Assembly (NCBI GenBank): GCA_964399295.1
Contig: CAYNQD010000001.1
Location: 7,013 to 71,012, forward strand
From: an uncultured Candidatus Saccharibacteria bacterium
GTDB taxonomy: Bacteria; Patescibacteriota; Minisyncoccia; Phycocordibacterales; UBA918
DNA length: 64,000 bases
Direction: 5' to 3'
Shown here: piece by piece, positions 1 to 64,000 of the stretch
Numbering within the stretch: the stretch's first letter is position 1
How the letters are laid out: each line of letters begins with the position of its first letter
The notes under the pieces: model-generated
Seen by the model: the letters and a program-made list of their open reading frames with translations, nothing else
Databases searched by the model: none
What the model was told of the DNA's origin: nothing
Translations under genes and position numbers: made by a program

Positions 1-1
1 C

Positions 2-754
2 AATCGAATTTTTGAGTTGACGGTGGAAGACGTGAAAGGTTCAAATGACGCTTCCGGAGCAGTAGTGCTTCTTGGCAACGAGAGAGGGCCTTACACGGTA
101 AAAGATTATATATCATTTCCTGCTAACTCTTTTGCTTTAAAACTGGGTGAGCGGGCGCGAATACCGGTTACTATATCTATTCCGCCTGATGCTGAACCTG
201 GAGGATTTTACGGTAGTGTTTTGGTATCAACCGTAAAGAGTGAGGGTGATGCTACGGGAGACAACGCCACCAGATCACCAATCATTGCTCGAATCGGGAC
301 TTTGTTTTTTGTAACCGTACCTGGTGAGGTGATAAAAAGCGGTGAAACCAAAAATATTTCCCTGACGGATAAAAAATGGTGGTATGAAAAAGGGCCGATA
401 AAACTAAACATTCTTTATGAAAACACTGGCTCAATCCACCTCAATCCTTACGGTGAACTGAGAATAAAAAATCTTTTTAGTGAAGAAGTGGGGTTTGTGG
501 AATTGGAGCCGTGGTTTGCTTTGCCTGGGTCATTGCGTTCACGCAACATTACTTGGGATCGGGAATTATTATTTGGACGGTACACCGCTGTCGCTTTTGT
601 TAATCGCGGTTATGACAATATTATTGATGAAGTAACAGTCGCTTTTTGGGTTTTGCCTTGGAAAGTGGTGGGCGGTACATTTTTGGTTATATTTATTATT
701 ATTTTCAGTTTACGATCATTCTTCAGAAATTTCGAATTTAAACGTCGAAGTTAA
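2..754 (+). CDS. Cell-surface protein, C-terminal fragment (5' end outside window); beta-rich ectodomain, C-terminal TM helix plus basic tail
   Basis: The frame is open from the window edge and the called start at 17 is TTG. The C-terminus is hydrophobic (LVIFIIIFSL) followed by a basic tail (RNFEFKRRS), as in membrane-anchored surface proteins. It sits 3 nt from the next secreted-protein gene. Resemblance to DUF916/DUF3324 proteins of WxL-type loci is impressionistic. Confidence 0.45.
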   Translation, partial: NRIFELTVEDVKGSNDASGAVVLLGNERGPYTVKDYISFPANSFALKLGERARIPVTISIPPDAEPGGFYGSVLVSTVKSEGDATGDNATRSPIIARIGTLFFVTVPGEVIKSGETKNISLTDKKWWYEKGPIKLNILYENTGSIHLNPYGELRIKNLFSEEVGFVELEPWFALPGSLRSRNITWDRELLFGRYTAVAFVNRGYDNIIDEVTVAFWVLPWKVVGGTFLVIFIIIFSLRSFFRNFEFKRRS

Positions 755-757
755 GAT

Positions 758-1525
758 ATGATTAACCACAGTTTTTTTTACACAATTTTACAGACTTTTG
801 TTCTAACTGCTATTTTGCTTGTCTCTTTGTCTTTGTCAAACGCACAAGTGAGAAGTAGTAGCAATTATCAGTTGCAAAGCGACAGCATAAATTTTGGCGG
901 CGGGTTATCCACTTCCAGCAGCTACTCCCTAGAGAGTACGGCTGGTGAGCTGGCGACCGGAGTGGCGACCAGTTCTTATTATGGACTCAAGGCGGGATAT
1001 CAGCAGATGCAGGAGGTCTTTATTAGCATGACTGCGGTTGATGATGTTGTGATGGCACCCAGCCTGGGAGGAATTACTGGCGGTGTTTCCGATGGAGAAA
1101 CCAGTGTGTCTGTCATAACAGACAGTCCCAGTGGCTACCAATTAACCATCAAAGCGGAAAATGCCCCTGCCATGCAAAAGGGTACGGATACGATTGCTGA
1201 TTATATTCCTCTAGCTTTGCCTGATCCGGACATGTCTTTTTCCGTGCTGCTAAATGACGTACATTTAGGTTTTTCGCCGCAAGGTAGTGATGTTACGCTG
1301 CGGTGGCGAAATGATACTTTTGACTGCAACGCTGGCAGCAACAGTACTCCAGAAACTTGTTGGGATGGATTATCCTTGAGTAATAAGCTGATTGCTCAAG
1401 GGGCGGCCAATCATCCGACGGGAGCCACCACCACCCTTTATTTTAAAGTGGGAATTGGCGGCGGGGTAATAGTGCCAGCGGGGGAATATGTAGCCACCAC
1501 CACTCTAACCGCCCTACCCTTATGA
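758..1525 (+). CDS. Secreted protein with N-terminal signal peptide and Ser/Thr/Gly-rich region (possible WxL-like surface protein)
   Basis: N-terminal signal peptide MINHSFFYTILQTFVLTAILLVSLSLSNAQ. The low-complexity S/T-rich ectodomain ends in TTTLTALPL. The stop TGA overlaps the ATG of the next gene (ATGA at 1522-1525). Confidence 0.45.
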   Translation: MINHSFFYTILQTFVLTAILLVSLSLSNAQVRSSSNYQLQSDSINFGGGLSTSSSYSLESTAGELATGVATSSYYGLKAGYQQMQEVFISMTAVDDVVMAPSLGGITGGVSDGETSVSVITDSPSGYQLTIKAENAPAMQKGTDTIADYIPLALPDPDMSFSVLLNDVHLGFSPQGSDVTLRWRNDTFDCNAGSNSTPETCWDGLSLSNKLIAQGAANHPTGATTTLYFKVGIGGGVIVPAGEYVATTTLTALPL

Positions 1526-3111
1526 TTAAAAAAATTTTCTTAAATTGTTTTCTTCTTTTACTTTGGCCAGCATTTGGCTTGGCAGCGACTAGCGATTTTA
1601 CTGTCAGGACTATAGTCGGTCCTGACACTCAACCGCCAACTACTCCGACTTTATTATCGGCGGTGCCAGTGACGACTGCTCAGATTGACTTGGCCTGGAC
1701 TGCCTCCACGGATAATTTTTTGATGGGCGGGTATGTTGTTCTTAGAGACAGCGTGCCGATAGCAACAACAACCTTAACTAGCTTTAACGATACCGGCTTG
1801 GTTGATGACACTACGTATACTTACGAAGTTTACGCTTTCGACAGCTTTTTTAATCTGTCTTCAACCTCAAATTCGCTCTCAGCTACTACCTTAGCCTTCC
1901 CACTAATACCACCTACGCCAACATCAACGGCCGTTTCGTCCGGTCAAAAACCTTCTTCAAGACCGTTGGTGTTGCTAGATTTTTCCATTGTTACGACCAG
2001 TCAGGCGGCAGCTTTTAGCTGGCAAACTGATTTGCCTTCAAGTTATGTTTTGAGTTGGGGCAAGGCTGACGTTTATGACGGCTATGTGGCCAGTGATATT
2101 TATAGGCAAATCCAAAAAACCACAATTACTGATTTGGAACCGGCGACAACTTATTTTTATGAATTGGTGGCGAAGTCTCCGTCCGGAGTGACGATGACCT
2201 TGAGTCAGGGGCAATTCAAAACTGATGATCTAAAAGAAATTACTCCACCGGCTAATGTCTCCAGACTGCAGGCTGAGGTAAGCGGCGCGGATGTTTTTTT
2301 ATCTTGGCAATTGCCGCCGTCCGTAGACATCAGCGCGATCAGAGTGGTACGCAGCCATCTGGGTTTTCCTATCGACACCAATGACGGACTGATTGTTTAT
2401 GAAGGCTTGGGAATGAAAGTTGTTGATAGGGAGGCTTTGAAACATGATTCTCCCCAGTATTATACAGTCTTTGTAATTGGTAGTGATGGGCTGGTTTCTT
2501 CTGGAGCGGTGGTGAGTGTTAGCCGAGGAGCCATCGTTTTGCCGCCAGTTTTAACCCCCACTGCCACTACTACCGCGACCACTACCATACCGATTATGTC
2601 CACCACCACTGAAGATGTAATAATATTTGGTTTTGATAAAAACAACATAAATATTTCGCAGGACGGAAATAACTTTACGTTTTTAAATGATAAAATAATT
2701 TTGAATTATAAAGCTCCTTTTACAATCAAAATTCCACGTGACTCTTTACCAAGACATTTAAAAGCCATTGTCGTCACCTTGATTGATCCGACAGATCACC
2801 GTCGCAGCTACTCTTTTTTGTTGCGCTTAAACCAAGAAGAAACATATTATGAAGCAATCATCGCTCCGCTTAATATCTTGGGGGCCTCACGGTTGCAGGT
2901 AGAGATTTTTGATTTTGAAAGACAAATAATTGGTCTGTATCGAAAGCAGATTGATTTTGCGGCGACAATTACTGAGGAGCCGGAAGTTGTTTTCCCTGAT
3001 AAGATAGTTGCTTCCGCGGGTAAGACTATGCCTCTTCTTATTTTGGGAGTTTTGATTTTGTTTATAATGATATTCTTGTGGCGGAGAAGAAATCAGGCTG
3101 AGGATAATTAG
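1522..3111 (+). CDS. Surface protein with fibronectin-III-like repeats, Thr/Pro linkers and C-terminal TM anchor plus RRRN tail
   Basis: Signal peptide MIKKIFLNCFLLLLWPAFGLA. Repeated FN3-like segments (DLAWTAS...YTYEVYAFD; AFSWQTD...YFYELVA). TTTATTT linkers. C-terminal hydrophobic helix LLILGVLILFIMIFLW followed by RRRNQ. Translationally coupled to the upstream gene. Confidence 0.5.
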   Translation: MIKKIFLNCFLLLLWPAFGLAATSDFTVRTIVGPDTQPPTTPTLLSAVPVTTAQIDLAWTASTDNFLMGGYVVLRDSVPIATTTLTSFNDTGLVDDTTYTYEVYAFDSFFNLSSTSNSLSATTLAFPLIPPTPTSTAVSSGQKPSSRPLVLLDFSIVTTSQAAAFSWQTDLPSSYVLSWGKADVYDGYVASDIYRQIQKTTITDLEPATTYFYELVAKSPSGVTMTLSQGQFKTDDLKEITPPANVSRLQAEVSGADVFLSWQLPPSVDISAIRVVRSHLGFPIDTNDGLIVYEGLGMKVVDREALKHDSPQYYTVFVIGSDGLVSSGAVVSVSRGAIVLPPVLTPTATTTATTTIPIMSTTTEDVIIFGFDKNNINISQDGNNFTFLNDKIILNYKAPFTIKIPRDSLPRHLKAIVVTLIDPTDHRRSYSFLLRLNQEETYYEAIIAPLNILGASRLQVEIFDFERQIIGLYRKQIDFAATITEEPEVVFPDKIVASAGKTMPLLILGVLILFIMIFLWRRRNQAEDN

Positions 3112-3178
3112 TAGTGTCGATTTACGAATTTATCGTTATAGTATTAGTAATTAGTAATTTTTAGTTTTTTTAAATAGC

Positions 3179-4201
3179 ATGGTTCGTGTAGCAATAAATG
3201 GTTTTGGTCGGATTGGAAGAACTTTCTTTCGTTTGGCTTATGGCAATCCTGATTTTAAAGTGGTGGCGGTTAATGATTTGGGGGACTTAGAAAATTTGGC
3301 CTACCTGCTTGAATATGATTCTGTTTATGGACGCAGTCAATTTAGTGTCTCGCAAAAAGATGGTAAATTGCTAGTGCAAGACAAGGAAGTGGTTTTTGTG
3401 CAAGAAAAGGAACCAAACAAATTGCCCTGGAAAGATTTGAATATTGATATTGTAGTTGAGTCAACCGGCTTCTTCACTACTTATGAAGGTTCAAAATTGC
3501 ATCTTGATGCTGGTGCTAAAAGAGTAGTAGTTACCGCACCCATGAAGGGTGAGCCGATAGCTGGAATTAACGGAGCTACGGTATTGATGGGGGTCAATGA
3601 TGGTGCTTTGGCTACTAGCCAGATTTCATCCAATGCTTCCTGCACCACCAATGCCACCAGTCCGCTGATAGCAATTTTGAAAGAATCAATTGGTATTGAA
3701 AAAGCTGTCCTCAATACCGTCCATGCTTATACCGCGTCACAGACGCTTGTTGACGGCCCTAGTAAAAAAGATTTTCGGGCCGGTCGGGCGGCGGCTATGA
3801 ATATCGTCCCCAGCACCACCGGAGCCGCCATCGCCACTACTTTGGCACACACGGAATTAACAGACAAATTCGACGGTATAGCGATGAGGGTGCCGGTGCC
3901 AGTTGGTTCGATTGTGGACGTGACTTTCATTTCTTCGCGTGATACCTCTGTGGAAGAAGTAAATAAAATATTAGCTGATGCTGCTAAGGATTCTCGTTGG
4001 CAAAATTTATTTGCCGCTACCACCGAACAAATCGTTTCTACTGACATCATCGGCTCACGAGTAGGCTCGATTGCTGACTTGTCGTTTACCAAAGTGGTGG
4101 GTGGTAATCTGGTCAAGGTTTTGGCCTGGTATGATAATGAAACTAGCTACACTCAGACCTTGGTAGAACATGTTAAGGCCGCCGCCAAGCATATCGTTTA
4201 G
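3179..4201 (+). CDS. gap: Glyceraldehyde-3-phosphate dehydrogenase
   Basis: NAD-binding INGFGRIGR motif at the N-terminus. Catalytic ASCTTN motif. Length and order are typical of GAPDH. Confidence 0.93.
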   Translation: MVRVAINGFGRIGRTFFRLAYGNPDFKVVAVNDLGDLENLAYLLEYDSVYGRSQFSVSQKDGKLLVQDKEVVFVQEKEPNKLPWKDLNIDIVVESTGFFTTYEGSKLHLDAGAKRVVVTAPMKGEPIAGINGATVLMGVNDGALATSQISSNASCTTNATSPLIAILKESIGIEKAVLNTVHAYTASQTLVDGPSKKDFRAGRAAAMNIVPSTTGAAIATTLAHTELTDKFDGIAMRVPVPVGSIVDVTFISSRDTSVEEVNKILADAAKDSRWQNLFAATTEQIVSTDIIGSRVGSIADLSFTKVVGGNLVKVLAWYDNETSYTQTLVEHVKAAAKHIV

Positions 4202-4209
4202 AGAGACGT

Positions 4210-4692
4210 ATGGTGACTGATAACATAAAAACCATTCACCTCGCTTCCGATCATGCCGGATTTGCTCATAAGGAAGCGGTGCGAGAGTGGCTTTCTAATT
4301 CTGTTTATGAGGTTGTAGATCATGGGACAAAGGAAAATCATCCCCTGGATGATTTTCCTGATTTTATCAGTTTGGCTTGCAAAGAAGTTAGTAGCAACCC
4401 CGATACCGCTTGCGCTCTTATTTTTGGTGGTTCGGGCCAAGGGGAGGCAATGTTGGCCAATCGTTATCCTCAGGTAAGAGCAGTGGTGTATTATGGTGGA
4501 GTGCCAGAAATTATAAAACTATCCAGACAACACAATGACGCTAATGTTTTGTCTATTGGCGCCAGGTTTGTTTTGGTGGAAGAGGTTAAGGCGGGGGTTT
4601 TGTCTTGGTTGTCAACTTCACCTTTGGCGGATGAAAAATACCACCGTCGAAATCAAAAAATTGATACCGTAACGAAGTATCTATATAAATAA
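4210..4692 (+). CDS. rpiB: Ribose-5-phosphate isomerase B (RpiB/LacAB family)
   Basis: 160 aa. Motifs IHLASDHAGF and FGGSGQGEAMLANRYP. Sits in a pentose-phosphate operon with rpe and tkt. Confidence 0.82.
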   Translation: MVTDNIKTIHLASDHAGFAHKEAVREWLSNSVYEVVDHGTKENHPLDDFPDFISLACKEVSSNPDTACALIFGGSGQGEAMLANRYPQVRAVVYYGGVPEIIKLSRQHNDANVLSIGARFVLVEEVKAGVLSWLSTSPLADEKYHRRNQKIDTVTKYLYK

Positions 4693-4693
4693 T

Positions 4694-5338
4694 ATGTTGC
4701 CAATCGTTCCTGCTATCATCCCCAGATCATCGGAAGAGGTAAAGTCGCTTTTGTCGCGATTAGATTTTTCGCCTGAGATACATCTGGACGTGGTGGATGG
4801 AAAATTTGTACCTTTTACTTCTTGGCCGTATGAACCGATAGGATCACCTAGTGAGATTATGCCTGAGACTGACAAATTTACCCTGGAGGTTGATTTGATG
4901 GTAAATAATCCTATAGTGGCGGCTAAGGACTGGATGGCCGCCGGAGCTGACATGTTGGTCTTTCATGTTGAGAGCATTAATTTGGAGACTTTTAAACATT
5001 TTATCCAAGAAACTTCCATTTCGATTGGTGTTTCCGCCCTAAACGACACACCACTTGAAACTCTTTTACCTTATGTGGGATTAGCGGATTACGTGCAGTT
5101 GATGGGAATTGCAAAAATCGGCTCGCAAGGGCAGGACTTTGATAAAAGGGTGTTGGCCAGAATAGCCGCCATAAAGCAAAATTTCCCCAAACAAGCAATT
5201 ACTATTGACGGCAGCGTCAACAAAGATACGGCTGTTCTTCTCAAGGAAGCGGGGGCTGATCGATTGGTTGTTGGTTCGGCTATTATTTCCGCTACCAATC
5301 CGCTGGCGGCCTATCTTGAGTTGACGGCTCTAGTTTAA
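4694..5338 (+). CDS. rpe: Ribulose-phosphate 3-epimerase
   Basis: Motifs align with Rpe: HLDVVDGKFVP (cf. HFDVMDNHYVPN), VDLMV, AAGADMLVFHVE, TIDGSV, AGADRLVVGSAI. 2-nt gap to rpiB. Confidence 0.7.
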   Translation: MLPIVPAIIPRSSEEVKSLLSRLDFSPEIHLDVVDGKFVPFTSWPYEPIGSPSEIMPETDKFTLEVDLMVNNPIVAAKDWMAAGADMLVFHVESINLETFKHFIQETSISIGVSALNDTPLETLLPYVGLADYVQLMGIAKIGSQGQDFDKRVLARIAAIKQNFPKQAITIDGSVNKDTAVLLKEAGADRLVVGSAIISATNPLAAYLELTALV

Positions 5339-5391
5339 CCAACAGCTCCCACTATAAATTAGCCATTGATATTGGTATACTACGAAAGCAT

Positions 5392-6288
5392 ATGTATTAT
5401 TTAACTTCCAAGGAAGTAAAATCTCTAGAGTTAAAAGCTAATCAAATCAGGCAAAGCATTATTGAAATGCTGGTGGCCGCCGGCAGCGGGCACACCGCTG
5501 GTCCGCTGGGAATGGCGGATATCTTTACTTTACTTTACTTTAAAGTTTTGAGGCATGATCCTAAAAATCCTGATTGGGAAGAGCGTGATAGATTAGTTCT
5601 TTCCAATGGACATATCTGTCCGGTCTTGTATGCGACTTTAGCGCATGCTGGATATTTTGAAGTTGAAGAACTCACTACACTTAGAGCTTTTGGTTCTCGT
5701 TTGCAGGGGCATCCGCATCGAGCTGCCTTGCCAGGGCTTGAGACTAGTTCCGGGCCGCTTGGTTCTGGTTTGTCGCAGGCGGTTGGAATGGCTTTGGCGG
5801 AAAGGATTGATAATCCTTATTCATCAAAATTCATTTATTGCTTGGCCGGTGATGGGGAATTAAACGAAGGTCAAATTTGGGAAGCTATGCTTTTGGCCGG
5901 CAAAGAGAAATTGCACAATCTGATTATGATTATAGATCGCAATGGTATTCAGATTGATGGTTATACAAAAGACGTTATGCCTTTGGAGCCACTGGCCGAA
6001 AAATTCGAATCTTTTAATTTTGATGTGCAGGAAGTTGATGGACACAATATCAGATCAGTTAATGACGCAATTGGTAAAGCGCAAGCTGTGTACGGACAAC
6101 CGTCAGTAATCATTGCGCACACCATTGCATCTAAAGGGGTCGATGTTTTTGAAAGAGATTTTCGGTGGCATGGCAATCCGCCCGGAAAAGGCCCTGAGAA
6201 TAAGGTTCCCAAAAATAAGCAAGCGGAAGTAGCCTTACAAAAATTACGTTCATTGGCCGGGTTAATCAACATTGAGAAGTCTTCTTAG
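5392..6288 (+). CDS. tkt: Transketolase, N-terminal (TPP-binding) subunit of a split enzyme
   Basis: GHTAGPLGMADIF and GDGELNEGQIWEA TPP-binding signatures. 298 aa, the N-terminal third of a classical transketolase. Confidence 0.85.
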   Translation: MYYLTSKEVKSLELKANQIRQSIIEMLVAAGSGHTAGPLGMADIFTLLYFKVLRHDPKNPDWEERDRLVLSNGHICPVLYATLAHAGYFEVEELTTLRAFGSRLQGHPHRAALPGLETSSGPLGSGLSQAVGMALAERIDNPYSSKFIYCLAGDGELNEGQIWEAMLLAGKEKLHNLIMIIDRNGIQIDGYTKDVMPLEPLAEKFESFNFDVQEVDGHNIRSVNDAIGKAQAVYGQPSVIIAHTIASKGVDVFERDFRWHGNPPGKGPENKVPKNKQAEVALQKLRSLAGLINIEKSS

Positions 6289-6296
6289 AAAATATT

Positions 6297-7283
6297 ATGT
6301 TAGCGTCACATTTAGATAAAAATTTTGATACTCCAGAAATGGTTAGTTTGCCAAGCCGAAACGGATATGGAGAGGGATTACTAGAAGCCGGTAAGCGCGA
6401 TGAAAGAGTAGTGGCTTTGGCAGCTGATCTAACTGAGTCCACTCGTACTTTGCCGTTTGCGGAAGCTTTTCCCAACAGATTCATTCAAATGGGCATAACC
6501 GAACAAAATATGGCTTCGGTAGCTTCAGGTATGTCCGCTATGGGTAAAATACCTTTTATCGCTTCTTACGCCATGTTTTCTCCAGGTAGAAATTGGGAAC
6601 AAATCAGAACCACAATCGCTTACAATGACAGCAATGTAAAGATAATTGGTGCGCACGCGGGAGTGTCTGTTGGCCCGGATGGAGCCACTCATCAGGCGAT
6701 TGAGGATATTGCGCTAATGCGGGTGATTCCCAACATGATAGTAATCGCTCCGGCTGACGTGCATGAAGCTCGCAAGGCCACTTTGGCGGCCGCCAAGCAT
6801 GATGGGCCGGTATACATTAGGGTTGGTCGTAGCGATACGCCGGTAGTGACCACTCCTGAATCGCCGTTTGAAATTGGCAAAGCGGAAATTTTTTATCAGG
6901 GCAGGGCAGAGGCGGAAAATAAAATCGGTATTATCGTCACGGGGACGTTGTTGTTTAATGCGCTTAAGGCAGCTAAAGAATTAGAAAAAGAGGGTCAAAT
7001 GGGAGTGACTGTCTTGCACTTGCCCACGATTAAACCTTTTGATAAAGCCGCAGTCTTAAAGTTGGCCGAGAGCAGTCAAGCAATCATAACCGTAGAAGAG
7101 CATCAAAAATACGGCGGTTTGGGCGGAGCGATAGCGGAGTATTTGAGCGAGGTTTTACCAACCAAAATTATTAGGATTGGGGTGGACGATCAGTTTGGTC
7201 AATCTGGTGAACCTGATGAATTGATTGCTCATTATGGTATGGATGTTAGGGCTATTATTGAAGCGGGAAGAAAGGTTTTGTGA
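6297..7283 (+). CDS. tkt: Transketolase, C-terminal (pyrimidine-binding/C-terminal domain) subunit
   Basis: Transketolase Pyr-domain signature (FIQMGITEQNMASVASGMS; AHAGVSVGPDGATHQAIEDIALMR). Directly follows the N-terminal subunit. Confidence 0.85.
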   Translation: MLASHLDKNFDTPEMVSLPSRNGYGEGLLEAGKRDERVVALAADLTESTRTLPFAEAFPNRFIQMGITEQNMASVASGMSAMGKIPFIASYAMFSPGRNWEQIRTTIAYNDSNVKIIGAHAGVSVGPDGATHQAIEDIALMRVIPNMIVIAPADVHEARKATLAAAKHDGPVYIRVGRSDTPVVTTPESPFEIGKAEIFYQGRAEAENKIGIIVTGTLLFNALKAAKELEKEGQMGVTVLHLPTIKPFDKAAVLKLAESSQAIITVEEHQKYGGLGGAIAEYLSEVLPTKIIRIGVDDQFGQSGEPDELIAHYGMDVRAIIEAGRKVL

Positions 7284-7340
7284 TTGTAGGGCTTCTTTTC
7301 TGAACGTTTGCAATAGCGAATGGAAGCTTGCATTCACAAC

Positions 7341-7377
7341 AAAAGGCGCGGCACCGAAGGTGCCGCGCCTTTTGTTT
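7341..7377. terminator. Bidirectional Rho-independent terminator between convergent tkt and pfkB-family genes
   Basis: Perfect 11-bp GC-rich stem ggcgcggcacc / ggtgccgcgcc with a gaag loop, flanked by A-run on one side and T-run on the other. Confidence 0.7.
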
Positions 7378-7389
7378 GTGTAAGGAAGC

Positions 7390-8394
7390 CTAAACAACAA
7401 TACTAGCTTCGTATCCAGAAGGCTTATTTTTTAGTAAATCTTCAAGTTCATCTCGGGTTAGTAAACCTTTTTGAGCGCCAATTTGTTGCACTACGGACAT
7501 TGAATTGACAGGTCCCCAAGTCAGAGCTTCAGCTGGAGTTTTGCCAAGAGCAATAGCGGTAGTAAAAGTAGAAGCAAAAGAATCACCAGCTCCAGTGCGA
7601 TCAACCGGTGGCTTTGGGTCTGGATACATGGGCATATGCCAAGCTTGGTCATCTTCATCAACCACATAAGCCCCGTGCGGTCCATCAGTAATTACCGGCA
7701 AAACCAAGCCAAATTCTTTTAGCTTTCTGATTAGGGTAGGGACATGTTGTTCATCAGTTTTTAGTAATTCCTGAGCTTCTTCTTTGTTACAGAAGAAGAT
7801 ATCCGTTACTTCATAAAGGTCTTTTAAGGCATCAAAACCAAGCTTTAATTGGAAAGTTCCTGGTTGAAAGACAAGCTTAGTTTCATTATTTTTGATATAA
7901 GAAGCGATCTCGTGATGAAAGGGAATTCCGTCTTCGCCAATGGAAGAAAAGTATAGATACCGCGGCGGTACGGAAAAGTCTGGTAGGGAATAAGGAAAGA
8001 TTTCATGCTTGATTAAAATTGTTCTTTCCGGTCCATAACGCAAAACATAATGATAATTTGTTTTTTTGTTTTCATGCAATTTTACATAATCAGTGTGCAC
8101 ACCTTCGCTTCTCAAGGCTTCCAGACAATCCTTACCATTGCGGTCTTGTCCAAGATTGGCTACTAAAGCCGATTTTAGGCCAAGACGGTGTGCGGATACA
8201 GCCGCGTTGGGTGAATTCCCGACGGCGTTCACAACCTCCACGTCACTAAAAGGTAATTTGCTACCAAATGGCATGTGCAAGGTCATGCGACCAGTGTCCA
8301 TATCTTGGCTAACATCAGCTGCGTCTTTGTTTAACTCTATAAAAGCGTCGATGACAATGTCACCGACAGCTACGAAATCATATTGTTCTGACAT
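7390..8394 (-). CDS. PfkB-family carbohydrate/nucleoside kinase (ribokinase-like)
   Basis: C-terminal PfkB signature GAGDSFASTFTTAIALG. N-terminal GG-like motif AVGDIVID. 334 aa. Confidence 0.75.
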   Translation of the reverse strand: MSEQYDFVAVGDIVIDAFIELNKDAADVSQDMDTGRMTLHMPFGSKLPFSDVEVVNAVGNSPNAAVSAHRLGLKSALVANLGQDRNGKDCLEALRSEGVHTDYVKLHENKKTNYHYVLRYGPERTILIKHEIFPYSLPDFSVPPRYLYFSSIGEDGIPFHHEIASYIKNNETKLVFQPGTFQLKLGFDALKDLYEVTDIFFCNKEEAQELLKTDEQHVPTLIRKLKEFGLVLPVITDGPHGAYVVDEDDQAWHMPMYPDPKPPVDRTGAGDSFASTFTTAIALGKTPAEALTWGPVNSMSVVQQIGAQKGLLTRDELEDLLKNKPSGYEASIVV

Positions 8395-8529
8395 ATGAAA
8401 GTAATTGTAGCATTATTACTTTAAATAATTTAAAGCCTTAATGATCAAAGTGTTGGTATCATGCTGTTTGTTTATCAAACGGTGACGGGTGATTTAGTGC
8501 GTAAACTTTGTTATAATGTAGCAACAATT

Positions 8530-9894
8530 ATGAAAAGAGTACTAGTTAATATTTTTACGGCGATTTTTATATTTTCCGTAACGGTGCCGGTAATAAAAGC
8601 AGAGTCAGAAACCGAAAGAAGAGTTCGTCTGGAGACAGAGTTGCAAAATGTCGAGAGGCAAATCCTCACTCAGCAAAGACTGGTGGAAGACAAAAAAACC
8701 GAGCGTCAATCACTAGAGCGCGACATTGCCATCATTGATGGTCAAATCAAACAAGCTCAGCTTGGCATTCAAGCTCGTTCGGTATCTATTGTACAACTGT
8801 CTTTTCAGATAAATGAAAAAGCTGAGATGTTGTCTATTTTGGAAGACAAACAACGCAAGCAGCGTGAGTCTTTGGCCGACTTGATAAGAAAATCCTCGCA
8901 GATAGAAGATTTTACTTTAGTGGAAGTGATGTTAAGCAAACGCACTTTCTCGGATTTTTTTGCTGATGTCGCTACCTATCAATCTATAAAAGAATCCTTG
9001 AATGAATCCTTGTCAATTTTACAGAGCATCAAGGAAGACACTTTCTCACAAAAAAATCAGCTACTGTCAAAACAGGAAACCGAGGCTGAGATGAGAAGAA
9101 TTCAGGAATTAGAAAAGCAGGAGATTGAGAGACAGGAAAAAGAAAAAGCCAATATTTTGACTGTGACCAAAGGAGAAGAAAGAGCTTACCAGCAATTACT
9201 GGAATCCCAGCAAAGAACAGCCGCTGAGCTTCGCAATGCCTTGTTCCAACTTTTAGGTGGCGGCGGCGGTATTCCTTTCCCGCAAGCGGTAGAACTGGCA
9301 AAATACGCGGAGAAGCAAACCGGAGTCCATGCTTCGCTAGTTCTTGCTATCTTGGAACAAGAAACCAATCTCGGCTCGCATTTGGGCAGTTGTATTTATA
9401 ATGATTCCAGAGGCGGTCGGGAGGTGATGCATCCAGATCGCGATGCTCCTATTTTTGTGGCTATAGCTGGAATCTTAGGTTTTGATCCCGGAAGCAAGCA
9501 GGTATCTTGTCCGATAGTGAGTAATGGAGAACGTTACGGCTGGGGCGGTGCAATGGGACCATCGCAATTTATTCCCTCGACTTGGGCCACTTATGGCGGT
9601 ATTGTAAACAACGGCAGCGGCTGGGTTTACAGTGAATCATCAGACGCTATCAGAAGAATGAATGGCGGTACTGGTCCGGCCAATCCTTTCAATAATCGCG
9701 ATGCTTTCTTGGCCACCGCCTTGCTGCTTCGTGACAATGGAGCAAACGGCACCGTGGCTGGCGACCGCTTGGCGGCTTTGCGCTATTATGCCGGCTGGGG
9801 AGGAGCCAACAATCCGGCCAATTCTTTTTATGGCGATCAGGTAATGAACAGAAAAACTCGTTTGCAGGCGGATATCAATGTTCTGGGCGGGTAG
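8530..9894 (+). CDS. Secreted coiled-coil protein with C-terminal MltB-like (SLT_2) lytic transglycosylase domain
   Basis: I prefer the start at 8530 (MKRVLVNIF..., a signal peptide) over the ORF-track 8461. The long coiled-coil region is Q/E/R-rich. The C-terminus carries LAILEQETNLGS (catalytic Glu context) and GAMGPSQFIPSTW, matching the MltB-family signature. An extended -10 TGtTATAAT lies upstream. Confidence 0.55.
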   Translation: MKRVLVNIFTAIFIFSVTVPVIKAESETERRVRLETELQNVERQILTQQRLVEDKKTERQSLERDIAIIDGQIKQAQLGIQARSVSIVQLSFQINEKAEMLSILEDKQRKQRESLADLIRKSSQIEDFTLVEVMLSKRTFSDFFADVATYQSIKESLNESLSILQSIKEDTFSQKNQLLSKQETEAEMRRIQELEKQEIERQEKEKANILTVTKGEERAYQQLLESQQRTAAELRNALFQLLGGGGGIPFPQAVELAKYAEKQTGVHASLVLAILEQETNLGSHLGSCIYNDSRGGREVMHPDRDAPIFVAIAGILGFDPGSKQVSCPIVSNGERYGWGGAMGPSQFIPSTWATYGGIVNNGSGWVYSESSDAIRRMNGGTGPANPFNNRDAFLATALLLRDNGANGTVAGDRLAALRYYAGWGGANNPANSFYGDQVMNRKTRLQADINVLGG

Positions 9895-9916
9895 CTTTTC
9901 TTGAGGGGAGGCATAC

Positions 9917-9944
9917 TTGCTAAAATATACATATTTGTTATAGT
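9917..9944 (+). promoter_or_regulatory. Sigma-70-type promoter for rpmE-prfA
   Basis: TTGCTA, 16-nt spacer, TATAGT, ending about 12 nt upstream of the rpmE ATG. Confidence 0.4.
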
Positions 9945-9955
9945 GTGGCACACAT

Positions 9956-10228
9956 ATGAAAGCTGAAATTCATCCAAAAAATTATCGACTGGTTATCTTC
10001 CATGATAACTCAAGCGGCGAGCGTTTTCTTATCGGTTCAACCATCAAGACCAACGCTACCGACAAATGGAGTGATGGTGTTGAGTACCCTATTACACGTG
10101 TAGACGTATCCAGCGCTTCTCATCCTTTTTATACTGGTCAGGAGAAGGTTATGGATACGGCAGGTAGAGTGGAAAGGTTTAAAGCCAGAGCCGCGCAGAC
10201 TGTCACTAATAGAAAGAAGAAAGGTTAA
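9956..10228 (+). CDS. rpmE: 50S ribosomal protein L31, type B (no Cys zinc ribbon)
   Basis: [10 protein letters not shown]... start typical of L31. No CxxC pairs, so it is the zinc-independent paralog type. Confidence 0.88.
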
Positions 10229-10231
10229 TGA

Positions 10232-10279
10232 AAAAGACTACTACCATATTGGATACCAATATGGTAGTAGTCTTTTAGT
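10232..10279 (+). terminator. Rho-independent terminator/attenuator after rpmE
   Basis: 18-bp perfect stem agactactaccatattgg / ccaatatggtagtagtct followed by TTTT. Confidence 0.65.
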
Positions 10280-10300
10280 GTATGCGGTAAAATTATACCT

Positions 10301-11278
10301 ATGGAATTTAACGAAGAAGAAATACAGGCTTTTCGCGAAAATCAAAAAACTCAGTTTTTGGCCAGTCAATTTGATGAGTTGCACAAAAAGCAGCTTGAGT
10401 CTGAGGAGATGGCAAATGATCCGGAAATGGCTTTGTTGGTACGGGAGGAGGTTGATTCTTTAGAATCGCAAAAGCAAAACCTTCTCAGTGAGATGCGAAG
10501 GATAGTGGAGTCGGCGAAAGAGGAGGATGAGAAACCCTACGGCGTGGTCTTGGAGGTGAGGGCCGGTGCCGGTGGCGATGAAGCGGCTCTGTTTGCCGAG
10601 GAGCTGGCTTCAATGTACACGACTTACGCCAGTTTGAATGGATGGCTGGTTTCGGTTGAACACGAATCAAGGTCAGCAGCCGGCGGCTATAAAGAAGCTG
10701 TCTTTGAAATCATTCATCAAAAAGCTTATCAAAAATTCCGTTTTGAAACCGGAGTTCATCGCGTGCAGCGCATTCCGGTAACGGAAAAGGCTGGTCGTAT
10801 TCATACCTCGACCGCCTCAGTTGCCATATTGCCTTTGCGCAAAAAGCCGACTATTGAGATTAGTCCCAGCGATATCGTGATGGAATTTTCTCGCTCTGGC
10901 GGTGCCGGCGGGCAAAACGTAAACAAAGTGGAAACAGCCGTTCGCTTGGTCCATACGCCGACCGGAATTGAGGTTCGTAGCCAAAGCGAACGTTCGCAGC
11001 TTAAAAATCGAGAGAAGGCGATGAGTATTTTAGTAGCAAAATTGGAAGCGGCGCACGATGAAGACGAAGCAAAAAAACATGCCTCAGAAAGAAAAAACCA
11101 AATCGGAACCGGTGACCGCTCAGAAAAAATAAGAACCTATAATTTTCCACAAAATCGGATAACCGACCATCGTATTAAAGTATCATGGCACAACATAGAA
11201 GGTGTCATGAATGGGCAGCTGGATCCGATTTTTGACGCGATTGATGATGTGTTGAAAGGAGAGCAGGTGGTTGCGTAG
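10301..11278 (+). CDS. prfA: Peptide chain release factor 1
   Basis: GGQ motif [21 protein letters not shown] tripeptide (RF1-type, not the SPF of RF2). 325 aa. Confidence 0.88.
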
Positions 11279-11343
11279 AAGATTCAGATATGTTAACATC
11301 TGCTTGCTTAAGCGCTTCGCGCTTTTTTGCTTTAGTATTTATT

Positions 11344-12108
11344 ATGTCAACACAAACTAACAACAATTCATCACTCATCGAGCGCCTGTTTAAAGCTGGA
11401 GCTCATTTTGGTTTTAAAAAAAGTCGTCGTCATCCTACTAGCACGCCATTTTTATTTGGCACAAAAGAGGGTAATGACATCTTTGATCTCGAACAGACCG
11501 CCGATTTAATAGACCAGGCCAAGGAGATTTTAAAGGAAGCGGGAATGAATGGCAAAACAGTTCTTTTTGTCGGAACTAAAGACGAGGTAGTCAATACCGT
11601 AAAAGAAATGGCAACCAAGTCGGAAATGCCTTACGTAGTAAATCGTTGGATTGGCGGCATGATGACCAACGCCTCTGAAACTAAAAAGCGAATCAACAGA
11701 CTAGAAGAATTGAGTCGCGAAGGTGAGTCTGGAGAATTAGAACGAAAATATACAAAGAAAGAGCGACTGCTAATAAGTCGTGAAGTCAATAAATTGAATT
11801 TCAACTTCAAGGGTATCAGCGCGATGGCAAAGACTCCAGACTTGATGATTGTGGTAGACCCAAGGCATGACCATATCGCCGTTAAAGAAGCTCTTGATAT
11901 GAAGGTACCGATTATTGGTATTATGAGTTCTGACTGCAATGTAGCGCAGGTAAAGTATCCGGTTTTGGTGAATGATGCTTTGCAGGAAAGTGTTTCCGTG
12001 GTCTTGGGCGAACTGACGGCTGCTTTGATGGAGGGCCGTTCCGCCTACGTGCCAAAGCCAGTAGCCACTCGTCCAACAACAACCAGGCCGCGCGTGCCTC
12101 GCGCCTAA
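11344..12108 (+). CDS. rpsB: 30S ribosomal protein S2 with basic/Pro-rich C-terminal tail
   Basis: I prefer the start at 11344 (MSTQTNNNSSLIERLFKAGAHFGFKKSRRHP); the ORF-track start at 11290 adds a spurious hydrophobic leader. S2 signature throughout. Confidence 0.88.
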   Translation: MSTQTNNNSSLIERLFKAGAHFGFKKSRRHPTSTPFLFGTKEGNDIFDLEQTADLIDQAKEILKEAGMNGKTVLFVGTKDEVVNTVKEMATKSEMPYVVNRWIGGMMTNASETKKRINRLEELSREGESGELERKYTKKERLLISREVNKLNFNFKGISAMAKTPDLMIVVDPRHDHIAVKEALDMKVPIIGIMSSDCNVAQVKYPVLVNDALQESVSVVLGELTAALMEGRSAYVPKPVATRPTTTRPRVPRA

Positions 12109-12162
12109 GGTCAAACCAAATTAGTTTTTAGTGTTCTTTATTAAATAAACATTTATTTTCTT

Positions 12163-12747
12163 ATGGAAATTACATCAGCTCAATTAAAAGAATTGCGTGA
12201 CAAGACTGGTATTTCAGTAATGCAGTGCAAGAAAGCTTTGGAAGAAGCTGGCGGCGATATGGATAAGGCCGTTATCATTTTAAAGAAAAAGCGAAGCGAA
12301 GCGGCTGAGAAAAAATCAGACCGCGAGCTGGGAGCGGGAGCGATTGGGTCATATATACACAATACTAACGAAGTTGCGGCTTTGGTATTTTTGGCTTGCG
12401 AGACCGATTTTGTTTCCAAGAATGAAGAGTTTGTGACTTTGGCGCGTGAGGTGGCCATGCAAGTAGTGGCTACCAATCCAGTTTATATTTCTCGCGATGA
12501 AGTGCCGGCTGAGGTCTTGGCAAAAGCCAAGGAAGTATTTCAGACAGAAGTAGAAGGGAAGCCAGCTGAAATGCAAGCCAAGATTTTGGAAGGCAAATTA
12601 TCTTCTTTCTTCAAGGAACAAATTTTATTGGAACAAGATTTTATAAAAAATCCAGAAGTGACTATCGGTGAAATGATAACCGGCGCCGTGCAGAAATTTG
12701 GGGAGAACGTGTCCGTGGTTAAGATGTCTCGTCTGTCAGTTAAGTAG
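12163..12747 (+). CDS. tsf: Elongation factor Ts (short form)
   Basis: N-terminal UBA-like ITSAQLKELRDKTGISVMQCKKALEEAGGDMDKAV. 194 aa. Immediately follows rpsB as in the canonical rpsB-tsf operon. Confidence 0.88.
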   Translation: MEITSAQLKELRDKTGISVMQCKKALEEAGGDMDKAVIILKKKRSEAAEKKSDRELGAGAIGSYIHNTNEVAALVFLACETDFVSKNEEFVTLAREVAMQVVATNPVYISRDEVPAEVLAKAKEVFQTEVEGKPAEMQAKILEGKLSSFFKEQILLEQDFIKNPEVTIGEMITGAVQKFGENVSVVKMSRLSVK

Positions 12748-12749
12748 TC

Positions 12750-13190
12750 ATGATTGGTACCGGAACCCTTTTTGTTCTCTGTCTCGGTGCTTTTGTCCTG
12801 TACTCTATCTTGTTGTTGATTGAAAATAACCGCTCGAAGCGCGTTGTTTTTGGTAGTTTTAGGGATTTTTTGGATAGGATTTTAATAGCAATAACTGATT
12901 TTATAGGCTCTAAATTAACCTACCTCGGTCGTTATATTATCAAATTATCCTGGTACTACAGTATCCATCGTTTCTTGCGATTTCTCTTGACCGTTTTGGT
13001 TAAAAGTTATGATTATTTAGAAACACTTTTTTTAAAAAATCGTGATCGGGCAAAAGTCATAAAGATTGAAAAACGCAAATTAAAAGTTGTAAACAATCAT
13101 TTAGACTTAATGGCCGATCATAAAGCCAGCACCGCTCTTTCGGAAGAAGGAAAAAAGGAATTGTTGGCCAAAAAGTTGGAACGGGGGTAA
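12750..13190 (+). CDS. Hypothetical membrane protein (N-terminal TM helix, basic coiled C-terminus)
   Basis: 2-nt gap after tsf. One clear TM helix. No recognisable motif. Confidence 0.35.
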   Translation: MIGTGTLFVLCLGAFVLYSILLLIENNRSKRVVFGSFRDFLDRILIAITDFIGSKLTYLGRYIIKLSWYYSIHRFLRFLLTVLVKSYDYLETLFLKNRDRAKVIKIEKRKLKVVNNHLDLMADHKASTALSEEGKKELLAKKLERG

Positions 13191-13252
13191 AGTCAGGTTG
13201 CGCTTTTTTTAAAATAAGTTTAAGATAGCGTCACACAAAATGCAGAATATTT

Positions 13253-13325
13253 GCCACCTTAGCTCAGTTGGTAGAGCAACGGTTTTGTAAACCGTGGGTC
13301 GTCAGTTCAAGTCTGACAGGTGGCT
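13253..13325 (+). tRNA. tRNA-Thr (anticodon UGU)
   Basis: Cloverleaf folded by hand. Acceptor gccacct/aggtggc, D-arm gctc-agttggta-gagc, anticodon stem acggt/accgt with loop tttgtaa (anticodon TGT), T-arm gtcag-ttcaagt-ctgac, discriminator t. CCA is not encoded. Confidence 0.85.
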
Positions 13326-13449
13326 CAGAATTTACTAAAGTCTGTCAGTAATAGATAGTTAAGAATTTAAGCTAAGCGAGGGACGTTTTCTTACGAGGGT
13401 GATTAAACGCTCTTTATTTATAAAGGTATTCGTTATATACTCATAATCG

Positions 13450-15015
13450 TTGTTTATGAATAAATCCGAACCTTCACATTTATTGCCATACGCTCGTCGG
13501 GATGATTTTCACGTCGGCCGAGCGACAAATCTTACCGGAAAGCGTCGTATTTTTTATCGTTTTCTGGAGATATTGCCTGGACTTACTTCTTGGACGACTC
13601 TGATTGGGGTGGTTCTTTTGTCTATTTACGCGCCGTTTATCGCGGCGTATTTTGTAATTGCTTTTGCTTTGTACTGGGTTTTGAAAACCGCTTTTCTGTC
13701 TTACCATTTGCGTCACAACTGGAAGCGTCTTAGGCACCACATGTCTCTTGATTGGGGGGGTATGATTAAGGATTTCCAGTATTCACATTTATATCACGTG
13801 GTCATTTTGCCGTTTTACAAAGAGCCGGTTTCGGTGATTGAAAACAGCTTAGAAGCTTTGGCTAAGGTAAATTATGACCATAAAAAAATTATAGTGGTAT
13901 TGGCAGGGGAAGAGCGGGCCGGTCCTGAAGCTCAAAAAAATGCTGCTTTGATGAAAGAGAAATTTTCTTCACGGTTTGGTTTTTTCGTGACTACTATTCA
14001 TCCAGCCGATATCGAAGGAGAAATTGCCGGTAAAGGTTCAAACGCTTCTTACGCGGCTGAGGTTGTGAGAAAAGAAATCTTAGACGCAAACCATCTAAAG
14101 TACAGCGAAACTCTAGTTTCAATTTTTGATATTGATACCGTTTTGTATCCCGATTATTTTAATTGTCTGATTTGGCATTTTGTTAATGCCAAAAGACCGC
14201 TAAAAAGTTCTTTCCAACCGGTGCCGATATTCAACAATAATATTTGGGAGGCTCCGGCTGTGTCCAGAGTTGTTGCCATGAGTAGTACTTTTTGGGAGAT
14301 GGTGCAACAGGAGCGGCCGGAGCGAATGGCGACATTTTCTTCACACTCGGTGACGTTTCAAGCTTTATACGAAGTGGGGTATTGGCAAACAAACATGGTC
14401 AGTGAAGACTCACGTATTTATTGGAATTTGTTGATAGCAAATAATGGCGAGTATGACGTAATTCCCTTGTCTTATCCCGTTTCAATGGACGCCAATGTTG
14501 CTCCGACTTTTTGGCAGACGGTTGTCCAAATTTACAAACAACATCGCCGCTGGACTTATGGCGTGGAAAATCTTTGTTACATCTTGTATCATTTTAGGGA
14601 AAATAAAAATATCTCACTCAAAAAAAGAATCGTGGTGGCCTTTCAGCAGGCGGAAGGGTATTGGTCACTGGTGACCAATCCCATCATGTTGTTTATTTTA
14701 GGTTGGGCTCCTATTTATCTCGGCGGACAGGAATTTCACCAAACCGTTCTGTCATACAATCTTCCAATTATTGTTCGTGACCTACTGATTTTAGCGATGA
14801 TTGGATTAGTGGTTTCTTCTATGATTTCACTTAGTTTAATACCGGAACGTCCTAAAAATACCAGTCGTTTTCATTATTTGGTGATGGCGGTGCAGTGGAT
14901 TATGATACCGGCCACGATGATTATATTCAGCGCGCTGCCAGGACTTGATGCTCAAACCAGGCTTATGTTTGGACATTACATGGGTTTTTGGGTGACTCCA
15001 AAAATTAGAACTTAA
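13450..15015 (+). CDS. Integral-membrane processive family-2 glycosyltransferase (cellulose/chitin/NodC-like synthase)
   Basis: N- and C-terminal TM bundles flank a cytoplasmic GT2 core. The core has DxD (FDIDT), SED...R and the processive QxxRW motif (QHRRW). Confidence 0.55.
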   Translation: MFMNKSEPSHLLPYARRDDFHVGRATNLTGKRRIFYRFLEILPGLTSWTTLIGVVLLSIYAPFIAAYFVIAFALYWVLKTAFLSYHLRHNWKRLRHHMSLDWGGMIKDFQYSHLYHVVILPFYKEPVSVIENSLEALAKVNYDHKKIIVVLAGEERAGPEAQKNAALMKEKFSSRFGFFVTTIHPADIEGEIAGKGSNASYAAEVVRKEILDANHLKYSETLVSIFDIDTVLYPDYFNCLIWHFVNAKRPLKSSFQPVPIFNNNIWEAPAVSRVVAMSSTFWEMVQQERPERMATFSSHSVTFQALYEVGYWQTNMVSEDSRIYWNLLIANNGEYDVIPLSYPVSMDANVAPTFWQTVVQIYKQHRRWTYGVENLCYILYHFRENKNISLKKRIVVAFQQAEGYWSLVTNPIMLFILGWAPIYLGGQEFHQTVLSYNLPIIVRDLLILAMIGLVVSSMISLSLIPERPKNTSRFHYLVMAVQWIMIPATMIIFSALPGLDAQTRLMFGHYMGFWVTPKIRT

Positions 15016-15031
15016 TGCTAAAGTACTTAAT

Positions 15032-16174
15032 ATGCAACCAATCGTAAAACCTTTATCCAATCGGCACCGAAATTTTGTTTTTTTGGCTCTGATAATTATT
15101 TTTGTCATTAGTCTGCCGGCTTTTATTTTTTATTCAGTCGGCTACCGGTACAATTTTTTTGCTGAGGAACCGATAGTAACAGCTACAGGTGGTCTTTATA
15201 TCGCTTCAACCGCTACTGATAGTCAAATTTTTTTGAATGAAAAGGAGGTGGTCAACGCTAGGGTTTTTAGGAAAGCTTTGTATTTGCAGGGAATCGAACC
15301 CGGAGTGCATCGCGTCCATGTGCAAGCTGATGGCCTGCATACTTGGGTGAAAGATTTAATGGTCTATCCGCAAATAGTGACTGAAGCTGAGTCCTTTAAT
15401 CTGCCGCTGGTGCCGCGAGTACGGCCGGTGACTGAGTACGTGTCCAGCAAAAACGAACCTGTGTATTTTTCCATGGCTACTTCAACTTTTGATTTGTTTG
15501 CCAAAGCTTCCAATTCCGTTCCGATTATCCTATCAACATCTTCGGCTACCAGTACTGTACATAACAATCCAGAGTTCTTGCTTCTGGTTGAAATGTTTGA
15601 AGAAAAAGCTTCCACGACAGCAAGAAGGATTGTCTTGGAAGAAGTAGAAAAAACAAATAAATTTGGCTTTGCCACTGTCACCCCAGAGGTGAAAATTGAT
15701 GAGGAACAGGCCACCAGTACAGTTGTTCAAGATAGAATCATGCTTTATAAACAAGGAGAGGATATTTTTGCCCAGGCTCTAGGGACTGGCAGGCAGGTGC
15801 CGCATTATTTTTGCACAACACAATTATCCACCACCTCAAAAGACGCGCTTGAACTTATGTCTGGTTTGGATAATGATTATTTTGAAACCGATATTTTGGA
15901 TGTAAGTAATGAAAACTTGTGCCGGAGTGATATTCTGATAAATCGCCAAGGAGAAAAAGTTCATGATTTCAATTTCTTCCCCGGTAATACCAATTTGGTT
16001 TTGATGCGTCTTGATAGTGGCCTTTACGTGGTAGAGATAGACGACAGAGCTTGGCAAAACACGCAGCTTCTCTATGGTGGTGAAGATATAGAGATGCTAA
16101 TTTATGGAAACAATATTTTTTTAAGAGACAATGGTTTTATCTTTGAGGTTTTACCGGCTATAATTGGCAGATAA
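15032..16174 (+). CDS. Membrane-anchored protein with PEGA-like beta-sandwich domain
   Basis: N-terminal TM helix. The segment IEPGVHRVHVQADGLHTWVKDLMV resembles the PEGA-domain consensus. Immediately downstream of the GT2 synthase and overlaps the pheS start by 11 nt. Confidence 0.4.
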   Translation: MQPIVKPLSNRHRNFVFLALIIIFVISLPAFIFYSVGYRYNFFAEEPIVTATGGLYIASTATDSQIFLNEKEVVNARVFRKALYLQGIEPGVHRVHVQADGLHTWVKDLMVYPQIVTEAESFNLPLVPRVRPVTEYVSSKNEPVYFSMATSTFDLFAKASNSVPIILSTSSATSTVHNNPEFLLLVEMFEEKASTTARRIVLEEVEKTNKFGFATVTPEVKIDEEQATSTVVQDRIMLYKQGEDIFAQALGTGRQVPHYFCTTQLSTTSKDALELMSGLDNDYFETDILDVSNENLCRSDILINRQGEKVHDFNFFPGNTNLVLMRLDSGLYVVEIDDRAWQNTQLLYGGEDIEMLIYGNNIFLRDNGFIFEVLPAIIGR

Positions 16175-16910
16175 ATTAAATAATATTATGGAACAAGAAA
16201 AAGGTCATCAACATCCAATCTCCAATTTGATAGCGGAGATAAATGATATTTTTGCAAAAATCGGCTTTGAGCTGGTGGATGGTCCGGAAGTGGAAACCGA
16301 ACACTACAACTTTGATAGGCTAAACGTGCCAAAAGATCACCCTTCACGCGACATGCAGGATACTTTTTGGTTGAGCAACGATGACGTGTCCGTGCCGACC
16401 GTACTGAGAACGCACACCTCTCCCGTACAAGCTCGTTACATGGAAAGTCACCAGCCACCGATTCGCATTATCGTGCCGGGTAAAGTTTTTAGAAATGAGG
16501 CCACGGACGCGACTCACGAAGCGCAATTTTTCCAGCTTGAGGGTTTGTACGTGGATAAGGATGTTAGTCTGGGACATCTAAAAGGCACTCTTGAATACTT
16601 TTTATCTAAATTATTTAAGGGCAAAACCGAAATTCGTTTTCGTCCCAGCTATTTTCCTTTTGTTGAACCGGGACTTGAAGTGGATATGCGGATGCTGGAA
16701 GGTGAGAGTAAGCTGGTCGGCAGGTGGGTGGAAATCATGGGTGCCGGAATGGTCCATCCGAATGTTTTGCGGGCTTCCGGCATAGACCCTAATATCTATA
16801 GCGGGTTTGCTTTTGGAGTCGGTGTTGATCGCTTGGCTATGATGCGACACGGCATTGACGACGTTCGTCTTTTTTACACCGGAGACTTGCGTTTAATTAA
16901 TCAATTTTAA
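16164..16910 (+). CDS. pheS: Phenylalanine--tRNA ligase alpha subunit (short form)
   Basis: Class II aaRS motifs FRPSYFPFVEPGLEVD and GAGMVHPNVL...GFAFGVGVDRLAMM. 248 aa. Confidence 0.9.
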   Translation: MADKLNNIMEQEKGHQHPISNLIAEINDIFAKIGFELVDGPEVETEHYNFDRLNVPKDHPSRDMQDTFWLSNDDVSVPTVLRTHTSPVQARYMESHQPPIRIIVPGKVFRNEATDATHEAQFFQLEGLYVDKDVSLGHLKGTLEYFLSKLFKGKTEIRFRPSYFPFVEPGLEVDMRMLEGESKLVGRWVEIMGAGMVHPNVLRASGIDPNIYSGFAFGVGVDRLAMMRHGIDDVRLFYTGDLRLINQF

Positions 16911-16920
16911 AAATTTTAGT

Positions 16921-18855
16921 ATGCTCGTTTCTTATAATTGGTTAAAGGATTATTTGGGTAAAGACATTCCTCCGGTAAATGAACTAACCGAACTTCTAAC
17001 CACCCACTCTTTTGAGATTGAGGAAGTCACCGCGCTTGCGGGGGATACTTTAATTGACGTGAAAATACTGCCGGATAGAGCGGGGGATTGTTTGTCGCAT
17101 CGTGGTGTTGCCAGAGAAGTGGCGACTTTACTGGCTTTGCCTTTGGTCTTTGATCCGCTTAGTGAAGAAATAATTTTAGACAAAAGCAATGATTTTTTAA
17201 TAACCATAGAAAATGCGCAAGATTGTTCTAGGTTCGCGGCGGCGTTGCTGACGGATATTAAAATTGCTCCATCGCCACAATGGTTGCAAGACAGACTGGC
17301 TACTATCGGACAAAAATCAATCAATAATATTGTTGATGCTACCAATTATGTCATGTACGCTCTTGGTCAGCCGATGCATGCTTATGATGCCGATTTATTT
17401 TCAAAGACCGCTGATAATAAGTGGCACTTTCTTATCAGAAAAGCAAATGTTGGAGAGACGATAGCTTTATTAAAAGACAGCGCCGCTACTGGCACTCGCG
17501 AAATCAAACTAACCGGTTCCGAGCTCCTAATCGTTGACGGAACCAAAAATCTACCAATTGGTCTAGCCGGAATAAAAGGAGGAGAATACGCCAGTATAAA
17601 TAATGCCACCAAAAATATTATCATAGAAGCAGCTAATTTTAATTCAGTCTTAATCAGACAGACAGCCAGAAAGCACGGTATAAATACCGATGCCGTAAAA
17701 CGTTTTGAAAATAAACCTTCCGTAGCCCTACCGCCCTTGGCTATAAATTATATAGTTAAATTGATAAAAGAAATTGCCGCCGGTAATTGCGAAGGGATGT
17801 TTGATTCCTACCCAAAGCCTAGTAATCAAGAAGCGATTTTGGTGAGGACAGATAAAGTGAATAAGGTTTTGGGATTGTCGTTAGCAGATAATGAAATAAA
17901 ATTAATTCTGGAAAGATTGGGTGCTGAGGTCAAGGGCGCGGAAAATGGTTTTCTTGTAAAGGCACCAATGGAACGCAGTGATTTAAATCTTGAAGTTGAT
18001 TATATTGAAGAAGTGGGGCGAATCTATGGTTTGGACAGGATTGTATCAATTATCCCCACGAAGTTGCCTTTACCGAAGGTCAATGCCAATTATTTTTACA
18101 GTCAAGCCATTCGTTCGCTTTTATTGGCAGAAGGGTTTTCCGAAATAATGACTTCTTCTTTTCGCGATCAAGATGAAGTAAAATTACAAAACGCTTTGGC
18201 TAGTGACAAGGGTTGTTTGCGGTCTTCTATTGTTCCTGGTTTGCAAGCGGCTTTAATGTCCAATGCGCAAAATATTGATATTCTGGGATTGCGTGAAATT
18301 AAAATCTTTGAAATCGGTAAGGTGTTTGGCAAAGGGCCGGGTGAAGTAAACGAACGCCTGTCTCTGGTACTTGGTGTACAAACCAAAAAAACCGGCTATT
18401 CTCCAATCGACGATAAGATTTTGGGTGAAGTCTTAGAAAAGTTGCGCGTCATTGGTGTCGGCGTAAATTCGGTAGTCGAAAAAGGGAAGTGTGAAATCTT
18501 CTTGAATGATGCTTTGAAGAATTTGCCGTTACCAACCGAGTACGATTCTTTTTCTTATGACAGCGATATTATTTATAAACCTTTTTCCTCCTATCCGGTG
18601 ATTGTGAGGGATATAGCGATTTGGGTGGAAGCAACCATGACAAAAGAGGAAGTAGTAGCAATAATAAATGAAGCGGCCACTCCGCTTTGCGTGAAAATAA
18701 CCTTATTTGACGAATTTCCTAAAGACGGTCGCGTTTCCCGTGCCTTTAGGTTGGTTTTTCAATCCTTTGAAAAAACTTTAACCGATGACGAAGTGGAACC
18801 AATCATGGATGAGGTTTACAAAGCGGTAAAAGCAGCTGGATTTGAGACTAGGTAA
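16921..18855 (+). CDS. pheT: Phenylalanine--tRNA ligase beta subunit (short form lacking N-terminal tRNA-binding domain)
   Basis: Follows pheS. B3/4 and B5 domain-like regions. C-terminal FDX-ACB-like domain. 644 aa. Confidence 0.88.
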   Translation: MLVSYNWLKDYLGKDIPPVNELTELLTTHSFEIEEVTALAGDTLIDVKILPDRAGDCLSHRGVAREVATLLALPLVFDPLSEEIILDKSNDFLITIENAQDCSRFAAALLTDIKIAPSPQWLQDRLATIGQKSINNIVDATNYVMYALGQPMHAYDADLFSKTADNKWHFLIRKANVGETIALLKDSAATGTREIKLTGSELLIVDGTKNLPIGLAGIKGGEYASINNATKNIIIEAANFNSVLIRQTARKHGINTDAVKRFENKPSVALPPLAINYIVKLIKEIAAGNCEGMFDSYPKPSNQEAILVRTDKVNKVLGLSLADNEIKLILERLGAEVKGAENGFLVKAPMERSDLNLEVDYIEEVGRIYGLDRIVSIIPTKLPLPKVNANYFYSQAIRSLLLAEGFSEIMTSSFRDQDEVKLQNALASDKGCLRSSIVPGLQAALMSNAQNIDILGLREIKIFEIGKVFGKGPGEVNERLSLVLGVQTKKTGYSPIDDKILGEVLEKLRVIGVGVNSVVEKGKCEIFLNDALKNLPLPTEYDSFSYDSDIIYKPFSSYPVIVRDIAIWVEATMTKEEVVAIINEAATPLCVKITLFDEFPKDGRVSRAFRLVFQSFEKTLTDDEVEPIMDEVYKAVKAAGFETR

Positions 18856-18873
18856 ATTTATATTACTTACTCC

Positions 18874-19548
18874 CTACTCCCCCAAAAACTCAAACGAATC
18901 CAGCACCATTTGCCACTGGTCAGCAAAAATCGAAGGTTCTTCAAAGCCGAGGGTGACGGTAAGGTCTATCCAGTATTTATCATCTATTAAAATAAAATAA
19001 CCTTCAGTTGGTACGGTAGAGAAGGTTACTCCATGAAAATGAATGGCTGGTTTGTTAAATATCTCTACGTCACTGAAACGATAGTGGGGATTGGTGGTTT
19101 TCAGAACCTTTTCTATCCAGTACTTGGGGGTGATGTTGATTCCAATGGTGTCAGGATAACGTTTACCGGCTTTTGGATTAATTGTAACATTAAACAAGCT
19201 GACACCACTTCCAAAGGAGCCCTCATCAACTTGCCAGTCTTTTGGATAATCAAACTTAAACCCCCAGATTGTATTGATGTATGTATTGTATTCGGTGTGC
19301 TCTTCTATGTGTCCAGGGGCTTGGTCTGAGAATCCAAGACCATAACCCCAATTCTCTTTCTTGAGTTTATTCTCTATGTAAGCGTGGTCTTTGAATTGCT
19401 CCGTCGTGGAAGTTGATTGTGGTACTGATTCCGGCAGGGACTCATCTATTTTTCCATTTCCGGTTTTTTGTTGCATAAAAAAATATAAACCGACCGCGAC
19501 TAACGCACTAGCCAGAAAAGTCAGAAATATTTTTTGAGATGGCTTCAT
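18874..19548 (-). CDS. Membrane-anchored secreted protein, paralog A of a duplicated family (conserved FKDHAYIENKLKKENWG)
   Basis: N-terminal signal anchor MKPSQKIFLTFLASALVAVGLYFF. Shares long identical peptide and nucleotide stretches with the plus-strand gene at 21593-22278. Confidence 0.5.
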   Translation of the reverse strand: MKPSQKIFLTFLASALVAVGLYFFMQQKTGNGKIDESLPESVPQSTSTTEQFKDHAYIENKLKKENWGYGLGFSDQAPGHIEEHTEYNTYINTIWGFKFDYPKDWQVDEGSFGSGVSLFNVTINPKAGKRYPDTIGINITPKYWIEKVLKTTNPHYRFSDVEIFNKPAIHFHGVTFSTVPTEGYFILIDDKYWIDLTVTLGFEEPSIFADQWQMVLDSFEFLGE

Positions 19549-19596
19549 TGTGTATAGTTTAGCATAATCAAAAAGGGGAAGTGCTAGACTAAAACG

Positions 19597-19887
19597 ATGA
19601 AAACTATTATTTTGGCAACGTTTTTTAGTTTAATTTTCTTACCCAGTTATTCTTTGGCTGATAGTGAAGAAAGTTGCGGGGATCTGGTTTATATATACTT
19701 TGATGAGGATGCTCAGCAAAACGAAGAATCTCGAGAACCAATTACAAATTGCTCCAAACCCTTTACGTCACTTTTTTACGGTGATTCCACTTATACAGAA
19801 GACCAAACGCCGGTGCAAGTGGTGTTGGACGACCAGGAAGTTCTACCTGGTGGTCAAATAGACATAAATGGAGAATTAGCCGACTAA
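19597..19887 (+). CDS. Small secreted protein (96 aa, signal peptide, acidic)
   Basis: Signal peptide MKTIILATFFSLIFLPSYSLA. Divergent from paralog A. Upstream of the NlpC/P60 gene. Confidence 0.4.
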   Translation: MKTIILATFFSLIFLPSYSLADSEESCGDLVYIYFDEDAQQNEESREPITNCSKPFTSLFYGDSTYTEDQTPVQVVLDDQEVLPGGQIDINGELAD

Positions 19888-20009
19888 CTTTCCCTGACGG
19901 CAGGGAAGGATATGATTTTAGTTTATACAAAAAAGTCGGGCCGGATTATTATCACGTTGTCATATCGTCGATTGGTTTAGGTGGTTATGAAGACAGTGCG
20001 GTTGTTGCT

Positions 20010-21596
20010 TTGGAAAATAAATATTATTTTTCGGTTTTAGGATTAAAGGTAAACTACAGTGCCTTCTTTAGAGCTTTTGCCTGGTTGAAAAACATACTCT
20101 CGTATGAATATCATCACGTCAACAATTTTGAAAATAATTTTGCGGCTTATACTACAGAATTAGACCCTGCCTCAGAATATTATTTTGTCATCAATGCTCC
20201 ACTAATGGTTACCAAAAAGTCTATAAAAGATTTATTTATATACACAGCTCTAGCGGCACCAAACAATTATGTTCTTAAATTTTTCACTTCGGGAACTCCT
20301 CCGGAGACAGAAGAAGTTCTTCCCGAGACTGTGTTTGAAGTGGATGAAGAATATCAGCTAGAGCAAATGAGCGAATCCGCCCGCGCGGCGGTAGCACAAA
20401 AAGCCGCTGACTTGGCGACGGAGTTGGTGGCCGATGAGGATAATCGAGCAGAGTATTTGTGGAATGGAAAAGGCTGGGATTATGGACTGGGTGAATTTGT
20501 CCCGCCCACTAAAATTCTGTCCGGCTATCGAGCCTATGCCAATGACAGCGAGGACAAGCTGGGTCTGGATTGTTCAGGTGTCATTACCTGGGCCTTTAAT
20601 CGGGCCTTTGACCCTAAACTGCGAACAGTTGATAATTTTATAAAATATGTCAGTTCGTTGCAGCAATTTGCCGGCCCACAGTCTGATCCTGTAAGTGAGG
20701 ATGAATTGCTACCAGGTGATGGACTTTTCTTTGATTTTGCGGTGGGTGGAAACGATATTGATCATGTGGCGATGTATGTGGGGGATCAGGGGACTTATGA
20801 TATTGTTTCTGCAGCTGACGAAAATAGAGGGGTTGTGCGAGCAAATCTGAATATTTATAAAAATTTAAATGAGTTCAAAGACTTCCGTCGCTTCCACCCT
20901 GGCGATGTAGAAATGAAAATCGAGACTGGTTCTCCCGTCAACCTCATCGTCCAAGACCCGGATGGCAACACTCTCTCGTACGAAGATGTTGAAGTCACGG
21001 AGTTTGAATCCCTACGCGGTATTCCTGGAGAAATGTATTATCTGGAAATGGAGCAAGGTCACGACGGTCGGCCGGTAGATATCGTCTACGGGCCAAAAGC
21101 CAAGTCGGGAATCTATAACATCGTGGTAGTGCCGGATGAGACCGCCGCTCCAAGTGATACCTATTCACTAGTGGTAACTATCCAAGGCCAGACTAAAATT
21201 CTGGCCACCAATGAGCCGATTGGGGATGTGTCTATCCCGAAGCCATTTCAATTTATGGTGGTAGATAAAAAGGTTAATCCGGAGATAGTCATTCCGACAC
21301 AGCCATCAACCCCAACACAAAAAACATCACGCAAATCTTCCGGTAATAGAATCATCACCACACCGATCACAACCAGCTACAACCTATCTGTCTTGCAAGG
21401 TCACTTTGACCAAGAAATCATTATCAGTAACTATCAGTGGCAGCTAAAGAACATTCCCGCCCCCGCTCTATACAGAAGCTCACTACTCTTGAATCAAACC
21501 ACTCCGACCACGATTGAGCTTTTGCTATTCAGCAACGGCACGTTATCTAACCCGCAAATATTTATGAGAAAGAATAACAAAATTGAACCACTATGA
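20010..21596 (+). CDS. NlpC/P60-family cysteine peptidase (peptidoglycan endopeptidase-like) with C-terminal beta-sandwich domains
   Basis: Catalytic Cys context GLDCSGVITWAF and His context DHVAMYVGDQG, typical of NlpC/P60. The called start is TTG with no ATG in the open upstream frame. No obvious signal peptide. Confidence 0.6.
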   Translation: MENKYYFSVLGLKVNYSAFFRAFAWLKNILSYEYHHVNNFENNFAAYTTELDPASEYYFVINAPLMVTKKSIKDLFIYTALAAPNNYVLKFFTSGTPPETEEVLPETVFEVDEEYQLEQMSESARAAVAQKAADLATELVADEDNRAEYLWNGKGWDYGLGEFVPPTKILSGYRAYANDSEDKLGLDCSGVITWAFNRAFDPKLRTVDNFIKYVSSLQQFAGPQSDPVSEDELLPGDGLFFDFAVGGNDIDHVAMYVGDQGTYDIVSAADENRGVVRANLNIYKNLNEFKDFRRFHPGDVEMKIETGSPVNLIVQDPDGNTLSYEDVEVTEFESLRGIPGEMYYLEMEQGHDGRPVDIVYGPKAKSGIYNIVVVPDETAAPSDTYSLVVTIQGQTKILATNEPIGDVSIPKPFQFMVVDKKVNPEIVIPTQPSTPTQKTSRKSSGNRIITTPITTSYNLSVLQGHFDQEIIISNYQWQLKNIPAPALYRSSLLLNQTTPTTIELLLFSNGTLSNPQIFMRKNNKIEPL

Positions 21597-22278
21597 AAAA
21601 ACTAATTATCGTTGGAGTTATGGTGTGTCTAGCTTTGGTCGTGGCTTTTGTTTTCCTAAAAAACCCATCCCCAATCACGTCACCAATTTCTGAACCGGAA
21701 CCAATACCAGTAGAGGAAAATGTTGTTGACACTAATACAGACACCGACCCTAATCCCTTCAAAGACCACGCTTACATAGAAAATAAGTTGAAGAAAGAGA
21801 ATTGGGGTATAAAATTTAGTGATGATCCCATTGGCTATGTCGAGGAACATGCGGAGTACAATACTTATATCAATAACATCTGGGGGTTTAAATTCAATTA
21901 TCCAAAAGACTGGATTCTAAAAGAACCTGGTTTTATGAATAACGCCAGCCTTTTTACATTAAACATAAATCCTCAGCCTCCACTGTATCCGGATACTATT
22001 TATTTGAATATTACGGAGAAGGAGTGGACAGATGAGATTATTGGGGAGTTAAACGAAATACCTCAACACTCAGTTAAAGCCACTACCTTTAAAAAAAACC
22101 AGCCCTCTTTAAAACCGGTCTAATGTTTAATGCTATTCCAACCGAAGGTAGATTTATACTGATAGACAATAAATATTGGATCAGTCTCACTGTAACCCTA
22201 GGCTTCGACACTCCTTCCGAATACGCTGATGAGTGGCAAATGGTCTTGGATTCGTTTGAGTTTTTGGGGGAGGAATAA
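21593..22278 (+). pseudogene. Paralog B of the FKDHAYIENKLKKENWG family, interrupted by a frameshift at an A8 homopolymer (22091-22098)
   Basis: Frame 2 ORF 21593-22123 ends at TAA. The downstream frame 1 segment (22123-22278: MFNAIPTEGRFILIDNKYWISLTVTLGFDTPSEYADEWQMVLDSFEFLGEE) is colinear with the C-terminus of paralog A (TVPTEGYFILIDDKYWIDLTVTLGFEEPSIFADQWQMVLDSFEFLGE). Frame 1 opens just after the A8 run. Confidence 0.55.
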
Positions 22279-22392
22279 AGGGTGAAATAAGTGTTTTTCT
22301 GCCAGAACAGCTGGTTTTTTGTCCAAGAAAAAGCCAGACAAGAATCCCATTATCTGCTATAATGGCTTGTATTTTATAGTTAATAATTCAGC

Positions 22393-24462
22393 ATGACAGA
22401 CAAAAAAGAAAAAAAGAAAGGCACCTATGACGCTTCATCTATTTCAGTTTTAGAGGGCCTTGATCCGGTGCGAAAACGTCCTGGAATGTATATTGGTACT
22501 ACCGGTATTGATGGTCTCCATCACCTGATTGGGGAAGTCTTTGACAACTCACGGGACGAGGCCATGGGCGGCTTTGCCAATAGAGTGGAAGTAGCGCTTT
22601 TACCCGATGGTTATGTGCGAGTAGTTGACAATGGTCGGGGTATTCCGGTTGATGTTCACAAACAGACGGGCGTATCGGCCTTGGAAACTATCCTCACAGT
22701 ACTGCATGCTGGCGGAAAATTTGGCGGCAAGGATAGTGGTTATAAAGTCTCGGGGGGATTGCATGGAGTGGGTGTGTCGGTTATGAATGCGCTATCAACC
22801 CATGTGATTGCTGAAGTTCACCGTGATGGCGGATATTTTATCCAAGAGTACAATATCGGCGTTCCAAAATATAAAGTTAAAAAAGTTGGTCCTTCAAAAC
22901 TACAGGGGACTATTATTACCTTTAAAGCTGACCCTACCATTTTCCCAGACACGACCTATGATTTTAAACGCATTGTAAATCATTTGCGCCAGCAAGCGTA
23001 CTTGGTTAAAGCCATGAGGTTGTCGGTAATTGACGCGCGAGGCCTGAGTGAAGCTGAGCAAAAAAAGCTGGATTTAAAAGGCAAACAGTATCTAAGCGAT
23101 GATCGTCTGGAAGTGCCACATCAACATTTTTATTTCGAAGGCGGACTTCGTTCTTTGGTAGCTTTTAATAACCACTATCAAAAGGCTGTTCACAAAAATA
23201 TATTTTATGTTGAGAAAAATGACATTGACAGCGTGGTATTGTCGGTAGAAGTAGCATTGCAATATGTCGATGATATCTCTTCACGTATTTCCGCTTTTGC
23301 CAACAACATCTACAATCCCGAACACGGAACCCACATTACCGGTTTCAAAACCGCTCTTACTCGTACTCTCAACAATTACGCTCGAAAAAATAATTTCTTC
23401 TCGGTAAAAGATAAAGACACGGGCTTTACCGGCGATGACGTACTTGAGGGGATTACGGCGGTGGTTTCGGTGAAGATGCCGGAGATTCAGTTTGAAGGGC
23501 AGACTAAAGCCAAGCTTGGTTCGGTTGAAGCTAGAAGTGCCGTGGAGTCGGTTTTTGGTGAGGCTTTCTCGACTTATTTAGAGGAAAATCCGGATGATGC
23601 CAAAGCGATTATAAATAAGGTTATAATCGCCGTAAAAGCGCGCAAAGCCGCTAAAGCCGCTAAAGACAGCGTGCTTAGAAAGGGCGCTCTGGAAGGCATG
23701 TCTTTGCCTGGAAAATTGGCGGATTGTCAGAGCAAAAAGGCTGAAGATTCTGAACTCTTTATAGTAGAGGGGGATTCGGCCGGTGGATCGGCTAAGATGG
23801 GACGAGACAGGAAAACCCAGGCCATACTGGCTTTGCGCGGAAAAATTTTAAATGTCGAGCGAGCGCGTATTGATAAAATGTTAGCTTCTGAACAAATCAA
23901 AAATGTGGTTATAGCGCTCGGTACAGCTATTGGTGATGTCTTTGATATCTCGCGCTTGCGCTACCATAAGATAATTATTGCCACGGACGCGGATGTGGAC
24001 GGCGCGCATATCAGAACATTGCTTCTAACACTGTTTTATCGTTACTTCAAACCATTGGTTGACGGTGGCTTTATTTACATAGCGCAACCACCACTTTATA
24101 AAATCCAGAGAGGGAAGGAGTTGCGATATGCTTTTTCCGATGAGGAAAAATTCCAGAAGTTAAGCGAGATGGGGGTGGTAGCTGAGGAAGAAGTGTCCGA
24201 AGAAGATGAAGCCGAAGATGAGACGGAGACAGTAAAGAAAAATTCAAAAGTGAGGATTCAGCGTTATAAAGGTTTGGGAGAAATGAATGCAGATGAGCTT
24301 TGGGAGACAACGATGAATCCGGAATTTAGGATTTTGAAACAGGTAACGATTGATGATGTTATTATCGCTGATAAGGTATTTGATATCTTGATGGGTACCG
24401 ATGTTTCCAGTCGCAAATCTTTTATTCAGTCTAATGCCAAAATGGCCAATCTGGATATTTAA
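22393..24462 (+). CDS. gyrB: Type IIA topoisomerase B subunit (DNA gyrase subunit B / ParE family)
   Basis: GHKL ATPase motifs GLHHLIGEVFDNSRDEAMGG and GLHGVGVSVMNALS. Toprim EGDSAGGSAKMGRDR. C-terminal tail domain. No A subunit adjacent. Confidence 0.85.
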   Translation: MTDKKEKKKGTYDASSISVLEGLDPVRKRPGMYIGTTGIDGLHHLIGEVFDNSRDEAMGGFANRVEVALLPDGYVRVVDNGRGIPVDVHKQTGVSALETILTVLHAGGKFGGKDSGYKVSGGLHGVGVSVMNALSTHVIAEVHRDGGYFIQEYNIGVPKYKVKKVGPSKLQGTIITFKADPTIFPDTTYDFKRIVNHLRQQAYLVKAMRLSVIDARGLSEAEQKKLDLKGKQYLSDDRLEVPHQHFYFEGGLRSLVAFNNHYQKAVHKNIFYVEKNDIDSVVLSVEVALQYVDDISSRISAFANNIYNPEHGTHITGFKTALTRTLNNYARKNNFFSVKDKDTGFTGDDVLEGITAVVSVKMPEIQFEGQTKAKLGSVEARSAVESVFGEAFSTYLEENPDDAKAIINKVIIAVKARKAAKAAKDSVLRKGALEGMSLPGKLADCQSKKAEDSELFIVEGDSAGGSAKMGRDRKTQAILALRGKILNVERARIDKMLASEQIKNVVIALGTAIGDVFDISRLRYHKIIIATDADVDGAHIRTLLLTLFYRYFKPLVDGGFIYIAQPPLYKIQRGKELRYAFSDEEKFQKLSEMGVVAEEEVSEEDEAEDETETVKKNSKVRIQRYKGLGEMNADELWETTMNPEFRILKQVTIDDVIIADKVFDILMGTDVSSRKSFIQSNAKMANLDI

Positions 24463-24467
24463 AAACA

Positions 24468-24505
24468 TAAAAGGGCCGCACCCGAATGGTGCGGCCCTTT
24501 TATGT
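24468..24505. terminator. Bidirectional terminator between convergent gyrB and surface-protein gene
   Basis: 10-bp GC stem gggccgcacc / ggtgcggccc with an A-run before and a T-run after. Confidence 0.7.
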
Positions 24506-24516
24506 TTTTAAATATC

Positions 24517-25599
24517 TTACTGTATCACCATCGCCGTATGAAATAAGGCGTTATTATTGTAATTGATATCTGAGGGAACCATCACTTCAATGCTTATATT
24601 TTGGAGATTGATTTCCGTAACCGTTGTAAATCTCAAGGTGATAACGGCTCTTTCGTTGGGTAAAAGTGGTCTTTGGACATCAGAAGTATAGCTTACATTA
24701 CCTGGAAGTTGGGCTTTGAAAATCCAATCCTCTGAAGTTTTGTTTCCGATGTTGTGTACGGTGAATTGTATGGCGTTGGACAGACCTTTAATCAAATTAT
24801 CGGTCTTAACAAAACCTTGAATATTGTTTTCAAAACCTATATTTAAGCCACCCACCGCTAAGTCTGTAAATCCGTTGGGATTTGAAACCGGTATTGCATA
24901 AGTGTAGACAGGAACAGCTGGTGTGGGTTTAACCACTGCCGGCTTTGGAGTCTCAGGTACTGTCGGGGTCGGTACTTCGACTTCAGCTGGTTCTTCTGCC
25001 GGCTTTGGAGTCGTTAATGTTTCTTCCGGCTCTGTAGTTTGTTGGTCTCCATTAGTATCGTCAGCAATCGTTTCTGAAATATTGGCATTGATGATAGAGA
25101 TATTTTTTACTTGGCTGGCATTAGGAGAGCTGGAGTTTTTACGGAAATAGGCGATAGTGTAATTGACTTCGGTAAAACGCGCCTTTTCGGAATCAACCCT
25201 CATTTCAATCCTATCAACCAATCCCAAATCGTAATTGTTGTCGCAGGAGATGCTGGTAAATTCCTGTTTTGATGATTGGATATCAATAGCGATACCATCT
25301 TGACATTCATAACTAAAAACATAAGTACCGGTAGTGCGGTTATTTTCCCACCAAATTTCCAGAACATTACTACTATTCATAATACTGCGGTCTGAAATGA
25401 CAGAGAGGGCGTCATCGTCGGAGCGATAGTTGTAAACGGTATCCGCCAAAGAAGCCAAAGAACTAACTGCGCTAGGGAATAATTTGACAATTTGAGTGGC
25501 TGACCAAGCAAAAAACAGAATAAAAATAACAATTCCGATGACAGTCACTAATTTGCCAAAGGTAGTTTTTTTAGTAGTCGCTGCTGTTGAATTTTCCAT
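24517..25599 (-). CDS. Surface protein with N-terminal signal anchor and Pro/Thr/Glu-rich linker
   Basis: First ATG at 25599 (MENSTAATTKK...); the ORF-track start at 25650 is TTG. A TM helix is followed by the linker TPKPAEEPAEVEVPTPTVPETPKPAVVKPTPAVP and a beta-rich C-terminal domain. Confidence 0.5.
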   Translation of the reverse strand: MENSTAATTKKTTFGKLVTVIGIVIFILFFAWSATQIVKLFPSAVSSLASLADTVYNYRSDDDALSVISDRSIMNSSNVLEIWWENNRTTGTYVFSYECQDGIAIDIQSSKQEFTSISCDNNYDLGLVDRIEMRVDSEKARFTEVNYTIAYFRKNSSSPNASQVKNISIINANISETIADDTNGDQQTTEPEETLTTPKPAEEPAEVEVPTPTVPETPKPAVVKPTPAVPVYTYAIPVSNPNGFTDLAVGGLNIGFENNIQGFVKTDNLIKGLSNAIQFTVHNIGNKTSEDWIFKAQLPGNVSYTSDVQRPLLPNERAVITLRFTTVTEINLQNISIEVMVPSDINYNNNALFHTAMVIQ

Positions 25600-25688
25600 A
25601 ATGCTGAAAACACTACTATAATTTAATCGTTTTGTCAACTTTCCGCGCAAGTTACCTTTTAATATTTACATAAATGAAAAGTGTGTTA

Positions 25689-25717
25689 TTGACAATTTAT
25701 ATACAGTATGTTATCAT
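25689..25717 (+). promoter_or_regulatory. Sigma-70-type promoter for sortase gene
   Basis: TTGACA, 17-nt spacer, TATCAT, about 20 nt upstream of the ATG at 25739. Confidence 0.4.
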
Positions 25718-25738
25718 AAAAAGATTAAAGCATCATCT

Positions 25739-26428
25739 ATGAGCGACCAACCAAGCAAAAGGACAACCATTGATTTAATTATAGAAAAAAAGGTGCCTTT
25801 CGTGTGCGTTTTTTTTGTAGTTTTTTTGATAACCTATGCTTTTTTAGCATGGATTGATTTTTTACCGGAGCCGGTATCTTCAAGTCCGGAAACGGAAGAA
25901 ATAAAAGTAGATATAAATACTGAAGAAGAAACAATTGAAAATGAAGAGGTGTCAATAACTGAACCGGAAATAATAATGGTTGAAAATATCTTACCCGAAA
26001 AAATTATTTTTGATTCCCTTGACCGTACTGTTTCCGTTTTAAATCCAACTTCAAAAACCATTGCAGACTTAGACCATGCCTTGTTGAGTGGAGTGGTAAG
26101 GCACCCAGATTCAGCTACTTTGGAGCAATTAGGTTCAGTCTTTATTCTTGGTCATTCAAGTTATTTACCGGCTGTAAATAATGAAAATTATAAGGCTTTC
26201 AACGGCATTCAAAATCTAAAATGGGGAGATACCATAAGATTGCAGGCCGGTAACAAAGAGTATGTCTATCGCGTTGATAAAGTATTTCAAGCTTATGCTA
26301 CGACCGCCAGCGTACCAATCGCGGTAGGAAAACAGCGTTTGGTATTGGCTACGTGCAACAGTTTTGGGTCGGTAGATGATCGTTATATTGTTGAAGCTGA
26401 TTTATTGGAGGTGAGAGCGGTGTCGTAA
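25739..26428 (+). CDS. Sortase-family transpeptidase (membrane-anchored)
   Basis: N-terminal TM helix. Catalytic triad contexts VFILGHSS (His), RLVLATCNS (TLxTC-like Cys motif) and DRYIVEAD (Arg). Confidence 0.7.
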   Translation: MSDQPSKRTTIDLIIEKKVPFVCVFFVVFLITYAFLAWIDFLPEPVSSSPETEEIKVDINTEEETIENEEVSITEPEIIMVENILPEKIIFDSLDRTVSVLNPTSKTIADLDHALLSGVVRHPDSATLEQLGSVFILGHSSYLPAVNNENYKAFNGIQNLKWGDTIRLQAGNKEYVYRVDKVFQAYATTASVPIAVGKQRLVLATCNSFGSVDDRYIVEADLLEVRAVS

Positions 26429-26661
26429 GGAAATGTGATAAATTTTCATCTCGTTCTTTTATGTATTGACAGCATTGATATTTATAGTTAAATTACGCTT
26501 AATAGTTAGGCGATTGGTTCTCTCTTCAGTCTTTTTACAAATATTTTTTTATAAACAATTCATTTCCATGAATGGTAGTTTGTGATTTTTTTTACTCTTG
26601 CGTACTTAATTAGGGTGTAGGTGAGGGTATAGAGCTTATAAATTATTAAATTGTTTAGGTT

Positions 26662-29600
26662 ATGAAATTTTTGAAAAAATTAACACCATATTTTTTGGTT
26701 TTGGCTTTGATAGTCAATATTTTTAATTTTGGATCATATGATCCGCAGAATGAACTAGGGTCTCTAAATCCGGGATTAGCTTTGGCGACTTCAACTTTTG
26801 GAACCTCAGGTTTGGAAACTCCAAGTTTGGAAACTCCAAAATTATCTGCGGATAATTTTGGAGAAATTGAACAGTCATCTTTTTCCAGCAACATGTCTTT
26901 TTCCGGCGGAACGACTTTAAATTTGTTGAAACAGGAAAGTAGTAATTCTTCAAGCCAGTCAAGTCATTCGTACCACAGTGATAAATTTGTTGGTACTTGT
27001 AATATTTCTGCCAATGTTGAACAGGTTTCTTTTGGTTCTGACGTTGTCATCAGTTGGTCAACTGCAGGTTTTTCCAATGTCACGATAAATGGAGTGTCTG
27101 TGAGCAATTCCGGCACCAAGACTTTCTATAATATAGAGGAAAATACCACCTACACCCTAGTGGCTAAATCTGAAAATGGTAAATCAAATTGTACCTCAGC
27201 TATCGTGGTAAAGTGTTTGCCAAAGCCACCAGTGCCACCGGCACCCCGAACTCCAACTTGTACTCTCACTCCAGTCACTAAGACCATACATAGCGGCGAA
27301 AGCGTAGATTTGGTTTGGACAACTACCAATTCTTCTAATGCTACTCTAACTGATTTTGGTGATGTGGATTTAAATGGAACCAAGAATACCGACGTACTAA
27401 CTGAGGGCAAGGAATATACTTTGGAGGTTTTGGGATTTAATGATGATACCGTAACTTGCAGCTCAAAGATAACAGTAAAACCAAAGCCAACACCGGTTCC
27501 AACTTGTGATTTGTTTACTGTAACACCAAATAGTATTGTGCGTGGCAATTCGTCTGAGTTGGTGTGGAAGACAAGCAACGCTACGCGCGTGGCCATCAAT
27601 AATGGAATTGGCGAGGTAGAAGCTACTGGTAAGTTGTCTGTTAAGCCTTTGGCTACGACTGAATATGTGATGACAGTTTTTGGAGCTAATAATAAAAAAG
27701 CTACCTGTAAGCAAACTTTGACTGTGACGGAACCTCCGGTTGTTAAGGTGCCGATGTGTCTTACTTTTAACGCGACACCTTTTGCTTTGCCTTTTGGCGG
27801 CGGTCAGTCGGAAATAAAATGGACAACTGAGAATGCTACTAAAGTTGTAATTAGCGGAATTGGCGAGGTGACAGTCAATGGCTCAAAGACAGTGAATATT
27901 TCAGAAACTACTACTTACACTTTGATCGCTTCTGATTCTAAAAAGAAACATTCTTGTTTTGTAACAATTGATGTGGAACCGGAATTGCCGCCTCCAACCC
28001 CGCCTCCAACTTGTACTCTAACTCCAGCCACCAAAAATATAACTAGCGGCGAAAGCGTAGACTTGGTTTGGACAACTACCAACGCCACCAATGCTTATCT
28101 AACTGATTTTGACAGCGTGGAGCTAAACGGCACGAAGAACACTGGCGCTTTGACGGAAGGCAAGGAATATACTTTAGAGGTTTTGGGGATGAATGACGAA
28201 GCTATAACCTGTACTTCCAAAATTAGCTTGAGTACTTTGCCGCCTACTCCAACTCCAATTTCTTGTAGCGCCAATGTAAGCTTGTCGGCTAATCCAAGCA
28301 GTATTACTCGTGGTAATTCAACTACTATTACTTGGAGTACGACCAATATTACCGGATTGAGTTTTGATAATGGTATCAACTCAACCAGTACTAGCGGTTC
28401 GGTAACTGTTTCTCCAACCAGCAATACCACTTATTCCTTAACTGCGACTGACGGAAAAGATACGATAGTTTGTCCAGTGCCAGTGACTGTCAATAATCCA
28501 CCAACTACAACTGGTGGTGGAGGTGGCGGCGGCGGTTCATCAGCACCAACTTGTGAACTAAATATATCTGATAGAAAAATAAAACGAGGTGAGGACATCA
28601 GACTTAATTGGGACAGCAACCGAGCAACTGATTTGACTATTATTGACGGTACCGGCAAAGTGTTGGTAACAACTAAAAATAAATTAAGCCGCGATAAGGA
28701 CGAACTCTTTAGAGGTGCAATGACTCTAATTCCGACTGCTAATACTACTTACACCATGACCGTGGAAAGAGGTTCACAAGATCGGGTCTGTACAGCTAGT
28801 GTGGAAATAGAAGGTAGTACCGTGGTGGTGACGCAAATACGAGACCAGCAGCCTTTAATCGCTAGCATCTCCTTAGTGGACGTACCATATACCGGTTTTG
28901 AGGCTGGTCCAATTCTAACTGTGTTGTTTTACACGCTATTGATGCTTTGGGCTTTGTACATTGCTTACTTGTGGGTGATTCGTAGGAATCCCAACGGCGA
29001 CTTTCAGTTAGCCATGCCAGAAAATATCGTCGCTTCTAATATCAAAACTGTAGGTGAAGTTATCCGTCCTGATGTCTTTGTGGCTAAGGTGCAGGTTCCG
29101 GAACGAAACTTGGAAACGATTGTTCCAGCTAATTTACCAGTTGGTAATCCGGTGGTTGGTTATGCTAGTCAAGATGACACAAAAGCACAGGTGACAGCAA
29201 ATTTACATTCAGTAGATGATGAAGCGGCTACTCAGATTGAAAATTACGCGCATTCACAGCATGTTCTATTATCGAGCGATGCTATCCGTCATTTTGTTGC
29301 TACGACTAATAATTCCGAAGAACGAGTAATGGCTCTTAATCAAATCATGGCAGCTAGCAAGGCTCAATTTCCGGCAGAGGATGGTTGGATTGTTATTAAT
29401 GAAAAGCGAATGAGGGACTTGTGTGAGGTTTGTTCTGTTAATCAGATCAGCGCAAATGATGTTCCTTATATCCCAACCGTTATTCCTGAAGGCGCTGGCT
29501 CTTTGGCCGAAGCGATCGTGACTGGCAATATTGTCGCTGCTTACGAACTTATTGGACATCGTCCAATGTTTGCTTTGGCGGACGCGGCGGCAGACTTGGA

Positions 29601-29793
29601 TTCTGTGTACCGAGTGCGCCGTGGCGGAAAGGAGGTTATTTCTGATTTGCTTATTAAGGAAACAGAAAAACTAACTGATGAGCAACTCGTGGCTATGATT
29701 GGAGCTTTGACCGGAGCTCTTGATGGCACTTACAATGATGAAGCTTCAGCCGTGAAAATGGCCATTATGAAGGCGGTGAAGGTGGTGGCGTAA
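26662..29793 (+). CDS. Giant surface protein: signal peptide, about 7 Cys-bracketed Ig-like domains, poly-Gly linker, LPxTG-like VPYTG + TM + RRN segment, then a ~270-aa C-terminal domain
   Basis: Signal peptide MKFLKKLTPYFLVLALIVNIF. Repeated ~80-aa modules each beginning (P)TC and ending xC...V. GGGGGGGGSS linker. VPYTG at 28882-28896 is followed by a 22-aa hydrophobic helix and RRN. The C-terminal domain lacks TM segments. Confidence 0.6.
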   Translation: MKFLKKLTPYFLVLALIVNIFNFGSYDPQNELGSLNPGLALATSTFGTSGLETPSLETPKLSADNFGEIEQSSFSSNMSFSGGTTLNLLKQESSNSSSQSSHSYHSDKFVGTCNISANVEQVSFGSDVVISWSTAGFSNVTINGVSVSNSGTKTFYNIEENTTYTLVAKSENGKSNCTSAIVVKCLPKPPVPPAPRTPTCTLTPVTKTIHSGESVDLVWTTTNSSNATLTDFGDVDLNGTKNTDVLTEGKEYTLEVLGFNDDTVTCSSKITVKPKPTPVPTCDLFTVTPNSIVRGNSSELVWKTSNATRVAINNGIGEVEATGKLSVKPLATTEYVMTVFGANNKKATCKQTLTVTEPPVVKVPMCLTFNATPFALPFGGGQSEIKWTTENATKVVISGIGEVTVNGSKTVNISETTTYTLIASDSKKKHSCFVTIDVEPELPPPTPPPTCTLTPATKNITSGESVDLVWTTTNATNAYLTDFDSVELNGTKNTGALTEGKEYTLEVLGMNDEAITCTSKISLSTLPPTPTPISCSANVSLSANPSSITRGNSTTITWSTTNITGLSFDNGINSTSTSGSVTVSPTSNTTYSLTATDGKDTIVCPVPVTVNNPPTTTGGGGGGGGSSAPTCELNISDRKIKRGEDIRLNWDSNRATDLTIIDGTGKVLVTTKNKLSRDKDELFRGAMTLIPTANTTYTMTVERGSQDRVCTASVEIEGSTVVVTQIRDQQPLIASISLVDVPYTGFEAGPILTVLFYTLLMLWALYIAYLWVIRRNPNGDFQLAMPENIVASNIKTVGEVIRPDVFVAKVQVPERNLETIVPANLPVGNPVVGYASQDDTKAQVTANLHSVDDEAATQIENYAHSQHVLLSSDAIRHFVATTNNSEERVMALNQIMAASKAQFPAEDGWIVINEKRMRDLCEVCSVNQISANDVPYIPTVIPEGAGSLAEAIVTGNIVAAYELIGHRPMFALADAAADLDSVYRVRRGGKEVISDLLIKETEKLTDEQLVAMIGALTGALDGTYNDEASAVKMAIMKAVKVVA
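27256..27480 (+). repeat. Intragenic direct repeat copy 1 (Ig-like domain 2) of surface protein
   Basis: About 80% nucleotide and 85% amino-acid identity to 28009-28233 (TCTLTP..SGESVDLVWTTTN...LTEGKEYTLEVLG...TCxSKI). Confidence 0.7.
28009..28233 (+). repeat. Intragenic direct repeat copy 2 (Ig-like domain 5) of surface protein
   Basis: Near-identical to 27256-27480, separated by about 750 bp within the same ORF. Confidence 0.7.
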
Positions 29794-29821
29794 GGCCTTC
29801 GCTCACTCAAATAAATATATG

Positions 29822-29853
29822 AAAAGCCCCGCGCCGTAGGCGCGGGGCTTTTG
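29822..29853. terminator. Bidirectional terminator between convergent surface-protein gene and thrS
   Basis: 10-bp stem gccccgcgcc / ggcgcggggc, loop gtag, A-run upstream and T-run downstream. Confidence 0.7.
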
Positions 29854-29859
29854 TGTTTG

Positions 29860-31602
29860 CTAGAGTTGTTTTGTCTCAATTTCAGTGAGGAGGTGATTAC
29901 CCAGTGCGTGCAAATCAATTTGTTTTGATTCGCCCTTTCTGGTTTCCAGAGTGACGTTTTTGGCTGATACCTCTTTATCACCAAGAACGACAAAGTAAGG
30001 AAGTTTGTTGGTTTTGGCGTTGCGGATTTTCTTTCCGAGGGAGTCGTTGTTGTCATCTAGGGTGACGCGCAGACCAATGGCTTTTAATTCGGTAAAGACT
30101 TGAGTGGCGTATTCCATCTGTGCGTCGCTGACGGGAATGACTCTGATTTGTTCTGGTGCCAGCCAAAGCGGGAAGTCGCCGGCGAAATGTTCGATCATTA
30201 CACCCATAAATCTTTCAAGTGAGCCGGAGATAGCCCTGTGAATGACGATTGGTCGCTCCTTCTCACCTTGTTCATTTGTGAATGTTAAATCAAAGCGTTC
30301 GGGTAGATTGAAGTCGCATTGAATAGTGGCCAATTGCCATTCGCGGCCGATAGCGTCCTTAAACATGAAGTCGAGTTTTGGTCCATAAAAAGCAGCTTCG
30401 CCCTCAACTCGTTTGTAGTTTAGGTTGTTCTTTTTAGCAGCTTCTTCGAGGGCAGCTTCGGATTCTTGCCATACTTCATCGCTACCAAGATACATGTTGT
30501 CGCCACCGCGGACAGAGAGGCTTACCCAATAGTTATCAAGCAGACCCATGGTTTTGTAGAATTCTCGAATGATTCCTACGATCGTAGATACTTCATCAGT
30601 GATTTGTGAGACTCGGCAAAACAAGTGTCCATCATCTTGAGTGATGGCTCGTACTCGAGTAAGGCCGGAGAGTTGGCCGGATTTTTCGTAGCGATAGACG
30701 GTGGCTGGTTCGAAATAACGTACAGGTAAATCGCGGTAAGAGAAATGGTCATCTGCAAAGATTTGCATGTGGTGCGGGCAATTCATTGGCTTTAAAGCAA
30801 AGTCTTCGTCGCCACCCTTTACTCGGAAGAGCTCGTCTCCAAACTTTTCGGCATGACCACTGGTTTCATAAAGTGAGAGGTTTGTAATATGTGGAGTCCA
30901 GACGCGAGAGTATCCTTTATCTTTGTGTAGTTGCCAAAGGTAGTTTTCAATTTCTTGTCTGATAAGCATACCTTTCGGTTTTAGGAGAGGTAACCCCGCT
31001 CCCACTAGAGGCGAGATGGTGAAAAGACCGAGCTCCTTACCCAGCTTGCGATGGTCGCGTTTTTTGGCTTCTTCTATTTGTAGCAAGTAAGCTTCCAATT
31101 CTTCTTTACTATCAAATGCCAGTCCGTAGATACGCGTCAGCATGGGATTTTTTTCGTTGCCGCGCCAATATGCGCCGGCGATGCGGTCGAGCTTGAAAGC
31201 CTCAATGTCGAGGTCGTTTTTAGGATTGGCGACGTGTCCGCCACGACAAAGATCAGTAAAGCCGCCACAGGTATAGAGGGTGATGGTTTCGCCGCGGGTT
31301 TCTATCTCGTCTATTAGTTCTAGCTTGAATTGATTGCCGGCAAAAATTTCACGGGCTTTCGCGGCGGGCACTTCCTCGTGAGTAAATTCTGTCCATTTGT
31401 TGAGCTGTTTTTTCATCAGCTTTTGCAAATCTTTTAGGTCGCCGTCACCGGGCGCTGTGCCGAGGGAGAAGTCGATATCATAATAAAAACCATTGTCGAT
31501 GGCTGGGCCTAAGGTTAGTTTGGCGTGCGGGTATTTTTCCAAAACCGCCGCCGCCAACAGGTGGGCGAGGGTATGACGTTTGTATTCTAGTTGTTGATTC
31601 AT
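29860..31602 (-). CDS. thrS: Threonine--tRNA ligase lacking the N-terminal TGS domain
   Basis: The first ATG at 31602 gives MNQQLEYKRHTLAHLLAAAVLEKYPHAKLTLGPAIDNGFYYDIDF, which aligns to the N2/editing-domain region of bacterial ThrS (RHSAAHLLAQAI...GFYYDFD). Class II motifs and the C-terminal anticodon-binding domain are present. The ORF-track start at 31647 is GTG and lies inside a leader hairpin. Confidence 0.88.
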   Translation of the reverse strand: MNQQLEYKRHTLAHLLAAAVLEKYPHAKLTLGPAIDNGFYYDIDFSLGTAPGDGDLKDLQKLMKKQLNKWTEFTHEEVPAAKAREIFAGNQFKLELIDEIETRGETITLYTCGGFTDLCRGGHVANPKNDLDIEAFKLDRIAGAYWRGNEKNPMLTRIYGLAFDSKEELEAYLLQIEEAKKRDHRKLGKELGLFTISPLVGAGLPLLKPKGMLIRQEIENYLWQLHKDKGYSRVWTPHITNLSLYETSGHAEKFGDELFRVKGGDEDFALKPMNCPHHMQIFADDHFSYRDLPVRYFEPATVYRYEKSGQLSGLTRVRAITQDDGHLFCRVSQITDEVSTIVGIIREFYKTMGLLDNYWVSLSVRGGDNMYLGSDEVWQESEAALEEAAKKNNLNYKRVEGEAAFYGPKLDFMFKDAIGREWQLATIQCDFNLPERFDLTFTNEQGEKERPIVIHRAISGSLERFMGVMIEHFAGDFPLWLAPEQIRVIPVSDAQMEYATQVFTELKAIGLRVTLDDNNDSLGKKIRNAKTNKLPYFVVLGDKEVSAKNVTLETRKGESKQIDLHALGNHLLTEIETKQL

Positions 31603-31615
31603 AATTTCGTACTTT

Positions 31616-31706
31616 AGAGAAAACAAATTAATTATTTCATTTCTCACTTAGGCTTCGGCTACGCCTGCAGAATCGTTCAAAACGCAATAATTAATTTGTT
31701 TTCTCT
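31616..31706 (-). promoter_or_regulatory. thrS 5' leader: 21-bp perfect inverted repeat (arms 31616-31636 and 31686-31706) enclosing a 49-nt loop, ending 13 nt upstream of the ATG
   Basis: agagaaaacaaattaattatt is the exact reverse complement of aataattaatttgttttctct. Candidate translational operator or attenuator for thrS. Confidence 0.45.
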
Positions 31707-31765
31707 ATCCTAACTCTAGGCAAGGAAATGGTCAACTCAAATCTCGTTTTTCTGTATATTTATGA

Positions 31766-31795
31766 AATAAAAAGCAGTCCAAATTGGACTGCTTT
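31766..31795 (-). terminator. Rho-independent terminator after the 31830-32519 gene (minus strand)
   Basis: 8-bp stem gcagtcca / tggactgc followed on the minus strand by UUUUU. Confidence 0.55.
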
Positions 31796-31829
31796 AGTGT
31801 GTGGTGCAAAAATTAGTATGTAGGTGTAT

Positions 31830-32519
31830 CTAAAGTCTGTAAACACGCCTACTCTCGTCAATTGAAACTTCAAATTGGAAATCGACAATTAGAAGTTCCG
31901 GATAACCTTCTCCTAATGCGGCAACTAAAATTGATACCACATCGTTATAATTACCGTATTTAATTATTCTTCCCATATCTTTCTCTAAAAGTGACCGCAG
32001 TTCATTCTGAAGATGTTGTCTCAAGGGATCTTTCGCCACTTCCCTGTAAGCAGCTTCAGCATTCCTTACTTTTGTATGAACACTATATCGAATAGTGGCC
32101 ATACGATCTTCTTCGGTCAAAAATTCCCATTTGGTACTAAAAGAATATTCTTTTGGTACGTAGATAGGAACTTCTAAAGGACTCTTCCAAATAAACTCTT
32201 GGAACGTTGTCTTGTCTCCAGCTACAGCTACAGCTACATAATAGTCAGTTTGCGGAACAAAGGAATATAGCAAGATAGTGGTCACGCCAAACAGCGTGTA
32301 TATGCGTCTAGCTATTACCAAACAAGAGTCATGCACAAAATTTATTATAAGACCAATGACTATTGCCGAGGCTATTGTCAAAAGATTTATAAACAGTGCA
32401 GGTGCAAGCCAATAGGCTTTTATTTGGGAAGGACTATGACTGTGGATAAACAACAACCACAACCAAAAAACGAACAACAATATAGCAAAAAATGTTTTTG
32501 CCTGTTTAATCTTAAGCAT
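31830..32519 (-). CDS. Hypothetical membrane protein (3 N-terminal TM helices plus soluble C-terminal domain)
   Basis: Hydrophobic N-terminal third. No recognisable motif. Sits between dnaE and thrS. Confidence 0.35.
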   Translation of the reverse strand: MLKIKQAKTFFAILLFVFWLWLLFIHSHSPSQIKAYWLAPALFINLLTIASAIVIGLIINFVHDSCLVIARRIYTLFGVTTILLYSFVPQTDYYVAVAVAGDKTTFQEFIWKSPLEVPIYVPKEYSFSTKWEFLTEEDRMATIRYSVHTKVRNAEAAYREVAKDPLRQHLQNELRSLLEKDMGRIIKYGNYNDVVSILVAALGEGYPELLIVDFQFEVSIDESRRVYRL

Positions 32520-32596
32520 GGACTTCTCCTTTCTTGAGTTTAAAAAACACTACTTACGCAAGAATACTAAAATTACCCTTTTTGTCAAAAAGAAAT

Positions 32597-35500
32597 TTAG
32601 ATATTTTCAGCTGGCGGCGAGACCGTGCCTGCGAGCGATTTGGCGCGGTCGAGGGCGATGCTGGGTTCTTCATTTCGAATCGTCAATTTGCCTTTGACTG
32701 CGATGCAGTTGTTTGGCACTAAGGTGGCTCTTAGTTCGGTGTAGGTTTTGGGGAAGGCAACCATCTCTATTTGGTCGGTGTGGTTTTCCAGCACGACAAA
32801 AGCCATGCGATCGCCTTTTTTGGTCAACATCTCTCTAACGCTGCTAATCATGCCGGCTGTCACCACCGGAATACCATTGCGGTTGTCCTGCTTAATGCTA
32901 CTTATGGAAGGTCTTTTTTCCAGTTCAGTTTGGTATTCATCAAGCGGATGTCCAGACACATAAACCCCCAGTAGCTCTTTTTCCCAGTTGAGTTTTTGAA
33001 TGGTGGGCATGGGGTCGGTGGTCGCTAAATTGAGAGTGGTGATATTACTTTGACTCATTAGATTAAACAGCGATTCTTGCGCCGATTCTTTTTCGGCCAT
33101 TTGTTCTTTATTGAAAGTCAGCATTAGCTCGACGTTGGCGTACATTTCACCGCGTTCGCCAAAACGGTCGAGAGCACCTGTCAGAATTAGCGCTTCCAGG
33201 GATTTTTTGTTTAAACTTCGATTGTGAACACGAGACAGGAAATCGCTCAGGGAAGTGAATGGGCCGTTACTTTTTCTCTCTGCAATGATGGCATCAGCGA
33301 TGCCTTCACCAAAATTTTTGATGGTGGTTAGTCCAAAACGAATAGTTTTTTTGCCGGGGACGACTGTGAAATCGGAAAATGATTCATTGATATCCGGCGG
33401 CAAAACCTCCACTTCCATTCGTTCACATTCACGAATAATTTCCGCGATTTTTTCAGTGTCGCCAGAGTCGGCAGTGAGTACCGCGGACATATATTCAACG
33501 GGGAAGTTGGCTTTCATGTAGGCGGTTTGGTAAGCTACTCGTCCATAGCTGGCGGCGTGTGCCTTATTAAATCCGTAAGCGGCGAACGGCTCTATCAAGC
33601 TCCACAGCTTATTGGCGATAGCTTCCGATAATTTTCCATAATTAACAAAACCGGTCAAAAGCTTGTCCTTCTCTGCGGCCATCACTTCAGGAATTTTCTT
33701 ACCCATCGCTTTACGCAGCATGTCAGCCTCCAGCCAGCTATAGCCGGCCAGTTCGCGAGCAATCGCCATAACATCGTCTTGATAGGTAATCACGCCATAA
33801 GAACGATCAATGATCGGTTTGAGCCGGGGATCAAGATAGGTCACTAATCCAGGATTGTGTTTGCGCTCAATATATTGTGGGATGGATTCCATCGGGCCAG
33901 GGCGGTAGAGGGCGACCATGGCGTTGATATCGTGAATAGTGGTGGGACGGAGCTGTTTAAGAAAAGCGGTCATGCCGGAGCCGTTGAGCTGAAAGAGTCC
34001 CATAGTCTCGCCTTTGGCAAGGATGTTAAAAGTCTTTTCGTCAGCAATCGGAACGTTTTCAATATCAACCTCAGTACCATGAATCTTTTTCACTCGCTTC
34101 ACCGCGTCAGCCAAAATCGCGAGATTTTTAATGCCCAAAAAGTCAAACTTTAAAAGTCCGACACCGTCCTCGCCGACGCTTTTCATTTCGTATTGAGTGA
34201 TATATTTACCGGTTTTGGGGTCGGGTTGAATGGGGACGAACTGATTTAACGGTTTTGGTGCGATCACGACTCCGGCCGCGTGTACGCCGAGATGCCTCAC
34301 TCGACCTTCAATCTGTTTGGCTAGGTCAATCACCTCGCGCGCTTCGCTGTCTTTTTTGTACAGTTCGGCCAAGTCCGGCTCGATTTCCAGCGCTTTTTTA
34401 ATGGTCATGGGAAAACCCTGGCTACCCATGGGAATGAGTTTGGCGATACGATCGCCCACGGAGTAGGGGTGGCCAAGCGCCCGCGCCACGTCGCGCACCG
34501 CCGCGCGCGCCATCATAGTTCCAAAGGTACCGATTTGAGCTACTTTGTCGCTGCCGTATTTGGTTTTGGCGTATTCAATAATTTCGTCGCGACGATTATC
34601 AGCAAAGTCCATATCGATATCCGGTGCGGACGGACGCTCTGGATTTAGGAAGCGTTCAAATGGTAATTTGTATTCAAGCGGGTCTACATTGGTAATTCCC
34701 AGCACGTAAGTGGTGAGAGAGCCGGCGACCGAACCGCGAATGGTGGTAAGGATTCCACGTTCACGCGCTTCACGCAACAAGTCTCCCACCACCAGGAAAT
34801 ACTTAGCGTAACCTTTATTTTTTATGACTTCCAATTCGTAGTCCAAGCGAGCTTTTACCACCGTGTCTTCCAGAGACATATTTCTCCATTTTACGCCAGC
34901 GTATGAAGTTTCTTGTAGTTCGGCGTCTGGCTCGCGGCCGCTTTTGATTTGATAATCAGGAAAATACCAGTGCGTACCAATTTCAATTTCAACATTGCAG
35001 GCGTTGGCGATTTTTATGGTGTTGGCGACAGCTTCTGGAGTGTTTTTAAAATAGTTTACGGCTTTTTCTTGAGTGATAAAAGAAAAGTTCTCCTCGCTTC
35101 CGTGGTCGCTGGTAGTATCGACTACGCCGCCATTTTGGATTTTGACCATCGTTTCTCTGGCGATACGGTCTTCAGGCTTCAAATAATAAACATCATGCGC
35201 GGCCAAGAGCGGGACATTGGCTTTTTTAGCCAAGGCGATAATTTTTTTCTGATTTTTTTCATGGTCTAATATTTCAGGATGGTGGGTAATTTCCAAATAG
35301 CAATCATCACCAAATAAATGTTTATAAAAATCCAGTCTTTGGCCGGCCTTCTCATCATTTTCTTCTTTGAGGGCTTTGGCTACTTCACCGGCAAAGGAGG
35401 GAATGACGCAGATTAAATCTTGGTGGTATTTTGTCAGCAGTTCTTCATCGAGACGCGGTTTGTAATAAAAACCTTCGGTATTGGAGAGAGTTACCAGTTG

Positions 35501-35827
35501 GATCAGATTTTGATAACCGATAAAAGTTTTGGCTAATAGTACCAAGCGTGCTCGCGGCTTGTCTATCTGCGCGTCTTTGTCGTGGCGGGTGCGGGGAGCG
35601 AGAAAAGCATCTAAGCCAATGATAGGCTTGATGCCTTCTTTGGTGCAGGCTTTATAAAAATCTATCGCTCCATACAAAGCGCCGTTATCAGTGATGGCCA
35701 AAGCCTCCTGTCCGTCGGCTTTGGCCGCCGCCGCTAATTCTTTTGGAGTCGGGAGAGCATTGAGAAGGGAATAATGAGAATGAACGTGCAGGTGAACGAA
35801 ATCAGAAGTAATTAATTTTTCGGACAT
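32597..35827 (-). CDS. dnaE: DNA polymerase III alpha subunit
   Basis: N-terminal PHP domain (FVHLHVHSHYSLLNA). Polymerase core, OB-fold C-terminus. I prefer the start at 35827 (MSEKLITSDFVHLHVHS); the ORF-track ATG at 35848 is also possible. Confidence 0.92.
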   Translation of the reverse strand: MSEKLITSDFVHLHVHSHYSLLNALPTPKELAAAAKADGQEALAITDNGALYGAIDFYKACTKEGIKPIIGLDAFLAPRTRHDKDAQIDKPRARLVLLAKTFIGYQNLIQLVTLSNTEGFYYKPRLDEELLTKYHQDLICVIPSFAGEVAKALKEENDEKAGQRLDFYKHLFGDDCYLEITHHPEILDHEKNQKKIIALAKKANVPLLAAHDVYYLKPEDRIARETMVKIQNGGVVDTTSDHGSEENFSFITQEKAVNYFKNTPEAVANTIKIANACNVEIEIGTHWYFPDYQIKSGREPDAELQETSYAGVKWRNMSLEDTVVKARLDYELEVIKNKGYAKYFLVVGDLLREARERGILTTIRGSVAGSLTTYVLGITNVDPLEYKLPFERFLNPERPSAPDIDMDFADNRRDEIIEYAKTKYGSDKVAQIGTFGTMMARAAVRDVARALGHPYSVGDRIAKLIPMGSQGFPMTIKKALEIEPDLAELYKKDSEAREVIDLAKQIEGRVRHLGVHAAGVVIAPKPLNQFVPIQPDPKTGKYITQYEMKSVGEDGVGLLKFDFLGIKNLAILADAVKRVKKIHGTEVDIENVPIADEKTFNILAKGETMGLFQLNGSGMTAFLKQLRPTTIHDINAMVALYRPGPMESIPQYIERKHNPGLVTYLDPRLKPIIDRSYGVITYQDDVMAIARELAGYSWLEADMLRKAMGKKIPEVMAAEKDKLLTGFVNYGKLSEAIANKLWSLIEPFAAYGFNKAHAASYGRVAYQTAYMKANFPVEYMSAVLTADSGDTEKIAEIIRECERMEVEVLPPDINESFSDFTVVPGKKTIRFGLTTIKNFGEGIADAIIAERKSNGPFTSLSDFLSRVHNRSLNKKSLEALILTGALDRFGERGEMYANVELMLTFNKEQMAEKESAQESLFNLMSQSNITTLNLATTDPMPTIQKLNWEKELLGVYVSGHPLDEYQTELEKRPSISSIKQDNRNGIPVVTAGMISSVREMLTKKGDRMAFVVLENHTDQIEMVAFPKTYTELRATLVPNNCIAVKGKLTIRNEEPSIALDRAKSLAGTVSPPAENI

Positions 35828-35914
35828 GATTATTGGACAGTATAGCATTTATCGGTAGTCTCACCAAAGTCTTCAGCAGCGTTTTTTATATGCTACGATA
35901 TAAAAAAATTTCTT

Positions 35915-36556
35915 ATGCATGAATGGATAATTGGAGTGGATGAGGTTGGCCGCGGGCCTTTGGCGGGGCCGGTGGGTGTGGGGGTCGTCTTGGTGTCGGC
36001 GGATTTTGACTGGGATTTGCTTAAGGGGGTGGGTGATAGCAAGCGGGTGAAGCCGGAAAATCGCGAAGCGATTTTCCGGCTTACCAAAGCTCTAAAGAAA
36101 AAACACCAGCTTGATTACGCGGTGGTCATGGTCAAAGCCGCGGTGATTGATGATATAGGAATTGTGCCAGCAATTAGCCAGGCGACGGCTAAAGCTTTGA
36201 AAAAAGTCACCGCCGCTTTATCTGCAATTGATTTTGAGAAGATGATAGTTAGGCTGGATGGGGGATTAAAAGCCCCGACAATTTATAAAAATCAGGAGAC
36301 AATTATAAAAGGAGATGATAAAGAGTTGATTATCGGGCTAGCTTCAATCGTGGCAAAAGTGACGAGGGATGAATACATGAAAAAAATATCATCGAAAGCA
36401 GAATTTTTGCCTTATGACTTTGGGAAGCATAAAGGTTATGGTACCAAAAAACACCGCCAAGCAATTGCCAAGCATGGCTTGTCGTCAGAACATAGGCAAA
36501 GTTTTTGTAGAAATATCAGTTTTGACCACATTCAGTTGCAATCTCCGCCAAAATAG
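35915..36556 (+). CDS. rnhB: Ribonuclease HII
   Basis: N-terminal IIGVDEVGRGPLAGPV (the DEVGRG catalytic motif). Confidence 0.88.
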   Translation: MHEWIIGVDEVGRGPLAGPVGVGVVLVSADFDWDLLKGVGDSKRVKPENREAIFRLTKALKKKHQLDYAVVMVKAAVIDDIGIVPAISQATAKALKKVTAALSAIDFEKMIVRLDGGLKAPTIYKNQETIIKGDDKELIIGLASIVAKVTRDEYMKKISSKAEFLPYDFGKHKGYGTKKHRQAIAKHGLSSEHRQSFCRNISFDHIQLQSPPK

Positions 36557-36581
36557 CCTTAAAATCAACAAGTTTTTGCCC

Positions 36582-36609
36582 TTGACAAATATTTTAAATC
36601 TGCTATACT
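36582..36609 (+). promoter_or_regulatory. Strong sigma-70-type promoter (TTGACA-16-TATACT) in the rnhB-rpmF intergenic region
   Basis: Perfect -35 TTGACA at 36582-36587 and near-consensus -10 TATACT at 36604-36609. No protein-coding ORF follows for about 350 nt. Confidence 0.55.
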
Positions 36610-36615
36610 AGAGAA

Positions 36616-36920
36616 AGTTCATTCGAATTTTATACGAGATTGGCAGAGTTAGTTTATTGAGATGTGATTTTGTCCATTGGATAATTTCTTTCCTCCAGTT
36701 TTATGAAAACGGCGACCGACTGTGAGCGGACTGTGCATAAAATAACGAAACCATTCTTGTTTTCACCAGCTGTTGCTCGGCTTTGCGACAAAAAACTTGT
36801 CTACTGATAAAGGAATCAGTAAGACTTTGTCAAAAATACCTTGACGCACGCTGGTGAGCGAAAAGCGCTAACGACATCTTAATTAACTTTGAGATTTGGT
36901 CGTTAGCGCTTTTATTATTT
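36616..36920 (+). ncRNA. Candidate ~300-nt non-coding transcript or long regulatory leader ending in a strong intrinsic terminator/attenuator just upstream of rpmF
   Basis: Bounded by the promoter above and a 15-bp perfect stem (aaaagcgctaacgac / gtcgttagcgctttt, 36861-36913, extendable to about 19 bp with a bulge) followed by a UUUUAUUAUUU tract. Only a 35-codon ORF lies inside. No RNase P, tmRNA or SRP motifs were found by eye. Confidence 0.35.
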
Positions 36921-36964
36921 CAGGCGGTTGCTTTTTTACAAGGATTTGCTATAGTTTCGCCATT

Positions 36965-37237
36965 ATGGTAATTCGAATGCGACACACGCGGTCACATACC
37001 GCCAACCGCCGCTCTCATCACGGGCTGGAAGCTCCTGATTTGGCAGTGTGTAAAAATTGTGGGGCTTTACACCGGCCGCATCACATGTGTCTGGACTGTG
37101 GTTTTTACAAAGGGCGAGTAGTGATTGATTTAGCAGCTAAAAAGAAAGACAGAGAAGAGCGTTTGCGGGTTAAGCGTGAAGCTAGGAAAGGTGATAATAC
37201 TGAGGAATCAGCTCCCGCCAAGCCAGCTACAGTTTAA
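36965..37237 (+). CDS. rpmF: 50S ribosomal protein L32 with Lys/Arg/Glu-rich C-terminal extension
   Basis: MVIRMRHTRSHTANRRSHHGLEAPDLAVCKNCGALHRPHHMCLDCGFYKGRVV matches the L32 core (RRSH...HH...CG.Y.GR.V). The ORF-track start at 36896 adds an improbable hydrophobic leader. Confidence 0.8.
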   Translation: MVIRMRHTRSHTANRRSHHGLEAPDLAVCKNCGALHRPHHMCLDCGFYKGRVVIDLAAKKKDREERLRVKREARKGDNTEESAPAKPATV

Positions 37238-37243
37238 AGAATA

Positions 37244-37271
37244 GGCCCCATTTGGGGTTTATTTTTTTGTG
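37244..37271 (+). terminator. Weak Rho-independent terminator after rpmF
   Basis: Stem cccca / tgggg followed by TTTATTTTTTT. Confidence 0.45.
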
Positions 37272-37339
37272 GATTTTGTCCGCAGGCTTGGTTTTGACGT
37301 GGTATACTTTCTGGTAGTAATAGTTTTAGTACATTTTTT

Positions 37340-38242
37340 ATGGCAAATCGGCATCTTTCACGCAGTATCGTTCTTCAATCACTCTTTGAGTGGGATTTAA
37401 ATGTTATAGATAAAAAAGAAGTGGTTGGAGTTTTGGACAGAAATATTGAAGAATTTGCCCCCAACAAAACCGATAGGCCATTTATGGAAAAGCTTCTAAG
37501 CGGAGTTTTGAGCAAGCAGCCGGAATTGGATTTGGTAATCTCCAAAGCCGCTCCTGAATGGCCGATAGAACGAATCTCACCGGTTGATAGAAATATTCTC
37601 CGCTTAGGTCTTTATGAGCTTTTGTTTTCTGAACGCTCAGAAGTGCCGGCTAAAGTTGCTATCAATGAAGCTATTGAACTGGCCAAGCAGTTTGGCGGTG
37701 AAAATAGCAGCCGGTTCGTCAATGGTGTGCTCGGAGCTGTCTATAAAGAGATGGGAGAACCGGGGAAAGAGGAGGTGAGCAAAAACCGTAGAAAAGACAT
37801 TCCTTTTGACCAAATGCCGATTGAGCGTTTGTCTGGCGCGGTGGTGTATGCGGAAGAAGATGGGGAGATATATCTGGCTTTGGTGCACGATATTTTTGGT
37901 CACTGGACACTTTCCAAAAGCAAAGTCAGAGAGGAGGAGACAGTTGAGCAGGGAGCGGCTAGGGCTTTGCTGGAGGAAATCGGTCTGCCGGTAGAAATTG
38001 AGGCTGAATTGGGTAATAATGAATACATTGCCTCACAACCCGATCGCGGCAAGGTTCGCAAACAAGCGCATTATTTTTTGGCAAAAGCTCCCTATCAAGA
38101 GGTGCAATTACTAAAGAAAGGCGGGCTGGATGACGCCAAGTGGTTCCGTGTGGCGGACATTTTAGAATTGAATTTTTACGAGGATATTTTGCCAATCGTA
38201 ACCAAGGCCATCACCATGCTGGTTGGCAGACGCGGTAAATAA
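37340..38242 (+). CDS. nusB: NusB antitermination factor fused to a C-terminal Nudix hydrolase domain
   Basis: The N-terminal ~140 aa are a NusB fold (MANRHLSRSIVLQSLFEWDL..., RNILRLGLYELLF). The C-terminal ~150 aa carry a Nudix box GHWTLSKSKVREEETVEQGAARALLEEIGL (Gx5Ex7R(A/E)uxEExGu). An extended -10 TGgTATACT lies upstream. Confidence 0.65.
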   Translation: MANRHLSRSIVLQSLFEWDLNVIDKKEVVGVLDRNIEEFAPNKTDRPFMEKLLSGVLSKQPELDLVISKAAPEWPIERISPVDRNILRLGLYELLFSERSEVPAKVAINEAIELAKQFGGENSSRFVNGVLGAVYKEMGEPGKEEVSKNRRKDIPFDQMPIERLSGAVVYAEEDGEIYLALVHDIFGHWTLSKSKVREEETVEQGAARALLEEIGLPVEIEAELGNNEYIASQPDRGKVRKQAHYFLAKAPYQEVQLLKKGGLDDAKWFRVADILELNFYEDILPIVTKAITMLVGRRGK

Positions 38243-38279
38243 TGTTAATCTCCAAGTACTTTATTTGTGAGAATGATTT

Positions 38280-38990
38280 ATGGAAGAGCGAAATATAGAT
38301 ACTGATTTGCAAGCACTACAAAAAATTCTGGGCGTTGATTTTAAAGACGTGGCTTTGTTGCTGTCTGCCGTCACTCATCGTTCATATTTGAATGAACATC
38401 GGGAAGCTACTTGGGATCACAATGAGCGGTTGGAGTTTTTGGGGGACGCGGTTTTGGAATTGGCGGTGACGGATTTTCTTTTTCGCAAATACCCGGAAAA
38501 GCCGGAAGGTGAATTGACGGCGGTGCGCGCGGCCATTGTAAATACCAATTCTTTGTCTTCCGCCTCTGAGCAGCTGGATGTTAACCAATATTTGTTGATG
38601 TCTAAGGGTGAGGCTAAGGATGAAGGTAGAGCTAGACAATATATTTTGGCTAATGTTTTTGAGGCTTGTATTGGGGCGATATATTTGGATCAGGGTTATG
38701 AAAAAGCCTGTGAATTTATCACCGGTCGGCTACTGGGCAACACCGATGAAATCGTACAGAAGCGTTTGTGGCAGGATCCTAAGAGTCGTTTTCAGGAATT
38801 GGCACAAGAGAAAGCTTCTGTCACACCTACCTACGAAACCATTTCTCAGGACGGCCCAGATCATGATCGGGTTTTTACCGTTGGGGTTTTCTTGAGGCAT
38901 GAGAAAGTGGCGGAAGGTAAGGGGAGGTCAAAACAAGAAGCTGAGCAGCAGGCGGCTTTGCAGGCGGCTGTCGCTAAAGGTTGGGTTTAG
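38280..38990 (+). CDS. rnc: Ribonuclease III
   Basis: RNase III signature ERLEFLGDAVLELAVTDFLF. C-terminal dsRBD (KSRFQELAQEK...GKGRSKQEAEQQAA). Confidence 0.9.
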   Translation: MEERNIDTDLQALQKILGVDFKDVALLLSAVTHRSYLNEHREATWDHNERLEFLGDAVLELAVTDFLFRKYPEKPEGELTAVRAAIVNTNSLSSASEQLDVNQYLLMSKGEAKDEGRARQYILANVFEACIGAIYLDQGYEKACEFITGRLLGNTDEIVQKRLWQDPKSRFQELAQEKASVTPTYETISQDGPDHDRVFTVGVFLRHEKVAEGKGRSKQEAEQQAALQAAVAKGWV

Positions 38991-39058
38991 GGTTAGCGGG
39001 AAAAGTAAAAAGGGGCGCCGGCTTTGCCGGCGCCCCTTTTTACTTTTCCCGCTAACCA
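38991..39058. terminator. Exceptionally long perfect hairpin (32-bp stem, 3-nt loop) immediately after the rnc stop
   Basis: ggttagcgggaaaagtaaaaaggggcgccggc-ttt-gccggcgcccctttttacttttcccgctaacc. Probable intrinsic terminator/insulator. It forms a perfect dsRNA of RNase III substrate length. Confidence 0.55.
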
Positions 39059-39104
39059 CATCACCACCAATATAGACAATAGCCAGCATGCTATACTTTT
39101 ACGT

Positions 39105-39875
39105 ATGAATATTAGCTGGCGAAAGCTTTCAAATCAGCACGGCTTTACTTTAATCGAGATCTTGGTCGTGTTGTCTATCATTGGTATTTTGGTATCGGCC
39201 GTGATGTTTAACATGTCCGACAGTAGCAAGAAAGCTCGTGATTCCGAGCGCCAAGCCGACCTACGCAACATCCAAAGCGCGCTGGAGTTGTATAAAAACA
39301 AATATGGACGGTATCCAGAAGCGTGTACTCCTGCCAATTCCACAAACGCTCAAGGCTGGTCTGGACAGCCTGGAACTAATTTTGCCTGTCAGAGTCAGGT
39401 AAATAATTATATTCTAGGTAATGAGGTAGAGGGAAGATTGTTTTCTGAGTTTATACCGGTATTACCGACTGATCCTAAACTTAATTCCAGCACGCCCGGC
39501 ACTTCCGGTTACGTATATCGTACAAATGCGAATGGTACTGTATATAAATTGATGGCAATGCGAACGGTTGAGAGTGAGAAAGTTAATTATGGTCATCCAT
39601 TTAAAAGTTGCGATATAGTACCTGTTAACTCTAACGGTACAGGTTATCCAGACGGCGCAGGCCCAAATGATATTACCGTCGCCGGATGGTGTTCATACGT
39701 ACAAGTTTCAGGAATGAGTAATGGACCACAGCCGCACTGTAAGATGCAGGGTGATAATGGTAATGACGGAAGGTTTAGTAATTCCTATGGTCTTTGGGGA
39801 GGCTTTGAGCCTAAAAATAGTCTTGGTAATGATGCCTTGAGGTTTAGAGAAACTACCACCGTTATATGCAGGTAA
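39105..39875 (+). CDS. Type IV pilin-like protein (class III signal peptide, prepilin peptidase site G|FTLIE)
   Basis: MNISWRKLSNQHG|FTLIEILVVLSIIGIL: Gly-1, Phe+1, Glu+5 and the hydrophobic alpha1-N helix. The ORF-track start at 39024 lies inside the hairpin and is rejected. Confidence 0.65.
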   Translation: MNISWRKLSNQHGFTLIEILVVLSIIGILVSAVMFNMSDSSKKARDSERQADLRNIQSALELYKNKYGRYPEACTPANSTNAQGWSGQPGTNFACQSQVNNYILGNEVEGRLFSEFIPVLPTDPKLNSSTPGTSGYVYRTNANGTVYKLMAMRTVESEKVNYGHPFKSCDIVPVNSNGTGYPDGAGPNDITVAGWCSYVQVSGMSNGPQPHCKMQGDNGNDGRFSNSYGLWGGFEPKNSLGNDALRFRETTTVICR

Positions 39876-39887
39876 ATAAAATAGGTT

Positions 39888-40436
39888 ATGAATACAATTT
39901 TTAAAAAAGGATTTACTTTAATTGAACTTTTGGTCACGATAGCGATTATTTCCATACTGTCGGCCATCTTGTTTGTTAGTTTTGATGATGCTCGCAAGCA
40001 GGCGCGCGATAAGGCCAGAGTATCAGAATTAAAAGAAATGCAGTTGGCCTTGGAGCTATATAAGGCGCAAAATGGTCATTATCCAGAACAAGGTTGTGGC
40101 GTTGTTGGCGAATTTGCTGGTGTTGGCCCTGGTGGTACTGGCCTGGCTTCGTGTACTACTACTCCCTATATAACTGGCCTGACACCTGATTTTATAGCAA
40201 CCTTACCAATAGACAAAAAGTTTCAGAGTGAAGCGGGTAGAGGGTTTTATTATCGCACTAATGCTGATAGAAGTAGCTACAAATTGATGATTCACGAAGC
40301 GGTCGAATCTTTAACTGTCACCAGCTATAACGATAAATTCGCACGTTGTCCAAGATCATACTCCACCAGCCACTGCGGATCCACTCCGCCGCCCGATACT
40401 TACGCGGTTTTCAGTCGTGGAGCGGAGGATTGGTAA
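39888..40436 (+). CDS. Type IV pilin-like protein (second paralog)
   Basis: MNTIFKKG|FTLIELLVTIAIISIL, a canonical prepilin N-terminus. 182 aa. Confidence 0.7.
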   Translation: MNTIFKKGFTLIELLVTIAIISILSAILFVSFDDARKQARDKARVSELKEMQLALELYKAQNGHYPEQGCGVVGEFAGVGPGGTGLASCTTTPYITGLTPDFIATLPIDKKFQSEAGRGFYYRTNADRSSYKLMIHEAVESLTVTSYNDKFARCPRSYSTSHCGSTPPPDTYAVFSRGAEDW

Positions 40437-40448
40437 AAAATAAGCACG

Positions 40449-42710
40449 ATGTACCTAAAAGAACTAACGATTTCAGGTTTTAAATCTTTCGCTAAAAAAA
40501 GCGAGTTGGGTTTTTCGGCGCCGATTACGGCGATTGTTGGCCCGAATGGTTCGGGTAAGAGCAATGTGGCCGAGTCGTTTCGCTTTGTGCTCGGTGAACA
40601 ATCGGTCAAATCTATGCGTGGCAAAAGAGGTGAGGATTTGATTTGGGGCGGCTCGGCTGATGTCTCACGCGGCAATCGCGCGGTGGTAACAATTTTGTTG
40701 GACAACGGCAAGAGGGTGTTTCCGCTCGATTTTGACGAAGTCAAAATCGAGCGAGTCGTGCATCGTGATGGACAAAATGAGTATTTGCTCAATGGGTCAA
40801 CCGTACGCCTAAAAGATATCCAGGAACTTTTGGCCTCAGCCAATATCGGTTCCACCGGACACCATATTATTTCCCAAGGCGAGGCGGATAGAATTTTGAG
40901 CGCCAATAGCAAGGAGCGTCGGGAGATGATCGAAGACGCTCTGGGCTTAAAAATTTATCAATACAAAAGACAGGAATCAGAAAAAAAGTTAAACAAAACG
41001 CTGGAGAATGTCGCTCAGGTGGCGCTATTGCGGCGGGAAGCGGCTCCGCATTTAAAATATTTGGAAAGACAAATTCAGAAAATAGAAAAATCTCTGGAAC
41101 TGCAAGCGGAACTAAAAAATGTTTATGCCGAGTACTTGCGGCGGGAGGATACATACATTGCTTATCATCATGATTTGCTAATAAATAAGCGCCGCGAACC
41201 GGAAGCAGGGTTGAAAGCCGCTAATCAGGAATTGGAAGCGGCCAAGAAAATTTTACGAGAATCTGAATCCAAGCAAGACTTGGAGCCTTTTGTGCAAGCG
41301 GAAGAAGCGGTAAAAGTAGCCACCGAGAATCGGCAGAAGTTGGAAAGGGAATATAGCAAATACGAGGGACAGATTTTTTTACTGGAAAGGAGACTAAAAG
41401 ATTATGAAAAACAAGCCAAAGCCAGTGAGGGGAAAGCTGTTCCTTATGCTGAGATGGTGGCTTTGATCAGAAATATTGAACAACAAGTTGAAAAAGCCAC
41501 GCAAAAAAATGAAGTGTCATACCTTCATCGAACCTTGACCGATATCGTTCATCGGCTTAAATTGTTTATAGAAAAGTCTGAGGTAAAAACCGACAGTACC
41601 AAGGATTTTGACCAAGAGGAACTCAGTCGCTTGAATAAGGAATTGGAAAAAATAGTGAAAGAGCTGGAGAGAGCCAAGGAAGGAGAAACTGGAGCGAAAA
41701 ATGCTTATTTTGAATTTGAGCAAAGAAGAACCAAAGAAGCCACTGACGGCCGAGAGGCGGAGCGGGCGGTTTTTCGTTTGGTGGGCCAGAGTCGGGAATT
41801 GGAAAATGTGATTGAAAAGATTGATCGGGAGTTGGCGGTATTGGATAGGGACAGGCAGGAATTTAAGCGGGAGCTGCAAGAAGCGGTGGCGCTTTTGGGG
41901 CGGGCGGCTGCTCAGTATTATGAGTTTGCGATTAAGGACGAGAGCGGGGCCGACGTCGCCGTTGAAAAAATCGTGTCTGAAGATCGGAGCGAACAACGGC
42001 GACGTCGGCACGAACTTGAAAAACTAAAAATTCGCCTAGAGGAAATGGGAGTAGGAGCCACCGACGATATTATGAAAGAATACAAGGAAGCTAAAGAAAG
42101 GGATAATTTCTTGGCGCATGAGATTGCCGACTTAGAAACCTCAATTGAAAAATTAAGGGAGCTCATTAAGGATTTGGAAGAAAAACTGGAAGAACAGTTT
42201 GTGGTGGGGATAGAGAAAATTTCCTCAGAATTTAGCCGATTCTTCACCTTGATGTTTGGCGGCGGCGAAGCTAAGCTGGAAAAAGTAGCCACCAAAAACA
42301 ATGAAATGGACGAAAATTTTGCCGATGAAGACGAGGCGACGAATAATTCAAAGGAAAAGGGAATTGAACTTTCGGTCAAGCTGCCAAACAAACGCGTGAA
42401 AGGTTTGGAGATGCTTTCCGGCGGCGAGCGCGCGCTTACTTCCATTGCACTCATTTTTGCCATGAGCCAAGTCAATCCACCACCTTTTATTATTCTCGAC
42501 GAAACCGACGCGGCCTTAGATGAAGCCAACAGCCGCCGCTACGGCGACATGATTGAAGAATTGGCCAAGCGTTCACAGTTGATTCTCATTACCCACAACC
42601 GCGAGACTATGAGCCGCGCAGGCGTACTTTATGGAGTCACTATGGGTGGTGACGGCGTGTCCAAGCTTTTGTCAGTAAAGCTGGATGAAGCGGTGGCGGT
42701 GGCAAAATAA
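40449..42710 (+). CDS. smc: SMC-family ATPase, short form (753 aa; head domains plus coiled coil, no evident hinge)
   Basis: N-terminal head with Walker A (ISGFKSFAKKSELGFSAPITAIVGPNGSGKSNV). C-terminal signature LSGGERALTSIALIFAM and Walker B FIILDETDAALD. The ~430-aa central region is coiled-coil-like. Only 12 nt after the second pilin gene. Confidence 0.65.
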   Translation: MYLKELTISGFKSFAKKSELGFSAPITAIVGPNGSGKSNVAESFRFVLGEQSVKSMRGKRGEDLIWGGSADVSRGNRAVVTILLDNGKRVFPLDFDEVKIERVVHRDGQNEYLLNGSTVRLKDIQELLASANIGSTGHHIISQGEADRILSANSKERREMIEDALGLKIYQYKRQESEKKLNKTLENVAQVALLRREAAPHLKYLERQIQKIEKSLELQAELKNVYAEYLRREDTYIAYHHDLLINKRREPEAGLKAANQELEAAKKILRESESKQDLEPFVQAEEAVKVATENRQKLEREYSKYEGQIFLLERRLKDYEKQAKASEGKAVPYAEMVALIRNIEQQVEKATQKNEVSYLHRTLTDIVHRLKLFIEKSEVKTDSTKDFDQEELSRLNKELEKIVKELERAKEGETGAKNAYFEFEQRRTKEATDGREAERAVFRLVGQSRELENVIEKIDRELAVLDRDRQEFKRELQEAVALLGRAAAQYYEFAIKDESGADVAVEKIVSEDRSEQRRRRHELEKLKIRLEEMGVGATDDIMKEYKEAKERDNFLAHEIADLETSIEKLRELIKDLEEKLEEQFVVGIEKISSEFSRFFTLMFGGGEAKLEKVATKNNEMDENFADEDEATNNSKEKGIELSVKLPNKRVKGLEMLSGGERALTSIALIFAMSQVNPPPFIILDETDAALDEANSRRYGDMIEELAKRSQLILITHNRETMSRAGVLYGVTMGGDGVSKLLSVKLDEAVAVAK

Positions 42711-42751
42711 AATGAGCCAACGAGCGAAGCGACTATGGCGAATTTTGTTCC

Positions 42752-42777
42752 CGATTTGCCCTTCTCCGGGCAAATCG
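42752..42777. terminator. Hairpin between convergent smc-like and rnr genes
   Basis: 10-bp stem cgatttgccc / gggcaaatcg, loop ttctcc. No strong U-tract, so terminator function is tentative. Confidence 0.35.
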
Positions 42778-42902
42778 CTGGAACTCGCGGTTTATAATTA
42801 TTATGAAATCTAAATAGCAGTGTTTCGCCAGTAATTTTTCCTCCCAGAAAAATTATCGGCAAACACACTACAAACCCATAGAATAAACATTAAAGTTTTC
42901 GG

Positions 42903-44846
42903 CTACCCGACAAGCTCAAAATCCAGCTGCCTTTCGTCTTTGTCGGCGCGAATGAGTTTGACTTTGACTGGATCACCAAGACGGTAGATTTTGCCGGTTT
43001 TTTGGCCTTTGATGTGATATTTGCTGGCTTCATGTTCAAAGTAGTCGCTTTTAATGCTGGCTAGGCGCACCATGCCGTCGGCGAGAGTGGTGGACTCCTG
43101 CACGTAGATACCCCAATCAGCGGTGCCGGTAATCACGCCTTCAAAGATATCACCGATTTTGTTCATCAGGTATTCCACTTGTTTGAATTTGATGGAATCA
43201 CGTTCGGCTGATACCGCTTCCATTTCTCGCTGTGAAGATTTTATGGACATTTGTTCAAACTTGGCTAATTCTTTAGGTCCAATGACAGAACCATCAAGGT
43301 GTCTTCTCAGCATGCGGTGAGCCATCATATCGGGGTAGCGGCGGATAGGGGAAGTGAAGTGAGTGTAATATTTGAAAGCCAGGCCAAAGTGACCGATGTT
43401 TTTAGTGGAATACACCGCCTTGGCCATGGAGCGAATGGTTGCGGTCTTGATGAGGTTTTCTTCCGGTTTTCCTTTTACCGCTTTTAGGAGATTGTTTATG
43501 GCTGTGGCTTTCACTGAGCCTTTGTGCACTTCAAATTCATAGCCAATAGCCCGCAGGAAAATACCCAGCTCCTCGAGTTTGTCTGGATTGGGCGTATCGT
43601 GAATACGGTAAATAAAGGCTAGTTCTCGTCCTTTGTCTCTGGCTAGATTGTAGATGTGGGTCGCTACTTCACGATTGGCTAGGAGCATAAAATCTTCAAT
43701 CATGAGCATGGTCTCAGTGCGGACCTTTGCGTAGGCACGAATCGGTGCGCCGCGTTCGTCCAGCTCAAATTTTACTTCCGGCTGCTCAAAAGCAATCGCT
43801 CCGTTGGCGTAGCGTTTTTGGCGCAACTTTCGCCCTAAGTTCATTAGGGTTTGCAATTCAGATAAATTGGGGCCTTCAGCCTTATCCAACACCTCCTGAG
43901 CTTCTTCATAACTAAAGCGTTTGTTGGAGTGAATGACGGTCTGTCCATACCATGCTTTTTCAATCTGTGCCTCGGGAGTGAGTTCAAAGACAGCGGAAAA
44001 AGCCAGACGGTCTTCGTTGGGGCGCAGGGAGCATAAGTCATTTGATAATACTTCCGGTAGCATGGGAATTACCCGATCAACCAAATAGACGGAAGTTGCT
44101 CTTTCCTTAGCTTCCATGTCGATATCGTCGTTGTCTTGAACATAATGCGAGACATCAGCGATATGAATGCCGACTTCGATATTGCCCGACGGCAGAAGCT
44201 GGCAGGACAGAGCATCATCAAAATCCTTGGCATCAGCCGGATCAATTGTCATGGTGGTGATAGCGCGCATATCTTTGCGCTTTGGGTCTTTCAGAGCTTC
44301 AGCAAAAATTTGTTCTTTTTCGGAAAAGATTTTTTGCGCGGCATTTTGGACTGATTCAGGAAAGGTTTTGGAAAAACCACCACTGCGAATAATCGCTTGC
44401 ATTTCGGTTTCGTGGTCGCCCGCGCGACCGAGAGTTTCGATTATTTTTGCTAGAGGGTCGAGAAGTGGCTGTGTCCATTTGGTAATTTCAATTACCACTT
44501 TCATACCTAAATCGCTCGCGGTGGCTTCCGGCAAAAGCGGCCGGATGTGGATACGGCTGTTGTCGGGGGCCAGATATTTTATTGTCTTGCCGTCTATTTG
44601 TTTTTCTTTGACGTTGCCGATGAGTTCGCGGAAGGCCGGCTTAACTATTTCCAAAACTTCGCCCTCCTGTCTTTTTCCAGGAATTTTCTTTCTTAATTTG
44701 ATTTTGACGATGTCGCCATCGAGCGCGAAGCCCAAGGCTTCGCGCTCGATTAAAATATCCTCAGTGAACTCTGGATGATTTACAAAACCTATTCCTTTGC
44801 CTCGGACCATAATCGGCCCTTCATAATTTGTTTCAAGCTTATTCAT
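42903..44846 (-). CDS. rnr: Ribonuclease R (RNase II/R family, RNB domain plus C-terminal S1)
   Basis: RNB catalytic region (PEVLSNDLCSLRP; HFGL..YYTHFTSPIRRYPD). C-terminal S1 domain (GDIFEGVITGTADWGIYVQ). I prefer the first ATG at 44846; the 45044 start would overlap divergent rpsP and its promoter. Confidence 0.85.
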   Translation of the reverse strand: MNKLETNYEGPIMVRGKGIGFVNHPEFTEDILIEREALGFALDGDIVKIKLRKKIPGKRQEGEVLEIVKPAFRELIGNVKEKQIDGKTIKYLAPDNSRIHIRPLLPEATASDLGMKVVIEITKWTQPLLDPLAKIIETLGRAGDHETEMQAIIRSGGFSKTFPESVQNAAQKIFSEKEQIFAEALKDPKRKDMRAITTMTIDPADAKDFDDALSCQLLPSGNIEVGIHIADVSHYVQDNDDIDMEAKERATSVYLVDRVIPMLPEVLSNDLCSLRPNEDRLAFSAVFELTPEAQIEKAWYGQTVIHSNKRFSYEEAQEVLDKAEGPNLSELQTLMNLGRKLRQKRYANGAIAFEQPEVKFELDERGAPIRAYAKVRTETMLMIEDFMLLANREVATHIYNLARDKGRELAFIYRIHDTPNPDKLEELGIFLRAIGYEFEVHKGSVKATAINNLLKAVKGKPEENLIKTATIRSMAKAVYSTKNIGHFGLAFKYYTHFTSPIRRYPDMMAHRMLRRHLDGSVIGPKELAKFEQMSIKSSQREMEAVSAERDSIKFKQVEYLMNKIGDIFEGVITGTADWGIYVQESTTLADGMVRLASIKSDYFEHEASKYHIKGQKTGKIYRLGDPVKVKLIRADKDERQLDFELVG

Positions 44847-44913
44847 AAGGGCCAGTATAGCATTGCCTATTGAAATTGGCACTGTTTTCGCGTGATATAC
44901 CGAAGGCGGACTA

Positions 44914-44942
44914 TTGACCAAATCTAATCTATCTGCTAATCT
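44914..44942 (+). promoter_or_regulatory. Sigma-70-type promoter for rpsP (TTGACC-17-TAATCT)
   Basis: Lies inside the 5' over-extended ORF-track call (its TTG start is the first 3 nt of the -35), supporting the shorter rpsP start. Confidence 0.4.
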
Positions 44943-44958
44943 AGCCCCACTTATGTTA

Positions 44959-45366
44959 ATGATGCGTTTACAAAGAGTTGGTCGTAAAAATGACCCTTCA
45001 TATCGAATTGTGGTGGTTGATAAAAGAACCGGCCCTAAGAGCAATAAGCATATTGACCATCTTGGTTTTTATAGTCCCAAGCTAGGCAAGATTCAGATTG
45101 ATGGAGAAAAAGCCAAGCATTGGCTGAGTCATGGCGTGCAGGCTTCCGGCACGGTACACAATATGCTGGTGTCACAGAAGGTGATTGAAGGCAAGAAAAT
45201 AAATGTTCTACCTAGGAAGTCTCCAATCATCGACGAAGCCAAGCTGAAGGCAGAAGCGGAAGCCAAGGCCAAAGCTGGGGCTGATAAAGCCACCGCTGAA
45301 GCCAAAGCCAAAGAAGCCGAGCCTGATACGACAGAGACTCCAGAAGCAGAAGTCGTAGCTGCTTAA
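44959..45366 (+). CDS. rpsP: 30S ribosomal protein S16 with Ala/Lys/Glu-rich C-terminal extension
   Basis: MMRLQRVGRKNDPSYRIVVVD matches the S16 N-terminus (MVxIRLxRxG). C-terminal KAEAEAKAKAGADKATAEAKAKEAE low-complexity tail. Confidence 0.82.
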   Translation: MMRLQRVGRKNDPSYRIVVVDKRTGPKSNKHIDHLGFYSPKLGKIQIDGEKAKHWLSHGVQASGTVHNMLVSQKVIEGKKINVLPRKSPIIDEAKLKAEAEAKAKAGADKATAEAKAKEAEPDTTETPEAEVVAA

Positions 45367-45395
45367 ACCCGTCCTCAGGCTGGAATTTGTACAAA

Positions 45396-45456
45396 CAACA
45401 CCCGTGTGCATATACACGGGTGTTGTGTTGACGTGGACGGAGGGTTTCCGTATTAT
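45396..45456 (+). promoter_or_regulatory. Terminator-like hairpin after rpsP followed by promoter TTGACG-17-TATTAT for the KH-domain gene
   Basis: Stem aacacccgtgtg / cacgggtgtt (45396-45425), then -35 at 45428-45433 and -10 at 45451-45456. Confidence 0.4.
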
Positions 45457-45515
45457 TACTTAAGCAACGCCGAGTTTTGGCGCATGCTTACCAGAATAGC
45501 TAAGAATTTGATTTT

Positions 45516-45869
45516 ATGGATACGCACGAAGATAAGCAGTTTCTAGAGTCGCTTGTAAAAGCGCTTGTTGATCATCCGGAAAGTGTAAGAATCAATCGCA
45601 CCGTAGACGAAATGGGCGTACTTCTTACTCTTGACGTGCATGCTGAGGACATGGGCAAGATTATCGGTCGCTCTGGCAATACCGCCAAGGCTATCCGTAC
45701 TCTCTTGCGAGTGGTGGGAATGAAGCATGACGCTCGGGTCAATCTAAAGATTAATGAACCAGAAGGTGGCCGCGGCATGAATCAAGAAATGTCTGATGCC
45801 ATGAGTGAAGATAATCCGGTCATGGAGCCAAAGTCCCTGGATCAAGCGATTGAGGACTTGAAGATATAG
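45516..45869 (+). CDS. KH-domain RNA-binding protein (UPF0109/YlqC-like, conserved partner of rpsP)
   Basis: KH GxxG loop context MGKIIGRSGNTAKAIRTL. Positional conservation rpsP-KH-(rimM)-trmD. Confidence 0.72.
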   Translation: MDTHEDKQFLESLVKALVDHPESVRINRTVDEMGVLLTLDVHAEDMGKIIGRSGNTAKAIRTLLRVVGMKHDARVNLKINEPEGGRGMNQEMSDAMSEDNPVMEPKSLDQAIEDLKI

Positions 45870-45948
45870 TTTTAGGTTTGGGTAAAGGAAACAAAACCAT
45901 CACCGGCTCCAAGTCGGTTGTGGTTTTTTTTATGTTATAATCCACTTA

Positions 45949-46221
45949 ATGGAAATCATTAGTGTTGTTACAGTCGCTCTATCACTTATAGTTACTGGGC
46001 TTGGTTTGACGGCTCAGGTTAGAAAGAATAAAGAGAGAAAAAGTATGGAGGGATTGTCATCCTTCTATTTTTTTGTTCTCGCGATTTCTTATTCATTTTG
46101 GGTTGTCTATGGAATTGTGTCTAGTGACTGGGTCATTATTCTTCCGATGACTATAGGTGCTCTCATGTCTTGGATTGTGGTGTCGCAATTCTTTATTTAT
46201 AAAAAACACCCTGAAGATTAA
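45949..46221 (+). CDS. SemiSWEET-like 3-TM mini transporter (PQ-loop family)
   Basis: 90 aa with three TM helices. WVVYGIVSSDWVIILPMTIG parallels the SemiSWEET core WFVYGILRSDLPIILANVVT. The TM1 motif is LTAQVRK (cf. LPQVLRV). An extended -10 TGtTATAAT lies upstream. Confidence 0.5.
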   Translation: MEIISVVTVALSLIVTGLGLTAQVRKNKERKSMEGLSSFYFFVLAISYSFWVVYGIVSSDWVIILPMTIGALMSWIVVSQFFIYKKHPED

Positions 46222-46526
46222 AAAAGTAAAACATACTACCAACTTCATAATTCCCGGCTCTAAAGATTCGCTTACTTCTAATTAAGCATGGACTTAGGTC
46301 TTTACATAAACAAGAAATCCGAGATTTTATAAAAGACAATTTAAACATCGAACCACGTATAAGAGATTTTGCAATTAAGCATTTGCGGTATTGTTATGAA
46401 GAGGAAAATAATAGACTTAATTTTGAAAATGAGTGCCGGGAATTTTTGGCTGCGGTTCAGAATTGTGTAGAAAATTAAAGGTCTGTGCCTTTTTTAAAAT
46501 CATTATTTCTGTTATAAATAATAACC

Positions 46527-47213
46527 ATGCACTTCCACATCATCACTCTCTTTCCCGAAATCTGCCAAGCGTATACCGACGCCAGTATTTTGGGGCGGGC
46601 GCAAAAGGTGGAAAAAGGCAAAGGCGCCAAAGTAAAAGGCAAGAAAATTTCCGTGTCGTACTACAATCCACGGGATTTTTCCAAGGATAAAAATAAGAAA
46701 GTGGATGAGAGGCCGTATGGCGGCGGGCCGGGTATGGTGTTGCAAGCGGAGCCTATCTTGACGGCTTGGCAAAAAGCAGTCGGGCGCAAGACGGTGGCTT
46801 TGGAAACAGGGAAGGTGAAGACTCTTATCATGTCGCCACGGGGGAAAGTGTTTACTCAGGAAGTGGCCAAGGAATATGCTAAAAAATACGAGCATCTAGT
46901 TTTGATTAGTGGTCGGTATGAGGGAATTGACCATAGAGTGCAGGAAATTTTAAACGCGGAAGAAATTTCAGTGGGAGACTATATTTTAACCGGCGGGGAA
47001 TTGCCAGCTTTGACCATCGTGGACGCTGTCGCTAGGCAAGTGCCGGGAGTTTTAGGAACTTTTGAGTCACTAGAAGATGAAAGGGTAACTAGTGGTAAAA
47101 GTTACACTAGACCAGAAATTTTAAAATACAAAGGAAAAAATTACTCCGTGCCGGAAGTACTTTTGAATGGTAATCACGCGGAGATTGAGAGGTGGCGGCA
47201 GGACGCGGGGTAG
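46527..47213 (+). CDS. trmD: tRNA (guanine37-N1)-methyltransferase
   Basis: SPOUT-class motifs MHFHIITLFPE, ISGRYEGIDHRV, GDYILTGGELPALTIVDAVAR. Confidence 0.9.
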   Translation: MHFHIITLFPEICQAYTDASILGRAQKVEKGKGAKVKGKKISVSYYNPRDFSKDKNKKVDERPYGGGPGMVLQAEPILTAWQKAVGRKTVALETGKVKTLIMSPRGKVFTQEVAKEYAKKYEHLVLISGRYEGIDHRVQEILNAEEISVGDYILTGGELPALTIVDAVARQVPGVLGTFESLEDERVTSGKSYTRPEILKYKGKNYSVPEVLLNGNHAEIERWRQDAG

Positions 47214-47271
47214 AGTTTAGATTTTAGAGACCTGCAAAAAGGCTAACGTTTTAGTTTTCCACAGACATGAT

Positions 47272-47300
47272 TTGCTTATATTTGACTTTTTTGCTACAAT
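47272..47300 (+). promoter_or_regulatory. Sigma-70-type promoter for rpoBC (TTGCTT-17-TACAAT)
   Basis: Sits about 180 nt upstream of the rpoB ATG at 47482. The leader contains a small hairpin aagcgcg/cgcgctt at about 47425-47447. Confidence 0.4.
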
Positions 47301-47481
47301 TCCGCCACATACGCAAAGGGGTCTCGGGTGAGTTGTGGGCGGGAGATTTTCATATCGCGGAGTAATCACGAACACGTGATGTCGATATTAATCAAATAAA
47401 ACCAAAGAAGTCAAAAAGCGCGATTTGGAGCGCGCTTTGTGGTGTGTTGGTGGAGGAATTATTATTTATATTTTAGTGTCT

Positions 47482-50400
47482 ATGGAAATAAAGAACAAAG
47501 AAGAGCGTAATGTTTCAATTGGAAGACTGCCACAAAAGCGTTTTCAGTTGAGTTCAGATCCAAAAATTCCATTACCCGACCTAATTGAGCCACAGCGCGA
47601 GTCGTTTCGGTGGTTTGTTGAGACTGCCCTGAAGGAGATTTTTACTGAATTTTCGCCAATTAGCGACTATTCAGAAAAAAAATTCGAGCTGAAGTTTAAA
47701 AAATACGAGCTTGGCTCACCCAAATGTACTCCTGAATTTGCTAAGGAAAACAAGCTTACTTACGAAGCACCGCTTAGAGCGCACGTTATTTTGAAGAATA
47801 AAACCTTTGAAAGTGAAAAAGATCAGGAAATTTTCATGACTGATTTGCCGGTGATGACCGAGCACGGCACTTTTATCATCAATGGCGTTGAGCGCGTGAT
47901 CGTGCCTCAGCTGGCCAGGTCTTACGGTATATTTTTCACTCAAAATGAAGTCAAGGGCAAACAGCTCTTTGGTGCCAAAATTATCCCTGCTCGGGGAGTT
48001 TGGATTGAGCTTGAGTCTGAGGCGGACGGTGTTATTTATGTCAAGATTGACCGCAAAAAGAAATTCCCGATTTCTTCGGTTTTGCGCGTACTTGGTCTGG
48101 AAAAAGACAAAGATATGATTGCTCTGCTTAGCGGCGTGCCACGCGGCGAGGAATACATGAAAGCCACCATAGCCAAAGACCCAGCCAAGACAGCAGATGA
48201 TTCATATATTGAAATCTACAAACGTCTGCGCGACGGTGATTTGGCAACGGTGGAAAATGCTCGTGAATTCATCAATTCCATTTTTACTCCTGCTCGTTAC
48301 GACTTATCAGAGATTGGACGCCATCATTTCAATGAGCGTTTCGGCCGGCCGATTGATAAAAAGGCAACTGACGAGAGAACAATCTCAGTTGAGGATTTTC
48401 GTTTAATTTTGTCACATATCGTGACGCAAAATCATGAGCCGGGAGCTTTGGCTGATGATATTGACCACCTCGGCTTCCGTCGTGTGCGGTATTTTGGTGA
48501 AATGCTACAGCAGCGAGTGCGAGTGGGTATGACACGCATGAAGCGAAACATTCAAGACCGCATGTCCACCATAGAAGCTGAAACCAGCTTGCCTATGCAG
48601 ATCATCAATCCGCGTCCGCTCCAAGCTGCTATTAAGGAATTTTTTACCACCAATCAGCTATCACAATTCTCTCAACAACAAAATATTTTGGCTGAAATCG
48701 AGCACTTGAGAACTCTATCCGCTTTAGGTCCCGGCGGTCTTACTCGTGAACGAGCTTCTTTTGAAGTGCGTGACATTCATCCTTCACATTACGGTCGACT
48801 TTGTCCGATTCATACGCCGGAAGGGCCGAATATTGGTTTGATTTTGCGTCTGTCCATGTATTCTCGCGTCAATCGCTTTGGTATTATCGAGACTCCTTAT
48901 GCCAAGGTGGAAAAAGGCGTTATAACGGGTGAAGTGACTTATTTTAATGCACACGAAGAAGAAAAATTCAGTATTGCTCACGCAGCGGTGGAGGTAGACG
49001 CAAATGGAAAAATCAAAAACGAATTCGTTGAAGCTCGTCGCAAGGGTGAGCCGCAACTAATATCGAAGAAGGATGTTGAGTATATAGACATCGCTACCAA
49101 CCAACCTTTTTCAGTAGCAACCTCAATGATTCCTTTCATGAACCACGACGACGCCAACCGTACTCTGATGGGTTCAAACATGCAGAAGCAAGCCACTCCT
49201 TGTTTGATTCAAGAAGCACCGATGGTGGCTACTGGAGTGGAGGGAATGGTATCCCGTGATACGCATCGCGTGGTGTACGCTTCTGAAGCCGGCGAGGTCG
49301 TGGAGTGTGATGCCAAGCATATCGTGGTAAAAAATAAAGACGGCAAGAAGAAAGAATATACTCTGACCTCTTTCCAACGCACCAACGACTTCTCAGCGTT
49401 TTATCATCGTCCAGCGGTGACTATTGGCGACAAGGTTAAGCGTGGAGATTTGTTGGCCGATACCTCATCGACCGACAACGGACAAATCGCGGTGGGACAA
49501 AACGCTATGGTGGCTTTCATGAGCTGGAATGGCGCCAACTACGAAGACGCGATTGTGATTTCAGAACGAATGGTTAAGAAGAGTAAATTCTCCACCATTC
49601 ACTTGGATGAACTTGAGGTGTCGGTGCGAGACACTAAGCTTGGGCCGGAAGTAACTTCCTCAGACATTCCCAATGTCTCAGAATTGAAGCTTCGCAACTT
49701 GGATGAAAACGGCATTATCCGCATCGGGGCTGAGGTGCGTCCTGGCGATATTTTGGTCGGAAAGGTGACACCAAAAGGTGAAACCCAACTCTCACCTGAA
49801 GAACGCTTGTTGCGCTCTATCTTTGGTGAAAAGGCCAAGGATGTAAAAGACACTTCGCTTCGCCTTGAGGCCGGAAAACGCGGACGAGTGATCGGCGTGA
49901 AAATCTTTTCTCGCGAAAATGGCAATCAATTGGAAAGTGGTGTTATCAAACGCATTCACGTTACTATCGCTCAAGTGCGAAATGTTTCTGTTGGTGATAA
50001 GTTGGCCGGACGACACGGAAATAAGGGTGTAATTTCAAGGATTCTTCCAGAGGAAGATATGCCTTATACAGAAGATGGAACGCCGATTGATATTTTGCTT
50101 ACACCTCTGGGCGTACCTTCTCGTATGAACCTCGGCCAGATTCTGGAGCTTCATCTTGGTATGGCTGCCAATACCCTTGGCTACCAAGCCATTGTGCCGC
50201 CTTTTGCCGGTGCCACGGAGGAGCATGTTAAAGCTGAGTTGGTAGCGGCTGGTTTGCCTCCAGATGGAAAGATTCAGTTGCGTGACGGCTTGACCGGAGA
50301 GGCTTTTGCCCAAAAGACAGCTGTTGGTTTTATGTACATTCTCAAGCTTCACCACATGGTGGAAGACAAAATTCACATGCGTTCTATCGGGCCGTACTCA

Positions 50401-50703
50401 CTTATTACTCAACAGCCACTAGGAGGAAAAGCTCAGGTTGGAGGGCAAAGATTTGGGGAAATGGAAGTCTGGGCTTTGCTTGGTTATGGTGCTGCTTACA
50501 CGCTTCGAGAAATGTTGACCATAAAGTCTGATGATATCGTTGGTCGGTCGGCGGCCTTTGATGCGATAGTGCGCGGTGAAAAAATCAGCCATCCACACAC
50601 TCCAGCCGCTTTCAACGTGTTGGTAAATCAATTGCGAGGACTTTCGTTGGATGTGAAGCTTACCAGAGCTGAACGCCAAAAGCGTGATTATGAATCTATA
50701 TAA
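47482..50703 (+). CDS. rpoB: DNA-directed RNA polymerase subunit beta
   Basis: Rifampicin-cluster and catalytic regions (GPGGLTRERASFEVRDIHPSHYGRLCPIHTPEGPNIGL; NMQKQATP). I prefer the start at 47482 (MEIKNKEERN); the ORF-track start at 47425 adds a hydrophobic artefact. Confidence 0.95.
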   Translation: MEIKNKEERNVSIGRLPQKRFQLSSDPKIPLPDLIEPQRESFRWFVETALKEIFTEFSPISDYSEKKFELKFKKYELGSPKCTPEFAKENKLTYEAPLRAHVILKNKTFESEKDQEIFMTDLPVMTEHGTFIINGVERVIVPQLARSYGIFFTQNEVKGKQLFGAKIIPARGVWIELESEADGVIYVKIDRKKKFPISSVLRVLGLEKDKDMIALLSGVPRGEEYMKATIAKDPAKTADDSYIEIYKRLRDGDLATVENAREFINSIFTPARYDLSEIGRHHFNERFGRPIDKKATDERTISVEDFRLILSHIVTQNHEPGALADDIDHLGFRRVRYFGEMLQQRVRVGMTRMKRNIQDRMSTIEAETSLPMQIINPRPLQAAIKEFFTTNQLSQFSQQQNILAEIEHLRTLSALGPGGLTRERASFEVRDIHPSHYGRLCPIHTPEGPNIGLILRLSMYSRVNRFGIIETPYAKVEKGVITGEVTYFNAHEEEKFSIAHAAVEVDANGKIKNEFVEARRKGEPQLISKKDVEYIDIATNQPFSVATSMIPFMNHDDANRTLMGSNMQKQATPCLIQEAPMVATGVEGMVSRDTHRVVYASEAGEVVECDAKHIVVKNKDGKKKEYTLTSFQRTNDFSAFYHRPAVTIGDKVKRGDLLADTSSTDNGQIAVGQNAMVAFMSWNGANYEDAIVISERMVKKSKFSTIHLDELEVSVRDTKLGPEVTSSDIPNVSELKLRNLDENGIIRIGAEVRPGDILVGKVTPKGETQLSPEERLLRSIFGEKAKDVKDTSLRLEAGKRGRVIGVKIFSRENGNQLESGVIKRIHVTIAQVRNVSVGDKLAGRHGNKGVISRILPEEDMPYTEDGTPIDILLTPLGVPSRMNLGQILELHLGMAANTLGYQAIVPPFAGATEEHVKAELVAAGLPPDGKIQLRDGLTGEAFAQKTAVGFMYILKLHHMVEDKIHMRSIGPYSLITQQPLGGKAQVGGQRFGEMEVWALLGYGAAYTLREMLTIKSDDIVGRSAAFDAIVRGEKISHPHTPAAFNVLVNQLRGLSLDVKLTRAERQKRDYESI

Positions 50704-50715
50704 AATAATTACTAT

Positions 50716-53700
50716 ATGTCTATAAAAACATCATCATTCACCAAACAAGCTCCACTCGCTCCGGCTAGTTTTACGGAAATTAGTTTGCGCTTAGCTTCTC
50801 CGGATACGATTTTAGAATGGTCACATGGTGAAGTCACAAAACCGGAAACCATCAACTACCGCACGCAGCGACCGGAAAAACACGGATTGTTTGACGAACG
50901 AATTTTTGGCCCAGTGGAAGATTACGAGTGTTCTTGTAAGAAGTATCGCGGTATTCGCTACAAGGGAATCGTTTGTGAAAAATGTGGAGTGGAAATCACT
51001 CGAGCGATTGTGCGTCGTGAACGCATGGGACACATTGATTTGTGTATTCCGGTTTCTCATATTTGGTTTTTGCGCGGGGTGCCTAGTCGCATCGCGATGA
51101 TTTTGGGTATTTCGGCCTCAGCGGTGGAAAAAGTAATTTACTTTGCCGGATACATCATCACCAAAGTCAGTGAGGATAATCGTTCTCGTCTCTTGAAAGA
51201 GCTTGATACTGAGTACAAAACAAAAGTTAAGGCGTTACAAAACGAGGAGGCAAAAGAGGCTTTAAAAACTCGCATGGAAGAAATGAAGAAGGAAATTGAA
51301 GGCGTGATGCCGGGGGTTGTCTTAGATGAGTTAACTTTCCATCGCTACTCAATAAAATACAGTACGCTTTTTGAAGCCAGAATCGGTGCTGAAGCTATCT
51401 TTGATTTGTTCAAACAAGTTGACTTGCCAACCTTATTGGTAAAATTGGAAACCGAACGCGAAACGGCCGGCGCCATGGAAAGAGCCAAGCTTGATAAGCG
51501 GCTATCGCTCGTGCGTGGTATGCTCAATGCTGGCGTGCGGCCGGAGTGGATGTTTCTCGTGCGGATTCCGGTGATTCCACCAGCTATCCGTCCGATGGTG
51601 GCGCTTGAGGGCGGTCGTCATGCTTCTTCAGATTTGAATGACCTCTATCGTCGGGTTATCAACCGCAATAACCGCCTGAAGAAACTTATTGATATCATGG
51701 CTCCTGATGTTATTTTGCGAAATGAAAAGCGTATTTTGCAGGAAGCGGTTGATGCTTTGATTGATAATTCTATTCGTCACGGTGGTGGAGCTTATTCAGC
51801 TATGAGTCAGGCGCAAAGACGACCGCTGAAATCTCTATCAGATTACCTAAAGAGCAAGCAGGGATATTTTCGTCAAAACCTTCTTGGTAAGCGCGTGGAC
51901 TACTCGGGACGTTCGGTGATCGTGATTGGGCCGGAATTGGCTCTCGATCAGTGCGGTCTGCCCAAGCACATGGCGCTTGAACTTTTCCGACCGTTTGTGG
52001 TGGCGGAGCTTTTGAAACAAGAATTGGCATACAACATCCGCGGAGCCGGACGTTTGATTGAAGATGGGGTGCCGGAGGTCTGGGCTATTCTTGAAGGTGT
52101 TATTAAAAATCGACACGTCCTTCTAAACCGCGCGCCGACTTTGCACCGTCAGGGTATTCAAGCTTTTCGTCCGGTTTTGATTGAAGGCAACGCCATTCAG
52201 GTGCACCCGCTGGTTTGTCGCGCTTTCAATGCCGACTTCGACGGCGACCAAATGGCCGTCCATGTACCGCTTTCTGATGAAGCGCAAATGGAAGCTAGGG
52301 AAATTATTTCTGCCAATAAAAATATTCTTAAGCCGGGTTCAGCTGAGCCGGTAGTATCTGAGAAATTGCTAGACATGGCGCTAGGAGCATACTGGATGAC
52401 CAAGGTTATTCCGGGAGCTAAGGGTGAAGGCAAGTATTTTTCTTCACCAAATGATGCCATCAATGCCTTCGACTACGATGTTATCGACTTCAGAGCCAAG
52501 GTAAAGGTTTTGGCTACTGATACCGAAAAGTACAGACAGTTTGACAACAAGATATTTGAAACCACTGTCGGCCGGTTGATATTCAACAGCGTGTTGCCAT
52601 CCGATCACAACTTCATAAATGACATTATCGTGCAACGGACTTTGTTTACGGTGATTATTGACATCATTGACGCGCGTGGCCCGGAAGCGGTGCCGCCGAT
52701 TGTGGACAAATTGAAGAAACTCGGTTTGCGCTATGCAACCAAATCCGGCGTGACTTGGGGAATCGACGAAGTGAGCGTGCCAAAACAAAAAGGAGCTATT
52801 CTCGAAAAATCTCGAGCGGAAGAAAGAGGAGTTTTTGAAGCTTTTAATGAAGGTTTAATTTCTCGGGATGAAAGGCGACGTATGATTGTGGAGGTTTGGC
52901 ACCGTGCCAAAACTGAGATTGAAAAAGTTTTGCCTGAGACTCTGGATGAAAACGGTTCTGCTTACGAAATGTGGAAATCCGGCGCTCGCGGTTCTTTGGG
53001 ACAGATTGCTCAGATGGCCGGTATGAAAGGTTTGATTGTTAATACTCGCGGTGAGACCATTGAGTTTCCGATTCTTTCTTCGATGAAAGAAGGAATGTCT
53101 CCGATTGAGTACTTCATTACCACTCACGGTTCACGCAAAGGACTGGCCGACACTGCTCTCCAGACAGCCAAGGCCGGATATTTGACTCGTCGTCTGTTCG
53201 TGGTGGCGCAGGACGCGATTGTGACTGAAGACGATTGTAAGACCAAGCAGGGAATTTCGATCAACCGAATTTCCGCTTCCGGTATTGAGATTGCTTTTTC
53301 TAAAGCGATTAAGGGTAGGATTTTGGCGGAAGATGCTATCGACAGCAAAGGGCGAGTTATTTTCCCGAAAGGACATTTGCTTACCCGACTGGACGCGATT
53401 GCGGTAGAGGGAACGACTTGTGAATCAGTTGTGGTGCGTTCACCGATGACTTGCAAGACTCTGCGTGGCGTTTGCCAGAAGTGTTATGGTATTGATCTTT
53501 CAACCAACCAGCTGGTGGATATTGGTGAGGCGGTGGGTACGGTGGCAGCCCAAGCGATTGGTGAGCCAGGTACTCAGCTCACTATGAACACCAAGCACGC
53601 CGGAGGGGCTGCTTCCGTAGGTGGTGACGTGACTTCCGGTCTACCGCGTGTAGAGGAAGTGTTTGAAAAACGCCAGCCAAAAGTGCCGGCAGTGGTGTCT

Positions 53701-54381
53701 AAGTGTGAGGCGGTGGTGGTGGATATTCGCACTGAGGGGCGAGAGAAAGTGATTGTGGTAGCTCCAGATATGAATGCCAAGGGCGCGCCAAAGAAGAAAG
53801 ATAATATCGAATACGAAGTGCATTATCGTCGCGTGGTGGCTGTTTCTAAAGGTGATACGGTAAAGTCCGGCCAATTGCTCACTGATGGTTCCGCGCTTTT
53901 GCCTGAATTATTCAAATTCGGCGGACAAGAAATCACTCAGGATTACATCATCTCGGAAGTTAACAAAATTTATGAACTGCAAGGAGTAACGATTGCTCGT
54001 AAGCACATCGAGTTAATTGTGAAGCAGATGATGTCTCGGGTAAAGATTACCGGTTCTGGTGATAGCCACTTCACTGTTGGTGACGTGGTGGAAGAATGGA
54101 TATTTGTTGATGCCAACAACAAGCTAAAAGAAGCGGGACAAGAGCCAGCGAAAGCGGAAAAATTGATTCTCGGTATTACCGAAACCTCACTGTCTCGCAA
54201 GAGTTTCTTGTCGGCGGCGTCTTTCCAAAATACCACTCGCGTTTTGATCAATGCCGCGGTAAAGGGCAGTCAGGACAATCTAGCTGGACTGATGGAAAAT
54301 GTCATCATCGGAAAACTAATCCCAGCCGGTTCCGGTTTCAAGGGTAGCAAAAAATACCAGATGATTGAGGACATGCAGTAG
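50716..54381 (+). CDS. rpoC: DNA-directed RNA polymerase subunit beta'
   Basis: Zn-binding [22 protein letters not shown] and the [12 protein letters not shown] catalytic motif. 1221 aa. Confidence 0.95.
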
Positions 54382-54401
54382 AGAGGGAAGTTGTTTATGG
54401 A

Positions 54402-54443
54402 AAAAAGACCGGTGATTCGCGAAGCGAATCACCGGTCTTTTTG
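54402..54443 (+). terminator. Rho-independent terminator after rpoC
   Basis: 15-bp perfect stem agaccggtgattcgc / gcgaatcaccggtct, loop gaa, followed by TTTTT. Confidence 0.8.
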
Positions 54444-54488
54444 GTGGTATGTCCACTTAGGCGAGCTTAGCGTATAATATGCCCAATC

Positions 54489-56243
54489 ATGAGCGATGCT
54501 GTCCAACAAATTAAAGACCGGCTGAATATTATTGACGTGATATCTGCTTACGTGGAGCTGCAAAAAGCGGGTAGGCATTTTAAGGCGCGTTGTCCTTTTC
54601 ATAGTGAAAAAACCCCTTCGTTTAATGTGTCTCCGGAGCGCGGCATGTATCATTGCTATGGCTGTGGCGCGGGTGGAGACATCTTTACTTTTATTCAAGA
54701 AATTGAAAGAGTGGATTTTAAAGAAGCTTTGAAAATTTTGGCGGAAAAAGCCAATGTTGAGCTGGTGCCGGTATCACCGCAAAATAAAACCAAACAGGAA
54801 AGAATGTATGGAATATTGGAAGAAGCAACGGCTTTTTATGAAGCGGCTTTGAGAGAAGCGACTGATGTGCAACAATACATTTTGCAAAGAGGAGTTACGG
54901 CCACTACCATGGCTTCGTGGCGATTGGGGTTTGCGCCCGGACCGCCTAAAGCCGGCTGGAGAGTGGTAAAAGAATATTTAAATGGCAAGGATTTTTCTCA
55001 GTCTGAACTTCTAAAAGTTGGATTGATTAAAGGCGTAGAAGAAGGGAAGGAGCCGTATGATGTGTTTCGTAATCGAGTGATGTTTCCTTTATTTGATCAA
55101 AGCGGAAAGGTGGTGGCTTTTTCTGGACGGACTTTAGATAGTGGGCCCGATGTTCCTAAGTATGTAAATTCTCCTGAGACGGAATTGTTTAAAAAGTCTG
55201 AGTTGTTGTATGGCTATCACAAGGCCAAGCATGGAATTAGGCAGTTGGATTTTTCGCTGATCGTGGAAGGGCAGTTTGATGTGGTGATGAGTCACCAGGC
55301 TGGTTATGCCAATACCGTGGCGGTGTCGGGCACGGCTCTTACTCTACATCATGTTCAGCTTTTGGAACGTTTATCCAATCGAGTGGTCTTGGCTCTGGAT
55401 GCTGATAAGGCCGGTATCGCCGCGGTAAAAAAAGCGGCGGATTTGATGTTGAGGCGGGGACTTGATGTGAAGGTGGCGGTATTGCCGGAAGGAAAAGACC
55501 CGGCGGATATTATATTGACCAATTCCAAAGAATTTAAGAAAATAATCGGCCACTCCATACACGTGATAGAATTTTTGATGCTGGTTTTGTCGAAGCTTAA
55601 CTTGGATGAAAGGACTTTTAAACTAAGAGCCAGAGAGGAAGTGTTACCTTATTTATTATTGCTACCAAATAAAATCGACCAAGATCATTTTGAAACCAAA
55701 ATTGCTGAGCTACTAAAAACAACCAAAGAAGCAATTCACTTTGAGGTTGAGCGTCTGGTTGAGTTGGCGGAACATCCAATCAAGATACATCCGATAATAG
55801 CAAAAGGTGATGCGGTTAAGAAAAAGGATAGTGTTGGTGCCGATAAGCGTATAGAAAATATCCTAATCTATTTGCTGGGAGCAATACCGGTTTTTGAAGA
55901 TGAGATTTCAAAAAAACTAAAACAGATAATTGAAGAAATTACCGGACGAACTATTAGTGACATTGAAAATAGTTTGCCGAAGTCAGCTTTGTCTGAAGTG
56001 GCTTTTAGGATAGAAACTGCTATCGACCAATATTCGCGCCGAGTTTTTGATGAGGAAGTTGTACATGCTTTTAATCAGTTGCGAGAAGTGGTAATCAGGC
56101 AAAAATTGCAGGAAGCGAGAATTAAGCTGGGTGAAGCTGAGCAAAATGGCGACGCTGCCGCCATTGATGAGTTTATGAAAAGGGTGGGCGAACTGCAAAT
56201 GCAGCGGCAGCAAGCATCTTTTGACAAAAATCTTATACGCTAA
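54489..56243 (+). CDS. dnaG: DNA primase
   Basis: Zinc ribbon CPFHSEKTPSFNVSPERGMYHCYGCGAGGD. Toprim LIVEGQFDVVMSHQAGYANTVAVSGTALT. Followed by rpoD as in the macromolecular-synthesis operon. Confidence 0.9.
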   Translation: MSDAVQQIKDRLNIIDVISAYVELQKAGRHFKARCPFHSEKTPSFNVSPERGMYHCYGCGAGGDIFTFIQEIERVDFKEALKILAEKANVELVPVSPQNKTKQERMYGILEEATAFYEAALREATDVQQYILQRGVTATTMASWRLGFAPGPPKAGWRVVKEYLNGKDFSQSELLKVGLIKGVEEGKEPYDVFRNRVMFPLFDQSGKVVAFSGRTLDSGPDVPKYVNSPETELFKKSELLYGYHKAKHGIRQLDFSLIVEGQFDVVMSHQAGYANTVAVSGTALTLHHVQLLERLSNRVVLALDADKAGIAAVKKAADLMLRRGLDVKVAVLPEGKDPADIILTNSKEFKKIIGHSIHVIEFLMLVLSKLNLDERTFKLRAREEVLPYLLLLPNKIDQDHFETKIAELLKTTKEAIHFEVERLVELAEHPIKIHPIIAKGDAVKKKDSVGADKRIENILIYLLGAIPVFEDEISKKLKQIIEEITGRTISDIENSLPKSALSEVAFRIETAIDQYSRRVFDEEVVHAFNQLREVVIRQKLQEARIKLGEAEQNGDAAAIDEFMKRVGELQMQRQQASFDKNLIR

Positions 56244-56279
56244 AAACCATTTTTCACCACTAGACTATTTGGTTTTTTT

Positions 56280-57695
56280 ATGTATAGTTGTAGGATTATG
56301 GCGATAAAACCGACCGGAAAGACAACTAAAAAAGTGATAAAAAAAGCGGCTAAAACCGCAAGCAAAACAAACAAAAAGCCAGTCGTTAAAAAAACAGCAG
56401 TCAAGAAGAAAGTGGTGCAAAAAACAAAACCAACCAAAAAAACAATCAAGGCAGCACCAAAAAAAATAACCAAGACCAAGGCCAGTATAAAAAAGCCGGC
56501 TGGTAAGATTGCGACTAAAGTTGTCGCGAAGTCAAAAGCAAAGCCAAAAACTGCACCGGTAGTTTCCAGAAAAAAAACTGAGACCAAACCAGTCAAGGTA
56601 GAAAAAAAAGTCTTAACCAAGAGCGAAAAAATTTTGGAAATGAAAGCAGCAGAGCTGATGAAGCTTGGTCGTGAACGCGGCTACATAACTTATGATGAAT
56701 TGTTGCGCTCTTTTCCTGAGATTGAAAAAGACATAGAATTTTTGGACGTTCTCTATGAGCGATTTTCAATCGCCGGAATAGATGTTTTGCAAAGTGGCGG
56801 CATGCTGGGTGAAGACCATAGTATTGATATCATCGCTCAAAAAAACGCCTTCAAGCGCAGTGACAGCAGCTATGATTCCATTCAGATGTACTTGAGAGAG
56901 ATAGGCCAATACCCACTTCTAAATGCCATTGAGGAAAGAGTCTTGGCAAAGAGAATTGTCGATGGCGATGAGGAGGCGAGAAATCTTTTGGCGCGCGCCA
57001 ACTTGCGTTTGGTGGTTTCGATTGCCAAAAAATATGTTGGACGCTCTCCGGATTTGACTTTACTTGATTTGATTCAAGAGGGAAATTTAGGTTTGTTTAA
57101 GGCGGTTGATAAATTTGATTTTACCAAGGGCTTTAAGTTTTCCACTTACGCTACTTGGTGGATAAGGCAGGCTATTACCAGAGCTTTGGCTGACCAGTCT
57201 CGTACCATTCGTATTCCTGTCCACATGGTGGAGACAATGGCCAAGTATAAGCAGGTTTCAAGACGGCTGTCACAGGATTTGGGACGAGAGCCAATGCCGG
57301 AAGAAATCGCAACTGAAATGGGGGTGGAAGTAGAAAAGATTTACCAAATTGAAAAAATCAGCCAAGATACGATTTCTCTTGAACTTCCGGTTGGCGACGA
57401 AGATGACCGTTCGCGGTTGTCGGACTTTATTTCTGATGACAAAATTGTGTCTCCAGATCAGGAGGTGGCGCATAGTATCCTCACCGATCAAATTACCGAA
57501 ATTCTTGATACTTTGTCTGAAAAGGAGCGGAAAATTCTTGAGATGCGCCACGGTCTTCTCGACGGCACTTATCATACTTTGGAGGAAGTAGGAAAAGAGT
57601 TTGGCGTGACTCGCGAGCGCATTCGCCAGATAGAAGCCAAAGCTCTGGAAAAAATCAGACAGCATGAGAAGGCCAGGAGGCTGAAGTCTTATTAA
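56280..57695 (+). CDS. rpoD: RNA polymerase sigma-70 factor with Lys/Ala/Thr-rich histone-H1-like N-terminal extension
   Basis: Region 2 [18 protein letters not shown] and [29 protein letters not shown]. Region 4 [24 protein letters not shown]. The ~110-aa N-terminus is KK(T/A/V)-rich repeats. Alternative start at 56298. Confidence 0.9.
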
Positions 57696-57759
57696 GACAG
57701 AGCGACGCAAAAGAAAAGACCTCCTTTTAGGAGGTCTTTTCTTTTGCGTCGCTCTGTCT
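57695..57759. terminator. Bidirectional terminator: 30-bp perfect stem between convergent rpoD and eIF-2B-family gene
   Basis: agacagagcgacgcaaaagaaaagacctcc-tttta-ggaggtcttttcttttgcgtcgctctgtct. It overlaps both stop codons. Confidence 0.75.
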
Positions 57760-58747
57760 AAAAGTCCACTGCCTCATCATTATCAGAGAAAAATTCCCGA
57801 CGGATTTTTTCTTGTTTTTCATAACGTTCAAAATAAAGGTCTCTGATTTGAAGTGGTGTCATTTTGCCCAGTTCGGTGACGACGTAGTTGAACAGTTCAG
57901 CCGGTACGCGATCGTGTGAGAATTTTATTCTTTCGTAATTCAAGACTTTTTTGTTGGAGGCGTAGACTTTATTTTGTGAGGTTTTGTAGGTTTCGTGGCG
58001 CTTGGAGGTTTTCCAAAGAGAAAACTTTTTGGTGGAGAGAAACATATAATTGGGAATATGCTCAGCGTAGAATTCAGCCAGAACTGAGTAGCTGCCGGCA
58101 TCGCAGACGAATTGTTGTTCTTGGTCTAGGGTGGTGGCGCCGAAGAATACTTTGGTTACATTTTCAATGATATGCGAAAGCATGTATTCCGGTACTACTG
58201 TAAAAGGAATTTTAGCCCTAGTAAAGAAATCAACCATGACGATGGTCTTGTCTGTCTCCTGCTCGGCGATGATGACTTTAAATCTCTTGCCGTTTTTGGC
58301 CGCGGCCGCCAAAACTTCACGCACTGTGAGGGAGTGAGAGTGGACCAAAATCACGTCGTCGTCTTTTACCAGCTCGGCTCCAGATTTGACAATGGTTTTG
58401 AAATCGTTGTCATTGTCTCTTTGTATTCTTTTGGTAATCCGGACAATCACATTCTTAAAATCATCAATATTTTTAATGCTGCTTTTTCGCCACTGCAGTT
58501 CTTCCCATAAATCAAAGAAGTAATAGATGGCCAGAGAAATTCTTGGTTGCGTGTTTCTTATTTCTTTGAATAAATTGTCAAATTGTTCGTAAAGGTCGTC
58601 AACATTATCTATCTTTACGGAATCAAGAACTATTTCCAGAGTTTCCATGACAAATTCAGCCAATTTAATCGCGCCTCTTTCTTCTTCAATCAGTCGAAAG
58701 ATGTTGGACAGTCGTTCGTTGGTTTTATTTTGTGGTTTTTTTGGCAT
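57758..58747 (-). CDS. eIF-2B alpha/beta/delta-family protein (MtnA / ribose-1,5-bisphosphate isomerase-like)
   Basis: VILVHSHSLTVREVLAAAAKNGKRFKVIIAEQETD parallels the ILTHCNS.TV..AL..A...GK.F.VIVTESRP block. The C-terminal GATTLDQEQQFVCDAGSYSVLAEFYAEHIPNYMF parallels the GAD.I..NG.V.NK.GTY.LA..AK.H.VPFYV block. 329 aa. Confidence 0.5.
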   Translation of the reverse strand: MPKKPQNKTNERLSNIFRLIEEERGAIKLAEFVMETLEIVLDSVKIDNVDDLYEQFDNLFKEIRNTQPRISLAIYYFFDLWEELQWRKSSIKNIDDFKNVIVRITKRIQRDNDNDFKTIVKSGAELVKDDDVILVHSHSLTVREVLAAAAKNGKRFKVIIAEQETDKTIVMVDFFTRAKIPFTVVPEYMLSHIIENVTKVFFGATTLDQEQQFVCDAGSYSVLAEFYAEHIPNYMFLSTKKFSLWKTSKRHETYKTSQNKVYASNKKVLNYERIKFSHDRVPAELFNYVVTELGKMTPLQIRDLYFERYEKQEKIRREFFSDNDEAVDF

Positions 58748-58764
58748 ACAAAATTTCTAACTGA

Positions 58765-60069
58765 TTAAATATATAAGCGGCCTAAAATGTATATGGAACT
58801 GGCTATGAGAGAAATGATAGTGACCGGCATGCCGATTTTGGCAAATTCCAAAGTGCTGATATTCACTCCGTTCTTTTTTGCCAGCTCGACCGCGATGTAG
58901 CTTGATGAAGAACCGACAATTGTGCCGTTGGCGCCAAAACAAGCACCAAGCGCCAAGGCCCACCATAATAAATCAAGGTCCGGCTGGCCCGCCATTTGCG
59001 CTTGCAGTTCGTAGATGACAGGAATCATCAGGGCAATAAAAGGAATGGTGTTGATGACGGTAGAGGCCAGTCCAATTACCCAGATAATCATCATTAAGAG
59101 CAAAACATAATTATCGGCAAATTGACTGATGAAATTAGTGATGATTTCCAAAAAGCCAACTTTTTCCAAAGCTCCAACTTGAATAAAGAGAGCGGCGAAG
59201 AAAAGTAAGGAATCCCACTCCACCTCATGAAGAACTTTCTGAAAAGAGACTTGCTTGTATGTCAGCACCGACAACAAAGCTCCGGCCGCCAGTCCAATGA
59301 GACCAATAGAGATGCCAAGCTGAGTTTGAAACGCAAAAGTGGCAATTGTTGCTGTCATGATGAGCATGGATACCAGCACTACGTATTTGTTCATTCCTTT
59401 CTCCGTAAATTGTTGGGCCACTCGGCGTACCGCCATGGTATTTATAAATGACTGAGTGAGGTTGTTGGAGATGGATTTGAAGGATTCTTTATAGATAAAC
59501 AACAGATAACCGCCCACAAAAACAACAGTCAGCAATACCGGAATCCAAAGATTCTGAATAAATTGCATGTAGGTCAGGCCGGCTTGTATACCGATAAGGG
59601 TGTTTGGTGGATCACCGATAAGAGTCAAGGTTCCGCCGATGTTGGTAAACATAGCCAGAGCGATAACCATCAATTTACTATCCATGCCCAGGCTTTTGGC
59701 CAGGGCGATAGCAATAGGGATCATCAAAATAACAACGGTGACATTATTTAATGAAGTACCAATCACAAGCGTAATCGCGGTTAGTAGAAGAAAAATATTT
59801 AAAGGGTCGCCGCGACTGATGGTGGCAATTTTGGTATTGACCCAGGAGAAAACGCCGGAATGTTGAATAATACCGACGGTTATCATCAGTCCCAGTAAAA
59901 GGCCGATCATTTCAAAATCAATGGCGTGAATGGCTTCTTCCCAGGTCAAAATACCCGAGGCCATGAGCAAGGTCGCTCCCGCCACGACGACCATGGTGTT
60001 GTCAAACCTTTCAATAAACAAAAGCACAACACAAGCAAAGAATACTCCCGCAGTAAACATCATTTCCAT
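58765..60069 (-). CDS. Ion-transporter-superfamily permease (ArsB/NhaD/CitMHS-like anion transporter)
   Basis: 434 aa with about 10-12 TM helices. Duplicated hairpin-loop motifs TNIGGTLTLIGDPPNTLIG and CFGANGTIVGSSSSYIAV typical of IT-superfamily permeases. Confidence 0.5.
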   Translation of the reverse strand: MEMMFTAGVFFACVVLLFIERFDNTMVVVAGATLLMASGILTWEEAIHAIDFEMIGLLLGLMITVGIIQHSGVFSWVNTKIATISRGDPLNIFLLLTAITLVIGTSLNNVTVVILMIPIAIALAKSLGMDSKLMVIALAMFTNIGGTLTLIGDPPNTLIGIQAGLTYMQFIQNLWIPVLLTVVFVGGYLLFIYKESFKSISNNLTQSFINTMAVRRVAQQFTEKGMNKYVVLVSMLIMTATIATFAFQTQLGISIGLIGLAAGALLSVLTYKQVSFQKVLHEVEWDSLLFFAALFIQVGALEKVGFLEIITNFISQFADNYVLLLMMIIWVIGLASTVINTIPFIALMIPVIYELQAQMAGQPDLDLLWWALALGACFGANGTIVGSSSSYIAVELAKKNGVNISTLEFAKIGMPVTIISLIASSIYILGRLYI

Positions 60070-60258
60070 AAATAATAATTTTTATAATTAAATTTAAAAT
60101 GGAGACAAGATATAAAAAAATATCCTAGAGACCAGCTATTTAAGACGCTCCATTCTGCTCCTGATTTGTTGTTTTGTCAAATTAACTCGTGGGGACACTC
60201 ATAACGCATGAAATTTCGTAAATATAAATATCTGTATGTTCTCCAAACTCAAGGCGTG

Positions 60259-60267
60259 ATGGTATAA
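60259..60267 (+). promoter_or_regulatory. Extended -10 promoter element (TGgTATAAT) for helicase-nuclease gene
   Basis: Located 12 nt upstream of the ATG at 60279 in an AT-rich divergent intergenic region. Confidence 0.35.
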
Positions 60268-60278
60268 TAGACAATTAT

Positions 60279-63200
60279 ATGAAAAATGACAGCAAAGCTT
60301 CAGGGGCTTTTGGAAGTGCTTATGAGAGCTTGAATAATGAACAAAAAGCAGCGGTTGATACCATTGAGGGGCCGGTGATGGTGATTGCCGGCCCGGGGAC
60401 GGGGAAGACTCAGATTTTAACCTTAAGAATCGCGAATATTTTGCGTCTTACCGATACCAGGCCGGAAAATATTCTGGCTTTGACTTTTACTGATTCGGGA
60501 GTGCGGGCTATGCGCGCGCGACTCACAGCCTTTATTGGCGCTGATGCCTACCACGTGCCGATTCATACTTTTCATAGTTTTGCCGGTGAGTTGATAAAAA
60601 GATATCCTGATGCTTACGAAAACATCGTCGGTGGCCGGCCGGCCGGAGAGCTGGAGAAAAGGGCTATCGTTGAGGAATTATTGGAAGATAAAAGTTATCG
60701 CCAGCTGCGTCCGCATGGTGATGCTAGTTATTATGTTCGTCATATTTTGGAAGCAATTGCTACTTTAAAGAAAGAAAATATCTCTTTTGCTAAATTTTCC
60801 AACCACATAAACACCCAAATCCAGAAACTTGAAGACACTGAAAAAATTCACGCCAAAGGAGCTTATAAAGGAAGAGTCCGGGGAGAATATTTGGAAATGG
60901 AAAAATTTTTGCAGCGCAATCAGGAATTGCTGTCTTTATACAAAAAATACGACGCGCGGATGAAGGAATCGCGTTGGTATGATTTTGAAGATATGATTTT
61001 GGATACCACTTTGGCTTTGGAAAAAAATCAGGATATGCTGTTTGATGTGCAGGAGCAGTACCAATATATTCTGGCGGACGAACATCAAGACGTAAACCAA
61101 AGTCAAAATCGCTTGATTGAAATAATCGCTTCTTTTCACGATCGTCCAAATGTTTTTGTGGTGGGTGATGAAAAACAGGCTATTTATCGTTTCCAGGGAG
61201 CTTCGTTGGAAAATTTTTTGTATTTTGAGGATATATACAAGACGGTAAAAAAAATCGGCTTAACCAGCAATTATCGTTCCGACCAGAAAATTCTTGACTT
61301 GGCTCATGACAGTATTGAGACTGATGATCCCAGATTGAAAGACTTGAGAATACCGTTAAAGGCGGAAAAGAAATTTGAGACTATCATTACTCAACAAAAA
61401 TTCTCGCATGTGGCGATTGAAAATTCTTGGCTGATAGAAAATCTAAAAACATATAATGAGGCGGGGGTGCCTTGGCGGGAAATGGCGGTGATTGTCCATA
61501 CCAACAAAGAAATAGAACAGTTGGCGACCTTAATACGCAAGGCTGACATTCCCGTCAATCCTTCATCCGACAACGATATTTTAGAACATCCAATCTTTAT
61601 TGCCATTAGGAGTTTGATTAGAGCTGTCGTCAATGTCGGTAGTGAAATTGTTTTGGCTGAGATTTTACAGGCTCCGTATTGGCGGATTGATCCTGAAGAT
61701 TTGGTTTCGGTGTTGGCTGGCCGTTCTTTTGATAATCCTTTGGCGAAAATAATTGCTGATGAAAATAAATTACTGGAACTGGGAATCAAAAATCCAGAAC
61801 CGTTTTTGCAAATGGCGATGGTTTTGAAAAAAGCCAGAGTGGAAAGTTTGGTTAAAACCCCAGCGCAGGTTTTGGAATATTTATTGCGGGAAAGTGGTTT
61901 TTTGGATTATGTTTTAAAACAAGCTATTTATGACGGACCGCGGGTAATCAGGCGACTCTACGATGAAGTCGAAAACATTTTTTTAAAAAAAGAAGCGGTT
62001 GATTTGAGGTCGGTTTTGGAACGTCTGGATTTGTGCGAAAAGTATGGCATTACTCTCGGTGCGCCGTTTATCAAAACTAGCAGCGAAGCGGTCAGTCTAA
62101 TGACTGCTCACAAATCCAAAGGCTTGGAATTTGAAGTGGTGATACTGCCGCACTTGACGGACAATGTCTGGGGCAACACCAGAAATAAAGCGAGTTTGTT
62201 TCAACTACCAATTACCAAAGAAGAGGTAAATCCAAAAGAGCAGAAAGAAGATGATGAGCGGCGGCTATTTTACGTGGCTATGACTAGGGCGAAAAGGGTT
62301 TTGAAGTGTTCTTATTCAGAAATGAATAGCGATAATAGAGAATTGGTACCCTCCAGATTCTTGGTGGAATTTGATGCCGACAAAATTTCGGAAATAGACA
62401 CCAAAGATTACGAAGCCAGCTTTGTGCCGGTTGATGATTTGAAGGCCGTCAAAGCTGTGAGTCTTTGCACGGATTTTTTAAGAGCTGTACTATCTGAGCG
62501 TGGCTGGTCGGCGACTTCTTTTAATAATTATCACAAAAGTCCGTGGGACTACATTTATAAAAACGCCTTGCGTATTCCGGAAATAAAATCTCCTGAGCTG
62601 CAATTTGGTAGTGCGGTGCATGATGTTTTGGATAAAATTTTCCGTTTGGCAGAAGCGGGTAATGAGGTGACAATTGCCGATATCAAACAGCAACTGGATT
62701 TGTCTTTGGGCAAATATCCTTTGTCGGTAACGGAATTTACCAGAAGCCATGAGCGGGGGTTTGAAGCTATAGCAGCCTATTGGTCCAAGCTACAAGAATC
62801 CTTGAAAGGCAAAATCAGCAAAACAGAATACTCTTTGAAAGTGCTTTTAGAAACCGGTTTGGCTGATTTTCCTGAGGTGATTTTGACCGGAAATTTTGAC
62901 CGCTTGGATTTTGACGAGGTTGGACGAGTTATAAAAGTGGTTGATTACAAGACAGGAAAACCAAAAACTCGCGGCGTGATTGAAGGTAAAACCAAAAATA
63001 GTGACGGAAATTATAAACGACAGCTGGTTTTTTATGCGCTACTTTTATCTTTGCACAAAGATGCAGAATTCCATTGTCGAACCGGAGTACTTTCATTCGT
63101 GGAGCCTGATAAAAAAGGCGTGATTCATGAGGAGGAATTTAATATTACCGAAGAAGAGATTTCCGAGCTAAAAAAACAAATTATTGATGCGACCAGAGAA

Positions 63201-63284
63201 GTTGTTTCCGGAGAATGTCTGACTAAGTCGTGTGATCCAAGTAAAAGTAATTATTGTCATCTGGTTGATGTTTTTTCGATTTAG
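60279..63284 (+). CDS. UvrD/PcrA-type SF1 helicase fused to C-terminal PD-(D/E)xK RecB-like nuclease with terminal Cys cluster (AddA/AddB-like)
   Basis: Motif I VIAGPGTGKTQ. Motif II ILADEHQDVN. C-terminal nuclease region GNFDRLDF...VVDYKTGK. Terminal CLTKSC...YC cysteine cluster suggests an Fe-S binding site. Confidence 0.78.
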   Translation: MKNDSKASGAFGSAYESLNNEQKAAVDTIEGPVMVIAGPGTGKTQILTLRIANILRLTDTRPENILALTFTDSGVRAMRARLTAFIGADAYHVPIHTFHSFAGELIKRYPDAYENIVGGRPAGELEKRAIVEELLEDKSYRQLRPHGDASYYVRHILEAIATLKKENISFAKFSNHINTQIQKLEDTEKIHAKGAYKGRVRGEYLEMEKFLQRNQELLSLYKKYDARMKESRWYDFEDMILDTTLALEKNQDMLFDVQEQYQYILADEHQDVNQSQNRLIEIIASFHDRPNVFVVGDEKQAIYRFQGASLENFLYFEDIYKTVKKIGLTSNYRSDQKILDLAHDSIETDDPRLKDLRIPLKAEKKFETIITQQKFSHVAIENSWLIENLKTYNEAGVPWREMAVIVHTNKEIEQLATLIRKADIPVNPSSDNDILEHPIFIAIRSLIRAVVNVGSEIVLAEILQAPYWRIDPEDLVSVLAGRSFDNPLAKIIADENKLLELGIKNPEPFLQMAMVLKKARVESLVKTPAQVLEYLLRESGFLDYVLKQAIYDGPRVIRRLYDEVENIFLKKEAVDLRSVLERLDLCEKYGITLGAPFIKTSSEAVSLMTAHKSKGLEFEVVILPHLTDNVWGNTRNKASLFQLPITKEEVNPKEQKEDDERRLFYVAMTRAKRVLKCSYSEMNSDNRELVPSRFLVEFDADKISEIDTKDYEASFVPVDDLKAVKAVSLCTDFLRAVLSERGWSATSFNNYHKSPWDYIYKNALRIPEIKSPELQFGSAVHDVLDKIFRLAEAGNEVTIADIKQQLDLSLGKYPLSVTEFTRSHERGFEAIAAYWSKLQESLKGKISKTEYSLKVLLETGLADFPEVILTGNFDRLDFDEVGRVIKVVDYKTGKPKTRGVIEGKTKNSDGNYKRQLVFYALLLSLHKDAEFHCRTGVLSFVEPDKKGVIHEEEFNITEEEISELKKQIIDATREVVSGECLTKSCDPSKSNYCHLVDVFSI

Positions 63285-63355
63285 ATTTTGGAGAAACCCC
63301 ACAACCAACCCACTATTTGCGAAGGGCGGATATTGGGGCTGGGACGCGCTTAGTA

Positions 63356-64000
63356 CTATGGGACTATTTCATCAGTGGTGGTTGGGGCTTCTCGGCCTTC
63401 CAATTGACCAAGTAGGTTTTCAACAATACCTTTCATTACTGGATAAGGCTGGGCTCCTTCCACTGGGGCTTGCTGATTGCCTATTAAGACGAATGAATGA
63501 GGAGTGCCCTCAATGCCAGCGCTAAATCCGTCACGTAGACTATCTTCCACGGTTTTTTGGTGGCGTCCGCTTTTGACGCAAGAATCAAAGGCTGACATTT
63601 CGGCTCCTGATAGTCGCGCGTATTCAGGTAAGCGGCTGATATTGGTGAGTTCGTTGATCCCGCGCTCATTGAAAATAAAATTAGAGAACTTCCAGAAAGC
63701 GTCATTACCGGCTATTTCGCCGACGCAAAGCGCCGCTTCAGAAATGCGAGCTGAGTTGGGGTGAAGCTCTACCAATGGTAGTTGTCGATAAACCCAAGCG
63801 ACTTTGCCGGTGATTCCGTATTCGTTCATGATTTGGGTCATGGTGGTGTGAAATTCTTTACAGAAAGGGCAGTCGTAATCGGAGTATTCGACAATCATGA
63901 TGGGCGCGTTGGGATTGCCCAAAATATAATCACTACTGTCTACAGGCTTTATTTTACCGTTGCTGTGTTGTACTTGGTTTTGGGTATCTGGCTTGATGAT
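63356..64000 (-). CDS. DsbA-like thiol:disulfide oxidoreductase (thioredoxin fold); 5' end beyond window
   Basis: CPFC active-site motif (YSDYDCPFCKEFH). The frame stays open upstream to the window edge. The called start at 63922 is TTG. Confidence 0.6.
   Translation of the reverse strand: MIKPDTQNQVQHSNGKIKPVDSSDYILGNPNAPIMIVEYSDYDCPFCKEFHTTMTQIMNEYGITGKVAWVYRQLPLVELHPNSARISEAALCVGEIAGNDAFWKFSNFIFNERGINELTNISRLPEYARLSGAEMSAFDSCVKSGRHQKTVEDSLRDGFSAGIEGTPHSFVLIGNQQAPVEGAQPYPVMKGIVENLLGQLEGREAPTTTDEIVP

What the first reader, a model, noticed from the sequence alone, without database searches (positions are those of the whole stretch)
18874..22278. NlpC/P60 peptidase cassette flanked by inverted paralogous secreted proteins
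Two genes encode membrane-anchored secreted proteins of the same family. They share the identical peptide FKDHAYIENKLKKENWG and a colinear C-terminus ...TEG(Y/R)FILID(D/N)KYWI.LTVTLGF...QWQMVLDSFEFLGE. They lie in inverted orientation, 18874-19548 on minus and 21593-22278 on plus. Between them sit a small signal-peptide protein and an NlpC/P60 cysteine peptidase with extra beta-sandwich domains. The shared stretches are also nearly identical at nucleotide level (ttcaaagaccacgcttacataga; aagaaagagaattgggg). This points to recent duplication or gene conversion and creates inverted repeats able to flip the peptidase segment. The layout resembles a peptidoglycan-hydrolase effector with cognate binder/immunity-like partners. 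A parasitic or episymbiotic small-genome bacterium could use this for host or self cell-wall remodelling. I do not recognise it as a described system.
Basis: partly seen in the sequence, partly recalled or inferred. Interest (0 to 1): 0.65.

Follow-up and report, generated by a model that had tools for sequence, protein, structure and literature searches.

The report
Decaying cell-wall hydrolase and partner cassette
This is a broken, inserted copy of a two-gene unit found across the tiny-genome Patescibacteria: a secreted cell-wall-cutting enzyme followed by a membrane-anchored partner protein. The copy itself is ordinary debris, but the conserved enzyme-partner pairing seems undescribed and may help explain how these bacteria manage their cell walls.

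Summary
Paralog B (21593-22278) is frameshifted at an A8 run. The "small signal-peptide protein" is the N-terminus of the NlpC/P60 hydrolase, cut off by a 1-nt deletion at 19877/19878. A second strain (98.9% identical) keeps that site intact but has a 2-nt deletion inside the catalytic domain.

The paralogs are N-terminally membrane-anchored proteins with a PsbP/Mog1 fold. In 21 of 22 informative Patescibacteria loci, this type of hydrolase is followed directly, on the same strand, by one to three such partners. All four sampled partner relatives sit right after such a hydrolase. The conserved unit is therefore hydrolase then partner. The inverted upstream copy A occurs only here.

The whole ~3.5-kb cassette is an insertion. 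In two close relatives pheT abuts gyrB, and two others carry unrelated cargo at that junction.

I found no evidence for segment inversion: five assemblies are colinear, A and B share 59% nucleotide identity, and exact matches are at most 26 nt. Short-patch gene conversion is plausible.

My best reading is an accessory, decaying copy of an undescribed Patescibacteria-wide module. The partner's role, restraining or docking the enzyme, is inferred and not shown.

The parts
18866..22329 (.). Inserted cassette of about 3.46 kb between pheT and the gyrB promoter. It is absent from the two closest relatives that have long contigs.
   Evidence: DNA homology to L096 and L097 ends at window 18855-18865 and resumes at 22330-22350. 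In those genomes only 60-72 nt (a terminator hairpin) separate the two points. L098 and L099 carry unrelated cargo at the same junction.
18874..19548 (-). Paralog A: intact 224-aa membrane-anchored PsbP-fold protein. It has a TM helix at aa 3-28, a disordered linker, a helix at aa 53-64 (the shared FKDHAYIENKLKKENWG peptide), and an alpha/beta domain at aa 79-222 (18883-19314).
   Evidence: ORF. AlphaFold2 model with mean pLDDT 85 and above 90 in the domain. Foldseek top hits are PsbP and CyanoP at E about 1e-5 to 1e-4. 36 of 44 relatives match Pfam PsbP_2. Identical in five assemblies.
19597..21596 (+). NlpC/P60 (C40) peptidoglycan hydrolase gene, disrupted. The ancestral product is 666 aa with signal peptide MKTIILATFFSLIFLPSYSLA|DSEE.
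   Evidence: Reconstruction. Full-length homologs P0007, P0004 and P0005 span the break. Strain L001 has the fused reading frame at this site.
19877..19878 (+). Site of a 1-nt deletion (a G is present in strain L001). It creates a premature stop at 19885-19887 and separates the signal peptide from the catalytic part.
   Evidence: Alignment of the window with L001. The site is not in a homopolymer. L002-L004, from three other sequencing runs, are identical here.
20541..20789 (+). NlpC/P60 catalytic domain. Cys is at 20571-20573, His at 20763-20765, and Asp at 20799-20801 just beyond. Strain L001 carries a 2-nt deletion at 20693-20694, between the Cys and His codons.
   Evidence: Pfam PF00877 E=3.6e-7. 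C326 and H390 are invariant and D402 is conserved in at least 90% of 23 homologs. Coordinates. L001 deletion. PDB sequence hits include 6BIQ, 8IDC and 2K1G.
21593..22278 (+). Paralog B: the canonical downstream partner. Its start overlaps the hydrolase stop (ATGA, 21593-21596). It is frameshifted into 176-aa and 51-aa pieces.
   Evidence: The same frameshift is present in strain L001. Its position and strand match the partners in other Patescibacteria loci.
22091..22098 (+). A8 homopolymer where B's frame breaks. Nine As, or a -1 slip, would restore a 228-aa protein.
   Evidence: Sequence. The repaired protein aligns end to end with A. No stimulatory RNA structure lies downstream (z=-1.06).
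19345..19395 (.). Left arm of the best inverted repeat (51 nt, 92%). The partner arm is 21758-21808. It encodes the shared helix peptide.
   Evidence: At all 6 sites where B differs between strains in this patch, the window's B equals A. Identical codons occur at 12/15 identical-aa sites here against 44/92 elsewhere, Fisher p=0.026.
22301..22363 (+). Terminator-like hairpin plus T-run (22301-22315), followed by a gyrB promoter-like site (22335-22363). These mark the end of the cassette and the resumption of the backbone.
   Evidence: The layout matches the pheT terminator and gyrB promoter of L096 and L097.

Best explanation
The locus is a lineage-specific insertion of about 3.5 kb at a variable junction between pheT and gyrB, in a small-genome Patescibacterium of the Paceibacteria/Parcubacteria type.

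It carries a copy of a two-gene module that is widespread in Patescibacteria. The first gene encodes a Sec-secreted NlpC/P60 (C40) peptidoglycan endopeptidase. The second gene overlaps the first gene's stop and is probably translationally coupled. It encodes a protein with an N-terminal membrane anchor, a flexible Ser/Thr/Pro-rich linker and an extracytoplasmic PsbP/Mog1-fold domain. This genome also has a second, inverted copy of the partner (A) upstream.

Inferred mechanism: the partner sits on the outer face of the cytoplasmic membrane and binds the hydrolase as it emerges. It thereby restrains and/or docks the enzyme's activity on the cell's own wall.

In this genome the module is inactive and decaying. 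The downstream partner B carries a frameshift shared by both known strains, so that lesion is the older one. The hydrolase was then broken independently in each strain, by a 1-nt deletion here and by a 2-nt deletion in the catalytic domain in L001.

Shown: the gene anatomy, the fold, the conserved pairing, the insertion and the frameshifts. Inferred: physical binding, the direction of control, and loss of function.
For: - Anatomy and frameshifts.
- Independent assemblies agree: L002-L004 are 99.985-100% identical to the window, and L001 is 98.9% identical.
- Catalytic residues are conserved, and Pfam and PDB matches confirm the domain.
- Partner fold: AlphaFold2 pLDDT 85; Foldseek hits to PsbP, CyanoP, 3LYD, Apa, EagT6, Tsi3 and DcrB; 36/44 relatives match PF18933; 37/44 have an N-terminal hydrophobic anchor.
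- Conserved pairing: a partner ORF abuts the hydrolase stop on the same strand in 21/22 informative Patescibacteria loci, with 1-3 tandem copies. None occurs in 56 non-Patescibacteria loci that share only the catalytic core.
- Reverse test: 4/4 sampled partners lie downstream of such a hydrolase, with 4-8 nt overlaps. L086-88 and L100 show the same.
- No third conserved neighbour.
- Insertion.
- Taxonomy: GyrB is 89-90% identical to Ca. Nomurabacteria and Paceibacterota.
Against: - No direct evidence shows that the partner binds the hydrolase. I had no complex-prediction tool.
- Whether the partner inhibits, anchors or activates is undetermined.
- Paralog A is intact and identical in all assemblies, so part of the cassette may still be used.
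- The A8 frameshift could be partly rescued by polymerase or ribosome slippage.
- I could not check whether the genome holds a second, intact pair outside the window, so 'redundant accessory copy' is an inference.
- The protein-search tool failed to list known self-hits (compare), so absences in that tool are weak evidence.
Confidence: 0.6

Rival explanations
1. Offensive effector plus immunity. The secreted NlpC/P60 enzyme is a weapon against the wall of a host or competitor bacterium. The membrane-anchored PsbP-fold proteins are cognate immunity proteins that protect the producer. Extra partner copies would form an immunity array.
For: - The gene order is effector then partner, with overlapping stop and start codons.
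- The partner, but not the hydrolase, has duplicated repeatedly. There are 1-3 copies, and within-genome pairs are 39-65% identical.
- Concerted evolution or gene-conversion patches are seen.
- The immunity protein Tsi3 is among the structural neighbours (E=6e-3).
- The module is mobile and accessory: it sits in different contexts with no conserved neighbours and occupies an insertion hotspot here.
- The order of decay fits relief of self-toxicity: the partner broke first, then the hydrolase broke independently in two strains.
Against: - The hydrolase core is unusually well conserved across distant Patescibacteria classes, at 40-52% identity. That pattern is more typical of a housekeeping autolysin than of an arms-race toxin.
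- The hydrolase carries only a Sec signal peptide. No delivery apparatus or delivery domain was detected.
- The Tsi3 similarity is weak. PsbP, a scaffold protein, is the better match.
- No host or target is known.
Confidence: 0.25
2. The cassette is still functional. B is expressed through transcriptional or ribosomal slippage, or phase variation, at the A8 run. The split hydrolase fragments retain some activity.
For: - The break lies exactly in an A8 homopolymer within an A_AAA_AAC context.
- The downstream 51-aa segment has no further lesions and remains 76% identical to A.
- Poly(A) slippage is known to rescue frameshifted genes in reduced genomes. This is my own knowledge (Tamas et al. 2008) and was not checked here.
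Against: - Both strains and all five assemblies show A8, so no length variation is seen.
- There is no stimulatory RNA structure.
- Homologs elsewhere are single ORFs.
- The hydrolase lesions are not in slippery sequence. In this strain the lesion separates the signal peptide from the catalytic domain. In L001 it separates the catalytic Cys from the His.
Confidence: 0.1
3. One reading: the inverted paralogs act as recombination arms that flip the hydrolase segment, like a shufflon or inverton. An inversion with its crossover upstream of the A8 run would place an intact B-N/A-C chimera behind the hydrolase.
For: - Inverted homologous arms exist.
- Geometrically, a crossover upstream of 22091 would repair the downstream partner. 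This is inference only.
- Patchy A-to-B sequence exchange suggests the two copies do interact.
Against: - All five assemblies from four runs and two strains are colinear.
- Overall identity is 59%, and the longest exact matches are 26, 23 and 18 nt. From my own knowledge, that is at or below the minimal length for efficient RecA recombination.
- No ORF other than A, the hydrolase and B lies between pheT and gyrB, so the cassette carries no recombinase gene.
- The inverted layout is absent from all other loci.
Confidence: 0.03
4. The frameshifts are sequencing or assembly errors, and all genes are intact.
For: One of the three lesions lies in a homopolymer.
Against: - The same sequence was assembled independently from four runs.
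- Two of the three lesions are in non-repetitive sequence.
- The two strains carry different hydrolase lesions, and each is otherwise intact at the other strain's site.
Confidence: 0.02

Closest known systems
NlpC/P60 (MEROPS C40, Pfam PF00877) cell-wall endopeptidases, such as M. tuberculosis RipC (8IDC), E. coli Spr/MepS (2K1G) and Trichomonas NlpC_A1 (6BIQ)
   Same: The papain-like catalytic core has the DCSG cysteine and the DHVAMYVG histidine. The protein is secreted through a Sec signal peptide. These enzymes are typically multidomain.
   Different: The gene here is frameshifted. This Patescibacteria subfamily has a conserved extension of about 130 aa after the core, and variable N-terminal domains with no Pfam or PDB sequence match. 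Its conserved partner is a PsbP-fold protein. From my own knowledge, the known controllers are FtsEX, NlpI-Prc or IseA.
PsbP/Mog1p-fold proteins (Pfam PsbP_2 PF18933 and PsbP PF01789; PDB 4RTI, 2LNJ, 3LYD)
   Same: The fold matches: Foldseek probability 1.0, E about 1e-5 to 1e-4. Most family relatives match PF18933. These are extracytoplasmic protein-binding modules.
   Different: A and B themselves score below the Pfam cut-off, at 17-19 bits against 27. They have no link to photosynthesis. They are N-terminally membrane-anchored and genetically coupled to a wall hydrolase.
Tse3-Tsi3, the type VI muramidase effector and its immunity protein (PDB 3WA5, 4LUQ; PMC3792639)
   Same: A peptidoglycan hydrolase gene lies next to a small extracytoplasmic beta-sandwich protein of Mog1/PsbP-like topology that binds the enzyme.
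   Different: The structural similarity is weak (E=6e-3, TM about 0.47 on the target). The enzyme class differs: an endopeptidase here, a muramidase there. No T6SS is present. Inhibition was not tested here.
EagT6/EagR (DUF1795) effector-associated chaperones, and the PsbP/MOG1 genes in T6SS toxin loci (PMC3482391, PMC4524185)
   Same: A PsbP-like fold is encoded next to a toxin or effector gene.
   Different: From my own knowledge, Eag proteins are cytoplasmic chaperones for the transmembrane segments of PAAR/Rhs effectors. Here the partner is membrane-anchored with an external domain, and the hydrolase has a cleavable signal peptide and no TM segments.
Autolysins controlled by a dedicated membrane or envelope partner, such as FtsEX-RipC/CwlO/PcsB and NlpI-MepS (own knowledge)
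   Same: The concept is the same: a potentially lethal wall hydrolase is kept under control by a dedicated partner at the membrane.
   Different: The partner proteins are unrelated. Here the coupling is a simple two-gene unit with overlapping stop and start codons, and the partner is frequently duplicated.

Membership tests
NlpC/P60 (C40) peptidase | Pfam PF00877 match above the gathering score | tested here: met
   30.6 bits against a cut-off of 23, E=3.6e-7. The result is the same on the reconstructed protein.
NlpC/P60 (C40) peptidase | Catalytic Cys and His (plus a third polar residue) in conserved motifs | tested here: met
   C326 (LDCSG) and H390 (DHVAMYVG) are invariant, and D402 is conserved in at least 90% of the 23 sequences in alignment A4. 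Window codons are 20571-3, 20763-5 and 20799-801.
NlpC/P60 (C40) peptidase | An intact, exportable enzyme | tested here: not met
   A 1-nt deletion at 19877/8 separates the signal peptide from the catalytic part. Strain L001 has a 2-nt deletion between the Cys and His codons.
PsbP/Mog1 fold superfamily (Pfam PsbP_2 PF18933) | Pfam match above the gathering score | tested here: not met
   A scores 17.4 bits and B 18.9 bits against a cut-off of 27. However, 36 of 44 family relatives match at E<=0.01, with a best E of 1.1e-13.
PsbP/Mog1 fold superfamily (Pfam PsbP_2 PF18933) | An alpha/beta sandwich fold like PsbP | tested here: met
   The model has pLDDT above 90 in the domain. The top 11 Foldseek PDB hits are PsbP or PsbP-like subunits of photosynthetic complexes, at probability 1.0 and E of 1.6e-5 to 1.5e-4.
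Hydrolase effector / immunity pair (Tse3-Tsi3 type) | The immunity gene is adjacent to, and co-oriented with, the hydrolase gene | tested here: met
   21/22 loci, with 4-8 nt overlaps.
Hydrolase effector / immunity pair (Tse3-Tsi3 type) | The partner binds and inhibits the enzyme, and a delivery system exports the effector to other cells | not testable with these tools
   I had no complex prediction or biochemistry. Only a Sec signal peptide is seen, and there are no PADLOC or secretion-system matches.
Eag/DUF1795 effector chaperones | A cytoplasmic chaperone for effectors that have N-terminal TM segments | tested here: not met
   The partner has its own N-terminal TM anchor. The hydrolase has a cleavable signal peptide and no TM segment.
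Invertible DNA segment (inverton/shufflon) | Both orientations are observed, with near-perfect inverted repeats and an associated recombinase | tested here: not met
   Five colinear assemblies. The arms are 76-92% identical, and exact runs are at most 26 nt. The cassette has no recombinase ORF. Read-level data were not available.
Programmed -1 ribosomal frameshift gene | A slippery heptamer, a downstream stimulatory structure, and a frameshift conserved in homologs | tested here: not met
   An A_AAA_AAC context is present. The downstream fold has z=-1.06, and homologs are single ORFs.

The most novel reading that the evidence does not exclude
The membrane-anchored PsbP-fold proteins are a new class of dedicated cognate partners for C40/NlpC-P60 endopeptidases, acting as inhibitor, immunity protein or docking subunit. 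The hydrolase-partner pair would be conserved across Patescibacteria as a mobile two-gene unit. Repeated partner duplication and gene conversion would reflect specificity matching or an arms race, possibly tied to attack on or attachment to host cell walls in episymbionts. The decay order seen here would then be a natural knock-out experiment: the partner is lost first, and the hydrolase is inactivated independently in two strains. That order would indicate that the unpartnered enzyme is harmful.
Probability: 0.25. Interest if true: 0.65.

Novelty: new variant of a known kind. Interest (0 to 1): 0.4.

Why it matters
Little is known about how Patescibacteria (CPR bacteria) build, split and remodel their walls, or how they breach the walls of their hosts. 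A hydrolase with an almost obligatory genetic partner of a recognisable binding fold gives a concrete, testable pair for biochemistry and structure prediction. The pair is conserved across several candidate Patescibacteria lineages (Kaiser-, Wolfe-, Jorgensen-, Magasanik-, Portnoy-, Nomura- and Saccharibacteria-labelled MAGs). It would also add a new kind of partner to the list of NlpC/P60 controllers.

The locus in this window is mainly useful as a natural example of the module being acquired at an insertion hotspot and then decaying. It is not an active system.

Tried and rejected
- **Programmed frameshift at the A8 run.** The slippery context is present, but there is no downstream structure and homologs are unsplit. 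I rejected it as the main reading and kept it as a low-probability rival.
- **Invertible segment.** No alternative orientation appears in five assemblies, and the repeats are weak.
- **Phage lysin or defence system.** PHROGs matches only the NlpC/P60 domain of tail lysins. The partner has no phage match, and PADLOC gives nothing.
- **RNA elements.** Rfam finds only a tRNA-Thr in the window, far from the locus.
- **Eag-type chaperone.** The topology is wrong.
- **Third conserved component.** All-against-all clustering of neighbouring ORFs in 27 loci found none.
- **Word-index homolog search with A.** It gave only 3 hits and wrongly suggested an orphan family. The exhaustive profile search found 301 representatives.
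- **Metagenome locus scan.** The broad alignment failed, and the narrow alignment gave only 5 loci.
- **C-terminal hydrolase extension.** The 'beta-sandwich' claim is therefore untested.
- **Literature.** Searches combining PsbP with NlpC, CPR or Saccharibacteria with NlpC, and PsbP-like with endopeptidase found no description of this pairing. The library is incomplete, so this is not proof of novelty.

Full report
**Observation**

The region lies between pheS/pheT (16164-18855, +) and gyrB (22393-24462, +). Paralog A (18874-19548, -) is an intact 224-aa ORF.

The plus-strand copy B is not a single ORF. The interval 21593-22278 is 686 nt and reads as 176 aa (21593-22123) plus 51 aa (22123-22278) in another frame. 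The break is at an A8 run at 22091-22098. With one extra A, or a -1 shift, B becomes a 228-aa protein. That protein aligns end to end with A at 49% identity, E=4e-72, and includes the identical peptide FKDHAYIENKLKKENWG and the colinear C-terminus.

The inverted nucleotide matches are real but short:
- 51 nt at 92%, 72 nt at 82% and 135 nt at 76%.
- Exact runs of 26, 23, 18 and 17 nt.
- Overall identity of 59% across 654 aligned positions.

**The 'small signal-peptide protein' is part of the hydrolase**

Four metagenome contigs carry A. L002-L004, from three different runs, are 99.985-100% identical to the window. L001 is a second strain, colinear over 20.7 kb at 98.9% identity.

L001 has an extra G after window position 19877. 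This fuses the 96-aa ORF in frame to the NlpC/P60 ORF. Inserting that G gives a continuous 666-aa protein with a typical signal peptide. The full-length homolog P0007 (664 aa) aligns to residues 48-666, across the junction. P0004 and P0005 share the Cys-containing N-terminal region. The window strain therefore has a 1-nt deletion that cuts the signal peptide off the enzyme.

L001 in turn has a 2-nt deletion at 20693-20694. It lies between the catalytic Cys codon (20571-20573) and the His codon (20763-20765). Both strains share the A8 frameshift in B.

The order of events is therefore: B broke first, and the hydrolase then broke independently in each strain. Neither hydrolase lesion lies in a homopolymer, and the same sequences were assembled from several runs. 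Assembly error is unlikely.

**What the proteins are**

The hydrolase matches Pfam NlpC/P60 above its cut-off. C326 and H390 are invariant among 23 homologs, and D402 is nearly so. By sequence it hits solved C40 peptidases (6BIQ, 8IDC, 2K1G).

A and B individually give only sub-threshold PsbP_2 matches. An exhaustive profile search found 301 representative relatives, 49 of them at E<=1e-10. Most are 170-230 aa. Of the 44 best, 36 match PsbP_2, with a best E of 1.1e-13. Of the same 44, 37 have an N-terminal hydrophobic anchor.

With that alignment, AlphaFold2 gives a confident model (mean pLDDT 85, above 90 in the domain). It shows:
- a TM helix at residues 3-28;
- a disordered linker;
- a short helix at residues 53-64, which is the shared peptide;
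- an alpha/beta domain at residues 79-222.

Foldseek against the PDB returns PsbP, CyanoP, the uncharacterised 3LYD and M. tuberculosis Apa. Weaker hits are the T6SS chaperone EagT6, the muramidase immunity protein Tsi3, and DcrB. This is the PsbP/Mog1 fold, a general extracytoplasmic protein-binding module.

**The pairing is conserved, but not the inverted layout**

I scanned species-representative genomes with the hydrolase alignment. This returned 24 Patescibacteria-type loci, plus 56 loci from Acidimicrobiia and Gemmatimonas that share only the catalytic core.

A profile of the partner family was run over all six-frame ORFs of these loci:
- A partner ORF abuts the hydrolase stop, on the same strand, in 21 of the 22 loci where the contig continues past the hydrolase.
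- L005, L017 and L018 have two tandem copies, and L025 has three.
- No non-Patescibacteria locus has one.

In the reverse direction, four sampled partner relatives (P0052, P0054, P0055, P0057) all lie directly downstream of such a hydrolase, with 4-8 nt overlaps. L086-88 and L100 show the same arrangement. No other neighbouring gene recurs.

B, whose ATG overlaps the hydrolase stop (ATGA, 21593-21596), is thus the canonical partner. The upstream inverted copy A has no counterpart in any other locus. Within-genome partner copies are 39-65% identical and are closer to each other than to copies in other genomes. The two L005 copies share an identical N-terminus of about 100 aa. Partner duplication and homogenisation therefore recur.

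**The cassette is an insertion**

GyrB places the organism next to Ca. Nomurabacteria and Paceibacterota genomes, at 89-90% identity. In both of those (L096, L097) the backbone prfA-rpsB-tsf-...-GT2-380aa-pheS-pheT-gyrB-360aa-sortase-large surface protein-thrS is syntenic with the window. In them, however, pheT is followed by gyrB after about 130 nt that contain a terminator hairpin.

DNA homology to those genomes stops at window 18855-18865 and resumes at 22330-22350. Two further relatives carry unrelated cargo at the same junction, including methyltransferase, peptidase S51, RNase T, lactamase B and NUDIX genes. The junction is thus a variable hotspot, and the cassette of about 3.46 kb is accessory.

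The relatives keep their own hydrolase-partner pair elsewhere in the genome: L007 is on the same contig as L096, and P0011 is on the same contig as L097. That pair belongs to a different subfamily. The nearest full-length relatives of the window's hydrolase are only 34-36% identical, and the named one comes from a MAG labelled Saccharibacteria.

**Gene conversion and inversion**

Differences between the window and L001 are clumped. Within B they cluster in three places: the TM segment, the shared-peptide patch and the 3' end.

In the patch, window B equals A at all six positions where the two B alleles differ. Identical codons at identical-residue sites are enriched there: 12/15 against 44/92 elsewhere, Fisher p=0.026. 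This fits short-patch exchange between A and B, or allelic replacement in L001. It does not prove either.

Nothing supports inversion of the segment. All assemblies are colinear, the arms are short and imperfect, and the cassette carries no recombinase gene.

The A8 break has no downstream stimulatory structure. Rescue by slippage remains possible only at a low level.

**Mechanism**

The following are shown:
- a secreted C40 endopeptidase;
- a co-oriented, stop/start-overlapping gene for a membrane-anchored protein with an external PsbP-fold domain;
- near-universal pairing of the two in Patescibacteria;
- inactivation of the module in this lineage.

It is inferred that the partner binds the enzyme at the outer face of the membrane and restrains or docks it. 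Precedents for the fold include a hydrolase immunity protein (Tsi3; PMC3792639) and effector-associated adaptors (PMC3482391). High conservation of the hydrolase core across classes argues for a housekeeping autolysin with a control subunit. Partner duplication, mobility and the decay order argue for an immunity-like relationship.

**Novelty and verdict**

Four literature searches found no description of an NlpC/P60-PsbP-like pair. The general idea, a wall hydrolase with a dedicated partner, is well known. The particular partner family and its conservation across Patescibacteria appear to be new. The locus in the window is itself a degraded accessory copy. Interest is moderate at 0.4, and it rests on the conserved module rather than on the inverted-repeat layout that prompted the finding.

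Noticed in passing
window 18856-22392; L096 8870-9000; L097 8873-9000; L098 1-3021; L099 1789-6000: The pheT-gyrB junction is a variable insertion hotspot in this Paceibacteria clade. It is empty in two relatives. Two others carry unrelated cargo there, including methyltransferase, peptidase S51, RNase T, lactamase B and NUDIX genes. I saw no integrase, tRNA or flanking direct repeats, so the insertion mechanism is unknown.
   Followed up: partly
window 9000-10500, 21500-22500, 27000-28500: Differences between the window and strain L001 are strongly clumped: 20-32 per 500 nt in these stretches against 0-2 elsewhere. The stretches fall in an SLT_2-like 477-aa protein (with a 9-nt indel at 9897-9905), in paralog B, and in a 1043-aa repeat protein. 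This suggests recombination or diversifying surface proteins.
   Followed up: partly
window 26662-29793: A 1043-aa protein has five internal repeats. They match the part of the hydrolase family profile that, in alignment A4, holds the Ig-like N-terminal domain of other members. It has no Pfam match. It lies next to a sortase gene (25739-26428) and is probably a sortase-anchored surface protein.
   Followed up: no
L005 9992-11274: The two tandem partner genes of a Saccharibacteria-labelled MAG encode an identical N-terminal stretch of about 100 aa and divergent C-terminal halves. This indicates recent gene conversion or partial duplication in an independent lineage.
   Followed up: partly
L015 and L016 (contig JBBUDV010000002.1): One Patescibacteria contig carries two complete hydrolase-partner pairs about 22 kb apart. 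The whole module, and not only the partner, can therefore be duplicated.
   Followed up: no
L024 7950-7952: The hydrolase of this MAG has an in-frame TAG between two ORF pieces. This may be another pseudogenised copy, or a recoded stop.
   Followed up: no
L011, L021, L022, L023: The Patescibacteria-type hydrolase is on short contigs binned as Nanoarchaeota, Gammaproteobacteria, Chloroflexales and Ignavibacteriaceae. All but L022 also carry a partner gene. These are probably mis-binned contigs rather than true occurrences.
   Followed up: no
window 19888-19909: A 9-bp GC-rich hairpin followed by a T-rich tail lies immediately after the premature stop of the 96-aa fragment. It sits inside what was coding sequence in the intact gene. 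It could terminate transcription of the truncated gene, or it could be chance.
   Followed up: no
window 16164-16910: The pheS ORF is short: 248 aa as an ORF here and in strain L001, and 240 aa as called in relatives L096 and L097. From my own knowledge, typical bacterial PheS is about 330 aa. A short PheS seems to be a clade feature.
   Followed up: no
tool behaviour: The word-indexed protein search did not list the window's own hydrolase fragments (P0202, P0203), although they are in the collection. Absence of a hit in that tool is therefore not evidence of absence.
   Followed up: partly

What the first reader, a model, noticed from the sequence alone, without database searches (positions are those of the whole stretch)
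25739..29793. Sortase adjacent to a 1043-aa Ig-repeat surface protein whose LPxTG-like signal is internal
The sortase-family gene shows the His/Cys/Arg contexts ILGHSS, LVLATC and DRY. Immediately upstream of the sortase's candidate substrate gene lies the standard cell-wall sorting signal architecture: pentapeptide V-P-Y-T-G, spacer FEAGP, a 22-residue hydrophobic helix and RRN. In this protein that signal sits at residues ~742-775, not at the C-terminus. It is followed by a ~270-aa non-membrane domain that would stay cytoplasmic. If the sortase cleaves at T|G, the ectodomain is transferred and a TM-anchored cytoplasmic fragment is released. That is an unusual coupling of surface display to an intracellular domain. 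Two other surface proteins in the window (1522-3111 and 2-754) also end with a hydrophobic helix plus basic tail but have no obvious LPxTG.
Basis: partly seen in the sequence, partly recalled or inferred. Interest (0 to 1): 0.7.

Follow-up and report, generated by a model that had tools for sequence, protein, structure and literature searches.

The report
Sortase signal followed by cytoplasmic domain
A tiny-genome (Patescibacteria) bacterium encodes a sortase next to a giant surface protein whose cell-wall sorting signal lies inside the protein and is followed by a conserved 270-residue intracellular domain; this layout is conserved in hundreds of related species and, as far as I could find, has not been described for sortase substrates.

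Summary
Window 25739-26428 encodes a sortase: a Pfam hit, an intact His/Cys/Arg triad and an N-terminal membrane anchor. It reaches no NCBIfam class cut-off. Window 26662-29793 encodes a 1043-aa protein with these parts, in order:
- a signal peptide;
- seven Cys-bracketed Ig-like modules;
- VPYTG (aa 741-745), FEAGP, a 23-residue TM helix and RRN;
- a disordered linker of about 70 aa;
- a confidently folded helical domain of about 195 aa.

The layout is not an accident. About 185 related sequences keep [VILT]-P-[YHQE]-T-G, with P, T and G invariant, always followed by the TM helix and the tail. The family has 660 clusters at 50% identity, all in Patescibacteria. The tail matches no sequence family. 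Its fold resembles the lid/collar domains of AAA+ clamp-loader subunits but has no ATPase core.

Two natural variants are informative:
- In one subclade the zero frame stops just after the basic residues, giving a canonical C-terminal sorting signal. The tail is reached only by a -1 shift at an A9 run.
- In another clade the ectodomain and pentapeptide are absent, yet a TM-hairpin-plus-tail protein still sits directly after an intact sortase.

Most likely the sortase cleaves at T|G and the membrane-anchored tail stays behind as a functional unit linked to the sortase. Cleavage, the tail's function and the existence of other substrates are untested.

The parts
25689..25717 (+). Promoter-like site (TTGACA-17-TATCAT, TG extension) 22 nt upstream of the sortase start codon
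   Evidence: 11 of 12 matches. This is a consensus match only; the region as a whole has no more such sites than shuffled sequence.
25739..26428 (+). Sortase gene (229 aa). It has an N-terminal membrane anchor (aa 19-42, nt 25793-25864), an acidic linker and a catalytic domain with His in ILGHSS (nt 26144-26161), Cys in LVLATC (nt 26339-26356) and Arg in DDRY (nt 26375-26386).
   Evidence: ORF. (PF04203, E=5.6e-17). (no class model reaches its cut-off). (nearest solved sortases are B. anthracis 2ln7 and 2kw8, E about 1e-5 to 1e-6, aligned through TLxTC and the Arg). (the triad is conserved in 69 orthologues).
26662..29793 (+). Gene for the 1043-aa surface protein with the internal sorting signal and the cytoplasmic tail
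   Evidence: No Pfam or NCBIfam hit. Orthologues of 650-1480 aa have the same architecture.
26662..26736 (+). Signal peptide (aa 1-25: KFLKK, then a hydrophobic core)
   Evidence: This is one of only two hydrophobic segments in the protein.
26998..28791 (+). Ectodomain of seven Ig-like modules, each bracketed by a Cys pair (aa 113-710). It is rich in Thr, Ser and Asn. A Gly8 linker lies at aa 618-625.
   Evidence: Cys positions, C...W.T repeats, composition. (the last module, aa 624-717, is a beta-sandwich with pLDDT above 90).
28840..28881 (+). Conserved juxtamembrane segment RDQQPLIASISLVD; the family consensus is R-D-Q-Q-P-L-V-A-G-I-S-L-[ST]-Q
   Evidence: G at -6, I at -5 and L at -3 are nearly invariant. 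The segment is extended and of low confidence in the model.
28882..28896 (+). Pentapeptide VPYTG, the candidate sortase recognition and cleavage site (T|G)
   Evidence: The motif is [VILT]P[YHQE]TG, with P, T and G invariant in about 185 sequences.
28897..28989 (+). Spacer FEAGP, TM helix ILTVLFYTLLMLWALYIAYLWVI and basic stop-transfer residues RRN
   Evidence: F+5 and G+8 are invariant. Inside the helix F, Y, L, W and Y are invariant. R or K occupies +33 and +34. AF2 models a helix over aa 750-773.
28990..29202 (+). Disordered cytoplasmic linker carrying two conserved short motifs, RPDVF (nt 29065-29079) and NLPVG...GY (nt 29131 onward)
   Evidence: P, N, L and P are nearly invariant. (pLDDT about 40).
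29203..29790 (+). Conserved C-terminal tail domain (aa 848-1043). It has two mostly helical subdomains that resemble an AAA+ lid and collar, with no P-loop.
29822..29852 (.). Bidirectional terminator hairpin (14-bp stem) between the surface-protein gene and the convergent thrS gene
24517..25650 (-). Divergently transcribed neighbour (377 aa) with an N-terminal TM and a CARDB-like C-terminal domain. Whether it belongs to the system is unknown.
   Evidence: CARDB, E=2e-4, just below the cut-off. (found on the opposite strand in 64 related loci; in nearly all of those with a detected sortase it lies directly upstream of it, but the whole neighbourhood is syntenic).

Best explanation
This is a dedicated sortase-substrate pair in a Patescibacteria (Paceibacteria-type) genome.

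Proposed sequence of events:
- The 1043-aa precursor is exported by its signal peptide.
- The single TM helix (aa 751-773) stops transfer. The Ig-repeat ectodomain ends up outside and the 267-residue tail inside.
- The membrane-anchored sortase encoded 233 nt upstream recognises VPYTG. The motif sits in a flexible segment five residues above the membrane.
- The sortase cleaves between T745 and G746 and transfers the ectodomain to the cell wall or another amine acceptor.
- The fragment G-FEAGP-TM-linker-tail remains in the membrane.

That fragment is a functional unit and not waste. Its conserved TM helix and its AAA+-lid/collar-like helical domain act together with the sortase. Possible roles are docking the precursor to the enzyme, or coupling surface display to a cytoplasmic partner through the tail and the linker motifs.

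Shown: the gene structures, the conservation, the fold and the natural variants. Inferred: the topology, the cleavage, the acceptor and the role of the tail.
For: 1. The sortase is real and its triad is intact.
2. The internal module has every part of a cell-wall sorting signal: the pentapeptide, a 5-residue spacer, a 23-residue hydrophobic helix and RR.
3. Its variation is that of a sortase motif. P, T and G are invariant, position 1 is V/I/L/T and position 3 is Y/H/Q/E. This holds in 79 distinct sequences from related loci and 106 further cluster representatives. Every representative in that set of 360 aa or more carries it.
4. In one subclade the zero reading frame ends '...VPYTGF[ED]AGP-TM-[IVL]KKKVS*'. 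That is a canonical C-terminal sorting signal placed exactly at the signal/tail junction (L058, L062, and the independent assemblies L087, L088 and L089).
5. A sortase orthologue lies upstream on the same strand in 59 of 62 loci with enough upstream flank.
6. Topology. The protein has only two hydrophobic segments. D/E precede the TM and RR follow it. The ectodomain is rich in Cys pairs and S/T/N, while the tail is Ala-rich, richer in charged residues and has a single CxxC. The hairpin variants also place the tail on the N-terminal, cytoplasmic side.
7. VPYTG lies in an unstructured stretch between the last Ig domain and the TM helix.
8. The tail module has a role of its own. Many tail residues are invariant and so are F, Y, L, W and Y in the TM. 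A TM-hairpin-plus-tail protein without ectodomain directly follows an intact sortase in 6 of 6 loci examined.
9. A second Ig-repeat protein in L069 carries VPETG + TM + R. This agrees with a VPxTG preference in this sortase clade.
Against: - No experiment or proteomic data shows cleavage.
- The sortase reaches no class cut-off, so its specificity cannot be read from homology.
- The whole neighbourhood gyrB / 377-aa gene / sortase / surface protein / thrS / dnaE is syntenic across the clade. thrS and dnaE are as constantly adjacent as the sortase. Adjacency alone is therefore weak evidence of a functional link.
- F+5, A+7, G+8 and P+9 are as invariant as the pentapeptide. F+5 and G+8 survive in the hairpin variants that lack P and T. 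Part of the conservation therefore serves something other than sortase recognition.
- The hairpin clade keeps an intact sortase without a recognisable substrate within 6-8 kb. The sortase must therefore have another substrate or role, at least in that clade.
- The fold of the tail is a generic helical interaction module and does not point to a function.
Confidence: 0.55

Rival explanations
1. The protein is an uncleaved type I membrane adhesin or receptor. It stays intact, with the Ig repeats outside and the helical tail inside as a signalling or anchoring domain. VPYTGFEAGP is then a conserved juxtamembrane structural element or a non-catalytic docking site. The neighbouring sortase works on other proteins encoded elsewhere.
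For: The spacer residues and the TM helix are as conserved as the pentapeptide. The hairpin variants show that the TM-plus-tail unit works without any pentapeptide, and that the sortase is kept even then. Sortase adjacency is no more constant than general synteny.
Against: P, T and G are invariant while positions 1 and 3 vary, which is exactly the sortase-motif pattern. A whole subclade terminates its zero frame right after the basic residues, producing a textbook sorting signal. No other candidate substrate appears in the window or in about 0.98 Mb of related loci, apart from one VPETG protein.
Confidence: 0.2
2. The TM-plus-tail unit is primarily a sortase accessory factor that stabilises, localises or regulates the enzyme, functionally comparable to SafA of Actinobacteria. 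Its fusion behind the substrate is a secondary gene fusion. Cleavage merely liberates the accessory factor, and the hairpin form is the free-standing version.
For: The hairpin-plus-tail gene starts 6-17 nt after, or overlaps, the end of an intact sortase gene in six loci. The TM residues are invariant. There is a precedent for a small membrane protein genetically linked to a housekeeping sortase that protects it from signal peptidase (PMC9282373, found).
Against: There is no sequence or motif resemblance to SafA; the window protein has no FPW. The cytoplasmic N-terminus of the sortase is not conserved, so there is no obvious cytoplasmic contact for the tail. This reading overlaps with the best explanation more than it excludes it.
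Confidence: 0.2
3. The architecture is an artefact. A frameshift or assembly error has fused a normal sortase substrate, which should end at RRN, to a separate downstream gene.
For: Split versions do exist in some relatives, and the frame change there sits at homopolymer A runs, which is where sequencing errors cluster.
Against: The window ORF is uninterrupted and has no A or T run of 7 or more. The fused form occurs in 70 of 83 loci and 106 of 131 cluster representatives from many independent assemblies. The linker continues in frame and carries conserved motifs. The split forms themselves are conserved across diverged sequences and recur in independent samples.
Confidence: 0.02

Closest known systems
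LPXTG-type cell-wall sorting signals and housekeeping or dedicated sortases of Gram-positive bacteria (for example S. aureus SrtA with protein A, or single-target sortases such as SrtB-IsdC)
   Same: The enzyme is a membrane-anchored Cys transpeptidase with a His/Cys/Arg triad. The signal is tripartite: an xPxTG pentapeptide, a short spacer, a hydrophobic helix of about 20 residues, then basic residues. The substrate is a repeat-rich, Ig-like surface protein encoded next to the enzyme.
   Different: The signal is not C-terminal. A conserved disordered linker and a folded domain of about 195 aa follow it. The TM helix is highly conserved where one would expect it to be merely hydrophobic. The pentapeptide is VPYTG. 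The sortase fits none of the NCBIfam class models. The host is a Patescibacteria lineage.
Sensing of the C-terminal peptide left in the membrane after sortase cleavage (S. gordonii SGO_1180 two-component system, as summarised in PMC11326707)
   Same: The membrane remnant of a sortase reaction has a biological role inside the cell.
   Different: In S. gordonii the remnant is a short peptide sensed by a separate histidine kinase. Here the remnant would itself carry a large conserved cytoplasmic domain. No kinase is involved, and nothing has been tested.
SafA, the small membrane protein genetically linked to actinobacterial SrtA (PMC9282373)
   Same: A membrane protein is encoded directly beside the sortase gene and is conserved across a lineage. 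The hairpin-plus-tail variants have this same arrangement.
   Different: There is no FPW motif and no sequence similarity. This protein is much larger and has a cytoplasmic helical domain. In most species it is fused behind the substrate.
Lid (domain II) and collar (domain III) of AAA+ clamp-loader subunits (E. coli tau/gamma, delta and delta'; RFC)
   Different: The tail has no ATPase (P-loop) domain. No sequence-level relationship was detected. The TM-scores are low (about 0.4). The domain is membrane-tethered. The resemblance is structural only.
dnaX-type programmed -1 frameshifting, or transcriptional slippage at A runs
   Same: In relatives, not in this window, the junction between the sorting signal and the tail carries A AAA AAG within an A9 run. 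The tail lies in the -1 frame.
   Different: Here the unshifted product would be the short one, a canonical sortase substrate, and the shifted product the long one. No stimulatory element was examined and nothing has been shown experimentally.

Membership tests
Sortase (Pfam PF04203) | Sequence match above the Pfam gathering score | tested here: met
   62.1 bits against a cut-off of 26.6, E=5.6e-17, covering aa 93-222.
Sortase (Pfam PF04203) | Catalytic His, the Cys of TLxTC, and Arg | tested here: met
   ILGHSS, LVLATC and DDRY are present. They align with the TLTTC and DRY of B. anthracis 2ln7 and are conserved in orthologues.
Sortase (Pfam PF04203) | Transpeptidase activity on a defined motif | not testable with these tools
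   This requires enzyme assays.
Sortase classes A-F / GN (NCBIfam class models) | Score above the class-specific cut-off | tested here: not met
   the best hit is the class D 'SrtD' model at 36.9 bits against 140. Class D scores 32.6 against 165, class E 24.7 against 160, class C 21.6 against 160 and class GN 21.5 against 158.
LPXTG-type cell-wall sorting signal | Pentapeptide with conserved P, T and G | tested here: met
   VPYTG at aa 741-745. P, T and G are invariant in about 185 homologues.
LPXTG-type cell-wall sorting signal | Hydrophobic helix followed by positively charged residues within about 10 residues of the pentapeptide | tested here: met
   Spacer of 5 residues, helix at 751-773, then RRN. 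R or K is present at +33/+34 in nearly all homologues.
LPXTG-type cell-wall sorting signal | Location at the extreme C-terminus of the precursor | tested here: not met
   267 residues follow in the window protein. The distance from the motif to the C-terminus is 184-412 residues (median 299) in 106 representatives. The feature is met only by the zero-frame products of the split relatives.
LPXTG-type cell-wall sorting signal | Match to the curated LPXTG-anchor model in NCBIfam/TIGRFAM | tested here: not met
   No NCBIfam family hit the 1043-aa protein at E<=0.1.
LPXTG-type cell-wall sorting signal | Cleavage between T and G and linkage to peptidoglycan | not testable with these tools
   This requires biochemistry or mass spectrometry.
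AAA+ lid/collar (clamp-loader domains II-III) | Fold similarity | tested here: inconclusive
AAA+ lid/collar (clamp-loader domains II-III) | Sequence-level relationship or an adjoining P-loop ATPase domain | tested here: not met
   There is no Pfam, NCBIfam or PDB sequence hit. The region before the tail is a disordered linker.
SafA-like sortase-associated membrane protein | Conserved FPW motif mediating the contact with the sortase | tested here: not met
   No FPW occurs in the window protein sequence. The nearest string is FPAEDGW, which lies inside the cytoplasmic tail.
SafA-like sortase-associated membrane protein | Gene directly adjacent to the sortase gene across a lineage | tested here: met

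The most novel reading that the evidence does not exclude
The sorting reaction is a maturation step that produces two functional proteins from one precursor: a wall-linked Ig-repeat adhesin, and one membrane-tethered cytoplasmic AAA+-lid-like module for each adhesin displayed. That module stays with the sortase. Through its conserved TM helix, its linker motifs and its helical domain it couples or reports surface display to an intracellular partner. Some lineages tune the ratio of the two products by -1 slippage at an A9 run placed exactly at the junction. Others express the module alone.
Probability: 0.3. Interest if true: 0.85.

Novelty: new variant of a known kind. Interest (0 to 1): 0.66.

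Why it matters
In the textbook description of sortase substrates, the sorting signal ends the protein and its membrane remnant is disposable. Here a large, lineage-wide family breaks that rule. It has 660 clusters at 50% identity, is apparently single-copy within each locus examined, and sits among housekeeping genes in Patescibacteria. If the sortase does cleave, each display event leaves a defined cytoplasmic domain at the membrane. That would be a built-in link between the surface and the interior in organisms thought to live attached to other cells.

The finding also provides three further things. It suggests a candidate VPxTG specificity for an unclassified CPR sortase clade. It defines a new conserved domain with no annotation. 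It offers a natural set of variants (fused, frameshift-split and hairpin-only) that makes the question testable.

Tried and rejected
- **Search for other substrates with a sorting-signal profile** (44 columns). The word index produced only 105 candidates and one hit, a split-type ORF. The search says nothing about other substrates.
- **Protein search with the sortase** to reach distant sortases and their neighbours. The 120 listed hits all belong to the same clade (53-65% identity), so specificity could not be inferred from sister systems.
- **afdb50 fold library.** It was not available.
- **Alignment of full-length representatives for the second structure model.** The tool failed, so I used the first homologue set instead.
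- **Pfam, NCBIfam and PDB sequence searches of the tail and the ectodomain.** No hit.
- **Literature.** There were no hits for 'VPYTG' or 'internal LPXTG'. Papers on CPR genomes mention sortases only in general terms. No report of this architecture turned up in a broader search.
- **Extra genes between the sortase and the surface-protein gene in some loci.** They are variable small secreted proteins with no counterpart in the window, so I did not pursue them.
- **Considered and rejected: the tail lies outside the cell.** Rejected on charge, composition and the hairpin variants.
- **Considered and rejected: the fusion is an assembly artefact.** Rejected because it recurs in independent assemblies.
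- **Considered and rejected: sortase-assembled pilus.** There is only one sortase in the locus, and no pilin-type protein or second sortase was seen nearby. A pilin Lys motif was not specifically searched for.

Full report
**1. What is in the sequence**

The window has about 43% G+C and carries housekeeping genes: gyrB, thrS, dnaE, rpoB, rpoC, dnaG, pheT, an SMC protein and RNase R. Every relative found comes from the Patescibacteria (Paceibacteria, Kaiserbacteria and Nomurabacteria).

The ORF at 25739-26428(+) encodes a 229-aa sortase.
- It hits Pfam PF04203 at E=5.6e-17, above the gathering score.
- It has a hydrophobic N-terminal anchor at aa 19-42.
- The catalytic residues sit in ILGHSS, LVLATC and DDRY.
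- The nearest solved structures are the Bacillus anthracis sortases 2ln7 and 2kw8 (E=4e-6 and 2e-5). The alignments run through the TLxTC Cys and the Arg.
- No NCBIfam class model comes near its cut-off. The best is a class D model at 36.9 bits against 140. The enzyme is therefore an unclassified sortase.

After a gap of 233 nt, the ORF at 26662-29793(+) encodes 1043 aa. It contains only two hydrophobic segments: the signal peptide (aa 3-25) and aa 750-773. Between them lie seven modules, each bracketed by a Cys pair and carrying a C...W.T signature. This region is rich in Thr, Ser and Asn. A Gly8 linker precedes the last module. AlphaFold2 models the last module (aa 624-717) as a beta-sandwich with pLDDT above 90.

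The rest of the protein runs as follows:
- RDQQPLIASISLVD;
- VPYTG, aa 741-745;
- FEAGP;
- ILTVLFYTLLMLWALYIAYLWVI, aa 751-773;
- RRN;
- a linker of about 70 residues, aa 777-847, with pLDDT about 40;
- a domain of about 195 residues, modelled at mean pLDDT 88 when predicted alone.

A strong hairpin terminator at 29822-29852 separates the gene from the convergent thrS. A six-frame scan shows that this is the only pentapeptide + TM + basic module in the 64-kb window. One of them carries fn3 repeats.

**2. Is the internal signal conserved?**

A protein search with aa 721-1043 found 185 homologues, all unnamed. All 30 that extend far enough upstream keep [VL]P[YH]TG-F-x-AG + TM + R/K.

A scan of one genome per GTDB species gave 98 relatives, of which 80 loci were kept. 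I called stop-to-stop ORFs in those loci and in three loci fetched earlier. In 70 of the 83 loci a single ORF of 650-1450 aa contains the ectodomain, the pentapeptide, the TM helix and the tail.

Across 79 distinct sequences:
- P+1, T+3, G+4, F+5 and G+8 are invariant.
- V at position 0 occurs in 76 of 79.
- Y at +2 occurs in 77 of 79.

A full HMMER pass over 1.84 billion cluster representatives found 660 family members at E<=1e-3, and the tail is always at the extreme C-terminus. Of 131 new representatives, 106 carry the pentapeptide: VPYTG 85, IPYTG 9, LPYTG 5, TPYTG 2, IPHTG 2, VPHTG 1, LPQTG 1 and IPETG 1. None of 360 aa or more lacks it. Invariant P, T and G with variable positions 1 and 3 is what a sortase recognition motif looks like.

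Not everything conserved here is explained by sortase recognition. The spacer is just as conserved. The TM helix has invariant F, Y, L, W and Y, which is unusual for a sorting-signal helix.

**3. Natural variants**

(a) Split genes. In L058 and L062 the upstream ORF ends '...VPYTGFEAGP-TM-VIKKKVS*'. This is a textbook C-terminal sorting signal. The tail continues in the -1 frame from the same lysines ('KKKGFLGF', matching the '...ILGFSL' seen at this position in fused proteins). The DNA at the junction is ATA AAA AAA AAG G, which is an A9 run containing the dnaX-type heptamer A AAA AAG.

The same arrangement recurs in two ENA assemblies from different samples (L087, L088) and in a diverged Logan assembly (L089). 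It also appears as the out-of-frame N-termini of several protein clusters that share less than 50% identity: P0090, P0091, P0096, P0116, P0207, P0215 and P0230. It is therefore a conserved feature and not random error.

Five further loci (L082, L083, L067, L073, L076) need the same -1 shift at A7-A9 runs further downstream. Whichever mechanism operates (ribosomal frameshifting, transcriptional slippage or two separate genes), the ectodomain plus signal is viable as a canonical sortase substrate. The signal/tail boundary is thus a functional joint.

The window gene itself has no A or T run of 7 or more and is simply fused.

(b) Hairpin variants. About twenty protein clusters of 317-344 aa lack both the ectodomain and the pentapeptide. 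They begin with a hydrophobic helix and a tight G-x-[FY]-G-x-G turn. That turn aligns with the T-G-F-E-A-G of the fused form. The family TM helix, the linker and the tail follow.

In all six loci examined (L003/L038, L043, L047, L084, L085, L086) this gene starts 6-17 nt after, or overlaps, the end of a sortase gene, in the same syntenic position. The triad motifs were confirmed in L003 and L047; my motif patterns found only the His context in L043, and L084-L086 were not checked. No ectodomain homologue or sorting signal lies within 6-8 kb. The TM-plus-tail unit therefore has a sortase-linked role that does not depend on being a substrate.

**4. Context**

A sortase orthologue lies upstream on the same strand in 59 of 62 loci with at least 2.5 kb of upstream sequence. 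However, the whole block gyrB / 377-aa gene(-) / sortase / surface protein / thrS(-) / dnaE(-) is syntenic. thrS and dnaE are each present in 60 of 64 loci. Adjacency by itself is therefore weak evidence of a functional link.

In about 0.98 Mb of window plus related loci, the only other sorting-signal-like module is in a second Ig-repeat protein in L069. That module is VPETG + TM + R, followed by 45 residues that contain another hydrophobic stretch.

**5. The tail**

The tail has no hit in Pfam or NCBIfam and no sequence hit in the PDB. The model shows two mostly helical subdomains.

So the tail looks like an AAA+ lid plus collar without the ATPase core. That is a protein-protein interaction fold. 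I treat this as a resemblance, not as membership.

The disordered linker carries two conserved short motifs, RPDVF and NLP[VT]G..GY. Motifs of this kind in a disordered linker typically bind partner proteins.

**6. Topology**

No dedicated predictor was available, so the argument is indirect.
- The protein has a signal peptide plus a single TM helix.
- Acidic residues precede the helix and RR follows it.
- The ectodomain has 15 Cys in module-bracketing pairs and is rich in S, T and N.
- The tail is Ala-rich, richer in charged residues and has a single CxxC.
- The hairpin variants put the tail on the same side as the N-terminus, which has no signal peptide.

All of this is consistent with a cytoplasmic tail.

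**7. Most likely mechanism**

The steps are export, stop-transfer, recognition of VPYTG, cleavage at T|G, and transfer of the ectodomain to the wall. VPYTG lies in a flexible stretch five residues above the membrane. An NlpC/P60 peptidoglycan hydrolase gene in the window shows that this organism has a wall.

The fragment G746-A1043 stays behind as a membrane-tethered cytoplasmic module that functions with the sortase. The anatomy, the conservation, the fold and the variants are shown here. The cleavage, the acceptor and the role of the tail are inferred.

The main rival is an uncleaved type I receptor whose neighbouring sortase serves other substrates. A second reading treats the TM-plus-tail unit as primarily a sortase accessory factor, analogous to SafA (PMC9282373). 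That reading overlaps with the preferred model more than it competes with it. An assembly artefact is excluded.

**8. Comparison with what is known, and novelty**

The system works like a sortase with an LPXTG-type substrate, and the sortase is a member of PF04203. The substrate fails one defining feature of a cell-wall sorting signal, namely its position at the C-terminus. The sortase fails every class model.

The known role of the post-cleavage peptide in Streptococcus gordonii (summarised in PMC11326707) is the nearest precedent for a functional remnant, but that peptide carries no domain. I found no literature on this architecture.

I file it as a new variant of a known kind. It is well supported as a conserved family and unproven as a mechanism.

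Noticed in passing
L058 5805-5835, L062 5805-5835, L087 690-715, L088 630-650, L089 935-960; also L082, L083, L067, L073 and L076: In a subclade of relatives, the surface-protein gene stops right after the sorting signal ('KKKVS*') at an A9 run containing A AAA AAG, and the tail domain continues in the -1 frame. The arrangement is conserved across diverged sequences and independent assemblies. It is a candidate programmed -1 frameshift or transcriptional slippage site that would yield two products.
   Followed up: partly
L003 7286-8972, L043, L047, L084 6784-8456, L085 4149-5945, L086 1235-2934: A sister clade has no ectodomain and no pentapeptide. A 317-344-aa protein (TM hairpin + linker + tail) is encoded directly after the sortase gene (the catalytic triad was confirmed in L003 and L047), and no recognisable substrate lies within 6-8 kb.
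   Followed up: partly
L069 6642-8429 (+): A second Ig-repeat surface protein lies downstream of the tail gene. It ends in VPETG + TM + HVGR, followed by 45 more residues that contain another hydrophobic segment. This is another non-canonical sorting-signal-like C-terminus in the same clade.
   Followed up: no
window 24517-25650 (-): A 377-aa protein with an N-terminal TM and a CARDB-like C-terminal domain is transcribed divergently from the sortase. The same arrangement occurs in 64 related loci. Whether it belongs to the system or is merely syntenic is unknown.
   Followed up: partly
window 28990-29202 (aa 777-847): The disordered cytoplasmic linker carries two conserved short motifs, RPDVF and NLP[VT]G..GY. 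In many relatives the second reads NLPTG, which resembles but does not match LPxTG.
   Followed up: no
window 2-3111 (+): A cluster of three surface-protein genes. The first and third end in a TM helix plus basic residues without any PxTG. The third has fn3 repeats.
   Followed up: partly
L057, L060, L070: These loci come from MAGs labelled Patiriisocius, Azotimanducaceae and Acidimicrobiales, but they carry the typical Patescibacteria gene block. The bins are probably contaminated.
   Followed up: no
L051 3060-3761, L052 2063-2818 and similar gaps in about 20 loci: Some relatives have one or two small secreted proteins inserted between the sortase and the surface-protein gene. Some of these have a twin-arginine-like signal. 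The window has no counterpart.
   Followed up: no

Follow-up and report, generated by a model that had tools for sequence, protein, structure and literature searches.

The 408-nt gap between the RNase HII (rnhB) and ribosomal protein L32 (rpmF) genes of a candidate-phyla-radiation (CPR, Parcubacteria-type) bacterium probably encodes a new, narrowly distributed and independently transcribed structured small RNA of approximately 305 nt that acts in trans. The DNA analysed, hereafter the window, is a stretch of 64 kb (64,000 nucleotides), and contigs with the exact sequence come from runs in the range SRR16797977-SRR16797999 (SRR16797977, SRR16797978, SRR16797981 and SRR16797999). In the window rnhB ends at position 36556 and the rpmF ATG is located at 36965; as the original prediction held, the gap between them is gene-free. 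The unit found there has the attributes of a stand-alone sRNA gene, that is, its own promoter, its own terminator, no conserved coding frame and a covarying structure. It is an accessory, lineage-restricted RNA at a variable hotspot, the rnhB-rpmF spacer, in which other genomes encode small Cys-rich, membrane or secreted proteins of approximately equal length. The original prediction described an orphan promoter driving some 300 nt of non-coding sequence up to a terminator, and proposed a 6S-like RNA, a lineage-specific sRNA or a long autoregulatory leader or attenuator for rpmF. Our results support the non-coding RNA, which is structured and has no conserved ORF, and the lineage-specific sRNA is the one candidate of the three that fits.

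The features of the gap, all on the plus strand, are the following.

36582-36609, plus strand: sigma-70-type promoter of the unit, with -35 TTGACA (36582-36587), a 16-nt A/T-rich spacer and the TG-extended -10 TGcTATACT (36601-36609)
36615-36920, plus strand: predicted primary transcript of approximately 305 nt
36615-36630, plus strand: P0, the 5' hairpin, AAGUUC-AUUC-GAAUUU
36634-36760, plus strand: domain 1, multibranch, closed by the long-range helix P1 (from MFE folds and covariation)
36657-36704, plus strand: block best conserved with the related locus L171, consisting of UUGAGAUGUGAUUUUgUCC (36657-36675), the P2 hairpin and UCUUUCCUCCAGUUUUAU (36687-36704)
36698-36743, plus strand: P3 hairpin, with base UAUG/CAUA and an apical GCGgAC motif
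36703-36807, plus strand: 34-codon ORF (MKTATDCERT...), not conserved and judged not to be a gene
36762-36858, plus strand: domain 2, closed by helix P4, in which UUCACCAGC (36762-36770) pairs with GCUGGUGAG (36850-36858)
36861-36920, plus strand: intrinsic terminator T, a hairpin of 15 + 7 bp (36861-36913) with the tail UUUUAUUAUUU
36928-36964, plus strand: separate rpmF promoter outside the RNA, with -35 TTGCTT (36928-36933), the TG-extended -10 TATAGT (36950-36955) and TTCGCCATT, followed by the ATG at 36965

The promoter of the unit begins 25 nt past the rnhB stop codon. Its -10 box, TATACT at 36604-36609, is preceded by TG and is thus of the extended type, and with 11 of 12 matches plus the TG it has the highest score within 8 kb. 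The pattern TTGACA-N13-TGnTATAnT, with at most one mismatch, occurs once in the 64-kb window (0.10 expected), and at least one match was obtained in 10 of 100 shuffled sequences. The strong orphan promoter originally reported is therefore real as a sequence feature, near-consensus and unique in 64 kb. The same promoter heads the corresponding units of L001, L004, L166, L167, L170 and L172, and those of L171 and L185 have variant -10 or spacer sequences.

At the other end, the arms of the terminator hairpin (36861-36875 and 36899-36913) are 15 nt long and 100% complementary, and 7 more apical pairs extend them to a 22-bp hairpin of -29.0 kcal/mol (z = -6.9). The tail reaches 36920, 45 nt upstream of the rpmF ATG, and the textbook intrinsic terminator predicted at this distance from the L32 start is present. 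A consensus terminator scanner missed the hairpin for the sole reason that its loop limit is 8 nt. In a table of 14 terminator positions across 7 sequences, 7 positions have compensatory changes. With its 22 bp the hairpin would be a plausible RNase III substrate.

We suggest that the housekeeping RNA polymerase holoenzyme would start at approximately 36615-36617, 6-8 nt after the -10 box, and would stop in the U tract at 36914-36920. Read-through transcripts from rnhB would also end at this terminator. The RNA would then accumulate as a stable molecule and act in trans. Both ends of the transcript, as well as its existence and stability, are predictions from the DNA sequence. Across lineages the unit has a length of 279-326 nt.

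The plus strand of 36612-36925 folds at -97.4 kcal/mol, compared to -69.5 ± 4.7 kcal/mol for shuffled sequences (z = -6.0); for the minus strand z is -3.8. The MFE of the predicted transcript is -95 to -97 kcal/mol. The plus strand was assigned because of the U tract and 11 G-U pairs in conserved helices. Units of relatives also fold strongly (z = -4.6 for L001, -4.7 for L004 and -5.2 for L167), and when the gaps of the window that are really without genes are compared, the rnhB-rpmF gap is the outlier in folding. Strong folding was also seen in the gap 9895-10300, but this contains a putative rpmE of 90 aa, read by eye.

In brief, the predicted RNA consists of a 5' hairpin, two domains and the terminator. 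P1a/b pairs 36634-36643 with 36751-36760, and P1c pairs 36648-36651 with 36743-36746. L171 and group C likewise have a predicted 5' hairpin; the sequence of P0 is not conserved. The GAGAU core of the block best conserved with L171 is also found in groups C and D, and P3 has three compensatory pairs between the window and L171. The arms of P4 have 8 perfectly paired nt in the window. Groups A to C retain its CCAG/CUGG pairing, and group D has CUAG/CUAG, a compensatory change from C-G to U-A. The interior of domain 2 forms three hairpins in the window and differs in size among relatives.

Three other lineages have units of the same plan downstream of rnhB: L171; L166, L167, L170 and L172-L173; and L001, L004 (= L174) and L185. 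The common plan is a promoter, a 5' hairpin, a P1-closed multibranch domain, a second domain closed by CCAG/CUGG and a long terminator hairpin. The helix order P0-P1[P2,P3]-P4[..]-T recurs in independent MFE folds, and P1, P4 and T abut (0-3 nt apart) in all sequences. The interiors of both domains vary in size and branching between groups. The sequence has largely diverged among the units, and the helices are kept through compensatory changes. An HMM built from L171 alone matches the window at 36649-36919 with E = 2.6e-6, the promoter being excluded.

The original prediction had left the conservation of structure in relatives to a covariation analysis, and here the helices proved to be conserved. 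In domain 1, realigned with Infernal, 88.7% of the cells are paired, against 32-44% in slid controls, and 11 pairs are changed on both sides, compared to 3.7 ± 1.5 in shuffles and 0-4 in slid controls; the value of 11 was reached in 0 of 500 shuffles. Helices 1 and 2 of this realignment have 7 pairs with both sides changed. All 12 positions of P1 are canonical in every sequence, and 7 show compensatory changes. When 36 positions were tabulated with anchoring by hand, canonical pairs filled 221 of 225 cells and compensatory changes occurred at 15 positions; the slid controls gave 66-101 canonical cells and 0-3 compensatory positions. It should be noted that the pairing counts are inflated because both the Infernal and the manual alignments were made to follow the structure, and that the sample corresponds to effectively four independent lineages with 8 distinct sequences. 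RNAalifold on plain MAFFT alignments missed P1 due to register shifts of one column, and this was solved by Infernal realignment and hand anchoring.

Group D was detected by none of the sequence or covariance models. It is tied to the others by synteny, promoter, the terminator base, an ACGAGAU/AUCUUGU helix and the P4 helix. Searches with blastn and nhmmer in approximately 185 fetched loci gave groups A to D only. Two further ORF-free gaps upstream of rpmF, in L018 and L066, look unrelated. The unit is absent from the locus in equally close relatives (L165, L168, L169, L011 and L002), indicating that it is either dispensable or relocated.

The patchy occurrence of the unit, together with the small-protein genes of similar length that occupy this variable spacer in other genomes, could point to a non-functional remnant, i.e. 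an accessory gene that has decayed or a cassette inserted at this site, either of them with a promoter and a terminator still in place. It could also be a small-protein gene, and in an SD-poor genome a missing SD is no argument against coding. An ORF inside the interval had been reported and is present, with 34 codons, but it is not conserved across groups: its counterpart in L171 is an unrelated ORF of 15 aa, and in group C single-nucleotide indels disrupt the ORFs (21 aa, 43 aa, none). A comparison across groups of every ORF of 12 codons or more, on either strand of 7 units, gave no conserved small ORF, only trivial matches of 4-9 residues over conserved nucleotides. When more than 100 small ORFs found at this position in 80 relatives were compared with the gap by tblastn, the best E was about 0.07, and there was no Pfam match. 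A match to a degraded protein gene, which would have spoken against the original prediction, was not found by six-frame translation, tblastn or Pfam, and a decayed protein gene was rejected. Decay would not maintain long-range helices by compensatory changes as observed here, and the promoter, the terminator and the lack of an ORF have persisted in four lineages whose RNase HII differs by 30-40%. A remnant or a small-protein gene is therefore very unlikely.

The unit immediately precedes rpmF, in the same orientation, and is a long structured RNA with a terminal intrinsic terminator, like ribosomal-protein leaders, attenuators and riboswitches. The natural guess is hence a cis leader, in which transcripts begun at the strong promoter would pass a regulated terminator and extend into rpmF or other genes further downstream. 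The rpmF gene, however, has its own promoter, which lies between the terminator of the unit and the rpmF ATG, is unique in a chance test (0 expected) and is nearly invariant in approximately 160 related loci. Between the end of its -10 box and the ATG there are 9 nt, and we therefore infer a leader of 0-3 nt, which fits a genome where just 1 of 36 genes is preceded by an SD-like motif. The unit of group C is followed not by rpmF but by a gene for another protein of 133-152 aa, with its own TTGACA promoter-like motif. The more distant Kaiserbacteria-type loci L086, L087, L091 and L007, with an RNase HII approximately 52% identical to that of the window, have a near-identical rpmF promoter in an rnhB-rpmF spacer of 66 nt, and no unit. 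Unlike ribosomal-protein leaders and attenuators, the unit travels with the rnhB side and not with rpmF.

Nor did we find signs of a regulated terminator. There was no match to a riboswitch, T-box or leader family in Rfam, and no substantial conserved alternative pairing with the terminator. By inspection, the sole competitor of the -29 kcal/mol hairpin is a hairpin of 3-4 bp, which is not a convincing antiterminator. An antiterminator pairing 36651-36665 with 36874-36888 (13 of 15 nt complementary) was discarded; it is not kept in L171, and the G+C-rich base of the stem would stay intact. We give the cis leader little probability and conclude that the unit is not a cis regulator of rpmF, so that the leader or attenuator originally considered gives way to an rpmF served by its own near-invariant promoter.

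The Infernal/Rfam scan proposed with the original prediction matched no family to the unit. At gathering threshold the only Rfam match in the whole window is a tRNA at 13253. With Rfam 15, the region 36450-37050 gave nothing at E <= 10, and the units of L171, L167, L001 and L004 gave nothing at E <= 1. ARAGORN found no tmRNA or tRNA-like gene, and inspection of the sequence revealed no RNase P CR-I/CR-V, no SRP domain IV and no tRNA-like end. The earlier failure to match RNase P, tmRNA or SRP by eye is thus borne out. A very divergent housekeeping RNA, either a 6S-like or Ms1-like RNA polymerase-binding RNA, RNase P RNA, SRP RNA or tmRNA, would explain the very strong orphan promoter, as in stable RNAs, and the labile sequence with conserved structure, as in 6S RNA; the 64-kb window contains none of 6S, RNase P, SRP and tmRNA. 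In addition to the missing family matches and motifs, however, the three serial domains with unpaired 5' and 3' ends are unlike 6S, SRP or tmRNA, and the absence of the unit from the locus in equally close relatives would be odd for an essential RNA unless it has moved. We consider a divergent housekeeping RNA highly improbable.

This applies also to the 6S-like RNA of the original prediction. The unit resembles 6S RNA (SsrS, RF00013) and Ms1 in its probably very strong promoter and in its fast sequence divergence with retained secondary structure, and mycobacterial Ms1 RNA, at roughly 300 nt, is of similar size. 6S RNA is approximately 160-200 nt long and forms one long rod-like hairpin with a central bubble, whereas the unit forms three consecutive domains in the MFE and consensus folds of every lineage.

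Stand-alone sRNAs (RsaE/RoxS-type and orphan intergenic sRNAs) share with the unit an own sigma-70-type promoter, a hairpin with U tract, the lack of a conserved ORF and a narrow range, and a promoter plus terminator is the classic layout of seed-type sRNAs. The RNA could hence be a base-pairing riboregulator in trans, whose exposed segments, such as UUGAGAUGUGAUUUU or UCCUCCAG (36657-36697), would bind target mRNAs by complementarity and affect how they are translated or how stable they are, the remaining structure serving only to stabilise the RNA. The block best conserved between the window and L171 lies in the domain 1 junction and is partly unpaired in MFE folds, and the C-rich CCUCC also occurs in group D, there in the apical part of the terminator hairpin. 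CCUCC is, however, missing from the equivalent junction in group C, and no single-stranded motif or seed is positionally common to all four groups. An anti-SD-like seed would also have few targets in this almost SD-less host. Seed-type sRNAs are typically smaller, 50-200 nt with a seed, than an RNA of approximately 305 nt with three domains. An anti-SD mimic, with CCUCC at 36692-36696, was dropped, as group C does not keep this motif in position and SD sequences are hardly used in this genome. We regard base pairing with mRNAs as unlikely.

For the trans-acting sRNA we suggest instead, as the most likely candidate mode, that it acts via its folded shape as a protein-binding or scaffold RNA (RNP or sequestering) and not by a single-stranded seed on ribosome-binding sites. 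This is suggested because the architecture and helices are conserved, no single-stranded motif is common to the four groups and SD sites are few. In its multi-domain, covariation-supported fold, restricted taxonomic range and unassigned function it is similar to raiA motif RNA, OLE, ROOL and GOLLD. It differs from these in having no Rfam 15 match, in being smaller than OLE, ROOL or GOLLD and in its occurrence, so far, in four lineages of one Paceibacteria clade.

CCUCC-containing loops are found in groups A, B and D. More speculatively, and in our view doubtfully, the units could represent a new class of abundant, RNP-forming RNAs of approximately 300 nt in Paceibacteria with a global role, as a functional analogue of 6S/Ms1 on RNA polymerase or as a decoy for a protein recognising the 16S 3' tail, with copies moved elsewhere in relatives that have no unit at the locus. 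If so, an RNA would take a global role in minimal, largely SD-less genomes with leaderless mRNAs.

The genomes of CPR bacteria are tiny, with very short spacers between genes, protein regulators are scarce in these organisms, and to our knowledge almost no ncRNAs beyond the universal ones have been described from them. A literature search for CPR/Patescibacteria ncRNAs or leaderless promoters found nothing relevant. Here approximately 340 nt are devoted to a strongly promoted, covariation-supported and ORF-less predicted transcript in several related lineages, a concrete candidate for a function carried out by RNA in uncultivated bacteria. The family has a narrow range and is dispensable at the locus, and its practical value will be modest as long as neither function nor expression is demonstrated.

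A repeat or mobile element was rejected as an explanation for the unit. The 64-kb window has no second copy of it, it has no terminal inverted repeats apart from the terminator hairpin, and the domain 1 covariance model found no paralogue (best other match E = 1.4). A link to phages was likewise discarded: a scan of IMG/VR with the promoter pattern gave 10 contigs, all with ordinary strong promoters before protein genes and without similarity to the RNA. The internal direct repeat noticed earlier, GACTGTG, is present in two copies, at 36718 and 36729.

We consider it likely that the gap between rnhB and rpmF holds an independent gene for a structured non-coding RNA. It has signals of promoter and terminator, no coding potential, a fold kept by compensatory change, and independence from rpmF. 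By its sequence, the window genome is of the Parcubacteria/Paceibacteria type within the candidate phyla radiation (CPR); the top matches of its L32 and RNase HII are exclusively MAGs of this group. The locus is organized as follows:

32597-35848, minus strand: dnaE
35915-36556, plus strand: rnhB
408 nt: gap between rnhB and rpmF
36965 (ATG) to 37237, plus strand: rpmF
37340-38242: NusB-NUDIX fusion
38280-38990: rnc

The gap is left empty by gene callers in all four independent assemblies with identical sequence. Further downstream, NusB and a NUDIX hydrolase domain are joined in one protein of 300 aa (37340-38242; also in the related loci L081, L168, L171, L172 and L185). This fusion is kept in every relative examined, and rnc is always next.

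The orphan strong promoter of the original prediction is present, with TTGACA at 36582-36587, a 16 nt spacer and TATACT at 36604-36609, and it ranked first in a scan of 8 kb. With TG two bases before its -10 box, it belongs to the extended -10 type; the pattern TTGACA-N13-TGnTATAnT (at most one mismatch) has a single occurrence in 64 kb, where 0.10 would be expected. The terminator hairpin at 36861-36913 was likewise confirmed, with 15 perfect and 7 apical pairs (-29.0 kcal/mol; z = -6.9, where z is fold energy against shuffled sequences). It is directly followed by UUUUAUUAUUU, which ends 45 nt upstream of the rpmF ATG. A short ORF (34 codons) and a GACTGTG duplication are found in the gap as predicted. 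On the plus strand, 36612-36925 folds at -97.4 kcal/mol (z = -6.0; none of 100 shuffles as good), and on the minus strand at z = -3.8. Among the other ORF-poor gaps of the window only 9895-10300 folds comparably, and it contains a 90 aa gene that by eye we take to be rpmE, with its terminator. Stretches without a long ORF also lie at 45045-45515, 19549-20009 and 45870-46526; the first gives stable folds on either strand (z about -3.9 and -4.7), has no Rfam match and overlaps a 150-aa ORF (44914-45366).

When the gap was compared with 80 related loci by blastn, wide conservation was limited to its last 36 nt. These read TTGCtTTTTT...TTTGCTATAGTTTCGCCAcT-ATG, a -35 box and a TG-extended -10 box, TATAGT (36928-36964), the latter ending 9 nt upstream of the ATG. 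The pattern is unique within the window and nearly invariant, at the same position, across about 160 Paceibacteria loci (L001-L164); it is better conserved than the L32 proteins, which are only 57-83% identical. Because the -10 variants TATTAT and TATATT, by inspection, keep the -10 character and not hairpin potential, we infer that this stretch is a promoter that would leave a leader of about 0-3 nt. With a promoter of its own, rpmF would start to be transcribed downstream of the terminator. The proposal that the gap is a long autoregulatory leader or attenuator of rpmF is therefore rejected: the conserved rpmF promoter follows the terminator, and loci without the RNA unit have a near-identical one, as in the Kaiserbacteria-like L086, L087, L091 and L007, where it lies 66 nt after rnhB with nothing between. 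A similar box, TTGC...TGTTATAGT, is found 11 nt upstream of the ATG of the probable rpmE (about 9947-10230).

The gap interior gave no blastn match in L32-anchored loci, except that L001 and L004 have the window's promoter at the same distance. Homologous units were sought via RNase HII homologues and their contigs, and were found directly downstream of rnhB in four lineages, groups A to D:

Group A, window: 36615-36920
Group B, L171: 1259-1584
Group C, L167: 1523-1823
Group C, L170: 1687-1986
Group C, L172/L173: 3197-3497
Group C, L166: from 2365 (unit cut by contig end)
Group D, L001: 2672-2950
Group D, L004 (= L174): 907-1198
Group D, L185: about 3528-3835

The units are 279-326 nt long, without a conserved ORF. 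Most begin with TTGACAAA-N-(A/T)AAAnCTGCTATACT (variant -10 or spacer in L171 and L185) and end in a long hairpin with the base (A)AGGCGYUG...CARCGCCUUUU and a U-rich tail. Their folds are far more stable than those of shuffles, with z = -4.6 for L001, -4.7 for L004 and -5.2 for L167. The L171 sequence alone, less its promoter, yields an HMM that matches window 36649-36919 (E = 2.6e-6; reciprocal E = 8e-4). Groups B and C are linked by RNase HII identity of 79-82% and by the shared blocks UUGAGAU, GCGRAC, AAUCAA and CCAG/CUGG. For group D the links are synteny, promoter, terminator base, the P4 helix and the helix ACGAGAU/AUCUUGU; none of the models built detects its units, so that it is the least securely placed group.

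In group C, unit and rpmF are separated by a gene that encodes a 133-152 aa protein and follows a TTGACA promoter-like motif of its own, and group D has a gene for a 62-78 aa membrane protein between rnhB and unit. The unit thus travels with the rnhB-rpmF spacer and not with rpmF. The spacer is evidently a hotspot for small accessory genes. The group C gene (L167 about 1840-2371; L172 about 3510-4045) encodes a hydrophobic N-terminal stretch that, read by eye, is presumably a signal peptide, and a long palindrome resembling an operator or hairpin, ACACCACATTAATGGTGT / ATTAATGTGGTGTT, overlaps its TTGACA motif. The conserved protein found only in group D (L001 2307-2543, L004 587-775, L185 3204-3392) has one hydrophobic N-terminal segment (MRILLFLL...YRYFDLDR...).

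Independent MFE folds gave an identical element order in groups A, B and C:

P0: 5' hairpin, the first element
Domain 1: multibranch, closed by the long interrupted helix P1, containing P2-type hairpins and P3
Domain 2: closed by P4 (CACCAG/CUGGUG)
T: terminator hairpin, the last element

Successive P1, P4 and T are 0-3 nt apart. Group D shares this plan, except that it lacks P0 and has an additional outer helix. The interiors of both domains vary in size; domain 2 measures about 97 nt (window), about 94 nt (L171) or about 45 nt (groups C and D).

Covariation across related genomes, proposed as a check on the original prediction, supports the helices in two alignments. Both were fitted to the structure and sample only about four independent lineages: in six A-C sequences realigned with a domain 1 covariance model, 88.7% of cells paired and 11 of the 44 pairs had changes in both partners, seven of them in P1, and in a hand-anchored table of 36 positions (P1a/b/c, P3, P4 and T; 5-7 sequences) 221 of 225 cells were canonical and 15 positions compensatory. 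Column shuffles of the former gave 3.7 ± 1.5 double-changed pairs (0 of 500 reached 11), and partners slid by 1-3 columns gave 32-44% paired cells and 0-4 compensatory pairs. Slid controls of the table gave 66-101 canonical cells of 225 and 0-3 compensatory positions; minus the terminator, the table has 22 positions, 126 of 127 cells canonical and 8 compensatory. The 11 G-U cells in conserved helices show that selection acts on the plus strand. Plain MAFFT with RNAalifold missed P1 due to one-column shifts.

The RNA belongs to no catalogued family. Rfam 15 hits did not rise above noise in the window region or in four homologous loci, and ARAGORN gave no match. The 5' and 3' ends are unpaired and the fold lacks a rod with central bubble, which makes 6S, SRP and tmRNA unlikely, including the 6S-like RNA among the first candidates. 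A protein gene is unlikely as no ORF is conserved across units: the short window ORF (34 aa), whose conservation was in question, has as L171 counterpart an unrelated 15-aa ORF, group C ORFs are frameshifted relative to each other (21 aa, 43 aa, none), and 1-nt indels distinguish L001, L004 and L185. Many other Paceibacteria have small Cys-rich ORFs (CxxC...C...C, 60-100 aa) between rnhB and rpmF (e.g. L037 2619-2894, L016 2636-2833, L058 2605-2904, L006 913-1113, L013 810-1076). They fall into two or more blastp clusters and possibly represent a zinc-ribbon-like family not yet described, located at a variable hotspot. A tblastn search of all of them against the gap gave no match, nor did Pfam for them or for ORFs in the gap; a gene remnant was rejected on this lack of similarity in the gap. 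Searches for a repeat or phage-borne element were negative.

Unit-bearing loci have RNase HII 60-68% identical to that of the window. L165, L169, L168, L011 and L002 (61-71%) lack the unit at the rnhB-rpmF position, and no locus below 60% has it. The unit is therefore confined to one clade and patchy within it, and is either dispensable or able to move.

We suggest that the housekeeping holoenzyme would start at about 36615-36617 and end at 36914-36920. Transcripts of rnhB would end there too, since rnhB has no terminator of its own. The RNA produced, about 305 nt long, would be stable and abundant and would act in trans. Its gene has the layout of ordinary orphan sRNA genes, and the RNA's size and multi-domain fold are like those of the larger structured RNAs of unknown function from comparative genomics. 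Action by seed pairing seems less likely: C-rich sRNA seeds usually target the Shine-Dalgarno (SD) motif, and an SD-like motif at -20 to -4 is found in only 1 of 36 window genes. We tentatively prefer a role that depends on shape (protein binding, scaffold or sequestration), because of this scarcity, because selection is visible on helices and architecture, and because no single-stranded motif is common in position to all four groups. To our knowledge, almost no lineage-specific ncRNAs have been described in CPR bacteria, which gives the RNA moderate interest, limited by its narrow range and dispensability at the locus; its role and expression are predictions.

A -10-like box lies 8-12 nt before the ATG in many window genes (e.g. 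5392, 7390-8394 on the minus strand, 10301, 54489, 60279), and the genome seems largely dependent on mRNAs with no leader or a very short one. The palindrome AUUCGAAU in the P0 loop and stem (36621-36628) recurs in rpmF codons 3-5 (GUA AUU CGA AUG, 36971-36979), so that 8 nt could pair; other groups do not conserve it, which makes chance probable. In the conserved junction block AGUUUAUUGAGAUGU, 36651-36665 is complementary at 13 of 15 positions to the terminator's 5' apical strand (36874-36888), and 36657-36666 nearly duplicates its 3' apical strand UUGAGAUUUG (36889-36898); this long-range complementarity is not conserved in L171. The tips of the terminators carry GAGAU/AUCUY pairs in every group. 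The 3' half of the group D unit (L001 2820-2950, L004 1069-1198, L185 about 3700-3830) is invariant among three species with RNase HII 76-89% identical, and the 5' half is variable; the invariance covers the P4 hairpin together with the terminator's apical part, whose CUCCUCCUUAUCA resembles the 16S 3' tail.
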